64,000 bases of DNA, from the NCBI RefSeq assembly GCF_021869535.1, contig NW_026262679.1:69750001-69814000 (forward strand). The letters run 5' to 3'. A program made the translations under genes and the position numbers. The notes below the pieces were generated by a model. It did not search any database and was not told the origin of the DNA. It saw only the letters and a list, made by a program, of their open reading frames with translations. Numbering within the stretch: position 1 is the first letter of the stretch; each line of letters starts with the position of its first letter. This document shows, in pieces, positions 1-64,000 of this stretch. The stretch comes from Mytilus californianus. Taxonomy: Eukaryota.

Positions 1-139
1 GGACTTCCAACTTCATCAAAATCTACCTTGACCAAAAACTTTAACCTGAAGCGGGACATACGGACAAACGGATGACCAAACGGACGAACAGACCGAAAAA
101 ACATAATGCCCTTCTACTATCGTAAGTGGGGCATAAAAA
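1..139 (+). mobile_element. 3' end of a Helentron-associated non-autonomous element (HINE/DINE-like), cut by the window edge
   Basis: GGAC(A/G) microsatellite-like run, then hairpin ATGCCC...GGGCAT (106-134) and an A-run. Confidence 0.7.
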
Positions 140-2619
140 TACAAAATTTAGTATTCTTTAATGAGACAGCAAACCATCATCACAATAACTCACAAAAGGA
201 ATGAATTTTTAGCCGTTGGTGATGCCTGGAATATTGATTAAAGATCTAAGCAAACACTAGTTACTATTATGGAATTAGGCTAAGTTCAGAACTTACATTA
301 TTTAACAGACAACATTAATGTAGATTTTCAGAAATGGAAATAGCTATTCCTTTGTATCAATTCAAAATTTCTTTGTTCTAAGATTCCCTGTATTTAATCA
401 AATTCATTTTATAAGTACTCAGTGGTCTGGAAATAAACAGGCCTTCCTATATAAAATTAACATGGTTAACAAGAGTCGTATGGTTTTCAAGAGATGTGTA
501 TGAAAGAATATAATTTTGATCTCTGTTTAGATTTAAAATTAAAATAAATATGGTGTTTAATATTTATATATAGTGAAAGAAAAACAAAGGATACTAGAAC
601 ACAACCGCGACATCGCGGGTCCGTAGCTGAATTATAGTACTTGCGCCTAATTTTTAGCACGAATTTTTAGTATTAGTATTGTCATCTGATAAAGTCACGC
701 TGATTATAAGGTTGCACAGTTTTCTTACTTGTTTTTATTGCATTTTTTATATTTTGGGGATGAGCGAATCAGGTGAGCATATGTTCGTCTGTTTTATTGC
801 ATTGTATTTATTGTTTTTGGGGGGTTAAATTTCTGGTAGTAAGACCCATTACGGCCAGGCTGGGAAACTGGGTAGGCAAATGCTCTCATTAAATCTGTAC
901 TGATACAGTGTGTTAAATGTCCTCCTTAACACCATAACCAATGGTGGTGCTCCTATTAAAGAAGGAAGATACATAACATACATACACTACAACCGGAAAC
1001 TCCAGGTGACATATACTATTGGTATCGGTATCAGATTCGACCCGGAACTTGTTTATTATTGGTAATATTAATTATGAAAAACAAAAGGGCCTAGAATGGT
1101 GTAATTTCTGTATTTATCTAATAAATGAATTTAGTTTTTTTTACAGTTAACAAATAGATTCAGTCTGGAGTTAAAAGTTTGTTACACATCAATTACTTTA
1201 TCAAACCTTCATAGAATTTTATGAAATTTTGGCACAAGCTTTTTTATGATTAAGAGATAATGCCTGAAGCAGACTTTTGAAAAAAAAATTTTCATTTCAG
1301 TTTTTTCTGATAGATGGACTAAGTTGTTTACAGTCAACATTTACAAACAGTCTGGGATTAAACTTTTTTGACATGATAAATTTTTAAACCTGCATGAATT
1401 GTTATGAAACTTGTACAAAAGCTAATCTTCAACACCACGAAATAGCATCTAAAGACAATTTTTTTTTAAATTCCATATTTTACTGATAAATGGACTCACT
1501 TTTTAAGTCAACATTACACTTTTACAGTGATAGCAGCAATTGCTGGCGAGACACATGGTTCCGTAGAACCCCTTACAAATTTTCTGTATTCTTGTCTTTC
1601 ATTTTGCTTCTGTGCTTTGTCTATAGATTGTCTATATACCATTTTGTTTTTCCTTGTTGACATTGTTGTTTGTTTTTATGGTGATTAAGATTATAACACA
1701 ATATTGACTGCTGTACCCCAATTTTTTACATTTTCACCTATTAATATGTCTGTTTGTTTTGCTCACACTATGTCGTCAATATAATGGAATTCTATGCGAC
1801 CGTTATACAAGTGAGAGGTTTATATAGCTATAAAACCATGTTTAATCTACCATTTTCTACATAAGCAAATGCCTGTGCCAAGTCAGGAATATGACAAGTT
1901 ATTTTCCATTCGTTTGATGTGTTATACTTTTGATTTTGCCATTTGATAAAGGACTTTCCTTGGAGTTCAGTATTTTTTGTTATTTTACTTTTTAGGTATT
2001 GGTGGTTGGCATGGTCTGTTGTACTGTCCTTATAATTGGTTATTACTGTTATCCTTTTTTGTTTTATTGGTTGTTCCTCTAGTACTTCTCTTGGTTTAGG
2101 AGTGGGGGTGGGGGGGGGGGGGGGGGGAATAGATGGAGCTTTAACCTTCCAAGGAAACATACATATAAATATCAAGAAAATTGGTCAATAAAAACAACAA
2201 TTATCACATCATAATATGGTGTACCTAAATAGTATGCTGCATAAAAAGCAATGAAAACAATTGGAACTGTGAGCTATTAATCACTAATGATAACCAGCAT
2301 AAAGTATTCGGTAAACAGGAAGTTGAATAGCAATGGATGTGAAAACCAATCACACTGTATAACATGCTCGCATAACTGTTGATAACAAATTGCAGGGTGC
2401 TGTGATTTTGTAGATTCAGAGAAAAATGTGACAAAAATTTTATGCATGTTCATTATGTGTAAGAATATATCAGTATTAGCGTAAACAGGAAGTAAATGAG
2501 TGATGTGTGTGTAAAATGCAGAACACCATATAGCATTTTTACTGGAAGCTTGATAATAAATTTCAAACATGGCCATTCTGTATTAGGATATATATAAGTA
2601 TTGGTAAACAAAAATTTAA

Positions 2620-2750
2620 TGAGCCTTGAAAGCGATTTTCAGGAAGGTCTGATTTCTAGTTCCTGAAAAAAATGAGATGGACATTTCATAAGATGGACGG
2701 ACAGACACGGGAAAAACAGTATACCCCTCCTTTGGAGCCGGGGTATAAAA
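2620..2750 (+). mobile_element. 3' fragment of a HINE/DINE-like element
   Basis: GGACGGACAGAC, then hairpin TATACCCC...GGGGTATA (2720-2747). Confidence 0.65.
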
Positions 2751-2837
2751 GTACATCTTGGTGATAACCAAACTGCAATGAATTAAACACTTAAGCAAAA
2801 CATCATGAATAAAACATAATGCCTCAAGTCAATGCCC

Positions 2838-2843
2838 TTTATT
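2838..2843 (-). terminator. Candidate polyadenylation signal (AATAAA) of SERAC1
   Basis: TTTATT on + strand about 115 nt past the SERAC1 stop; a weak signal in AT-rich DNA. Confidence 0.4.
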
Positions 2844-2957
2844 AAATAAAACAACAATCTTTTCTAACATCTTCAACTAGATAATTGAACCCCATATGTT
2901 AAAACCTTCCATATGATGAATGAACTGCATTGTGAATGGTGTTGTCTGTCCACACTG

Positions 2958-3136
2958 TTATCTATCAGAGTCTTTAAATGTCATCCCAGCTTTGAGGATG
3001 TTTTCTATCCTGCCCTTAAGTAGACATCGTCGTATAAATTTAAGTGTTTCTTGATAAAGTTCTGAGTCTCTGTCCCAAGGTTTACATATGTTCAGATGAC
3101 TGGTTTTCATAGCATGAAATTCTCCAATACCAGGAT
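2958..3136 (-). CDS. SERAC1: SERAC1 last coding exon ([21 protein letters not shown]...DSDR*)
   Basis: HLNICKP motif with the catalytic His; TTTTTTGTAG acceptor; stop TAA at 2958-2960. Confidence 0.95.
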
Positions 3137-6100
3137 CTACAAAAAAATGTTCAGAAAATAATCTAAAATTCTTGGTACTCATAAAAACAAAGATTCACAC
3201 TGATTAAAATATATTTTGACAATATCTAGACATTGAAATACTTCTAAGATGAAGACATTTTCAATGTTAATTTCAAATACATTGTACTGGCTGCTTTCTT
3301 GATCATAACAACTAACGTTATTGCCAGTTGGTTAATGAAATGAAAATAATATGTGCTACTTATTTAAAGATATACAACTTTATTTAATTAAAGTTTACTG
3401 GTTTTATATATATTGTTATTTTTATGATTTGTATGTCTCAGCTCTGATTGGATTCTTCAATAAATAAATTAAATTTTCCACCTGACTTAATTCAGCCTTC
3501 AAAGTTTTTTATTTGATTTGAACCAAAAACTTCTGTGTTATTTATTTTAAGATATGATGGGTATAAAGTTACTACTATCGGGCATGTGAAAAATATGGAT
3601 ATTATCTTGAAAAATATACTAAAAAAGTCTCCTGATTTTCAATAAACAGCTTTGCCAGATATGCTCATTGTACGCATATTGAAATCGTTTAAAAAAACAA
3701 AAAAAGAATATATTGTAGATGGCATTCAAACACAGGTCAGAAAAATTGCTTGCAGAAAAATTTCATTAGGACATCCTTCAGCTTATAAAATTTGCCTGTA
3801 ATTTGATGGTTGGGGTCCCATAGCTCTGGTACGGCAAATTCCAATTTTTTTTCAAAATTTAAATTCCTCACTTGTACCTTTCCCAAAATATAAAGTTTAA
3901 AGAAAATTAATCACACTTGAGTTGAGCAGTGCCCAACTAGTGAAATATTGCTTATTCAATTTCTAACTTGGTTAGTCCTGAAACTCTTGGATGACAAATT
4001 GGAAAATATTCAAAATCGAAAGGTTTCTTACATTTACTGATCTCAAAAAACAACTGTAAAATGCTGGGTAGATGGACAGATAGATAAACTAATCAAAGAA
4101 ACCAGGCTTATAATTTTGTATGCTAGACACAAATTTCCTCAACAAAAGACTCATGGGTGATGCTTGAATCAAAAAAGTTAAAAGGCAAAATAAAGTACAA
4201 TTTGAAGAGCCATTGAGGACAGATAATTCTGAAAGGTTTTGCCAAATACAGTTAAAGTTTTCTATTCCTGGGGTAGAAAATCCATAGAATTTCGAACATT
4301 TCAAATAGACAAACAGGGATACCATAATATGTGCTGTTGATGACAAGTGTATAAATTTATCTTGTATTTATTCTTACCACTAGATTCTGGTGGTACTATG
4401 AGCATTTTCAGTTTAGGTGTCCTTATTTGGGTTTTCTCTAATTCTCCAAAACTTAGACAGGGAATTCCATGTTCCATAACAAGCTGCTGGAAATCTTTAT
4501 GCAATCTTCTTAACATTGGTGAATCTGTATAAATGCAAGGGTCAAATAATGTAGAGTTCCTATAAAATTTCGAATAAATTTTAATATCTTGAGTTGCTCC
4601 CCTTTGTACATAATTTGTACTGATAATTTTTGTTTAATTTTTTAAAATAAAATATGTGTTGTTATTTTTTTTTGTGTGCAGACTCTTGTATTCTACAGGT
4701 TTCATCATTTATACAGTTTTCCAGTACATTTCTATGATTTTTTTCTTGTTGCACCTTTATTTAACAATCTCAAACCAAACAATATTGAATTTTACCTTAA
4801 GTATATCCAGACAGACATCCCATTTTTTAAAGACCCTGATACATATTTTGACATGTACCATTTAAGGTTGATATTCAAAATATAAGATATTTTTGTTATA
4901 ATTTTGGAAATTATAATTTTTTTTCAAAATCAAAGGAATCAAACAAATATCCAATGTCAAATCAAATCCAGCACTTCAATATTTGCATGATACAAACTGC
5001 CAGTCATAAAAGTATGTCATTGTGTTAATTAATACACTAATGGTGACAGCTTCCTTAAAAGTCAATGTTATATAGTTTTGGCTGAACTATCTAGGCCTTT
5101 TTTTGGACAATATGCTTTCAAAAGATTTGTATTTTTGCTTTTCCAAACTTTTGGTCATAAGCCTACCTGATGAATAAAGTTTTTCCGGAAGAATAAAAAA
5201 AAAGATATTGATTTAATAGGTTTGAAAAAATGTGTGTTTTTTCCTAAATCAAACACTGTGTATAGCAAAAATATACATTTTACACAGAGTATAGTAAAAA
5301 TCTAAGCTTTATAAGGAGCTGCTTCAATATAAATTAATCACTAATTCAGTACCTCTACCCATTTCTTTGACTTCCACAGTAGGAGCTACAATGAGACTGG
5401 CCTGATTGGACAGGTGTGCCAGGCTGGAGCCCCTATGTGGAGTACTGTAGAACAACACACCCACTGTATTATTCACTAAATAGTGGAGTCCAGGAGTATC
5501 ATCAGCAATGGACAGAATCTGTTTGATAAGTAAGCCTGAAAAAGAAAAATTAATATATAGTATATACTATTTCTTTTTTGCTTCCTTTCTTTTTCATATT
5601 AACATCCCATGGAATTATTGGTCCAAATTCATAGGTTTTGATGCATGTGCCTTTTCTTTCATCTTTTAAGGTATATTGGCTTTATGGTCATCCAGTGTTC
5701 TCCCCAGAGGATTTGGATAGCATCACATTTGGCATAAAAAGAATAAATTGTATTTTTTTTTCAATGTCATTTGTCGCGTCACGGCAATGCTCTATTTCCT
5801 TTAAGTAATGTTTATATTGTTCAATTCATAACTGAGAATACAATGAAGGTACAACAGTTGTTTCAGTTTATGTCTTCAGTATTCATTTAAAGTTACAGAA
5901 TTATTTTTTCCTCTTGTCAGAAACTATTAACTAAATATCTAGTACAAAAAAGAACTTTTTTATATCAAAAAGGAAAAGAAAGTACCATATAGTAATAAAA
6001 TTTCAATCAAAAAACTATTTACATTTAGCAAGGAGATCTAACAAATAATCTGTTAATGCGTGTGGAATGCGTAGTTTTCCCTTTTGGGATCATTATTACT

Positions 6101-9100
6101 GTCAGCTGTGCCATTTGTGCGTCTGTAGTTATTATCGTAATCGGATTTTGGTAATAGCTGGTCCGCTTCCGATGAATCCCACATCCGATCTGTAGTTTGT
6201 ACAAATATTTCAATGGCGGTCGAAGAAAAATTAACGAAAATAAACAATGTTTGACAAGCGGTTTGGAATGAATATGACACTTTAAATACAATAAATGGAT
6301 GAACCATTAACTAAGGCAACTTTCATCACGTTCTAATGAAGTATCAAACTTATTTTGCCGAAAATCAAAATGTTTAATGTACGCTCTCGAGTAACAAGTA
6401 CCGGAAGGGAAAGAAAATACTTCTTTAAAAGTTGTTAGTTTGAAATAGCATACTACCCATCTGTCAAGTCAGTGCTTTCACCTCTTTTCTTAAGAAATAA
6501 ATCGTTTATATCTTTGAATTCTCTACTTGTAATGGACATGAAAAAAATTGCGTTGGTCTGCCATATTGTTAACATCGATGTACCCCGCATAGGTTTTTCT
6601 TATCTAAGGAGACGGTTATGCCATGATGCAAACGTAGATTTTCGAAATGTTTATTAACTTCTGATTCCATTTTCTCAATGTCAAAATTTGCGATTGGACC
6701 ACATGTTATTAGTCATGTCATAAGTGTCAGCTTGGGATATTCGTATCCAAACAGTTATCGCCCAAAGGGCAATTAACACCTATTCAATCACTCTTAATTG
6801 CTTCTATTGTCTGACTTCAAGGGATAACAATTAAAGGTGATATAATTTTTATGATCACAAGGGGTAATTAGATGAAAGTTAAAAAATTAGGACATCTATT
6901 TTGTAGCAATGTATAGAGACAAGAAAAAAATAGCATCCTCAAAATAATTATAGCGTCAGGTTAATTATTATAGCGTCACAGAAAAAAAATTTAGCGTTGC
7001 AGTGCCTCAACGCTAAAACGGCCTGGGGAGATCACTGTCATCCATAATATTCAACCATTTTCCTAAGTATGCAAACAGTTAACACACACTTTTTTTTAAC
7101 CCCTTTCTTCCCACAGAGTGAGCATCAATCAATTTCAATTTAATAAAACTGTACTTAGCGAAACAAAAATATATCTATTCAGGAACGTAAAAGTGTGCAT
7201 GAAATATTTTGTCGATTTTACCCGCCCAATGCTTTGGAAAATAGGTGGCAATAATGGGTGACCTCTTATGCTATTTTTAAGTTATTAATGACTTGATAAA
7301 ATTATTTGCTGTCTACAAAGAAAATTCTAGATGCATCAGTAGCATCTCAAGTGCTTACCTCCCATGGAATGACCAACCCATATAATTGGTCTGGAGCCTA
7401 TGTCTGCCTTTTCTAACTTCTGTAATATGCTTGATGCCCTCACAGTTAGGGACCTCCTAAAAGAACAATATAAAATTTGGTCTCCTCAGTGTCTAAAATT
7501 TCTATTGTTGGTCCCCCAAGGGTGAACATTTTAGATTTTAGTTTCCAATGGAATTTAAATTTTCATAATTTAAGATAATATATCCTAAAGTGGAAAACTT
7601 AACTTTTACTGTTGAAGGTTATTTTTCTCTTTTTTTTAGAGTTAGAAACAGTAGTAATCCACTCAACATTAACAAGCATGTTTAAAAAGCCTTGAAAATC
7701 ACAAATATTTGTTTTCATCCAAAATAGCTTCAGTTATGGATCTATTTGTTGGCTTGACAGTTGTTGGTGTTGGTAGCTAGTCCTATCTACTTGACCAAAT
7801 AAAAGTTGAAGATGATTGGAGAGTTAACCAGCAACTGGGGAAAAATTGGATAATATTCTTGGTATTAGAGCCTATTGTATTACACTTTTCTCGACCTTCA
7901 AATCTGTCAACCCTCCACCTCAACAAAAAAAGAAGAAAATTCTTGTGATACATGTAAAATAATGATTGTTTGTGTGTTAACATTTTTTTTAAATTATAAA
8001 ATATAGTGTGAAAGTAAAAATAAATTATTTAGAGAACCTAATCTGAGCAAACCATACTTTTCTGTCTCAAAAGGGCAGTTTGCATTCCAGGTACTCAAAT
8101 CTGTATCATATTCCACAGATAATATACGAATATTACCACAGTCTTTTGCCAACCAATCCTGAAAATATTCCATTTCACACATTAACTATAATAATTTAGT
8201 TTTAAACAATCAAGAATGTTAAGTATAATAAATAGGTTCAGCACACATAAAATGAAGATACATGCCAAATAACAACTGCACTATCCTATTTTTGTAACAC
8301 AATCTCTTTACATATACTTTGAGTTGAATGGTTCAAGAAAGTGAGAAATATTAGAATTATAATATAAGTAAGGAAACATGTCTGTTCACAAACAATATTA
8401 TATTTAGTGCACATATAAAATTAGAAAACAAGCAGTTTCTCCCTTGTCAACTTACACTGTGTCAATTCAATCGGCAATCTTTTTTTTATTTTAAACTTTA
8501 TCATTTAATTTATGAACAAAATAATTTGGCATAAACACAATATTCTGTTTTACCTATCTCTTTCCGGTGTTAATATTAAAGTATCTAAATATGTAAGTTT
8601 TAATACCTTGGGCCAGCAGAAAGTATAAGTTCCTTTCTTAACACTTTCTGTACCATCTGAAGATTTATCTGCCCCTGGTCCTTTACGATCTTGTTGTCTC
8701 CAGGTCTTAAATGGTCCTCCTAGCAAGCCATGAACAAATACAATATCTGCATTTATGGATTCCCTGAAAAAAACAAAAAGACACTATACAATATGTTTTT
8801 CTATTTAATACTGTAAATTCAGAAATTATTGTGTGCATTTATTACTGCGATTTTTGAAGAATGGACAAAAATGCGAGATTAATTATTGTGATTTCAGGAA
8901 AATCTGCATACAGATACTAAAATGCGAGTTCTCATCAGTGAGATACTCAGACAGTTGTATTATTCGCATTAATAAAAACCTCGCAATAATTTCTGAATTT
9001 AAAGTAACTTCTAATTGTAATGAAATTGACATCTATTTCATTGTTATTATTTCTATTACGTTATATTAGGATTCTCCATTTTCTATTATATGACTTCTTG

Positions 9101-12100
9101 TTGAACTAGTTTCGTAAGTATTTTAATTATTAGTCGCTGTATTAGTGCTACTAAGATATTTTCTTTGGCACTATTACAGGTGGGGTTCTATAGCAGTGTT
9201 CTCCCCAGATATTTCATATATGATCCTGGTAAACAGTGAAATTTTAAATACCATCTTGTTTCTAAAAATTATAGCATCACATACATAGCACAATCTATTA
9301 GAATATCAATTCAGATAGCATCACATTCAAGAAATATAGCATCACATTACCATGATGCTATAAGGCCCTGGGGAGAACACTGCTATAGTCATATATAAGT
9401 CCAATACTTGTAAATATGTATCAAGGTGCTCATAGTAACTTCTTAGTACAACACATTCTGCATAGTACATTATTTACAGTATTTTGTTTTGATTAAGTGT
9501 ATAGCTGGGTTTGTGTTTGGGTAGAGATATTTGTAATATTCTGTTAGCTTTATTAAATATTGTATTGCACGGAAAAAAATTAAGTTACTGCAAGCAAACC
9601 AAGACTTGTTTATGACTCGCTTCTTATTAAGCCATGTATATAGATAAGAAGTGTTTTAAATTTAGATCAATTTATGTGGGAGAATTTAAAGTGTAAGAAT
9701 ACATTCTTTTATTTCTAACATTCAGTGCAGGATTGTCTCCCTTTTTAGAAATTTATGTCAATGTGCTGCTGTAAAAAATGTTGTTATGACAATTTTTTCT
9801 GATATTCAGATCCTTAGTACTGATTTTTTTTTTTTTTTTTTCCTTTATTCATGAATAGAAAATATTCTGTTGCTAAGTGTCTTTTGAAAATACTCTTTGC
9901 ATATGATTTCAACTTTTTTTTGTAAGTCCTGAAAGATGAGAATATTCTACTGAGTGAACCTGCATTAGCAGTCTGAAATATATAAGTGAAAGCTCACTCA
10001 ATGAGCTCTTACTTAATAAAAACAGAACTTCTGTGATATAAAAATTTGTATAGATTATATCCTAATGGTTAATTAACTGTAAACAAAGACTAAATTTAGA
10101 CAGAAACTGCCTTCAAAGAGCTGAACAGAACACCTATAAGATTTAACCTTCTATAAAGGTAACATCTTTAAGAAAACATGAACGAGCAATTACACATAAC
10201 ATTTAAATATACTTTGTGTACCACTACCTTGGTCTGTATTGAAAACATTATCTAGTTGTTTGATATTGGATGGCTTTTAATTTTAAATTAAATGTGCTGT
10301 GTTGTAAATTAATATGTAGCTGCACCATTATCCCATGATATACCGTTATTATGCATATTGCAATTGTTGCAAGAATAAAATGGGATATTAAGAAGACATT
10401 TAATCAGAGGCAAATAAAATGGCTCAATATAAAAACATGCCTATTGATACTCTTAGGAATATAAATATTGTGATAAATATGACTGTTAACTGTCACAGAA
10501 CTCGGGAATGATAAACTAGAAAATATTAACAATCAAAAGCTAGTCTACACTCACAAATAAAAAACAAAATCTTTAACTTTGTAATAATTTACTCTTAAGC
10601 ATACTAGAGCTAGTGCATGAAATTTAAAAGATACCTTTTATTCATTTGATGGTCAAAGTCCCATAACTCTGGAATTACATATCAGATTTTTTTTTTAAAT
10701 CTATCGGTGTGTAATGTTTACCAATTCCATAAATTATGTCAAGTTAATCAATCCAAGCAAACTCAAGATATGGCACAACATGTGAAAAATTAACTTAAAT
10801 CTATCATTTAAAATCTGATAACTTTGGAACAAAAAACAAGAAAAATTTAAAAAATCGAAGGGAGCTTCCTTTCATCAATCCCAGTATAAATAATGTAAAT
10901 TTTTGAGTAAATCAATCCTAGCATACTTAAGTTTGTGCGCAATATGTGAAAAGTTGTCTTAAAATATAACAGTTAAAGTTCTGAAATTCTGGAACAACAA
11001 AGCCAAAAATTTTCAAAATCTAAAGGGAACTTTTTTCTGTCAATGCATATCTTGTGTTAAAATTACATGAGAATTTGTTAAAGCAAATTAGAGTTATCAT
11101 ACAGAGTGTTGATGAATGAATGGATCAACACAGGGAAGGACAAATGAATGGACTATGATATACAATAGTCTTCGACAGGTGTATACAATTGTACAAAAAG
11201 TAAAGTTGCAACTCACTATTGCAAATTGATATTGGTTTGTATCAGTCAAAGATAGCTTCATGTCAAAGCCAGTATTTAGTAAACAAAGGAAATACTCTGA
11301 TGCCATGAGTTTGGGAAAAGTAATAAATTTTTTAAGCAGCAAAGTAAACTAAAATAAAAGCAAGTAATAGCTTGAAGAAAGTCAACTTCATAAGTTTTTA
11401 TTTGACATTTTAATGTTAAAAATCTACTCATCCTGAAAACTTAATACAAAGTAGCAAGAAACTTTGGTCGAGCCCATACCACATCTGTCACCCAAAATTT
11501 ATTCTTTACAAATAAATCAACATAATGGATACCCAATTAAGGATGTTCGCTCCTCTTCGTTTTCGAATTTTTGTCAGATATTCAGAATCCTCTGGTTTTA
11601 TCCATGTAGTGCTACTTTTCATAATTATATTACATATAGTTTAAAAAGCCATATTTGAAAATCTTATAAAATCCTTGTTATTTTTTAATAGTTTTTGAAG
11701 GAAAAAAGGTGCCAATGTTAACTTAAATATATGAAAAATCTAGAGAAAATCATTTCCCGCAAAATTTTCAATGGCTTATATCTGGAAAACAAGCACACGG
11801 ACCCCATTTTTCTGCTTTTTTAGTTCCTTTATTCATATACTTTCAATTTATAACAGTCGTTTAAAAAGCTTGTAATTTTGAAACAAAGTAGCGAACATCC
11901 TTAACTTCCAGCTATAAAATAAGTTATACCCAATTCTTTTCCTTGCATTGATGTATATGGTAATCTTTGTATAAAATGGTGAGTGACTAAATCTTTTTCC
12001 TTTACTTTGGAAAATTAAACTTACTTTTCCCTATATATTGGGTGAATGAGGTAGACTCCATCTTCATAAGTGCAAGAAACAAAATCTTTGTCTAGATTAG

Positions 12101-15100
12101 CTAAAGTTCTGGCTGCATGGAGAGACAAGGTTAAGTCAGATGATGATATCCATCTCGATAGAACTGTTACCCATCCTGTATTAGAGAAAAAGGTCTATGA
12201 CCATTAGTTTCAATACCGTTCATATGAAGAACAAGTAATTTCTAGCTACAAAGTTATGTACCTAGCTGAAATGGTAATTGAGATTGTGATTAAAGCCAAT
12301 TTGAAATAAATATGGTGAATGTTCTAGCAAATAGCATCTTGAATGAAACCCGAGCAAATTTGGTCCTTATCCACTTTATGCAATATTCCAAAGCAGCTGA
12401 AGTTGAATGTTTGAATGATCTTTTAAATTAAAAAAAAATCTACTGCAAGACTTTTAAGGAAAGTCATATTTTTTTTATTCTACTGTTGTATTATGTTATA
12501 TGGATTTGACAAATTCAGCATACAAGGCTATATGATATTAGTATTTTGTTAAACACTTATACTCCTTGTTCATCCATATTTACAAAACCAATGAAAAAAA
12601 AAGAATTTGCAGCATGTAAACTGAATAAGGTTCCAATTACCTGCTCTTACAATTTCTTCGTGGAAACATGGATGAACTGAGAGGTTTCCAAGAGTTTTAG
12701 CAATCTGTCTTCGTATAACAATACTTTTATGTCTTTTGGTGTACGTCTGCTGTAGCAACTGTACACCTCCCATCTTTATTATATTCTGACAACATCTAAA
12801 ATCCTTAAAAAAAAACCAAAAATAATAATGCCCAGTGTTCTATATAGAAAGCTATTTTTTACATTGTTGTTTATCAGAGATTTTCATTTCTTTATCTGCC
12901 TTTTCTAACTTTATGAGTACACAAATATATGGTGATAGAAATGACAAAACTAAAATGATTTACAAGTAGCCTTTTCATATTATTTCAATTCCTGTATAAA
13001 ATAATTATAACTATCATTTGTAATTAAGAAAGGTAATACAGAGCAGCCATTTTTTTCAAAATCTGTAGGAATATTGGTAGCCTTATTGGTTGTACATCAA
13101 TTCAAAATTACATTAAATCATCTGTTCAATCTTCAGTTTTCCGATTGTTTAACAATCACAATGTTTTAGTGTACACTTTTGAAAATACTATCGATATGCC
13201 TTAGATTTTGGCAAGAGAAACTTTCCTGTCATTATAGACTCAGAGTTGCTCAAACATCACCATAGAATATATTCTAAGCAAATCAGTAAGAAGAGCAGCT
13301 TGAGATGAATTAAGATTAAATTTAACACAAATAACTATGTCAAAGCCTTTTATGGAGATAATTTATACAATAAAGTCTTTATAAGATTTACTTCAAGGTT
13401 TGGAAAGAAAGAAGAATTTTCTTATAAATCAATCCCGAAAATTTCATTCATTCTTACATAAGGATACTACTAATAGAAATCATGTTAGATGTTTGGAATT
13501 GCAACGAAAGGAGAAAAAACAAGAAAATATGTAAATAGGATACATTGCCCTACTCAAACTATAACATTTCTACTTTCACAAAATCTGGGTCAAAATTCTA
13601 ATCTGGCAAGATTATGTGGCCATAGGACACCACACCCTCTCACTAACACATTTACATGTTCTGTGATCTGTTAAATAGGAGTGAAACTGTATTTTGGCAT
13701 ATTATCAAAAAAAAAAAAAGATGCTGTTATAATGCACATGAATAAGTACTAAGTTTCAAGTTGATGTGACCCCTTGATGGTAAACGATCTTAACTAAAAA
13801 CTTCAACCTGAGAGCCTAAATGAAGTGCATGTAAGCAAAAAAAGATCCCCATACAGCCTTCAACAATGAGCAAAACCTTTTATACCATATTCAGGGCAAA
13901 TTTAAATTAATTTGGCATATCAATTAAGAAGTTCTCATCATAAGGACTATGTATACAAAGTTTCAAGTTGATGTGACCACAACTTCTAGAAAAACTACCA
14001 TAACCAAAAAAAATGTTTGATAGAGGATGGAAGAATGGACAAACAAAATAACAGACAAACCAGAAAACCTAATTCCCATTGTAAAGGGCCATTAAAAGTT
14101 CACATTGTAATGAACAATTGTACAAAGTTTCAAGTTGATGTGATCACAACTTAATTGTATACTACCTCAACGGAAAACTTAATTGTAAACTACCTCAAAG
14201 GAATACTTAATGGTAAACTACCTCAAAGGAATACTTAATTGTAAACTACCTCAAAGGAATACTTAATTGTAAACTTCCTCAAAGGAATACTGAATTGTAA
14301 ACTACCTCAAAGAAATACTTAATTGTAAACTACCTCAAAGGAATACTTAATTGTTAACTACCTCAAAGGAATACTTAATTGTAAACTACCTCAAAGGAAT
14401 ACTTTAAGCTGATATGAGAGAGACTAATGGAGGGACAGATGTACACATACCAATGTAGACAAGGCATTGAAAATCAACAATAATTCCATGAAATTTAAGG
14501 ATTGAGAAACTCTGATGTAAGGGGTTTTGTGATTCCTTGTTGTTGTTCTATGATTATCTATAACACCATTAAAAATTTCTTCAAAAGTATGCCTTTAAAT
14601 CAGCTGGAAAAACTTTTTTAGCATGAATATAAGTATACTAGTAATGACAAATAAAAACTTGTTTTACAACTCTTACTGCAGAATGACTGGCCAAAGCCTG
14701 TAAACAAACAATCTCTACTCTGTCTTCTGGAACAGAACTGACTGACTTTGCGAATTCTAACCCTGTTCCTCCAAAACTGAATAAACTGTCCTGAAACAAA
14801 AGTCATTTCATCTTATAAAAGACGCACAGTGAACATAAATTGAACCATTGTATTCAGATGGTTATAGGTTATAAAATAAAATGCTTCGCTGAGCTCAGCT
14901 GGATACGACCGCAGAGGTCCAACCCTGAACAGTTGGGGCGAAAATGGACACAATATTCACGCTTGATACAGGTCTGAATTTGGATTGTAATTAAATATTT
15001 GACACATGATAGGTTTCTGACACCGAATAACTGAAGTCAAAGAACTTAGAATTGGTTATATGATTGTAATTTATATTCAATTTTTGCCTTTGTGCAATAC

Positions 15101-18100
15101 ACTATGCTGTTGCGAATTGACCCCCCCCTCCAAAAAAAAACCCAACTTGTTTCCCCCCCCCCCCCCCAACAACAACAACAACAAAAAATTTACCCCCCCC
15201 CCTTTTTTTGCTTTTGTGAAATACACTATGCTGTTGCGTATTGACCCCCCCCTCCAAAAAAAACCCAACTTGTTCCCCCCCCAAAAATATTTGAAGAAAT
15301 TTTCTTCTTAATTTCTGAAATCTGTAATGAAAAAAAAAATTGCCCCCCACAATTTCTTTTTTACCCCCCTCCCTTTTCCAAAAAAAAATTCTTTCCCTCA
15401 AGATATGGTCATAATCTCAATTCAAATTTCCAATGGAGTTTGCAACCATAATTACCAATTTAAATACATCATAAAAGCCTTAAATAGATAATTTAAAAGC
15501 AGTGTAAGGGAGGTAATCCAACATTGTACAACATTCTACAATTTTGTTTTTGAATTACCTCCATTACACTGCTTTTAAATTGTCCATTAACCAGGAAACC
15601 CTTGTTTTTTCCCTTTTTTGCCCCTAATTCCTAAACAGTTCGAGCTATAACCCCCCAAAGCCAATCCTAACCATCCCTTTGTGGTATGGAAACTTGTGGT
15701 ATAATTTCAGAGAGATCCATACACTTAAACACAAGTTATTGTCTGGAAGTTACAAAAATGCTTATTTTTGGCCCCTTTTTGACCCCTTATTCCTTAACTG
15801 TTGGTACCATAACCCCCAAAATCAATCCCAACCTTCCTTTTGTGGTATTGAACCTTATGGTAAAATGTCATAGAGATCCATTCACTTAAACTAAAGTTAT
15901 TGTGCGAAAACCAATGTGTCTTCGGCCGATGACGACGACGACGTCAACATCATACCAATATACGACTGAAAAATTGCTGTCGTATTATTACAGGTTTTAT
16001 AACAAGCGAGGATTAGATATCGCTGGATATCAACTCAATTTATTTAACTGGCCTTTATAACTACAGGCCTCTACAATAACTTTTTTTCCAACTTGTCCAG
16101 TAGGACAAGTACATACCAAAACTTACTTGTCCGAATGAAATTGTAACTTGTCCAACAAACATCTTAATAATAACCTTTTTTGCATTTTAAGTTGATTCAA
16201 GGAACAAAGTGAATTAAAACAATAGAACAGAATTTGATTTATATCTTTTGAAATACCTTTTAAAAATATGAGTCGAGAACAACTGAATCTAGTCATGTCA
16301 CAGGACTTAGGTTCTAGTTTTCGTCAATGCCAAAGTCTCATCAGACTCTACACATGAGGCACCGTCTGATAGGCCTGTCAATTTCCACTCATTGGATTTG
16401 TATCCTGGTTTTTTAAGTTGAAAAAAGTTTATTCAAATTCAATCAATAAAAAAAAGAAGATGAGGTTTGATTGCCAATGAGACAACTCTCTGCAAGAGAC
16501 CAAATGACACAGAAATTAATAACTATAGGTCACCGTATTGCAAGTATTGTTTTTTTCTTCTATATATGATCAAATATGATTTGGGAATTTTATGGTAAAT
16601 AATTTCTTCATTTTTATTTAAAAAATATTTTTGTTAAAAAAATTACGGTATTGTATTTATTATAAAGCAACGGAATAAGGTAGGAAAACGAGGTACTGAT
16701 TTGTCTTGGTCCCGAAATGTCTCCTGTCTCCTGCGTTCCCAAACTGTCTATCAATCATGTCTATTAAATATGTCTCCTACGGTACCAAACTGTCTATTAA
16801 ACTTGGAGCCAAATCGTTTCCGAGCTGGTGACGAACTGTCTTGTAAAGTTACCTATCTACAAAGCGCATCGCTGATTCGGATCAGTAAGACTGGTTTCTG
16901 AGAATAGTATGTCTTTTACCTGTTAAAAAGTACCTGACAAAGAACCAGTTTTAAATTATCGATTTCAAGTAAACATGTCAAATTAGTACTTGTGTTTATC
17001 TTCTTTTCGTGTGTTTTGTTTATAATTACTTTGTTCATCAAAGTTGGATTAAATTTATTTTCTGCATAATAATTTAACTTGTCCCGTCGGACAAGTTTGA
17101 TATAGCTTTTACTTGTCCGACCTTTTTTTCCTCTGGTACCGGACAATCGGACAAGCGTTATTGTCGAGCCCTGAACTATCTAAATTAAGTAAGATTTGAT
17201 ATCAAGCGATATCCATTTCTCAAGAATTGTTTAATCTTATTCTCTTAAGGTAAACATTCTCATTGTGTTAAATAAAAAATTCAACATCAGACATTTTAAA
17301 ACTTTTTGTACACTTCAGAATGTAATAAAATTTGACAAAAAGAAGAATTTCAGGTGAAAAGTATCTCCTTTGCCATGGAGGAAATGTACGTTTTCTTAAC
17401 CTAATTGAAAGTCATCAATGACCTAACGAATAGCCAATGGAAATGTCACGATATCGTTCCATGATGCTGGATAAGCTAATCAAATTCACGCATTTTTAGT
17501 ACATGTATCCTTTTTTTGTATCTGTGCAGTGGCATATGAAAATTATCTCTTCATTTTTGTTTGAATTTCTTTTTTTAAATATGTTGAGAATTACCCTCTC
17601 ATCAGCATTATTGCCAAGCTGCAATGCTTTTGTTGCAAAATGTTTGAGACATTTATCTAAATCTTCGTTCTGTAGTGAGGATATCAAAGTCCTATACTCA
17701 TCTTCTAACCAGACCTGTAAATGACATAAAATAGTATCTTCAATTGGGAAAAAACACATATACACAAAAATGACAAAATACATGATAGAATTTGTCTCAA
17801 ATACTGTAACAACTCTTGATAATACAATTTTTCTGTTATCCATTGTACAAAATTTAGTTTTTCTATCACTTAACATTTTAGAACCACAAATACAAAGTGT
17901 AGTAATAGTTATCTCCCCTACAACTATGAATTACCTTCAATGGTGTAAATGTTTTATGCAATGTTCACATATATTACATGTACAATTACTCCTGTCTCCC
18001 TTCATATCTATCTAAATTCTATACAAACCTTACTTGGTGGTGCTTTTGGCATTGGTAAGAAAAATCTTGGATCTACGTCCTGAGATCTGGCTAGTCCAAT

Positions 18101-21100
18101 CATTGTTCTAGTATCTAAAGCCTGGGCTATATTTCTATACTGGTAGTCTGTTAAAGTAGAAATCTATGTTTAAAATCTAAAACAAACTAATACTTCACAC
18201 TCTTAAAGTATAATATCTAACTTTTGTTAAACATGGGGAATTAATGTTCACAATTTACTACATATTACAACTATATAGGCATTTAATAACCTTAATTTCC
18301 CATTAGGGTGTCACACTGTCAGGTAATGTATGACAGATTGTAATTAGCTTTTCAACAGTATTACTGTATTAACGGTCACTGTAGATTTTGTAAACTATAG
18401 AGTTTCACTTGTAGATTCTATCTGAATTCGTTTGGTCTCAAAAACCTTTTATCATGATTTACGTTAGTGCTGTTTGAGAAATCTTTAAAAAACAAGAAAT
18501 GATTGTAACAGGATGCTGTTACGAAGTCTCCCAAACGAAGCTCCCATAATTCGCAATTCCCAGGGTCGCCTGACATTGGGCAAAGTCCAGTGAAAATTGG
18601 TTTGGTCCAGTAAAGTTATATGCATTAGTGATGCCTAGGGACTAACCCTGTATATCATTCAAATCATCTTGGCATGACAAACCAGAATATATATGGTATA
18701 AGGGTGGGGATCTCGACCATTTACAAGTTACTAGAACATTGGGGGTGGGGGAACCCCTGGGGCCTAACCCCTATACTTCATTCAAATGTTCGAGACATGA
18801 CGAACAGGAATATATATGGTTTAGGGGTGGGGATCTCCACCATTTACAAGATATTAGAACATTGGGGGTGGGGGGAACCCCTGGGGAATTACCATATACG
18901 TCATTCAAATGTTCAAGACATGACGAACAGGAATATATATGGTTTAGGGGTGGGGATCTCGACCATTTACAAGATATTAGAACTTTCTCAAATGGCAGGG
19001 GGTCGGGATGACCCCTGGGGACTAACCCTGTAAATCATTCAAACCATCTTTGCATGACAAACCAGAATATGTATGGTTTAGGGGTGGGGATCTTGAACAC
19101 TTACAAGATATAAGAACTTTCTTAAATGGCAGGGGGTGGAGGTGACCCCTGGGGACTAACACTGTATTTCATTTGATTTGCTTTATAATGACAAACAGGA
19201 ATATATATGGTTTAGGGGTGGGGATCTCGACCATTTACAAGATATTAGAACATTGGGGGTGGGGGGAACCCCTGGGGACTGACCATATACGTCATTCAAA
19301 TGTTCAAGACATGACGAACAGGAATATATATTGTTTAGGGGTGGGGATCTCGACCATTTACAAGATATTAGAACTTTCTCAAATGGCAGGGGGTCGGGAT
19401 GACCCCTGGGGACTAACCCTGTATATCATTCAAACCATCTTAGCATGACAAACCAGAATATATATGGTTTAGGGGTGGGGATCTTGACCACTTACAAGGT
19501 ATTAGAACTTTCTTAAATGGCAGGGGGTGGGGGTGACCCCTGGGGACTAACCCTGTATTTCTTTTAATGTGCTTTATCATTTAGAACATTTTCAATTAAA
19601 TAGATTGTGTCTATCACAAACGGTTTTCAATTTATAATCATTTAAAAATTTTAAAAAATAAAATCCCATAGGGTTCTATAGTAAAACCCTCCTTTCATTT
19701 CGCCCCTCAAAGTACCCCTTTATAAACCCTATTGCACAAACAAAACCCTGATTGCACCACTAGACATGTTAGTCTAACATATTGTGAAACCCTAAGTTAA
19801 TCTGACAAGCGGTTTCGGAGAACGGGTGCGGACATGTTCAAATTTAAATGTGGCGGAAGAGGAAGAATAATAATAATAATAATAAGAACTGAGCAAAAAC
19901 AATAAGTCTTCACAAACTTCGCTTGGGAGACTTAATTATGCAGGCAAATGTAAAAACTATTGCATATTATGATTTTATAAATATCAAACAATGTTTTAAG
20001 TCAGTTGAACTAAAATATCATTACTGTCAAAAAATTTTTAATATTCAAAAGCAAGCACACAGACCACCTTACTTTTCCATAATTTTGATGCATTATACAT
20101 CATTTATTGAAAATAACTATCATATATAAAAATGAAGTTATTTTATTTTGAACTTTAGCAGCAAACATCTGTAAAGTGATGTCATACAGGATTTTCTCTA
20201 ATTTCACCATAACTTTCAGATTCAACACAACAAAGTGAAGTGAATATAAAAAAGAAGATGTGGTGTGATTGCCAATGAGACAACTCTCCACAAGAGACCA
20301 AATGACACAGAAATTAACAACTATAGGTCACCATACGGCCTTCAACAATGAGCAAAGCCCATACCGCACAGTCAGCTATAAAAGGCCCCGAAATGAAGCA
20401 TATTTTAACATGTTTCAGATTAGACGGGATACGCTTAGGTACACCATCCCCCCCCCCCCTTATTTTTTTTCTAATAAAACATGTCCAAATTTTTTTTCAC
20501 TCAGTGAAAGGATTTTTGTTTTGCCTCTCACTAATCTCAAATCCTAGATCCACTACGGCTTAATAAAGTTCCTTTGACGATGAAAATCTTGTTTGGAGTA
20601 GACAGGTATAAAGTTTACATAGGCTAAACAATTCCAATTATTAACTATACGTACTAATGAAAAGAACCCCAGACATTACATATATTATACTTTACTTAGG
20701 TATGACACTTATCAGATATACGTAAAATGCATTTGGAATGGACATTGCCCAGGAATCTATTTAAATTTTATTCATTTTTTAATCTATCTTCTTTTTCCTG
20801 GTAAATGGGAGGTAACCCAAATTTGAAACATTTTTGTGGCCCATTACTTTGAATAAGTTAAACTTATGTCAATTCTTCACTCACTAACATTTTCAATAGT
20901 TCAGTGTACACAGGTTTCTGATCTATGTAGGTTCTGTTAAGACAGGTTTTACTGTAAAATTGTTAAGTCTATACCAGATTTACCTTCCCAATCATGATGT
21001 TTAGATAGCTGTTTTACACCAAGACATCTGAGGCCCTGATCTGATGACCTTGCCAATTTCAGTAGTGATTTAGGATCATCTTTCTTTGTATAAATCCATG

Positions 21101-24100
21101 GTAAATGTTTCACTAAAGAAATAACAAAGGTAATAATTAGAGTCCTTACTGAAGGATGTAAGTGTAAGAAATCCCTCTCTGCCAAATTGGATTGCAGCAA
21201 TTATCTGTTTCTCATTCACAAATATCAAGAGTTATAAGGTACTGTAAAAACCAATTATAACATACTTGTTTAGAAAACATTGCTTTTGCATATGCAATAA
21301 CTGCAGATTTGCCCTAGTCATATTCTTGCCAGGGGCAAATAACTGGTTATTGTGCCCTGTTATGACGTCATAAGCGTTCCTAACAACAATGACGGAAGGG
21401 GGAATGTTGATTAAAATGACAGCAAAATAAAAAACATTAGTACTAAAAGAAAATCTGACATTGACATTATAATATTCAAGGACTAGTTTTGAACGGTTGG
21501 GAGGGGGTTTTGTAATAATGAAGTTATTTCAATGATCTTCAATGGAAACAAAATCTGTATGATCTTCCTACTTTTTTTAATCATTTGTATAATATGTGAT
21601 AAATAGATTATTACATGTCCTTTTCCATATGGGCCCTGGTATCATCCCTTGACCAATATGAGCCATCGGCTAGTAGCGCCTTGGGCTTATATGGGAGTCT
21701 CCGAATGATACCGGGGCAGATATGGAAAAGTACATGTTATAATCCATAAGTATAATCACATTGTAGTGAATTAAACCATTTATCAATTCAGGAAAATGAT
21801 TGCAATTTTATTTGTAAAATCAGGTCAAGTTTTTTCTGATTTTTTTTGGCAAGTTTTCTTAAACTTCTGACTTTGGATGATACACTGTAGTCAGTAAATT
21901 GGTTATTCCTTAAAAAGTTTTTGCTTTGCTCAATGAGCAAAAAGATGACCAGCTTGTGATAATTTGACAGATATTTGACAGTATCAATATATTTTCAAAA
22001 CTAAAGATCCTTAAGCTGAATGTGGTCAAGTTGAGAAGAGGTCATAGAGTCAACAGACTGTCAACAGACACCAAGTGATGTAATAGCTCATACTGACTCT
22101 CCCAGGAAAGTGAGCCAAAATGCAACAGCTGTGTTCCAGCTCTTTACTTAACATCTACCATTATTTATACATAATCCTATTTTTATTACTTTCATTACCT
22201 GACTTCTCGGAGATAAAGTCTTTAATTTTTCTCACACGTGACCTCTTCTTCGTGTCTAAAATAAATAATCAAATTGAAATACAAAATTATATTACTTTCA
22301 TTATGAATTCAAAAAGACAATTCAGTCTTAAGATTTTTGTATTTAATTATGGTATATAAAGAATGCTTTTATAAATGACTAAACTGACTACAACTAGGTT
22401 TAGTGATGCACAGTGCAGCTTTAAAATATGGTATCTCTTCAAATCACTTTGATTATGTGTGCATACAAGATTCTGTCAGTACATATCAATTAATCCGTGT
22501 TTATGAGTAATTTTAAAAGAACATAAAAATGTGGTTGGTAGCACTCGGCTACTGAAATCCAGAAATTATTGGACCTTGCCATTTGTATTGGTAGTTATAC
22601 ACCTGTCATAAAACAGATGAACAGAAAACTTCTTTTCTATCTTCAGGAAAATAACTTAAGGTGAAAAAATTGTTTTACAGAAAATTAAAATGATAAGGGT
22701 GCATCTCTCAAATGCATAAATTGTATAAGGTAATCATGTGACCACTAATTTCTAGCATTGTCTTTTCTTAACATTACCTTGGAAAGATTCTAGTTTCTCA
22801 GGGTCCAAGTAAATATATGTAGATTTATTCTTCTCTGTATCAAACACATCAGTGACTGTTGAAAACTGGTTTCCTAAATATCTAATCTCTAAATATACTA
22901 CAGCTCCACTGAAAATGAGGTAATTCCAAAATTATAATAGGTCATTCCAAACTTATGATTTTCTCATATGTCCTCATTCATCGAACATGAGTTGTCCCAA
23001 ATTTTTAGAAGATTTGTGTTCTTTTTTTCTATTTTTAGGGCGAGATGTGTTGTATTCCAAAAGTGAGATTTAGAAAAATTATAACTACAACATATCTGTT
23101 TAACTATTAGAAAATAACCACAAAATGAGACTATCCTTCATAGATTAAAATTTTGAATTTGAATTTTAAAAAGATGGAAAGCTCAAACCTACAACTACAT
23201 TCAGGGCAAAAATGCAGCTATTATATATAAAAATATATACATGTATATGCATATGAACTTTGAGTACTGGATCAGACCACTGAGAATGACTTTCATTTGT
23301 TTGTTTATCTTTGATGGTATGCAGATGAATATGCCACTCCACCCTGAGCCAACCAATCTTGCCCCTAAATGGTTCCTGCTTAGCACAGAAGTGACAGTAG
23401 AAACTAAACTTTAAGTCAAATTATAAACCTTCACTTGAGGTGATTAATTGACCAAGAAACCACTGAGGCTGATATTTCAACAACTTACCAAATAGCTGAA
23501 ACTGTGAATACACCAACAGAATCTATGAAATAAAAAAATATCTAGAGTAAATCTAATATATTATACCAATTTTAAAGCATAATAATTCATATTTACTCCA
23601 AATATATTACTGTAAAAACATGATTTTTGGTAACTTGAAAAATCTACATATCTGTTGTCTGATTTTTTGCTGTTACATGTATATATCCTTAATAGGGGCT
23701 TTCACTCCTTTTTTCAAGTTATTAATATAAAAAAAAACTCTGTTCTAATGTTGAACATTATCTCAAGTAAAATATAAATACAGATACAGTAGGTAATTTA
23801 TACATACTTCTATTGATTAAATATAAATCTTATGGGAAATTGGATTTCTAATTGTGATATTGTGTTGTGTTGATGAGCAAGCATGTCTTTTCAACTGCCC
23901 ATTAAATCATTAACAAAGGCAACTTATACTATTTTCAAATCATTAAACTGAAGTCTTAAGGAAAAGAACAACTTTCAACTGTATTTAATATTGTTTTAAA
24001 ACTCACACTGTATTTTCCTTGTATGTTTTTTCCTGGTATGATAAAACTGTTTCCTAACAAAAATAGTATACCATCCAGGTCGATATAGCTTGTAAAGTAG

Positions 24101-24112
24101 ATCACTGAACAT
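2958..24112 (-). CDS. SERAC1: Protein SERAC1 (armadillo-like region plus alpha/beta-hydrolase lipase domain), whole gene, 15 coding exons, 1932 nt = 643 aa + stop
   Basis: Exons (minus strand, 5'->3'): 24007-24112, 23489-23522, 22778-22908, 20984-21112, 18029-18147, 17595-17714, 14677-14790, 12641-12803, 12025-12175, 8607-8763, 8058-8158, 7359-7456, 5353-5535, 4378-4524, 2958-3136. All introns are GT-AG and phases join into one open frame. Recognisable SERAC1 motifs: [63 protein letters not shown] (nucleophile elbow), [16 protein letters not shown]. Confidence 0.95.
4378..4524 (-). CDS. SERAC1: SERAC1 exon ([12 protein letters not shown]...LSFGELEKT...LIVPPESS)
   Basis: Inside ORF 4301..4516; TTTATACAG acceptor, G|GTAAGA donor. 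Confidence 0.93.
5353..5535 (-). CDS. SERAC1: SERAC1 exon (GLLIKQIL...[15 protein letters not shown]...VEVKEMGR)
   Basis: Conserved FYSxPHxGS motif; TTTTTCAG acceptor, G|GTACTG donor. Confidence 0.95.
5693..7037. mobile_element. Non-autonomous TIR DNA transposon (CAGTG termini, hAT-like), 1345 bp
   Basis: TIR CAGTGTTCTCCCCAG / CTGGGGAGATCACTG; flanking direct repeat TCATC (5688-5692, 7038-7042). Confidence 0.85.
7359..7456 (-). CDS. SERAC1: SERAC1 exon ([32 protein letters not shown]), carries catalytic Ser
   Basis: GHSMG(G) nucleophile elbow; TTCTTTTAG acceptor, G|GTAAGC donor. Confidence 0.95.
8058..8158 (-). CDS. SERAC1: SERAC1 exon ([33 protein letters not shown])
   Basis: Inside ORF 7994..8182; TTTTCAG acceptor, AA|GTATGG donor. 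Confidence 0.95.
8607..8763 (-). CDS. SERAC1: SERAC1 exon ([23 protein letters not shown]...YTFCWPK)
   Basis: Start of lipase domain (VFVHGL oxyanion-hole strand); TTTTTCAG acceptor, AAG|GTATTA donor. Confidence 0.95.
9194..9382. mobile_element. MITE of the same CAGTG family, 189 bp
   Basis: Perfect 15-bp TIR CAGTGTTCTCCCCAG; TSD CTATAG (9188-9193, 9383-9388); subterminal ATAGCATCACAT repeats shared with the long copy. Confidence 0.9.
11541..11900. mobile_element. Kolobok-like MITE (TTAA TSD, GG...CC termini)
   Basis: TTAA|GGATGTTCGCT ... AGCGAACATCC|TTAA. Confidence 0.85.
12025..12175 (-). CDS. SERAC1: SERAC1 exon (GWVTVLSRW...[11 protein letters not shown]...[11 protein letters not shown])
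   Basis: Conserved AAR-LANLD and DGVY-HP motifs; AA|GTAAGT donor. Confidence 0.93.
12641..12803 (-). CDS. SERAC1: SERAC1 exon ([19 protein letters not shown]...EEIVRA)
   Basis: ARM-like GGxQLLQ motif; T-tract AAG acceptor, G|GTAATT donor. Confidence 0.92.
14151..14402 (+). repeat. 28-bp minisatellite x9 (TTAATTGTAAACTACCTCAAAGGAATAC)
   Basis: Nine head-to-tail units with 0-3 substitutions each. Confidence 0.95.
14677..14790 (-). CDS. SERAC1: SERAC1 exon ([14 protein letters not shown]...[10 protein letters not shown])
   Basis: TTTGTTTCAG acceptor, GCA|GTAAGA donor, phase 0-0; FGG-x-GL motif. Confidence 0.9.
14876..15988 (+). mobile_element. HINE/DINE-like element with internal tandem repeats
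   Basis: 5' GATACGAC sub-TIR and 3' hairpin ATACGAC...GTCGTAT (15960-15985); (GAC)n microsatellite; duplicated internal units at ~15096/15221 and ~15650/15805. Confidence 0.7.
16064..17173. mobile_element. TIR element with CAGG termini and 5-bp TSD (hAT5-like), carrying nested repeat fragments
   Basis: CAGGCCTCTACAATAAC / GTTATTGTCGAGCCCTG; AACTA at 16059-16063 and 17174-17178; subterminal ACTTGTCC/GGACAAGT repeats. Confidence 0.8.
17595..17714 (-). CDS. SERAC1: SERAC1 exon ([31 protein letters not shown]...)
   Basis: Inside ORF 17496..17876; TTTACAG acceptor, AGG|GTAATT donor, phase 0-0. Confidence 0.9.
18029..18147 (-). CDS. SERAC1: SERAC1 exon ([40 protein letters not shown])
   Basis: Strong match to the recalled DYQYRIIAQ...GLARS...RFFL motif; TTTAACAG acceptor, AAG|GTTTGT donor. 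Confidence 0.92.
18491..19936 (+). mobile_element. HINE/DINE-like element carrying a 7-unit G-rich tandem array
   Basis: Starts AACAAG; sub-TIR AAGTCTCCCAAACGAAG (18524) is inverted at the 3' end (CTTCGCTTGGGAGACTT); (AAT)n at ~19866-19884. Confidence 0.75.
18674..19578 (+). repeat. Tandem array, 7 units of 122-135 bp
   Basis: Units start ATGAC(A/G)AAC at about 18674, 18800, 18920, 19053, 19188, 19311 and 19444; explains ORFs 18674.., 18739.., 19173.. Confidence 0.92.
20248..20396. repeat. Dispersed repeat family (AAGATGTGGTATGATTGCCAATGAGACAAC...); other copies ~16450-16537, 38551-38645, 46826-47125, 52078-52460, 54236-54570
   Basis: At least six recognisably homologous copies in this window. 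Confidence 0.85.
20984..21112 (-). CDS. SERAC1: SERAC1 exon (VKHLPW...LSKHHDWE)
   Basis: Polypyrimidine tract TTATTTCTTTAG acceptor, G|GTAAAT donor; lies inside ORF 20949..21200. Confidence 0.85.
21607..21743. mobile_element. Short palindromic (foldback) element; similar elements at 31351-31487, 45836-45996, 49916-50073, 63348-63493
   Basis: Imperfect arms of ~55-75 bp, TTA/ATTA...TAA ends, small GC-rich central hairpin. Confidence 0.7.
22778..22908 (-). CDS. SERAC1: SERAC1 exon ([10 protein letters not shown]...[16 protein letters not shown])
   Basis: TTTTCAG acceptor, G|GTAATG donor, phase 2->1; resembles the EREKMKSYIYV region of vertebrate SERAC1. Confidence 0.85.
23489..23522 (-). CDS. 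SERAC1: SERAC1 micro-exon (34 nt, [12 protein letters not shown])
   Basis: TTTCATAG acceptor, TG|GTAAGT donor, phase 1->2, start of the N-terminal hydrophobic segment. Confidence 0.75.
24007..24112 (-). CDS. SERAC1: SERAC1 coding exon 1 ([35 protein letters not shown]), basic, targeting-peptide-like
   Basis: ATG at 24110-24112; donor T|GTGAGT; phase 1 fits the next exon; acceptor TTTCAG at 24177-24178 implies an untranslated upstream exon. Weakly conserved sequence, so less certain. Confidence 0.7.
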
Positions 24113-24380
24113 AACAGGATAACGTTTTATTACAGGTTTTGAGTCTGTGTGCTACAATCCATCATATCAAAATAATCTGAAAGTAAAATGATTATGCAAT
24201 ATAATACATAGTAAATTTAAAAGAAATTAGTCTGATAAGAGATCAAGTTTAATAAATGTGAGAGTATACATCCCAAGAATTTGGATATTCAAGAGCTTTT
24301 ACACCAACTCTTGCTAAGGGAGTAGGGTCCTCTTGGTTGTGAGTAATGTGTAGTAACGGTATCTATGATGGTTTATTATT

Positions 24381-24993
24381 CGGGTCTCCACCATTATGGA
24401 AGAAACAGGGTGTTGCTCCTATAAGAAGTGTTTTAGATACGGGGTACTGTCTTGGTTCACTAGCTCACATATAAAGGTACTCTATTATATAAATAATTGT
24501 TTATTAACATTAAACAGGCATCCATAATAGTTCATATGATATAGGTTTACAATAATACATATAATTCCAGAAATTGATGTTTCTATGGCAAATGCAATTC
24601 TAAAAGTGAATCAAAAACTCTTAAAACCTAACTCTATAATTAATTTAACTGACCCTTTAGCCTAGCTATTACTTAATATTCTAAATTTATCTTATGCATC
24701 AAACCTCTGACCTTTTAATTACCAAATAGAAATGCTGAATTAGACAGAACATATTTATCTAAGAATCTTTAATGTCTCAAGTAGTGGTCAATAAAATGTG
24801 AAATAAACAATTAATTACAATTAATTACTGTTCTGAACTACTTCTACTTAAGACACTATAATCAACATCTGTTTTTTACTAATAAAACTATAGGCATGCA
24901 AATTCTTTTATCTTCAACATGAAATAATCGAAATACTGAAAATTGTATAAAATGTTACTTTTAAAATTGTTATAAATTTACTCTACTATATTT
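24381..24993 (+). repeat. ~600-bp segment, copy 1 of a local direct duplication
   Basis: Highly similar to 26424-27014 (CGGGT...CCACCATTATG to ...CTCTACTATATTT). Confidence 0.9.
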
Positions 24994-26423
24994 CCCTCTA
25001 GCTTGCTTTATAAAATTTTTGGTCTCCAAAAATTCAAATGCATTACAAAATTTGAAAAATAAAAGTTTAAAATGATCAATAATTATAAAAGAAAACAAAA
25101 CACAATTATTAAAGTTTGTTAATGTTCATTCATTTTCACACAGCATTCTGTCATCTTGATTTAAGTTCAAAGTTCAAATATGTCCAAATCTGTAAGCGAC
25201 ATCAGCTTAGATCGTTCATAGAATTTGAAAGTTCTGGTAATTAGTATATTTCACAAATCATCAGGTATTTCAGAACAAAATGTTATAGTTCTGCAAGATT
25301 TCGGTTATTAAACTGCAAATATCATAAGTTCAGTTTATATAGGCATATCCAATCGTTTAAGTAAAATTGTCATAGTTCATCATCTTAATTGTTGAAATAA
25401 GTTACAAATGTTTTTCAGTTCAGCATCTTGGTATTTATGTATTAAAGAATAGTTTGTGTCCATATAATATAATCATCATTAGGTATTCATCAAGTTTTCA
25501 AATGTTTGTCGTTTCACTCTTGTGTAGTACTGTTCTGTAGTATAGTCCAAATGTTCTATAAATGTTCTAATAAGCATGCAAAAACTAACTATAAAACTAT
25601 CTATATGAAAACTTATATACATTCCATGGATTTTATGATGCCCTAAAATTGGCTTTACTTGACTTTCACTTTTCATATGCAATTTTCATTTGCACAAATC
25701 TGATCACATTTCACTTGTCACTAAGTGATTGCGATCCGTAATACACAAATTGCACTATAGCTAATTTCTTGGTATTCTGCATATCAGAATATTTCATTTC
25801 AAAGGCTTAGAATGCACTATGATACTCTTGATATGACTCACATATTTAGCATATACATGTATACCTATGTATGACTCCACTAAATATTATGAACTCTACT
25901 ATTGCTTTCACTCAAAAGAACATTTGATGCACAAACTACCAATAAGACCCATTAAAATCTTCTTATTCCATATATCACTGGGAATAATATATACAAAAGT
26001 TCGAAAGATAGATGGTTAACCAGAATAAGTAAAGATAAGCGATATATGATATAAGATGAGTTATTATATCCCAATTTGAAATAGTTGACATTGTTCCTCA
26101 CAATATAGGTTCATTTGCTTCATTCATATTCAAACATCTAGGCAATGCTGCCTGTTCTGAATTTTTCTCGTCTTCATGTTGTCTTCATCTTCGTTTTTGT
26201 CTTAGTGAATATTTTTTCTCCAAAGGACAGGTCGTCTACACTTAGAAAAAAAATGTCCTTCCATAGTCTGCAATGAAAGTAGGAGGACACCTATATCGAC
26301 ATATTTTAGCAGTCTCTTGTGACTAAACAGGGAATTACAATGCATCAACAAAATCTAGGCAATTTATCCACGCACATAGAAACATACTTAAATCTGCTTT
26401 CTATATAATATCAGGCATCTGCC

Positions 26424-27014
26424 CGGGTCCTCCACCATTATGTAATAACGGTGTTCGGGGGGTACTGTCTTGGTTCATTAGCTCACATATAAAAGGTACT
26501 CCATTATATAACTAATTGTTTATTAAACATTAAACAGGCATGATAATAGTTCATATGATAAAGGTCTACAATAATCATGATAATACACATAATTCCAGAA
26601 ATAGATGTTTCTGTGGCAAATGCAATTCTAAAAGTGAATCAAAAGTCTTAAGACCTAACTCTATAATTAATTTGACTGACCCTTTAGCCTATTACTTAAT
26701 ATTCTAAATTTATCTTATGCATCAAACCTCTAACCTCTTAATTACCAAATAGAAATGCTGAATTAGACAGAACATATTTATCTAAGAATCTTTAATGTCT
26801 CAAGTAGTGGTCAATAACATGTGAAATAAACAATTAATTACAATTAATTACTTTTCTGAACTACTTCTACTAAAGACACTTAAATCAACACCTGTTGTTT
26901 ACTAATAAAACTAAGCATGCAAATTCTTTTATCTTCAACATGAAATAATCAAAATACTGAAAATTGTTTAAAATGTTACTTTTAAAATTTTTATAAATTT
27001 ACTCTACTATATTT
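26424..27014 (+). repeat. ~600-bp segment, copy 2
   Basis: See 24381-24993; differs by small indels. Confidence 0.9.
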
Positions 27015-30000
27015 GTCCAGTTTGGACATTTTCTCCACAATATAAGTAGGAGGTTTTGGACAACATACTCCAGGTTCGATCAAACCCTCTCATTTGAAAA
27101 GTGTCTGTACTACAGTAATTAATTAATATGAGAAACAATAATGCAAACGATAACCCCTTGAAGAGATTTTTCCAGAAATGGCCAGTTTATCAGTGGTCAT
27201 GTAGCAACCACGAAATTCAGAAAGTGAAGGGTCCCCATTTTATATATAAAAAAAAACATACACATATATTTTTCACATAGAATTAATCATATGTAGTGGT
27301 GGTGGTGGGGACATGGGGAGGGGGGGACAATAAGCCACCTCCAAGTACTCTGTTTTCTGCAAACTGTCTATGTTTGAATAAGAATCAAAAATCAAGCATT
27401 TTTACTTCCTTTTGAACCCCTTTAAATGTTTGTGTATGCTTATTTTGCAAACAGTGAGGTTTAACAAGGGAATAAATCAAGTTACAATAGTCAGACACAT
27501 AAAACTTTGCAGTCATGCAGTCAATAGTAATTTGGACTACTGCATATACTAAATTTAGTTAATCTTAACTACTATAGGATGGAAATGAGTTCATTATCGT
27601 GGCATTTGGTTAACAAATAAAAAATTGCTGGTATTTTTTTCTATTACACCTAATTCCCTATAATAGTAGAGGAATGAATATACAGTTTCTGTATGTAGTA
27701 GTCTACCTAGACCTGCTATCTAGTAATACTGAGCATAATAATTTGTCTAAAAGTGTAAGGACTGGCAGAAATTTCTTCCTCAAGTTTTTTTTAATTCAAT
27801 TTTCAGGACTTCACAACACGCAAATCTCCATTTAAAGTGTCACTTGAAGCAGCTCACAGACTTTATGAAGACTTATATTAAACACATCCTTTTCCATGTA
27901 CCACACAGTCAAGAAGCATGTGTTTTGTGCCAAGGAATTTTTAGTTTAAATTTATAAAAAAGAATGCTTGACTGAATAGGTAGTTTAAAGTTTAAATTAA
28001 AACTATCTTTCAAAAGTTTAGACTACATAAAGACAATAATAATATCAATAGAACTTGTATACAATTTAACAAAATAAAGGATGTATATTGCCCCTTTGAA
28101 ACATGTAACATACATATGTTATCACAGTTTTATTTATTTTTTAGTCCACAATAACAAATGTATGTTATTTTTCTCTAATAACTTATTTAAGTTATACCCT
28201 TGACTGTTGTATGACTTCCCTTGGAGGACATAGATGTAATTTAATATCAACTGCTATGAAATAATGTCCTGTGTCATAACTGTTGCTGTAAAATTCTGTC
28301 CACTTAAGAGTCACAATTTCATGGCAATAAACATTATTTTTTACTTTACATCTGTGAAAAACTGTCCAGGCGGACACTTTTTCACAGGACACTATTGTCT
28401 TACATCAGCAGACCCGTTCTGTGTCTTTTCGGATTTTGTGAACTGACTACCTTTTTCATTATTGGTCAAAGTATGTTCTAGGTAGAGCTACTATCCTAAT
28501 CCCTTTTGGGATTCTGAACTCGGAAGTGATTTTATGATTTTGCCACCTCAGAAATTTTAACAGACTTCGATCATGGTCTTCTGAAAGGCTAAAATGTCCT
28601 CTAATCAATTCCCTGTTTTAGAATATAATGCACTCTGTGCAATATTTTAATATGTGTACACCAAAGCATCGTAATTGGTTAAAAACATCATAAACAATTG
28701 AAATTCAATCAATGAAGTGACATTGATTATTTTCATTTTGGGGTACGAACAATAAAATTACCCAGTCCTTTAGATTCTGAAACGGCCTATTCTTACCTGC
28801 TTCAGGTATACAGAATAGTGATGTAGGTCTAAAAGGTGCGGTTTGAGTGAGGCAGCTGGCAAAAATGTCCCCAAATAGACATAATAGGGCTTGCCAAATC
28901 AGAAAATCAATCTGGACTCACTATCCTTCTGCTTCTGCGATTTGGTGGCCACCATAATTTCTTATCATTCTGCCACTTACTACTGTCATCTACACGCAAA
29001 ATGTACAGTCATGACAGAAGGTCACAACTAGGACATATTATGTGTTCATGTGTTACTCTGTTAGTATGTCACAATACATAGGACAATAGGATTTTACGTT
29101 GATAATTATTAGATTTGTCATAATATTTGGCAATGTTTTTCAACAACAAAAACTGTAAATCTCTTTAGGTGAAATATGCAAAATAAAAAATACCATATAT
29201 GCAAAGCATTAGCTGAATATTACTGTACTATTGTGTAGAATCTTTTTTTTTTTACTTCTGCTTAAATTGGAGTCCTTATGATTAGGGAAGATAAACGAAA
29301 GTTGTGTTATTTGTTATAAGTGTAACTTCCTCCGGTAAACAGAGCACTATAACGTTTACTGTTATACAACAAAATATGCAGCAAATGAGCATTAATATTT
29401 GAAAATTTACCGTTTAATTGATTACTCAGTACAAATAAAACTATATTTGAGATATTCAATAATAACTAAATTAAATACAGTGAGCCACATAATAGCCTTG
29501 AATGTTTAAATGGCAAGCTAGAGAGGAAACAATAAAAAAATCCCCCAATACGGAGCAACAGCAGTCTGACAGTATCACTCCATAACTGAACAAGGCTTTT
29601 ACTTGAATGCAGAGATATATATACAATATTGAATGTGTGTCACGGTCTGGAAAACTATTCCAAAAAAACAGCAGTAACACGAAATGATAGTATGTTTGTT
29701 AGTCCATACTTTAGGTGTTTCCTAGATGTAAAGGTATCTATAGGAATACTTTAAATGTTTAATATGAAATCATTTTTGTAAACATTGAGAAGCCAAATTT
29801 AATAGTGTATGTCTCGACTGGGACTAGTGTTAGTATAATAGTCCCATGTCTCGAGTGCTTATAAAAGTTTTTGATCATTTAGATAGACGGATTGCAAAGT
29901 TTTGAGGTTTTTTAAAATGAAATTAATCATGATTTTTCTGCAAATCAATATTCAGCATGTCAAAGTCAAAACCAAACTGGTAGTACTGTCTTTTCCAAAC

Positions 30001-30183
30001 CTGATTACTGTTTGGGAAATATAATTTCAGGAGTTCCAAAAGATTAGATTTGGAACAAATAATTGACTACCGGTACGAAATAAACATCTCCGACCGCACA
30101 AAAAGCAAATACTGTCTATGATTTATTTTTTAGGGAAATCCTAGTAGAAATTCGAAAAGAGAAATTTAATTGAAGGTTCGCAT

Positions 30184-31120
30184 TCAGTGATAATGAACGC
30201 CATACTAAACTCCAAATTGTACACAAGAAACTAAAATTAAAAATAATACAAGACTAACAAAGGTTAGAGGCTCCTGACTTAGGACAGGCGCAAAAATGCG
30301 GCGGGGTTAAACATGTTTATGAGATCTCAACCCTCCCCCTATACCTCTAGCCAATGTAGAAAAGTAAACGCATAACAATACGCACATTAAAATTCAGTTC
30401 AAGAGAAGTCCGAGTCTGATGTCAGAAGATGTAACCAAAGAAAATAAACAAAATGACAATAATACATAAATAACAACAGACTACTATCAGTTAACTGACA
30501 TGCCAGCTCCAGACTTCAATTAAACTGATTGAAAGATTATGTCTTCATCATATGAATATCAGGCACAATCCTTCCCGTTAGGGGTTTAGTATCATACCAT
30601 CATAACATATATGAGAAGAACATAACCCGTGTCATGCCAACAACTGGTTTTTAAATAAATGTGTTTAGTGCCGATGCAAAGACCCTATAAGTGAATCAAT
30701 ATTAACGCCAAAATATGCAATCTTTAATGACCTGACAACAGTATCGTAACTATATCCCTTCTTAATAAGTCTATTTAAAGGTTTTGTTAGCTTCAGAGGT
30801 GAATACTGACATTTTTGTGCTTTATAAAGAATATTTCCATAAAAAATTGGATGTGAAATACCTGAACGTATAAGAAGTCTGCATGTTGAGCTATATTTAC
30901 GAATGATGTCTTTATACCGATGATAAAATTTAGTAAATGTTTTGACTAGTTTGTGATGTCGAAAACCCTGGTGTAATAATTTTTCAGTAATACATAAATT
31001 TCTCTCGTTAAAATCTAAAACATTGTTACATACAAGAGCGAATCGTACAAGTTGAGATATATAAACACCGTAAGATGGTGACAAGGGAACGTCACCATCT
31101 AAAAATGGATAATTATACAT
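30184..31120 (-). mobile_element. Penelope-like retroelement fragment (RT C-terminal/thumb region plus 3' region), truncated
   Basis: ORF 30665..31120 NYPFLDGDVPLSPSYGVYISQLVRFALVC...KLLHQGF resembles the post-RT region of Penelope-like elements; closely similar to the second copy at 33537-34484. Confidence 0.75.
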
Positions 31121-32252
31121 ATGTCAATATATGAGACTTTATCGCACCGCTGGTAAATTATCACGTTGTGATTGGTTTAACGCCGTCACGTGGTGACCCC
31201 CTATGGATCCGTAGGGGTTAGTAAATTCCATAGTGGGTTCATGACGTCACGTCTACTGTTAATGGTGACGTCATCTATTGATGTTTTTGTATTTCATTGT
31301 TTATTTTTCTACAAAACGCTGCAGAAAAAGTATCGCGTGCGATAAATTCGTTATACGGTTAACTACTGACCCCCTACGGACAATAGAGGGTGAATAAAAT
31401 CCATAGGAGATTCGGCCTCCGGCCTCACCCCTATGGATTTTACTAACCCTCTATGGATCCGTACGGGGTCAGTAGCGAACCATATAATTTATATTAAAGT
31501 TCCGACAGAGGAAAGCCGACTTTGCATTTTATACTGAATGGAACCCATTGCTAATGATGCGCATGTTCCAGTAGACTGTACAAATAATTTTTTTTCATTT
31601 AGTTCTTTATAAAACTGTATATCATGAACAGAATTAAAATGTGTAAATCCAGGTTTGTTGGGTTAAAATCAACCAAAAGACATGCCAATTATATGATATT
31701 TGAAGAGTGTTTTTATAAATTATTGGAGTACGAGGAAAGAAATACATAAACAAGACAGAAACCCAGCAACACGATTCATATCCAGAAAAGACTTAAAAAC
31801 GGATTTTCTAATTTTTTGGGGTTAAAAAGTAAATATTTCATCCAAATTTACACGTACAAAATGTATTATTAAATTTTCACAAACCATACGGCAAAGAGAG
31901 ATTCCCGTCGCGAGATTTCCTTTTCAAAAAAAAAGACAAAAAAAGACAAACACATATAAGTAAGGATACATTCTTCAAACGAAAGACACTTAAAAGAATC
32001 TTTACCATTTATCAAGCTTTAAATCGACAAGAGTCTATAGAAAGATGTGCGCGAATAAAAATTAAAAGATACTGAAGAGCTTCCACAAACACCAAATGCT
32101 TTAAAGAATAAAAACAACTATCTGCTCGTAGGACAACCCCACTGACTAGCTATATATACGTGTGTGTTGCAAAATTTGGGCAGGCAAATTATCTCATTCT
32201 TTCTTTTATCGAAATAAGGATTTGACTCCACGCAAGGAATTATGCACAATCC

Positions 32253-32410
32253 AGAGGCGGATTTATGGGAGGAGGGCATGGTTCCCGGGGCCCCCTTTAT
32301 CGGGAGCTACATTTATGGTTAATCCAGACTGTTTACGGTTCCACTCCAAACTTTGTCTAGTTTGGGGGCCCGCGGGTCCCCACTTTTTCAAAATCCTGGA
32401 TCCGCATTTG
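32253..32410. mobile_element. Small GC-rich MITE (PIF/Harbinger-like termini, degenerate)
   Basis: AGAGGCGGATTT ... GGATCCGC ends with C/G-run interior. Confidence 0.45.
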
Positions 32411-33536
32411 CAATCTATCTATTTATTCAAGTTATTCGACCCCGTGCAGTACTGAAAGACATAGGCTTTTGGGTAAAATAATTTCTCGTTACGTTTGTTA
32501 CTATAACACGCAGGCACACAATTTGTGCAACAAGAGCAACATTATGCCATATGAAAACAACAAATTGATCAAGCAATATGAGAAAAAGAGAAAGCTACCC
32601 TCTATCTCTACTGTTGAAACAAGGCGTTTTCAGCATTTGTAAAATGAGTTACGGATAGCACTGAAGTAGAATTAAATTTTCCGAGATATCTTTAAATGCT
32701 TATGCACATTTAAAATGACATTGGCCAAGTTTTCCGCCAATATTTAGTATGCGAATTTATCTCTTTGTAACCTGTTGCATCGAATACTAGTAAAATAAAC
32801 TGGCCTTGAAAATCAGAAATGCGCTGAAAAAAAAACAGATTCGCTAGAATTAATTCTGTGCCGTTTTTTACTTTTTTAGTGATACATGTATCGGGGGATT
32901 CCTGCTTAAGTGTTCATACAGTGCGGGCTTTGGCATTGGAGAATTACAACATGATAAAAGTTTAATGTGAAGCTCTTAAACAAAATCTTCATATCTAGTT
33001 TCGGTTATCTCCCTTTGACCCAATATCTTGAATATTTTCCAAATCATTTTCAATTTTTTAGATAAACGTAGAATGATCAATTAACATTCAAATAATCAAA
33101 TAAATTTAAAATGAACACTTTTATGTTTTAAAAGATCCCACAACATATACCGCATGAAGGCAAACTTGTATTATATATTGAAACTGGTTAGTAAAGTGTG
33201 TTACTTGGTAAATCTTACTAAGTGTGCGACATACGACTTGGACAGATTTTAAGAAATTCTGTTTTAGAAAACCAAGGATTTGTACAAATTCTTGAGAAAA
33301 CTAAAGGTCAGCAAATGTATGAAAAAAAAATAATACAAAAAATAAGAAATCAATGTAGATTTTATTATTAATTGAATGTTTACTGCTTTTTTTCACTGCA
33401 TTGAACCTTTATTTACGCTGGGCGTTACCATTTTCCTTCCTGCACTTCTTATGGCGTTATTGTATAAAATCTACTCCAGTCGTCAACACTACATTATACT
33501 ACTGTACGACATGATTCCATACTCGATGGTTGAGTA

Positions 33537-34484
33537 AAATTTTAAATGAAAATTGAGAATGGAAACGGGGAATGTGTCAAAGAGACAACAACCCGACCAA
33601 AGAGCAGAAAACAGCCCAAGGCCACCAATGGGTCTTCAACACAGCGAGAAAATCCCGCACCCGGAGGCGGGCTTCAGCTGGCCCCTAAACAAAAAGGTGT
33701 ACTAGTTCAGCGAAAATGGACGTCACACTAAACTCCGAAACATATAAATGAACTAAAATTTAAAAAACATACAAGACTAACAAAGGCCAGGGGCTCCTGA
33801 CTTGAGACAGGCGCAAATTAAACATGTTTTGTGAGATCTCAATCCCCCCCTATACCTCTAGCCAATGTAGAATAAACAAACACAAAGCAGTACGCACAGT
33901 AAAACTCAGTTAAAAAGAAGTCCGATGTCAGACTAGGTAACAGTTGAAGCTAAGCAAAATGACAATGACACATAAATTAACAAGGGACTAATAGCAGTTA
34001 CTGACATGCCCGGCCGTTCCAGACCTCAATTAAACTGATTGAAAAATTATGTCTTCATCATATGAAAATCAAGCACAATCCCTCCCGTTAGGGGTTTAGT
34101 ATCATACCATCATAAAATATACGAGAAGAACATAACCCGTATCATGCCAACAACTGGTTTTTGAATAAATGTGTTTATTTCCGATGCAAAGACCCTATGC
34201 ATAGTGAATCAATATTAATTCTAAAAAATGCCATCTTTAATGACCTGACAACAGTATCGTAACTATATACCTTCTGAATTAGTTTGTTTAAAGGTTTGGT
34301 TAGCTTTTGAGGTGAATGACGACATTTTTGTGCTTTGTATAGAATACTATCATAAAAGATTGGATGTGAAATACCTGAACGTATAAGATGTCTGCACGTT
34401 GATTTATATTTACGAATGATGTCCTTGTACCGATGATAAAGTTTAGTAAATGTTTTGACAAGTTTGTGATATCGAAAACCCTGG
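33537..34484 (-). mobile_element. Penelope-like retroelement, 5'-truncated, with intact 3' end and target-site duplication
   Basis: Homologous to 30184-31120 (QGFRYHKLVKTF...); GGTTGAGTA at 33528-33536 is repeated at 34484-34492. Confidence 0.8.
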
Positions 34485-35157
34485 GTTGAGTACTTTGATC
34501 TTGATTCCATTTAATCATTTTAGTTCGGCATTGTTTATCATTATTTTTGTTTAGTGCTTTTTCTGTATTTATATAGTATATTGTACATTCCTTTTGTACA
34601 AGTGCGCCGATAATAAAAGAAAAAGGTATTCTCGAGATTTGAAAAAAGAACTTGATGAATCCCACAACACATGCACGGTGCCTGTCCAAAGTCAGATATA
34701 TCATCATTGGTTGTTTAAGTCAATTGTAATGTTTTAGTTAATTCAACTTAATTGTAATGTATTTAGATAATTGTAACGTACTTAATGTCATTAAGGAATT
34801 TGGTGTTGATGACAGATATATGATAGTCTCTTTTCGATCTATTTACAGCTTTCTCGACTAACCACTTAGGGCTTGTGATATGCATGGTATAGATAGTTGT
34901 CTATAGACAAAGATCGTATGTTGACCTGATGATGTTTACTAGTAATTGTTGTTGTTTTTGTTTCGTGTGGATGCCGTCTCATTGAACCCACATCTCAGTC
35001 CCATATTTAGGTTCTTGTTTTTATTTGAGAATGAGATCGATATCATAATAATGCGACTGCAGACATACAAATGTTTAAAATCTATATTTATTACAAAACA
35101 AAAACGAAAAATAAATATATAAATAGCAACACAGTATAAAGTGGTATAGTCGATTCA

Positions 35158-37552
35158 TCACGAAAGGTCTTCTAACTTTGGTCTACGGTGAACTCCAAGA
35201 TTATCCCATCTAATCCAAGACAAACGTGCTTTAAGATCTGAAATAATAAAAAAAGGAAAAATAATATCTATTGTTTTTTTTTTATCGTTCCCTTTACAAC
35301 GATTTCGTCGGTTTATTGTTTGTTTCAACATCTATGCCGTCACATAACGGTCAACTGTTAATTATTCATTTCTACACAATCTGATTAAAATCAGCTCCGT
35401 ATATATTATAGAGGTATGTTTAATATTCCCGGAATTTATTTCACACAAGGGCCATTTTTAAAATCTCTGTCAATCTTTATTTCTATTTATTATATCACTA
35501 CTCCAATAAGTGTGCTTTGAAGTTCTAACAATATCATGTCTTATTTCTAAACAGATCACCTGGTTTGCAAAATAATACAGGAGTCGATGCTTATCAAAAT
35601 GCTTTCAACAGTAACATATAGCGCGGAAAATATTTTTTTGGGGGTAATATGTGGTATTGTTAACAAAAAAGTTTAAAAAAGCATATGATATAGACTTTTT
35701 AATACTAGTATTCTGAATCAAATTCCAACAGATGTCAATGACCTTTTTGAAAAAAGGATGTTGTGTGGATTTGAAACGGATATTTGATCAAAGTTGTCCT
35801 CCATTTTTAGAACGCAAATCACCTTTTTACAATGTCTACTATACAACTATTTAGGAAGCCACTACTGCTCAAACTACCTTGTTATCCGTCGCTTTAGATC
35901 AGAATTAATCAACCTTTATGTGAAATTATATGTAGTATGGACCATGGAAGTATTATATTGATATAATACTTTCATGTATGGACGAATAGAAAATAAATAG
36001 TTAGTAGAAATATAATGCTTTAGATTTAATATTGATATAAATCTCCTACTTCTATACTATATGTTCTTTCATTGTTATTGAAAAAAAACATTCGAAAAAT
36101 GAATATATTAAATGAAAGATTAAAATTATATAGGAGACTTGCAAAAAAAAAATATCTAAATTTTTTTTTCACTTGCATTAAATAAAACTTTTCTCGAAGC
36201 TTGTGACAATAAATAATTCAAAGAATCAACTCATTGTTTGTAAGTTCGTGCAAATGTAATAATGATTCGATCCTTTTGAGACATATTTTTTAAGAAAAAG
36301 TTATATTTTAATTCGGTTTGGCTGTGAACATTTACATAATATTTCATTGACTGCACTGGAATTTTGTTCTAGTTAAAAGAAAAAAATCACAAATCACAAC
36401 AAATGAAACAGCACGGCAGGTACATTACTTAGGATTCTTGTAAATACGAAAAGATAAAATATGACATTTGTTTAATGTTAAAGACTTTCAAGAATAACGG
36501 GATATTTTCCTGGTCTAAGAACAGAAGGCACCACAACAAAAAACTAAAAAGTCATTTTTACTGGTCATTTGAATGATTAACCATAGCGCAAATACAGAAT
36601 AAATATATTTTGTCTCTTAGAAAAAATAACATAATGAATATATAATTCATCTTAGCAAAGACAGACGGGTAAAGGTTAGTATGTTCAAACATTCTTTTCT
36701 GATGCTTTAAATAAAAATAAATATATCATTATCAAGTAAAAGGCAAGTAATTCTTAAATCTATAAAATTCGTCCTTGTAAGTATAAGAAATGATACCTAT
36801 CTGCTTTAAAACATTTTAAAGACATACCCCAACAGTATATCCGTCAATACTGATATTGAAATAACATTATTTTTTTTAAACTCAAGACAAAAAAAATAAT
36901 TCTAGAGGTATACTTTTTACAACATAGAAATTATCTTTTAAAAAAAGATACTACAAACTAAATGCAATGGTATATACGTCAATGCGTAATTTTCCGTCTA
37001 ATAAAAGTTGATTAATGAGTTCTTACCACTAGTGTTCCAAATAGCCCTTCTTCTTCCACCAACACCAGATTTTAGAGATTGCTCAAGAAAGAGTAGTGGA
37101 TCTGTCTCCTTTGATTTCAACATGTCTCTAAGTAAAGCAATATAAGCAATGGCCAAGCGCAAAGTGTCTATTTTAGAGAGTCGTTTTTCATATGGAAATG
37201 TTGGCACAAATGAACGGAGTTCTTCAAAAGCAGAGTTTATACTCATCATTCGCTTCCGTTCCCTAACATTAGCTGCTTGCCTTTGAGGCTTCATGCCGAA
37301 TCTATAGTCAAAATAATCTCTACGGGCGTCGAAACTGTCCACAAAGACATCGTCCTCACCAATACACATTGTTTGGTTTGGTCCAATAAGACCCTGCATT
37401 TGTCCGTCGTCGATTTGGTGTTTGTACATTCCCGAGTCGGTAGACGTGTCGACAAGCAAAGGGCCGGAATCACAGCAATCGTTGACTACATCTTCTTCAA
37501 ACGCACGGCAATAGTTGTAAAATTGTAGAGGAATGTCTCTTTGTACATCCAT
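35158..37552 (-). CDS. Fer2: bHLH transcription factor, Fer2 / 48-related-2 type (PTF1A/FERD3L relatives); exon 1 37027-37552, exon 2 35158-35237; 201 aa
   Basis: b[59 protein letters not shown] matches the recalled Fer2 signature ([13 protein letters not shown]) better than PTF1A (SKVDTLRLAIGYI) or Fer3 (SRIETL). The ORF track reads through the donor G|GTAAGA at 37025-37026. Exon 2 after TTATTATTTCAG gives the conserved [15 protein letters not shown] motif, then stop TGA at 35158-35160. Confidence 0.9.
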
Positions 37553-37687
37553 ATTTGTTTCTTTAACAGAAATTCTGAGTATTTTATGTTATTCCAATTT
37601 TTCCATAGATTTCTAAATCGTTTGAATTTGGTGACAATGTTCGTCAAGCAACTTTATAGAAGTGTTATGTGGTGACATTGGTGACAC

Positions 37688-37696
37688 TTTATATAA
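37688..37696 (-). promoter_or_regulatory. Candidate TATA box of the Fer2-like gene
   Basis: Minus strand reads CTTATATAAAG about 140 nt upstream of the ATG at 37552. Confidence 0.45.
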
Positions 37697-39182
37697 GACT
37701 GGGATGGACAATTATTAATTCTAAGATTTAAGATTTTCATATTTATATACTATTTTAATTACATGCCAATCGAGATGTCATTTTCAAATGCTGGAACTAA
37801 TTAAATAGTTGATGACAGTCATTTTGTTCACGTCCGATGTCGCGCTCCGAGAGTCCGGGATCCACATTGACTATAAGCATAACAATATTGTCATATCGAA
37901 ACTTCTACAAAACAATTATAGACAAGAGACACTTGAACAACGGTGTCCAGCAGCGAGCTGCAGCGCGAACCATTTACTGTTATTCTGCCGCAGGCATCAA
38001 CGAGGATATACCAATCAATATTCGCCCCTGAAGACACAAACACAATAATTGTTGCGTAAATAAGAGAAAATATTTGTATTAAAAGAACTTATTATTTATT
38101 TGAACAAGCAATTAGTCAAAAAAGTCATTATCTTTAGTACTTTTAAGTACGTTAACCAACGTCCTATTTTCTTTGGACTTTTAAAAATCTGCCGTCAAGT
38201 GCACCATGTCAGTTGTAAATCAATCTTATGTTTGGCATTCTTAACTTTCTTCATTCATTTTACTTTCGATATTGTAATGTATCGATTGTATTAAAGTTGT
38301 TTGTTATTCGAATTTTTATTGGTTTTTTTTATTTTTAAAGATGAATCTATTTATATGCGATTACATGGTTCGAAAAATAAAAAAAAATAATTAGCATAAA
38401 AATTATGAATTACCTCAATTTTTTTCAAAAAATATTTAATTTTATGAGGAACTTTCGAATCATTAATATTAATCTTGATTTATATAGAATAAGATATTAA
38501 AATAGTTATCCGGTATCAAATAGTTCAGGAAAAAGAAAATATATAGATATAAGAAGATGTGGTATGAGTGCCAATGAGACAACCCTCCATCCAAGTCACA
38601 ATTTGTAAAAGTAAACCATTATAGGTCAAAGTACGGCCTTCAATACCCTTTTTCAGACACAAAGAGATACTCAGTGTTCTTTCTGTTCAATAGGATGATA
38701 TCTTGTTTATGATTTACAACTAATAAAATAGTTTATATTTTGAAGAATTATTTACATCAAAGTAAAGAAAAAAGTCATGACAGGCATTGAATTTAGCGTT
38801 ATTTCTTTACAGTAATTTCCACAAGATTCTTTTAATCGACAGTTCGTTATCACCCTTGCCATTTCAAATCACGGTCCGCCATATTATTTTCAAAAAATGT
38901 CGAATCTTGAAATTGCAAAATGGAATAAAAGTTACTAATTTAAACCACCCACTTCATAAGAAAAAATCAAAATAAACAATACTTATGGAGCAACATATTG
39001 AAAGATGCAATCTTGATAATGTCATACAAGAATATATTGAAACATTTTTTGATAGGTGGTGTAATATCTGGTCTCTCCTGTTACCATGTTCAAAATTATT
39101 TTGGGGTTATTTAGAAAAGGTTTCGATAAAATTTTACAGCTCTTCTATAAAAGCATGCAAAGCAAACCTTTGATCAACTTGC

Positions 39183-40112
39183 TAGCCTGGGGTCCTGGCT
39201 AATCTGTCAGTAATCTGTCAGTATAGCCAGGCGTGTATCAATGTCCTGCCTGTCAATGATTGGTTAATACTAATTTTGTCGCGCAATGTTTGTTTTACAT
39301 CTGTATCCAATCAATTTTTGTTTAACATCAATTAGTAAAAATTAGACTGTATTTATTTTTCTTTATGAATTGATGTACAGTGTTATCATATCTAATTATT
39401 AGTGTGATGATAATTAGTAAGCAGAAAAGGGTTAATTCTTATCAGTAATCAACTGGTGAGAAAGTTAAAAGTTTAAGATTTCACATGACCAAGGTGTGAA
39501 TTGGATTTTACTTTTACGACCTAATTTACATGTACACATGTATCTCAAAGGGCAAAATATATATGGAAAAAAACATAAAAAGTAAAGGCCAACAAAAATT
39601 GCAGTTATTTTTTTTTTGGGAGAGGGGTTACATTTCAAATGATGTGTACATGTGCGAAGATACACCATCGTACATCTATTTTAAATTATAATTACATTAG
39701 ACAATTACAATATTTATTAAATTTGATTTTTATAAATAAAGAGTTGTTTCGTTGACTCTTACCCCATATAATCCTTCCTGATAAAATATATATTAAATGT
39801 ACAACATTTTTCAAAGTTTCTTTTGATTACACATACTAGTATTTATTTATACTGTTTAATATATATTTATTTTATTATATTACTGACAATGGGGACTCGT
39901 CAATCTGAGAGCAAAATGTATTGAATCAGAAGCAATGTTTCTTAATCATTGGTTTGAAATCTCTGGTTTACATCAAACATCAAAATTTATGCAAATATTT
40001 ATTCAGCCTCACTTTAGATTCAGAGTCAACTGGCACTGAATCGATCACGTGGTATTTGTTCCCCACCTGGCCCTTGCGACGCGCAGCTAGATCGGGCCGG
40101 GATGTCAGGCTA
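39183..40112. mobile_element. Non-autonomous Academ(H)-like transposon (TAG...CTA termini, 9-bp TSD)
   Basis: TAGCCTG ... CAGGCTA; TCAACTTGC duplicated at 39174-39182 and 40113-40121. Confidence 0.8.
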
Positions 40113-43100
40113 TCAACTTGCTTGCTATGTTTGCTTGGATGTTTGCAAACAATAGGTAGGCGGAGTTTCAGTCTGTTTTATATATACGAGGATTTGATTG
40201 GACAATAAAAATTGACATGCAATGAAGTTAATGTTTATTGTCCAATCAAATTCCATTATATAGTAAACAGACTGAAACAGACTACCTATTTTTTGTTTAC
40301 AAACATCCAAAAAAACATAGCAAGCAAGTTGATCAAAGGTTTGCTTTGCATGCTTTTATAGAAGAGCTGTAAGCTTGTTTTTTTATTGCCAATAAGATGG
40401 TTATCAAGAGTGAAAACTTCTATATATTCATTCTGTGTAATGATAGATTATTTGTCAATTTTCCATGTTGTACTGAAAAATACCTCTAAAATTGGTTTTC
40501 AAAGGTTATAAAAATAACCACCAGCAACGTAAGTCAACGATAGCAATTCATAATGTTCAGCATTGTTTCTCTTTCTACTAAACACAACATCAAGTAATTC
40601 CCTTGCTTGTTGGTTTACTTTTGTCGTTTTGTTTTTGTATTGCACAAAGTATTCACATAAAGCACCTAAATCATTAACTTTGACTTTAATACCGAAGTAA
40701 AAGGAAGATTTTAATCTAAGATTAAAATTGATCAAATTTTATCGATTTGTATAAGAAAAAGTAAAATTGACTTCTTTTTTTATCCAAGAGCCTTATTGGC
40801 ATTCAGAAACGCTTTTTAAGCCTTTGTGATCTTTGGGACACGGTAAACTTTGTTAAGACGAGTCCATATCGTAACACCAAAGTTAGTGAGTAAATCTGTT
40901 AACAAATTGTGTCATTTCGACTTTGTAAGTTGAAAAAATGAAAGAAAGCTTGATTCTTCAGTAATGATAAAATATTTTGACACTAGGCAGATAGAAATTA
41001 TTCAGTCACATTCTGGCATAAAACATTACGTCTCCAATCGGCCTGAACACCTATATACATCCCGCTCAACCGAACGGATGTCCCAATCTTCTGACAGGCT
41101 GGAGATTATATTTTTTATATCCCAGGGAACTTCCATGGTCATTTAAAAAAAGAATATTCATTACGGACAATAATTTTGCATTACGAAAAAAATTAACGAA
41201 TTCGACATGATCATGAGAATGGGAACAAATAGAATGTTGCTGATGTCAAGAACGTTTTCTTTTGAGAGATCGTGCTCTGATAACTTAGAAAATATTGATT
41301 GATTCGATCAATGTTATTCTAACATCCGATGTAAAGGCTACACGCATGTATATTCAAGCTAAGAACAGAAAGATGGAAAGGGATGTGACCGGACTAATGG
41401 CATCTAATTTTGAAAGACAAAGAAACAATAGTGGAAGTTCGACGGGATCGTATATTTTGCCTTGCTAAAGATTTATTTTTATAGGAACTTTCTTGTTATT
41501 GCTACCTGGTCTCAGCTACCTGGTCTCAGCTACCTGGCATTTATCTTTATTATCTTACTACGCAATTCTAACTCGACAATTTCAATAAACATATACTACT
41601 TTATAATAGTATTTCATTTCAGATATATCATCAAATAGAAGAAATATCAAACCAACCAGTCAACAAGATAATATACACATCAAAACTCCGTTGCTTATCT
41701 TCATTTGTATGCGAAAATTATATCATGGATCTTCTGACCCATATTGATATTTTGTTTTCGAATAGTGATCAAATGTACAACGTAACCATTTCTCGTAATA
41801 TTCAAATATCATCCCGGCTTATGTTTCTTGTAATGAACATATGTACTCTAACTATAGTGGTCAACATACCCTAGATTTAATATTTCAGTTCTTTGATTCA
41901 GAAAGTCTTAATCCTACAAAGACCGCTACACGAATTATAAGATTTGTGTCATAAGATTTTTGTTTTATGTGACACTCTTGCACACACGCAAAGATGAATC
42001 TTTCAAAGATTGTAAACAAAGGATAATATTAACATTATTGTTGCCTTTATTTAACATTGCTAATTCTTTTCCCTTTCAATTGTTGTTAGTTAACAATGGA
42101 AGTAGTTAACGTAATCTTTATTATTTTTCTTTCTGAAATGAAGTTATTCAAAAAGGGCAAGAATAAAAAACATGTTAGACAAGAACTGGGTCAAACGGTG
42201 TAATATAATACTTCGTTTATCATGCAATATTGGATGAGTTGAGAAGGACAATCTATATGGCTTTGAAATTGTTTATGATATTTGTATCTTCTCTTTCCTC
42301 CCCTTTTAACATCTTCGTTTGTGAATTCACCCATTTTTGGACGAACCACATCCATTCATTTGCATTTGATATTGTACACGTGTATACAATTGAACCCATA
42401 ATGGAACAATGTGATTGGACGAAGCTAAAATTTCAACTAAGATAAAACATTGCTCAATCCTCAATACAATCTAATAAGATTCTAAAAAATAGATTATTCA
42501 CTGTTTTGAAAAATGTATACACAGTGAAATTTTGTACTATAGTTCAAGTCGTATACCGGCATTAAGGTATAGCACGTTTTAGAACCATCGAATTGTGTCC
42601 GTCTAGAAGTAAAACACTGTGTTGGCATTTAAGTGCAAGTAAAATTAGGACTTTCTATTCACGTCCTTTGTTTAAAATTTACATCAACTATGAATACAAA
42701 AATGTGTGGAGTATACACCAATGGTACAGCAACCAAACGACACACAAACCTACAGACATCAACACAAGTGATTCGAGTTAGACATTATAAGTCCGTGGCA
42801 AGTTAGAATATATAAGTACGTACGGAACCGCTTCTCATAAGCTTTAAATCGTCTCGGGTCTAAACTAGGCAGTAAACTTGGCCAATGGGACTATATAGAA
42901 ACGATCAAATGTCTTACAGCAACGCTAGAGTCTTAAATAAACAAAGTATATGAAAAGGTAGCGACAACCGCACATGGATGTTGTTTACATATTCATCTTT
43001 TCTAAATACTTTAAAAGATAAGGAAATATCAAATGATTTAATAAATACATTCAGTAAATATAGGTAAAATACATATAACAGGATAAATACATTAGAGTTG

Positions 43101-43154
43101 CCATATCAGATATCTTTTTACCAGAGAATTTCTTAATGTCTTAGGATTAAGATG

Positions 43155-45451
43155 TTATGTAATCTGTTGTATCAGATGTTTATACTCGTCTTGTAAAGAT
43201 GCAGACATAACTCGCATACGATCAAATAAAATATAATCACGAAGGTGTCTTGATAGTCTCGAATTCACTAAACAAAGAGTAGCAGGATTTGGCATCGTTC
43301 TGTTAGGAACTTCACTTCCGGTTAAGCCAATGGCGGTATAGACTTCACAAATCAATACACCCAAGGGTTTGAAAATTTCCTCAACCTTTCCTGCAATGGC
43401 TGATGTACTACGATGCAAATTTTCATCTACCTCAATTCGTTGGAGTACTGAGTTCATTTCAGTTATTATGTGGAAGTGGTTAGTTAATTTCTCGTGTATC
43501 TGAAATAAGTTCGTATTTGAGGTAAAATTCATACAACCGTTGACATTATTTTTCTAACGACTGTTCATATAAAAAAAAAAGACAAAATAAAATTCGATAA
43601 ATTATATAATTTTTTTATTGAATACATCTAAGGCAGGATTGGTTTTATTTGGTTGTATATTGTAAGGTTGTTTTTTGCTTATCTGGCTCATAAGATCAGT
43701 TTTAACTGTTATAACCAATTTTTGTTCTTCGTATTTTTTTCATGAAAAAATAAGTCTTTTTATAATCAGTTTTCCGTAATGGTATGTGTTTTTGTTGACA
43801 TGGTGTTCGTAACATTGACAAAACCAAAATAGAGGAACAACATAACTTTTTACAATTTCATCTGTCGAGGAACAGCTAATGCTGACCGAATGTCCAGGAA
43901 CCTGGGAATAGATTTCGATTATCCTCCTTCCAAATAGCAGCTGCTGCTTATAAAAGTAAAACTAAAGTCGGGTTGAAGATTAGACTTGAACAGTAATATT
44001 TAACAGAGTTATATTGTTAATTTTAGTAGAATGCTGCCTATATGTTTAACTCTTTAACATCCAATACATACACCCGACATTTAAAGTGATCACTATACCA
44101 AATAACATTATTTCCAAATATGACCTTCTTGGTAATTCATTTAAATCTTCGCTTTCAAAACAATTAAGCTAAGCTAAATCTGTATTATTTTCAATTTGTT
44201 TCTTTCAACATAAGAACATTTGTTTTTGCAGGCCAAATACTATGGCTGTTTTTCCTTTTTCAAATTTAACATATATATATTGATCTTGTCCCCCAAAAAA
44301 GTCTATGTTGTTGAGACGTTTATTTAGTTTGATAATTATTTCTTATTCTTCCTACAAGAACAGATAACAAAATTTAGAACTTTAAAAAGTTTTGAAAGTA
44401 TTTATTTATGCAAACGAATCAATATCTGAACAAGATTTGACAGGAATTTGTCCTAATGTCCTAACCAGTGATGTTTTTGACTATTTTTCTTTTTTATCGT
44501 TTTTTTTTCTGTCTAAAAATTCCACCTATCTACACAAGTTGGGGGAAGATAAATGAAAATAGAAGGCGTCTTATTCAAATTATCATTGATATTGTTTTAA
44601 TCCAAGATATTAAACGATTTTTTTTTCAAGTCCGTATAACATCGATATGCCAAACTAAAATATAAGCAATACAAAATAGCTATACTTACGGTTAATGAGT
44701 TTCTATAATCTAGACTGTCGACTTGAATAAAATTCATACAACGAGGATAATTTCTTAAATGCTGTAGACCATACAACACATGACTTCTTCTTTCCTATAC
44801 GATGAAAATTACAAGTACAGTTGAGAATTCTTTGACAAAAATAAGAACATATATTTGATAGATGTGAAAAAAACTAAAGAACTATTTAATATCGGTATAA
44901 AAATAGGTACCATTCAAACAAAACTCGCCGTTGCTTACAGCATGCTCGAAGTACTTAACCTGCTGATATATATAGGAATCGTGTCTTATTACACTTTAAT
45001 ATAAGCCACTGAGTTTAAACAGCAGTGCAGAAATACCCTATTTTTCACAATGTCATAACACACAAACTCATTCGCCATCACCTTTTCCAGTTTTTTGTTG
45101 TGTTTTCGGATTAAATAATTTAAAAACTACGCAATTAATTATTCAATGGTGAATGGTCTTGTTAGATTAAAAAGATGATGTGTTATTCCTACAATATACA
45201 TTCAATTTGAAGAACAAGATTGAAGCAAACTAAATGATAAACTCTACCTACAATAAACATATCAAGGAGTTCAGTTGTAAGTGAATTAATTGTCCCAGCT
45301 TTCTTTTGACAGTTTGTCAACACAACACGTAGGCGATCGTCGTCATCTATCGGTTGGAATGGTTCCGAAGGCATTGATACCTGCAAACGACTGCTACCGC
45401 CACAAACATGTCGGTTCGCAGTGGCGAGTACCATCTGAATAATTACTATAT
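43155..45451 (-). CDS. Uncharacterised, probably secreted protein; candidate long-chain four-helix cytokine (IL-6/LIF/CNTF/Upd-like). Exons 45252-45451, 44690-44761, 43155-43499; first coding exon unresolved
   Basis: Acceptors TATTTTGTAG (45452-3), TCTACAG (44762-3), TTATTTCAG (43500-1); donors ATT|GTAGGT and ACC|GTAAGT. Phases 1/0/0 give one frame: xIVIIQMVLATA-NRHVCGGSSRLQVSMPSEPFQPIDDDDRLRVVLTNCQKKAGTINSLTTELLDMFI | HLRNYPRCMNFIQVDSLDYRNSLT | IHEKLTNHFHIITEMNSVLQRIE...SAIAGKVEEIFKPLGVLICEVYTAIG...SRLSRHLRDYILFDRMRVMSASLQDEYKHLIQQIT*. The gene model is well supported; the family call is inference. Confidence 0.75.
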
Positions 45452-45599
45452 CTACAAAATAGAGATTATCGTTACAAGCGAGAGTCAGGATTAACCCGAT
45501 ACATCAGTAATACCGAAATACTAGTATCTAAATGAGTTATCGGCATTTCCATGATAAAGAATATTTTTACAAACTTAGGTCAAAAGTGTTTCACCTATC

Positions 45600-45610
45600 G
45601 GAAATTCCCC
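45600..45610 (-). promoter_or_regulatory. NF-kB/Rel consensus site GGGGAATTTCC
   Basis: Perfect GGGRNWYYCC match about 150 nt upstream of exon 45252-45451 of the cytokine-like gene. Confidence 0.5.
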
Positions 45611-47130
45611 TATTGTAATTACATTCATTACATGTATGTTTCATTAGAATCCGTGATTTTAATTGGCTGACAACAATCGCGAGGCACTCAAATATCATAT
45701 TTTATTTCCGTATAAAACACAACAGCTATGACTGCAAGTGCTATCCGTGACAATGTTAAAATAATACATTGAAAACATACGAAAACTACATATAACTCTT
45801 AATTTTTCATGGTTGTATCATAAAAATGTATAATCATAAGAATTGAATGCTTCTTTTTATAATTCTATAGGGTTGTAAAAGCGTTGATCATGCGCACATT
45901 TTCAATATGAAGCTCTTCCGCGCTTCATACAAAATGTGCTTCAGTCAACGCTTTTACAACACAATAAAAATATAAAAAGAACCATTCAATTCTTAAACGA
46001 TTTTTGATTGCTTCCTGAAGTGATGAAACATGACTAGCGAATTTGACATGAATTCATTTACAAGTTTTGCTCTAAATAGAATATTTTGTCAAAAACAGAA
46101 GGCAAAATATGCTTTTTTTTTGGCTCGCTTGCTATTTATTATTCATGTAAACGTTTTATTCAAAAGAATAACTAAAACAATGCACAGCAATGAAAGTCCA
46201 AAATACCAATATAAAACAAAAGAAATACCTAAGATTATAGTCTCTAGATTATAGTATATAGTATCAAATACTTCATGTAGATATGTAGATTTCTTTGTAA
46301 AACAAAAATACAACATTGAACGATATTTTTGTAGGTTTTCCTTTATTTATATACATAAAAAGTAGAGCTTTTCCGATAAGTATAAATATTGCATCTTTTC
46401 CTATATTGCATTTTAATTTTTTTTTCTTCGCGTTTGATACGCACTAGACAGGTTTTGAGTGAAACGATATTTGCAAGAAAGCAAAGGAGAGATGCACAAG
46501 ATGGTGAAAATGGACAATGAGTGCTTACTGCAGAGCTGCAGGATTTGGACGAAGTTATACCAATGTTGCTGAAATATTTTGTACTATATTATTAACGGGT
46601 TTTAAGACATTATTTGATGTTTAACTGACTTTTTTTTCGAAAATTTATTAAAACTGTAGGATGAATTAAATCTATGAAGGAAACGATCATGTTTTATCAC
46701 ATGGGCTCTAGCTTATGTGTCGAACACTCTGTTAAACCACAGCCTTCTTTCTAAAAATGTCTTAATCGAATCAGGAATATGACTGTTATTTAGATGTCTT
46801 ATTTGATTCTTTGTATATTACGATAATGTGATATGATTGCCAATTAGACTACTATTCAACAGAAAACGAAGGACGTGAATGTACTCAACTACGGGTCATC
46901 ATATATGGCCTTCAACAATGAGCAAAAACCATAACGTATAATTAGCTATCCAAATGTACTGGCATGACAAAATGTGAAACAATAGAAACAGGAAAACCAC
47001 CTGCATGATTGAAGTTAAAACAAAAAACGAAAAGCAAATATGGTAGACAGCAACCAACGATAACCACTGAACTACAGGATTCCGACTTTCGAATGGCACA
47101 TTAATAATGTTGAGGGGTTAAACAGCCTAA

Positions 47131-47341
47131 GGGCCTCATTTACCGAGTGTTCTAAGTTGTTCGGTTACATTGATCACTAGCCTGTCATCACTGAGGTTGT
47201 GTGTTCAAATCCCGGATTCCAGTTTTCCAGGTCGGTGGTTCTCTACGGGTACTCCAGCTTCTTCCACCGATAAAAACTGGCTGCCATGATATAACGCCAA
47301 GAGTGCAAAAAGTTGCGTTAAACACCAACAATCAATTAATC
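47131..47341 (+). mobile_element. tRNA-derived SINE (degenerate, internally deleted)
   Basis: A-box-like ACCGAGTGTTCTAAG, B-box-like GTTCAAATCCC, conserved-core-like body, CAAT-rich tail. Confidence 0.65.
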
Positions 47342-50300
47342 ATAAACAGTTTTAGAAAAGCATGATATTGTACAATAACAAAATATAAGTATCTACAAGA
47401 CGTAGGACCATAAGTGTTCATAACTGTATAAATATTAAAATTTAGATATTTTTAAATTTATTACTAACAAAGTGTGGGCACAGATCAGCGACTCAGTGGA
47501 TAGTAATTGTTAAATTTGTGTTATTATGTTTGACAGTGTTATCATCACCGAGTTTATGTATTGGTCGTGCCCCTCCAGATGTTGATGAGCTATTTCTTTG
47601 TCTTTCATGGAGGATTCTATGTAAAACTGTGTTCAACTGTGACGGTCATCTTGCCTTCTGAGATAAGAAGCAAAGCTCAAAATTGGCGTTGTGCATGGTT
47701 CGACATAAGTTTGTTTTTAAAACAACTTGCCCTTTTTGCAAGTGACCACTTGTCTGAAAGAGACAACTTTCTGAAATTTTGTACTTGCTTATGAAATTTC
47801 TATACTGCCATTTATACAGACGTAAAATGATGTAAAATTAGCTCTATGTTTTTCTGCCGAAAAATTTCCTATATAGATGTTATTTGGGAATATTAAATGT
47901 TCTCCATCCGAAGAAAATGCTGGGAACAAGACTATTTTCCAAGGTCCATGTGCTTTACCTGGGATATACAATGTATACTGATGTGTCTCTTGTATATTTT
48001 CACCCATAGAAACCCTTTCCTTAAATAAAGTAGAACTATACTTTTATTGTTTATCTGAAAGGAAATGTTTTCTGCCAGACTCCCAAGGCTTGGTTGAAAT
48101 TAAATAAAATATTTTTGTTTTCACATAATATAACATTAATTCTGATGAAATGGTAATTCAATTTATTTGTTCATGATTATTGGTTTCTAGGAGAGAGAAA
48201 AAGAAATGGCTTATTATGTGAAACATAACAATTTAATATCCTGAATATAGTATTTGACTGAATTTGAAATGGAAAAAAAGTAATGCAGAATCAATTTTGA
48301 TTAAAAATTTCGTTCTGTAGGGGAAGATATAAATAGTGAACCTTGAAGCAAAATGTTGTTGAAAATAGGAGCATTCAGTTTTTACATCATAAAATAAGAA
48401 TAGAGCGCCGCTGTTAGTACCACAAAGTTAGATTTAACAAATGAATTAAACAATGTACTTTAATTATAGAAGTCAGTTAGGCCTTGTGAGTTTCGTCCCT
48501 TTACATAATAATGATGTATAAATGAATGACCATTTGTACTTGGGACTCTTCATTGCTAACACAACAATGCTACTACCGATAAAGACAATATGTAAGATAT
48601 CATTACAATTGATAACAGTGAAGAAAAAGTTTTTTTTAAAGAATTATCTAAATTTACCAGCTCTATCAATAGCATCATCGAAAAATTTAGGATATTATAT
48701 CCCGTATGTATTAAGGTTTCTACGTGTACAGCCAAACTTCCAAACCAAATCTTTGAACATATGAAATAATTCAGTAAAGGTTTCGAGTAATTTGTACTAG
48801 CAAAATCCCCGAAGTATTCATTTACTATGTATATATACTAAGTAGATTACGTACATTGACATCTAAAACGTCAATATGCAGACTACAGACAAGGATATAC
48901 CGCGAACGAGAAAGGAAACACTCGTAAACACAACGGAGATGAGGCAAAAGGAAAGTCACCGTTTAAAATCAAAGTACTGAAGTACTGAACATCGGACGAC
49001 CGCAAGTTCTTGTGGATGATCACAAGCACTTCTCTCAGAAAGTAAATCACATCTCTATACCTGAAAGTGAGGTTAATGTACAGAATTTTTTTTCTGAGAC
49101 AAGTTCGTGAGTGGATTAAGAAAAAATTCATGGAAGCCATAGATTTGTTGGCAATTTACACATGGCCTGGGCCGTGATATTCGAATTTTATCCTGAGCGT
49201 TAGCTTTTATTTCTTAAATAACCGCTAGAAAAAAATGTGTTTAATTCTTTAAAATCTCAACTCCAACATTAGCCATTTTTTATTTGCATTTTTTTTCTCG
49301 TAATTAAGCTACCGCCAAATCCACAGTTGACATTTCGTAACTATGGAGCCGCCATGTTGACTTGCCGAAATCAGTAAATGTGCGAATAATGCAATAGAAT
49401 AGAAAATAAAACAAAACCTGCCTCAAACTCCATTTTAATGCAATATTATCCGAATTTGGATGATTCACGTAACAGAAAAACCTTCAGCTTTAGCGTTTTC
49501 ATTCGTATGACGTCATGTTTTGAAATGACCTTAATGCGTCAAAATCATTAATGGACTTTCGCGGAATTCTATTTTATTTTGATTTTGTACATTTCTCCGA
49601 GCTCTAATGCATTAATTATTTTTGTTATGCATCAGAATAAGAATAAAGGTTCTGTAGGTTTTTTTTTCAATTGCAATTTTAGACACAGCGAAATCGGCAT
49701 AGCGTTTGCACATAGGTTACGACACATGTGGATTTACGTCGGAGGTATATTGTAACAGCCATTATTATATAATTAAATTTCGGATGTAACGCGTCTTCTG
49801 ATTGGCTGACGTTGTTTTGTTTATCAGCTCATAGACATAATTTTGTCATGTGACCGTGACGTCATCAACGTTTTTTCATGGTTTAGTCCGGTTTAAAATG
49901 GAATTTAGAATTTAATTATGAGAAATGACTGTAATATTTTTTCTGTCTATTCGAAATAACATAAAAAATGTACTGCACACTTTAAAATAACCCGCTACGC
50001 GGGTTATTCAGTGTGCACCACATTTTGATGTTATTTCTTCATAGACAGAAAAAATATTACAGTCATTCCTTAAGTACATCTGAGTCTGCGCTAAGTATAG
50101 ATATATCGAGAATTTCATTACGGTGTTGTTTACAACGCGAAAGAAGCACGTCATATTAGAATGATGAATAAATGACAGGGAATTCAACCTCACCGTAATA
50201 ACTATAATATTGTAGTAATATTATATTAATATTTGTATATAACAGTTACATGTATTATATAATTTTCATCCATTTGTTTATCATTATATTTTACTATTCT

Positions 50301-52077
50301 AATAATAGTGCAGTGCAAGTGCATGGTGGACACTCTTCTGTAATAATTCGATTTTTCTAATAGATTGGATTTGAGCAGGCATTCATATTTTCCCGCAAAA
50401 CGTTCTTGAGATATTCTTCCGCATGCGTTAACACAATTTTTCTGTACGTGTGCATAGATATTAATGATTTTTTACTTATATATATATTTCTAACGTCAAA
50501 ACATTTTCATATTATTAATTTATGTTCTAAGAACAATATTTTTTATGAGTATTCATTGAAGAAATGAATTTATAACAAGCTATAAGGAATGTATTTTTGC
50601 ACTCGATAATGTCCGCGTATTTATAGATCGGTTACCAGTCAAAAACGAAAGTTACGTAAGTAAAAATCACTGTGGCAACAATACATCGGAATCAATGCCA
50701 TCACGGTCATCGCGATGTAAAAAGGAAAATTAGAAATAGACAACAGCAAGTCGTCTATTTTGCCGTATTGAATTTCCCGTGTGAAACTGAAATGTCAAAA
50801 TCTTGAACAAGACAATTACTTAGTATTGTTGTTTATATTGAATTTATCTAAAATCTGTTCGCCTAGTAAATTTTTGGTTATAATTAGAGAATTCTTGATT
50901 ATTTTGAACAAAAGTATCATCCTGTTAACGGTAACAAGTGATTATTTTTTCTTCAATTAAATGAAATTTAGACGGATCTTTTCTGAGTTGGCCATAAACT
51001 CCGATTAATTACAATACAGGAACAAGTCTGCTATTAATTGCCGAAAGGTATACTAGATGGTGTCAATAAGAAAATTTACAGTTTTAACCATCTTATCACA
51101 GCTTCAGTAAGTACATCTAGCATATCTACCTTTTTCATTACAGAAGAAAGCTACAAATAAGTAGCAGCAAAAATTTGTTTAAATAAGAAACTTTTATTTG
51201 ATAAGTTTGTGTGGAAGTGTACTGTGGTGTAAAAAGTTATAATTGTTCAAATAGAAAAAAAAAACACCAAAGCACGAACGTTTTATTATCCAACGATCTA
51301 TTACCATTCTAAAATAATTAATTTCATTATTGTCATCGGCTATTATTTTTAGGGTACTACTATTTTTTTTGGGGAGTCATAAACTATGATAAGGATCTTC
51401 ATCTGTTACTTACTTGTACATCTTTGGCGTTCAAATATTCTGCGTTGAGCGTTCCTTGACGAAGGCAAATCCAGAAAAGCACTTCGGGGCTTACAGTTTG
51501 TCATTTTTCATTTTCTAATAAGTATTTCAATTGTTAATTGTTTACAAGTTGAATTAAAGGACAGACAGATTACTTGTTGATCATTTACTGGTAGTCGGGA
51601 TGAAAAGATATTTGACATTTTTCAGTATTAAGTAGCAAATAAATAGTAGGGAAGTACTTGGATTTTTTTTTCTTATCTAGAAATATGCTTTTTATTAAGC
51701 CGTTTAATAATTTCTAAACTATTTTCAATAAACAATTTTTCAGTTTAGCATGGTTTTTATGTTCTTTATCTCCTGCGCGCTAGTAATTAATGTTGATTTT
51801 CTATCAAATCTATCTTTTTTTCTAATTTGCCAATAATGAAACAGTGTGTCAGGCAACAACTAGTGTGCATAGTTGTCGATTATTTCAGACTTCCGTTACC
51901 ACTAGATGCCTTTTGATTTTTTTTACAAGACTCTAGTACTTTAATAATACTTTGTAATACATCATTTCTAATAAAGAAATATTTAACGTGTATTTGTTCA
52001 TGACGCAAGCGCTGCTGGATCAATTTAATGATTCGAAGTTACATTTTAAGATCTTCATAAAAAAAATAAGGAAATCT

Positions 52078-52460
52078 AATTGTAAGGTCTACAACAATGA
52101 GCAAAACTCATATCGTATAGTCAGCTACAAAAGAATTGTGAAACAGTTCAAACAAAAAAACAACAGCCTAATTTATAACAAAACAATCAAAGAAAAACAG
52201 ATATGACAGACAGTAACCAACGACAATAACTGAATTGTAGGCTCCTGACTTGGGACAGACACAGGAAATGTAATTGTAAGGTCTACAACAATGAGCAAAA
52301 CTCATATCGTATAGTCAGCTACAAAAGACCTGTGAAACAGTTCAAACAAAAAAACAACAGCCTAATTTATAACAAAACAATCAAAGAAAAACAGATATGG
52401 CAGACAGTAACCAACGACAATAACTGAATTGTAGGCTCCTGACTTGGGACAGACACATAC
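52078..52460 (+). repeat. 194-bp tandem duplication of a dispersed-repeat fragment
   Basis: AATTGTAAGGTCTAC starts at 52078 and 52272; units nearly identical. Confidence 0.9.
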
Positions 52461-54955
52461 CGAATTTGTCTATTTTTACTGAAGAGTTAAATTATATAAC
52501 TATATAATCCGTATACTTCAGATTTTAAATATTTTCTTTGTTTTATTTTTCACGCAGTTGACCAGACTCACGCGATTACTGTATGCCATATGCTAAAGAC
52601 ACTTGCTTATTGTTTAAGAATCCTTTACTTTGGCCATGCATTCGGTTAAATAGATAAAAACCGAACGTAACGATATGTTTGAAAGCTAATTTCAAATTAA
52701 ATTCAATCATTTTGAAATATTAATCATTATAGATGACTTACATATGGAAAGTAAGTATCCTCTCTTCGTGAAAGTCATGTTTGGAACGTTGTTCATCATA
52801 AATGGTAAAAAAAATGATGTAATATAGATATTTAGTTATGAAAATTATATAGCATTAAGTTTGAAAAATTCCCAAATGTTTTGCATAACTATTCAATTGA
52901 TTGCTATTTAACTACGATAAAAAAATACGAAGGGAGTTTAGCAAGATGTATTGACAAATCTTGTTATATGAAAAAAAAAGACCTTAGGGTATTTTAAAAG
53001 TATGAGTGGTTAATTCACACGGAAGAAAATATGGCCATCTTCGTAAAGAATTAACCAATAAAAGTTAAGCCTCAATAGACATCGTCCTTTTGCTACATTT
53101 ATTACCTACATTCATCGATTGATTATTTGCGGCAGGTAATTGCGACCCGTTTGTAATTGATTAAAAGTACAAGGATATACATGTATCTACGGTAATTGTT
53201 AACATCGCGAGAACCACATCTGAAACATTTATGGAGGTGTTAAAAAGTACAAGCATTACCAAAATTTTTTTATTGTGATTCGGGTGATAAAAATAACGGT
53301 AATGCATGCTTAAAGGTTTTATTTATGGTTTATTTTTAATTATCACTTTACGCATTAGCGCAATATGGTAATACCGAGAATGGCTTTTAGCGACTATTTT
53401 TATTATTAATTCTACTCTTTGTCAATACAAACAAATAAAAAAGAAACTTCCAATCCAATTTTTCAGGTCCTTTATATAAAAAATGATTAGCAAAATTAGT
53501 GTTTCTCTGATCTGTTGTATATGTCACATCTTTTATTAACATTTATGAATAAGTTTGTTTTGTATATTCTTTGATCGACTGAAGAATAATAAAATTGATA
53601 CCAGAGCTTACAATAATAACTTATGCAACAATCAGTGAAAGAGCCATAGATTAATTCAGCTAACATAAGAAGGAAATGCAAGGAAATCTATTGAAAGTTC
53701 TATATTTTGATGCGTTTTAAACATCAGTCCAAAAATATGGTTCTGTTTCCTGCCTCTCCGTCTAGTCTTAATTTTCTTGTCCATGCCATAACACACTTTA
53801 TGGACATCTTTGGGTAATTTGCCGTTAAAGTCCAGAACATTTCCTTTCCATTCTATGTAAAAACATTTTTTTTTAGATAAAATTAGTTTACCTACCTACA
53901 ATAACCATTGGTAAAGATGATAATAACAATAGTACTTTAGTACTTTTATTATACATTTCATATCATAATCATATTCACACTTTTCAATGATGATATAAAC
54001 TTTATTAACCTTAAAATTAACGTAATTATATTTTTAATATTATGTGTCCTTGAGATAAGAGGATATCTTCTTACTGGACTTTTTGTGGTGTGTTATCTGA
54101 GTGTTTACAAACATAATATTTTGATAGATAATATCTCTTTGAGATAAAAATTACATAAAGATTTGCCCCTTTCTTTATTTTTTTCAAACAATTATTTCTC
54201 CTAAACGTTTGATACTTTCGGACTTCCTATATGAAATGATGGTTTGATTGCCAATGAGACTAATTTCCATCAGAGTCCAAATGACGTGGATTCAAGCAAC
54301 TTTATGTCACCATGCGGCCTTCAACGTGGGCAAAACACATAGCGTATAGTGAGCTATAAAAGGTCCCGACATGGTAAAATATGAAATAACAAACCAACAA
54401 CATGATTTAAGAAAAAAGATCAAACGAAAAACAAAAATGACAGACAACAACCACAGCAACCACTGAATTACAGGCTCGTGACTTGATAAAGACACTTTAA
54501 ATGTGATAACCGAGTGAGCGCTCAACCTTCCCCAACATGGGGAGTGTTGTAACAGCACTACAATAATACAAACTGTAAAAAGTTGTTGAAAATGGATTTA
54601 CTTATCAGATTGGTATTAACCACAAGAAACAACTAACGTAAGGAAAAAACTAGTACAAAGGAACTAGCAAACTAAATTATATCGTGTTCACACTATGAAA
54701 TCTGCTCCCGGGATAGTTAATTCGAATTAATTACCCCAGTTCAACTTCATAAAAAATTAACCCATTTTGGTGTTTTCTCTCTAAAAAAAAATCGAAATGT
54801 ATCCGCCAAAATTGTATCCCGCATCTGTCCATTGTACTTGTTTACATTGTTTGAATTACAGTTGCATTATTTCAAAATCTGGATTTTTTTCCCCGCACAC
54901 CTGACCACTTCGGAGGAAATTTGCATCAACCACTCGCCTTGTCGTGTTTGCGAAT

Positions 54956-55478
54956 GAATGTAGGACAGAAAGTCACAGGACAAAAAGTCACAGACAAAAA
55001 GTCACGGATAAAAAGTCACAGGACAAAAAGTCACAATTTAGTTTTGAGATTATTTTTCCTTGAAAAAGAAAACACTTATTTAAAAAAAAACATATTTGTA
55101 TTTTTCTTGAACTTTAATATAAACATCAACTTTGTAATTAAGATTTATTTAATAAATATCAATAATGATCAAATAATTGTTAAGAAAACAAAATGTCAAA
55201 GGGGGTTGGTACTTAAACGGCTTCATGGTGCCAAGAAATATATCCTTTGCATGATTAAAATTTAATAAATTTTCATTTATCAAGGCTAATGAACAATTTC
55301 CTAAACTGTCAAATGAATATATGTAATAAAAAGTAAATATTTCAAGATCTTTCTCTAATATATTCAAACAATTGTCAACAAATTATTTGTGACTTTTTGT
55401 CCTGTGACTTTTTGTCCTATCAAATTTGCGACTTTATGTCCTGTGACTTTTTGTCCTGTGACTTTCTGTCCGTTTACC
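54956..55478. mobile_element. Mutator-like (MULE) MITE, 523 bp, 9-bp TSD
   Basis: TTTGCGAAT at 54947-54955 and 55479-55487; both arms are built of inverted arrays of GGACAAAAAGTCACA. Confidence 0.85.
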
Positions 55479-56240
55479 TTTGCGAATAACGTCACAGTAC
55501 ACAAATTGCACCCATTTTGCAAAATAAAAGCGCAACGGAAATCTAATAGGTTTTCTTTATAGGGACTAAACAATTCGTTTTTTCATCATTTGTCATTTTG
55601 CAGATCTTTCAGCATAGCTATATATACTTTAAGATACACAAAACGATCATATCAAATCAAGAGATGAAGTCTCCAATGAAGAAGTAAAATTTATGGAAAA
55701 TCCACAAAAAGTCGACATTTAAAATGAGCAATTATAATATGTCCCAAGCAATCATTTCTTTAAAAAAAAGACATAAAGCATGGAATATTATCAAATTGTT
55801 CTAAAAAGTGTGAAAAAAATTGAAATAAAAATTGTGTAAACTTAAAGCATGTTTGAAACTCATAACAGAATCTTGGCTCGTGGGAAGGTCGGTTCAAAAC
55901 CATTTGCCATGATTCATTATGAATTCAAAATTAAACTTGTGAAACCGTTTATAACAAATAAGTCCGGGATACATCTACAAAAAACAGGATGGAAACTGAT
56001 GTGTGTTTCTAAAATAAACGAAGGTGAAAAGAGTGTCAAAATAAGTGCAATTTGGGTACCCTCACGTAAGTTGAATTAATTTCACTACCATGCATATTAG
56101 AGAAAAAAATCGTAATAGACATGTTAAAAAGTAAAAACAACTGTCAAAATAGGTTCATTTTGGGTATTCCAACGTTAAATGGGTATTCTGAGTGGAGGAG
56201 TAAAGTTCCTCCTGTGTCTTGTTTTCTATCCCAATATAGA

Positions 56241-56470
56241 TGTTATAAAGTTCACCGCACTTTATTACCGTATCATCTGTTACAGTAATTATAATTAACA
56301 GATCAGCAACTCTCACATGTCTGCACGTTCTTAAATAAACATAATTAAATAGATCAATTGAAGTTCTTATACACATGTTGTCATTCTGTAGTCTGACCAT
56401 CAAACGATGTACTTGTTAATAAATTAGTTATAGAAACTGGATTGTATTATTATATAGCAAATATATTACA
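56241..56470 (+). repeat. 5' LTR (230 bp)
   Basis: TGTTATA...TATTACA; 226/230 identical to the 3' LTR. Confidence 0.95.
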
Positions 56471-56475
56471 CATTT

Positions 56476-56486
56476 TGGCGACGAGG
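56476..56486 (+). other. Primer-binding site TGGCGACGAGG, complementary to the 3' end of tRNA-Ser(GCU)
   Basis: Lies 5 nt after the 5' LTR; eukaryotic tRNA-Ser(GCU) ends ...CCUCGUCGCCA (recalled). Confidence 0.8.
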
Positions 56487-56531
56487 AAAAAAACTGAATA
56501 TTAAAATAAATGTGAATTTCTACACGTAACA

Positions 56532-59500
56532 ATGCCGACTTACGGGAAATTAGACTCTTTTGATGAATCCGAAGATTGGACACAATATGTAGAACGTATG
56601 TAACATTATTTTAATGCTAATGAGATAGACGAAGAAGACCAGAAAAGGGATATTTTCTTAAGTGTATGTGGGAAGAATACCTACAAATTAATAAGGGATT
56701 TATTAGCACCAGCCAAACCAGGAACGAAATCACTGGCCGATTTAACCAAACTAGTGAAAGACCACCGAGATCCAGTACCATCAGAAATTATTCAAAGATT
56801 TAAATTAGTAGAACAAGACACAGCGATGAGTCAGTGAGGACATTTATTGCAGCACTAAGAAGTCTGACAGAACACTGTAATTATGGTGACACGTTAAACG
56901 CGATGTTACGAGACAGGTTAGTCGTCGGAATAAAGAGTGACCGCATACAGAGGAGGCTGTTAGCAGAGCCGAATTCAACTTTTGACAAGGCATTGGAAAT
57001 TGCTACCGCTATGGAGACTGCTGAGAAGAACGCACAAGATATCCAAGCGAGTGGGACAAATGCAACAATTCAGAAAGAAGTCAACAAAGTTTCAAAATCC
57101 TACACGAGAAACAACTCTGGAAATTCGGAACAAGGAGATTGTTACCGGTGTGGAGGAAATCACCTAGCCGCCGATTGCAGATTTAAGGAGGCAAAATGTC
57201 ACAGTTGTAAAAAGAAAGGACATATAGCAATAAAAATGCCGTCACAAATCTGGCAATGGGAATTTAAGTGAAAATCACAGAGAGTTTAAATCACGTTTTA
57301 AACCACGTGCTCATTTCATCGAGCAGGATGAAAGTAGCGAAAGTGTAAGTGAAAATGAAGTTTACTCAGTTTTTCATTTTGGAAATAAATCTAATGAGGC
57401 ATATAAAGTGCAAATCAATGTGAATGAATGTGAAATAGCCATGGAGATAGATACCGGAGCGTCAGTTTCTATCATGAGCGAGGATACTTACAAGGAATAC
57501 AAGTCTAAATTCAGAATCGAACCGACAAGTGCTAAACTCCGAACATACATGGGAGAGCAGATTCCTGTAATAGGACGTGCAATCGTCAATGTCAATTACA
57601 AGAAGGAAAGCGCAAAATTGCCAATACATGAATTTACTTGGCCGAGACTGGTTGAACACACTCCAACTGGATTGGAAGGATATTTTCTCCGTCGTTGGAA
57701 GTGATAATCAATCGAGTGATTTAAATGTGATCTTGGAAGCAAATAAGGAAGTTTTCAAAGATGAAACTGGAACTGTAAAAGACATGAAAGCCAAGATTTA
57801 TGTTGATGAGAGTGCCGTACCGAAATATTTCAAGGCTCACCCTTTGCCGTATGCGTTGAAGGATAAAGTGGAGATGGAACTTGAACGTCTTGAGAAGGAG
57901 GGTCAAATTCAGCAAGTGGAATTTTCCGACTGGGCCGCTCCAATAGTACCTGTAGTTAAGGAGAACGGATCTATTAGAATTTGTGGTGACTACAAGGTAA
58001 CCGTTAATGCCGTTTCGAAGTTGGATAATTATCCGATTCCTAAAACTGAGGATTTATACGCAACGCTTGGAGGAGGACAAGAATATACAAAATTGGATTT
58101 AAATCAAGCATACCAACAAATTGAATTTGATGAGGACAGTAAAAGGTATGTGACTATAAACACGCATAAGGGTTTATTCAGGTACAATAAACTTCCGTAT
58201 GGTGTAGCGTCCAGCTCAGGTATTTTCCAGAGAACACTTGAAAATGTTGTTCAAGATATCTCCAATGTTTTGGTTCGAGTAGATGATATACTGATAACGG
58301 GTAAAACAAGTGAGGAACATCTAAGTACTCTTTCTGAGGTTTTGTCTAGATTCAAGAGAATAGGAATTCGGTTAAAGAGACAGAAGTGTGTGTTTATGGC
58401 CGAAGAAGTTGTTTATCTGGGATTTAAAATAAACAAACACGGAATCTATCCAGTGAAGAGAAAAGTTGAGGCGATAGATAAAGCCCCAAGTCCGACAAAC
58501 GTGACAGAATTGAAAGCTTATCTGGGAATGTTGAACTATTACAATAGATTCTTACCAAATTTGTCTCACTTGTTAAAGCCGCTACATGTACTTCTACAGA
58601 AAGACACAAAATGGAGTTGGGGAAAAGAACAGGAAAATGCGTTCATAGAGTCAAAACAGCTGTTGAAATCCGCATCAGTGCTTGTACATTTCGATCCGAA
58701 AAAGACATTAATCTTAGCATGTGATGCATCTCCGTATGGAGTCGGGGCCGTACTTTCGCATAAAATGGACGACGGCAGTGACAAACCAATAGCTTATACA
58801 TCTCGAACACTTACATCAGCAGAGAAGAATTATTCCGTTCTTGAAAAGGAAAGTCTGGCCATAATATTTGGTATCAAGAAATTTCATCAATATTTGTATG
58901 GACACCCCGTTACAATCATAACCGATCACAAGCCGCTTATAGGTTTATTTCGAGAAGATAAATACCGACAATGGCCGCATCTCGAATTCAAAGGTGGGCA
59001 CTGACTTTAGCTGCATATGAGTACACGATTGTATACAAAGAAGGGAGTCTGAATGGTAATGCGGATGGACTAAGTAGACTACCGCTGAAAACAAACATTG
59101 AAAAGACGCCAACGCCAGGTGATACTATATTATTAATGGAACATTTAGCCACTACGCCAGTTGATGCTAAACAAATTCAAAAGTGAACACGCAAGGACAC
59201 AATACTGTCTATGGTGCTTAGATACATTTTGAATGGATGGCCGTCAAAATGTCCCAGTGAAGACATAAGACCGTATTATAGTAGAAAAAATGAACTGTGT
59301 AGTCAGGACGGATGCATATTGTGGGGAGGAAGAGTAATTATACCACAACCAGGACGTGAGGCCATGTTAAATGAATTACACCAAGGACATCCAGGGATTA
59401 CTAGAATGAAAAGTCTAGGAAGAAGCTATATATGGTGGCCGGGAATGGACAATGACTTGGAATTAACTGTAGTAAACTGTTACAGTTGTCAGGAAAACCG

Positions 59501-60467
59501 AAAATTACCAGCAGAAGCACCGTTACATCCCTGGGAATATCCGAGCCATCCGTGGTCAAGAATACATATAGACTTTGCAGGACCATTCATGAACAAATCA
59601 TTTCTAATTATGGTTGATGCGTATTCAAAAATGAGTAGACACACACGTCATGAATTCTACAACATCCGAGGCTTCGATTGCAAAACTTCAACAAACGTTT
59701 GCAACACATGGATTATGTGATCTCATTATTAGTGATAATGGAGCCGCATTTACTAGTAAGGAATTCGCCGATTATGTGAAATTAAATGGAATTGAACATC
59801 GCACTTCCGCGCCGTGGCATCCAGCTAGTAATGGTTTTGCTGAACGAGCAGTTCAGAGTTTCAAAGAAGGTATCAAAAAATCAAAGAAGGAACTGTCCAG
59901 GAAAAGTTGAAACGTTTTCTTTTCAACTACCGTATAACGCCACAAACAACGAAAGGATTGGCACCATCAGAATTGCTGATGAAAAGGAAATTCAAGTCAC
60001 GTCTAGATTTATTTTTTCCAAATATCGAGAAGCGAGTTCAGGAGAGACAACAAAAACAAAAACATTATCACGACAAGAAATCTGTGAACAGACAAATTAA
60101 TGTAGGACAGGGAGTATTTACCCGAAATTTCGCCATTGGTTCAAAGATTAAATGGATTCAGGGAGAAGTTCTTAAACAATCAGGACCACTTTCATTTCAT
60201 ATCAAATTGCCAGATGGACGTGTCATTCGTAGACATATTGATCACATCAGAGTACGAAACTTTGATTGCACAAACAACGAAAATGAAGAAAAATGTGACA
60301 ATGACAGTGAATTGTTTGAGCCAGAAATAACTATACCGATAAGTACTCCTGAGACCGAACAACCGCAAATCGAGAAACCGTCAAACATGACTGAACAAAT
60401 GGAACCACGCTATCCGAAGAGAATAAGAAAAGAACCATCACATTTTAAGGATTTTGTGTTGAATTAA
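56532..60467 (+). pseudogene. Disrupted gag-pol polyprotein
   Basis: ATG at 56532 (MPTYGKLDSFDESEDWTQYVERM*), premature TAA at 56601, TGA at 59184, and frameshifts near 56805, 57235, 57630, 58965, 59635 and 59895; fragments appear as ORFs 56834.., 57408.., 57577.., 58971.., 59211.., 59650.., 59907.. Confidence 0.92.
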
Positions 60468-60785
60468 ATTGTTGATTTATAAAGAGGCATAATAATCCTC
60501 ACAACCGTTTGAAGTGCATTAAGTACTTCGCAGTGCATGTGTGTACATATCATTTAGTGTAAGAAATAACAACAAGACCAGTGCGAACATTTTTATTTTA
60601 TTTTCTTAGTAGGACATTATAGTTTCAGTGCAGACAAACTTTAACGAATGAATCTTTGTGATCTGACATTTTTATTTGTTTTCAAACTGATATGGACTTA
60701 TCAATCAGTAGCCCGTGAAAAGACATTAATTTTCTGTAATTGAGTTAATTTGTTTTTAATTTGTTTTTATCTAAGGCCGGAGAAG

Positions 60786-61015
60786 TGTTATAAAGTTCCC
60801 CGCACTTTATTACCGTATCATCTGTAACAGTGATTATAATTGACAGATCAGCAACTCTCACATGTCTGCACGTTCTTAAATAAACATAATTAAATAGATC
60901 AATTGAAGTTCTTATACACATGTTGTCATTCTGTAGTCTGACCATCAAACGATGTACTTGTTAATAAATTAGTTATAGAAACTGGATTGTATTATTATAT
61001 AGCAAATATATTACA
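60786..61015 (+). repeat. 3' LTR (230 bp)
   Basis: Preceded by purine tract AAGGCCGGAGAAG (60773-60785). Confidence 0.95.
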
Positions 61016-64000
61016 ATGGTTGGTTCATTGTTGAAGACCCTACATCAACTGTCAAGATGTAGAACAGTAATAAAAGCCCTGTTCATTGATAATTTTCTAT
61101 GTTTTCTATGTATTGTGTGCGATTTTGTCCCATGTACATTTACTCCATATCCTTTCATTTTCTATACAATAGATAGCTAAATTCTTCTCTTCTCTTTGTT
61201 CCTCTTTATACCGCAAATTTTGTTATCCGGACTCGCCCCGTGTTAAGGCGTTCACACTGCATAAATTTAACCCGGATTAACAAATTCGGGTCAAACCCGG
61301 ATTAAAAGGCATAGTGTGAACGAAATATAATAAATAAATCATTTTCTCTCAATCTTATAAATCAATCCTATATGTTTGTTTTAAAGAACCACTGGAGATT
61401 GTAAAACCTCGTTTACCTTAAATTCTGTATTGCTATAGACTCGTCAATGCTACAGCTAGTTGACAGCAAGTTCTTCGGGGAATATTGAACTTGGTATTCG
61501 CCGCATAAGCATTTCATTTTCACCTACAGCCAATCTACATTCAAACTTCGGCAACTATAATATCATGCAGTTTTTCAAAAGTTAATTATAAAACAAACAC
61601 GTATGATGAAATAAAATCTTCAAGACATTCGTTTTTATGTTTACAGAGTAACTCAAACTTAAGAAGAAATCGAGTATTCCGCATACCTGATGACAGGGGG
61701 CACATTTTCGCCGTAATCTATGACTTCAAAATATTCATTAACCCTGTTAAATTTAACAACATGTTAATATGTGAAATTTGCGAGAAGCAATTAACAAACA
61801 ATAGAGATCGAAAACTAGCATAAAATATTTGCTTGCTCACTGCGCATGTGTAGTTTTCCATATATTTTTATTTTGTCCCTTAAACAGATTATACAATCGC
61901 CCTGACTTGCATTTTTTTTTCAAAAGAAGCGCCTTCACATATTTGAAATAGCCACACCTCCCATATCGACATGCATCCAAAAACTGGTCAGCCCGAAATC
62001 AGAATAATGTGTCCGAATAGGCTGACATATCTTACTGCGGACTGTAAGCATATCGGTATAGTACAAAGCCGGATTCATATTCATGTAACATCAACATGGT
62101 ATCGTCCTGAATATGGATTTCACTTAAAAATTGAAGTAAGCAGCCACCTATCATCATAAGCATTATGTAACCTTTGTTTCAAAAGTGTATTTTTTTCAAA
62201 GAGAACTATTCTGATTAAATTAAATCAATTAATTACTACCATAAATATCTGAAAATATTTCAATAAATTCAAATGCATCTTATTGATAAATAAAGTTTAA
62301 CCTTTTAAGTAGGAAAATGCTTGTTAGCATGTAAAACGTAATGCTTTAATACTTACGGATTTTTTTGTAGCATTTAATAAAACATCTTTCATCATTGAGT
62401 TGTAAATTTTATCCGGCAGATATACGTTATATTTATTCGTCTGTTTTTTTGTCAGTTGTGTTGTATGTCTATGATGTATGTTAACACAGATTTGGCTGCT
62501 GGATCCCAATTATTGTCACAATAACCTATTATATCTGTTTGGGTTGCTCACCCAATTTTGTCAATATAACGGAACTATAAACAACTATCATACCAATGCA
62601 GGTTTAACTCATCATTTTCTTCGGAAAATGTCTGTACCAAGTCAGAAATATGACAGTTGTTTTCGCTCGTTCCGATGGTTGATATAACGGTTGATTTTAT
62701 CAGTTTTTAAATAATGTGCTGACGAAATAAAATACATTGAAAATGAATAAAGACATACAAGCAATAAAATAAACTTACAAAATAACAACGGAAATATCAA
62801 CCCTGGCAGTGTTGAGTAATTCCATGTTTTTTATGAATACCCTCGACGGTTAAATTATTAAAATTCAAAACGATCAGGCGATGCTTGCGTTTGAAATTTG
62901 AAAATTGAACTGTCTCGAGTTGAAAATTTTCGTATTTCACTCAGTGTTGTGGTAGAATCTATATTTTTTTAAATGATGGAATAACTCCAATATGTTCTCA
63001 TTGTTGTGTTCTTCTTTCCAGATTGAACCCCGACCCCCAGAAATTGATTAAACCGCAGCCATATTGGATGCATATTATGGTCTTAAAGATGGTGATATAT
63101 AATTTTGTCCTGCAATCAGCCAACTATTGTACAAAAAACATGTACACAATTAAATGTTTGCTCTGTTGTTACCCCGCTTCCATGTTGTGCAAATGGTAAA
63201 GTGACTTTTGGGATAACACTTCATACTGGGGTTCTCTTTGCGGTCCGCGCTTAAACTATGTTGATTTCTTTGAAAAATCAGAGACAACTATTTGGATTTA
63301 AACAACTAAAAATTAAAGTGCCGGTGTAAATTACAGGATAAAAACAATATATGTTCATTGTCGGAAAAATAAAATGTATTTGTACTCGCTACAAAACAGG
63401 AGAAAAGCTCGGCGAGCCTCGCTTTTCGTCCTGTTTCTAAAGCTCATATGCATATACAAATAAATGTTATATTTTCCGACAATGTACATATAAAGTATAT
63501 GTAATTAGATTTTCTCTTTTTGTTTTTCCTTTGCTTTCATACATTCCCACGTTATATTTGGCTGACATCTTCATATTTTGTCTTTCCTCAATCTATGTAA
63601 ATAGCATTTTCCAAAAGTGTGTATAGCAGGTTTTTAAAAATTTCATATTTTCATCTCATTAGAATATATTAAAAATTGATAAACCTATATATAATGATCT
63701 TATTCAAATGTAACAATTCAAAACGATCATTCCCTATTATAAATGTTGATTATTCAACATGATATTGTATGTTACCATTTGAGAAGAATACGCGTACTAT
63801 TAACTTCAATATAAATTAGTGATATACAGGAAACGAAATGGTATTTTTTTTAGTAAATGGGTGAAATAATAAAAGATTCACAATTTTTCTTGTTTAATTA
63901 AAAAGAAAACAACTAAATAGTATAGAAAATGTATTTACAGTGTATTCGGGTGTTTATAGGTGTTGAGAAAAATTAATACTTTGATAACCAATATCTCTTT

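Follow-up and report, generated by a model that had tools for sequence, protein, structure and literature searches.

A gene with four coding exons was delimited on the minus strand of the window, a 64,000-nt stretch of the Mytilus californianus genome (RefSeq assembly GCF_021869535.1, contig NW_026262679.1, positions 69,750,001 to 69,814,000). It is a real gene, the structure of which has now been completed. We see about an even chance that it encodes a secreted long-chain four-helix ligand resembling the class-I helical cytokines, a reading based on three concordant language-model feature searches, the match of an ESMFold model to G-CSF, the architecture of the connections between the helices and the structure of the gene. 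To date, the gene has been annotated solely as 'uncharacterized' or 'unnamed'.

Three minus-strand fragments at 45451-45252, 44794-44690 and 43499-43155 can be joined in frame at canonical GT-AG sites, as computed by a script on the sequence. Exon 2 (45451..45252) carries the remainder of the predicted signal peptide, which ends in VLATA, the N-terminal cysteine segment and the predicted helix A (~45341-45252), and has the phase-0 donor GTAGGT. The limits of helix A were taken from the DSSP assignment of an AlphaFold2 (AF2) model of the orthologue P0001 (residues 42-71, pLDDT ~80) and mapped by alignment. Exon 3 (44794..44690), flanked by the acceptor TATAG and the phase-0 donor GTAAGT, encodes the A-B connection with a predicted mini-helix (~44788-44750) and the motif P-x-C-M-N, and helix B is predicted to begin at ~44707. 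Exon 4 (43499..43155, acceptor TTTCAG) covers the remainder of helix B up to ~43416, helix C (~43412-43323), a Pro-rich C-D connection and helix D (~43250-43164), followed by the stop codon at 43157-43155. Along the gene, the intron phases are 1, 0 and 0 and all introns are of the GT-AG type; one of the phase-0 introns lies after helix A and the other within the start of helix B.

The ATG at 45434 was rejected as translation start, since only M-V-L-A-T-A would precede the mature chain. Upstream of this position the frame is open and contains no start codon. Beside exon 2, the M. galloprovincialis DNA hardly differs from that of the window and likewise lacks an ATG, though the protein start differs. 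This led to two alternative first exons 7.3 and 8.4 kb upstream of exon 2, both of which are spliced to it in phase 1, at a point within the hydrophobic leader. Exon 1a (53908..53896) consists of 13 coding nt, the ATG and 10 further nt, with the donor GTAGGT (phase 1), and encodes M-V-I-V and supplies the initial base of the next codon. It aligns with L001:10001-10013, the exon that opens the coding sequence of RefSeq model P0001 of M. galloprovincialis; in this locus (L001) the gene starts at ATGGTTTTTATAG followed by the donor GTAGGT, 1.5 kb upstream, and the aligned site in the window is ATGGTTATTGTAG followed by GTAGGT (53908-53896). Exon 1b (52799..52742) comprises 58 nt (19 codons plus 1 nt) with the donor GTAAGT (phase 1), encodes an n-region with K-R followed by the first part of the hydrophobic core, and has a TATATAA box ahead of it at 52851-52845. 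M. galloprovincialis has preserved both this exon and its donor, and the translation of the exon corresponds to the N-terminal end of P0004 from M. coruscus. With either first exon the open reading frame is intact, giving 220 aa for 1a and 235 aa for 1b. The basis of exon 1a is the genomic alignment with the M. galloprovincialis model, and for exon 1b there is also a transcript contig.

The splicing was verified with contigs assembled from public RNA runs, which stem from a close relative and not from the species of the window; the window exons differ from them by ~3%. Two contigs, one of 743 nt from run X2 and one of 354 nt from RNA-seq run X6, leave out precisely the stretches between 43499 and 44690 and between 44793/4 and 45251/2, and the skipped stretches end in CT..AC on the plus strand, equal to GT..AG on the minus strand. 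At 45451 the X2 contig departs exactly from the genome and carries 50 more letters, which match 52771-52742 in exon 1b with 3 mismatches in 30. At the one difference that was checked, a T>C change at 43160, the final Thr codon becomes the Ala codon found at the end of P0004; the window hence comes from a Mytilus closely related to M. coruscus. The 3' untranslated region has a minimum extent of 43154..42953, which is covered by contigs of the runs X1 and X2. It contains four ATTTA pentamers in 202 nt as compared to ~0.8 expected, a count that is reached in merely 1.7% of the 202-nt windows on this strand, as well as an ATTAAA at 43042. The excess of ATTTA pentamers is a circumstantial point in favor of the cytokine reading.

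The first-pass annotation of this region had proposed that the three fragments are spliced into one frame via GT-AG sites, and had named a phase-1 intron in the signal peptide and phase-0 introns after helix A as traits of long-chain class I cytokine genes. The transcript contigs, in which both internal junctions are present, confirm the splicing to the base; the phase-1 intron is seen with both exon 1a and exon 1b, and the phase-0 intron is located at 45252/44794. The extent given for the gene (43155-45451) holds for the three fragments and has to be enlarged for the coding region as a whole, since the 5' coding exon, in two alternative forms, is located outside of it. Likewise, the mature chain, estimated at ~193 aa, was corrected to 204 aa after VLATA.

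Orthologues were found in M. galloprovincialis, M. coruscus and M. trossulus, and the open reading frame is intact in four species. The M. galloprovincialis orthologue P0001 ('uncharacterized protein LOC143070684 isoform X1', 221 aa) is 83% identical to the window protein (89% in exon 3), the M. coruscus protein P0004 ~95%, and the exon joins of the NCBI model P0001 and of P0004 are the same as those of the window. The locus is colinear with that of M. galloprovincialis over ~28 kb at a nucleotide identity of 70-90%. Furthermore, a tandem paralogue is present in M. trossulus (P0002 plus an upstream exon), which lies ~9.5 kb upstream of the orthologue, is oriented alike and is 30-36% identical; within 10 kb upstream of exon 1a in the window, no paralogue was found. 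Comparison with the M. galloprovincialis orthologue resulted in a dN of 0.078, a dS of 0.195 and an omega of 0.40, with exon 3 being most constrained (dN/dS 0.23). According to these substitution rates, the selection acting on the gene is purifying but relaxed. Relaxed purifying selection is usual among secreted immune ligands.

A decaying or non-functional locus, i.e., a pseudogene or transcribed noise, could be envisaged from run X21 of the window's own species, which has essentially no reads at the gene with 6% of the run sampled, and from the TATA box upstream of exon 1a, which is degraded relative to M. galloprovincialis. It is nevertheless very improbable in view of the canonical splice sites throughout, the frame that stays open with both first exons, the dN/dS values given above, the spliced transcripts of the close relative and the retention of the family as two paralogues. 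The pseudogene reading was rejected on account of the intact open reading frames, the dN/dS values and the spliced transcripts.

All five Cys residues noted in the first-pass annotation are present and are kept even in the ~35% identical paralogue. They are located in the N-terminal segment, in helix A, in the A-B connection, at the end of helix C and in the C-D connection, 8 residues before helix D. Motifs that are kept in the paralogue are R-H-V-C-G-G, T-x-C-x-K-K-A-G, P-x-C-M-N, L-x-C-E-x-Y and R-x-x-R-x-x-R-D-Y-x-L, and the invariant columns common to the paralogues lie in exon 4. The search for orthologues recovered the Cys residues and the helix-D motif within Mytilus, and the sequence searches described below returned no relatives beyond Mytilus. 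The NRT sequon that had been noted along with the Cys residues is present in the window and lacks conservation, being DRT in M. galloprovincialis and DRE in the paralogue.

By inspection, the leader of isoform 1b has a basic n-region (K-R), a hydrophobic core of ~16 residues and A-T-A before the mature N-R-H-V-C. The leader of isoform 1a has almost no n-region, none of it basic, has an Asp at position 5 and is a much weaker signal. Small residues at positions -3 and -1 are conserved, with A-T-A in the orthologues and N-S-A in the paralogue. Judging from these features, the N-terminus is probably a cleaved signal peptide and the protein is probably secreted. The alternative, a helical protein that is anchored in the membrane (type II) or stays inside the cell, with a leader that remains uncleaved (1b) or is too weak for the ER (1a), would be in line with the ~17-18 residues of the hydrophobic stretch after K-R in 1b, a length borderline for an anchor, and with the missing basic n-region and the Asp of 1a. 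This alternative appears improbable given that the small residues at -3/-1 are kept, that five conserved Cys suggest oxidising, extracellular surroundings and that the neighbours from the feature searches described below are all secreted proteins.

At the sequence level, no link to a known family could be established. Using hmmscan against Pfam with E-values up to 10, no cytokine family was found for P0001, P0002, P0003, P0004 or exon 4 of the window, and neither phmmer nor hmmsearch with the family profile gave a cytokine match among the PDB sequences; rows for NANOG, DUF3216 and Tox-ODYAM1 in the Pfam and PDB searches were dismissed as chance. An exhaustive phmmer search of 1.84 billion representative proteins returned P0002 and P0003 alone, and word-index searches as well as a profile search with E-values up to 10 returned exclusively Mytilus proteins and fragments. 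As judged by sequence, the family is a Mytilus-restricted orphan, and it cannot be assigned to any named cytokine family, since the profile test gave no match. Full-text literature searches on mollusc helical cytokines gave no account of the present family or of IL-6/LIF-like mollusc ligands.

As the sequence searches gave Mytilus relatives only, no deep alignment was possible for the structure prediction. AF2 was run on the proxies P0004 (~95%) and P0001 (83%) with alignments of 7-8 rows. The mature chain of P0004 was modelled with a pLDDT of 53 and a pTM of 0.53, and P0001 with a curated alignment reached a pLDDT of 60 and a pTM of 0.62, with values of 70-86 in the helices and below 50 in the loops. 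DSSP assigned the P0001 helices to residues 42-71, 101-134, 136-165 and 191-219, with a mini-helix at 74-86 in the A-B connection. The connections therefore comprise 29 (A-B), 1 (B-C) and 25 residues (C-D), and the model of P0004 shows the same pattern. This predicted secondary structure is robust, and it agrees with the four long helices, the long A-B, short B-C and long, Pro-rich C-D connections described beforehand from the sequence by eye.

For the arrangement of the helices in space, the predictions diverge. The best Foldseek match of the AF2 model in the PDB is G-CSF (1cd9; E-value 0.16, probability 0.80, not significant), and 26 of the best 30 rows in Swiss-Prot are prolactin, cardiotrophin-2, G-CSF or somatotropin (E-values 0.06-0.24). 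These cytokine matches of the full-length AF2 model have a TM-score of ~0.3 and an rmsd of ~20 A and hence mirror the order and lengths of the elements, not a superposition. Foldseek against the PDB and the Swiss-Prot AFDB, VIA-align and ESM Atlas shape searches all gave no significant cytokine superposition for the AF2 models. Instead, both of these low-confidence models superpose best on up-down-up-down bundles, and a predicted bridge (92-94/188-190) puts the starts of helix B and helix D at the same end.

These superpositions point to a secreted, lineage-restricted plain up-down-up-down bundle with a role unrelated to cytokine receptors, for example carriage, a part in matrix or mucus, antimicrobial activity or the modulation of complement; its cytokine likeness would result only from size, helicity, loop lengths and a signal peptide. 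The lack of any sequence or profile link to cytokine families in Pfam, the PDB and the phmmer searches is in its favor as well, and we see roughly one chance in three that this reading is correct. It leaves unexplained why a short B-C turn stands between conserved A-B and C-D connections of 25-29 residues. In addition, the AF2 model on which it draws has no neighbour in the ESM Atlas and is thereby at odds with the ESMFold model from this family.

A different picture resulted from the feature search of the ESM Atlas, for which P0001, P0004 and P0002 (~35% identical, without helix A) were used as queries. The top feature scores of the three queries were 0.95-0.96, whereas scores of at least 0.95 are obtained for ~1 in 100 shuffled sequences according to the calibration of the tool. 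The families named were solely of the long-chain helical cytokine kind (overall IL6, LIF_OSM, CNTF, IL11, GCSF, IL12/IL27 alpha and Hormone_1), which is to be read against the calibration finding that in a third of the shuffled controls the feature matches all agree on one clan; this rate likewise favors the plain bundle. For P0001, the first match (0.95) was a cluster of 114 mollusc proteins, 11% of whose members carry Pfam IL6, and the other sets shown were mostly Hormone_1, LIF_OSM, CNTF/CT-1, IL11 and IL6/GCSF together with one arthropod set without a Pfam family. The neighbours of P0004 gave the same picture. For P0002, the first match scored 0.96, and Hormone_1, LIF_OSM, IL11, IL6/GCSF, CT-1/CT-2, IL12 alpha and IL27 alpha were found. 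Such scores from two members that are just 35% identical speak against a plain bundle.

The ESMFold model of P0002 (pTM 0.64) also speaks against a plain bundle. Its closest neighbour is a G-CSF cluster with a TM-score of 0.70 (by query) over 123 of 139 residues, which implies a crossover C-D connection in this model, with the helices B, C and D running up-down-down. In an up-up-down-down bundle, no three successive helices run up-down-up. The ESMFold model of P0004 (pTM 0.70) matched the cluster of 114 mollusc proteins with a TM-score of 0.68/0.69 over 195 residues, and no vertebrate cytokine cluster was among its listed neighbours. Structure prediction and fold search thus gave a G-CSF match for the paralogue with ESMFold and up-down bundles with AF2. 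For the IL-6/LIF-type cytokine proposed in the first-pass annotation, this means that the feature searches, the helix and loop lengths, the intron phases and the P0002-G-CSF match agree with it, and that the sequence and profile searches, which gave no match, and the AF2 superposition do not.

In the genes of EPO, GH, IL-6, G-CSF and LIF, the first coding exon is very short and stops in phase 1 inside the signal-peptide sequence, and helix A is followed by a phase-0 intron; LIF has alternative first exons. Compared with LIF and oncostatin M (PF01291), the mussel protein is similar in its predicted secretion, a mature chain of ~180-200 aa, the long/short/long connections and the few Cys residues, which are odd in number as in OSM; in the feature searches, LIF_OSM clusters rank among those closest to the mussel family. 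A short phase-1 first exon, the phase-0 intron after helix A and alternative first exons are shared with LIF. In LIF/OSM, disulfides tie the N-terminus to helix C and the A-B loop to helix D; conserved Cys residues of the mussel protein lie at the N-terminus, at the end of helix C, in A-B and before helix D, so that a pairing of this kind is a candidate. The mussel gene differs from LIF/OSM by an additional intron that falls in the first turns of helix B, by the lack of a profile match and by AF2 models that do not superpose. F-x-x-K at the start of helix D marks the LIFR-binding site III in LIF, OSM, CNTF and CT-1. By sequence inspection, this motif is absent from the start of helix D of the mussel protein, so that a LIFR-type site III is not indicated.

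The likeness to G-CSF and IL-6 (PF16647, PF00489) consists of the ESMFold neighbour of the paralogue, the top row of the AF2 Foldseek search of the PDB and the mini-helix between A and B. Two local disulfides and five exons are typical of IL-6 and G-CSF, whereas the mussel protein has five Cys spread along the chain and is encoded by four exons. The mollusc cluster of 114 'hypothetical proteins' (representative 229 aa) is of the same phylum and of the same length as P0004; it ranks first or second by features (0.95) and first by predicted structure, and was not detected by phmmer or by the mussel-family profile.

Among invertebrate ligands, Upd1-3, which bind Domeless, are about double the length and are not known outside arthropods. 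Upd and the mussel protein are both invertebrate and helical and are likened here by description only. The Drosophila Unpaired proteins are secreted and helical, act via JAK-STAT through a receptor resembling gp130, and have diverged so far from vertebrate cytokines that sequence no longer reveals the relation (PMC13203501). In Crassostrea gigas, CgIFNLP was reported to bind CgIFNR-3 and to activate STAT and ISRE reporters (PMC8218723); the claim made for this protein is likeness to interferon and not to IL-6/LIF, and it is set beside the mussel protein by description only.

If the mussel protein is a cytokine-like ligand, its signal peptide would be cleaved after A-T-A, releasing the 204-aa mature chain, which would fold as the helices A-D with long A-B and C-D crossovers. 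Two disulfides among the five conserved Cys would hold the bundle, and the ligand may bind a class-I cytokine receptor of the gp130/IL6R/Domeless type and thereby signal via JAK-STAT. That the Mytilus family and the similar mollusc cluster are true homologues of IL-6, LIF and G-CSF, and thus the missing ligand of the IL6R/gp130-like-JAK-STAT pathway of molluscs, is a further step that we consider rather unlikely. Were it correct, long-chain helical cytokines would have existed already in the bilaterian ancestor, and the two first exons would yield a secreted and a poorly secreted form, as in LIF.

In a 2026 survey of 18 phyla, IL6R-like receptors, JAK and STAT were found in Mollusca and no IL-6-family ligand was found in any invertebrate, and the survey suggests that alternative, unknown ligands must act in invertebrates (PMC13203501). 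Such ligands sit far beyond the reach of sequence search, as illustrated here by phmmer, which found Mytilus relatives only. Should the protein be a plain up-down bundle, it would be an ordinary lineage-restricted secreted protein and a useful warning on look-alikes suggested by language models. With a transcribed and conserved candidate ligand, for which exons, isoforms, orthologues and a paralogue are defined, the question of the mollusc ligand becomes directly testable in mussels.

In the M. trossulus locus L002, the orthologue of the cytokine-like gene is accompanied by a tandem paralogue (L002:6457-13009), which is located about 9.5 kb upstream. In the window, no sign of this paralogue was detected over the 10 kb that precede exon 1a (54000-64000), and it was likewise not found in the M. 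galloprovincialis haplotype L001, which carries the orthologue LOC143070684. Its absence from these two regions may reflect presence/absence variation or a location of the paralogue further off.

On the other side of the cytokine-like gene, about 6 kb downstream, the window contains a Ptf1a-like bHLH gene on the minus strand (35161-37303). It was matched with 83-100% identity to the HLH part of P0005, an older M. galloprovincialis gene model annotated as 'pancreas-specific transcription factor 1a', and in L001 a bHLH gene is found at the same position relative to the cytokine-like gene. The N-terminal start of P0005 is exon 3 of the paralogue, joined to the bHLH exons. P0005 is a chimeric gene model, in which the entire cytokine-like gene is skipped.

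Short interspersed repeats of the window at 16447-16537, 20245-20381 and 33530-33723 recur at several sites of the M. galloprovincialis locus (83-94% identity).

Intron 1, measured from exon 1b to exon 2, comprises about 7.3 kb in the window, whereas it is only about 0.44 kb long in M. galloprovincialis. About 6.3 kb have no counterpart in the latter species, and this part is free of long ORFs. The region 45465-51872 contains two MITE-like inverted repeats, at 45837-45995 and 49921-50070. A contig of run X1 extends unspliced through intron 2 into exon 2 (44891-45343), of which it covers a portion; this is due to intron retention or genomic DNA in the X1 library.

M. galloprovincialis has a TATATAA box ahead of exon 1a (L001:9975-10000). 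In the window this box is degraded (53909-53945, TATTGTTATTA), with a 12-nt insertion immediately upstream of it, while TATATAA is retained at exon 1b. Judging from these promoter sequences, main use of promoter 1b is possible, and M. californianus may thus rely mainly on this promoter.
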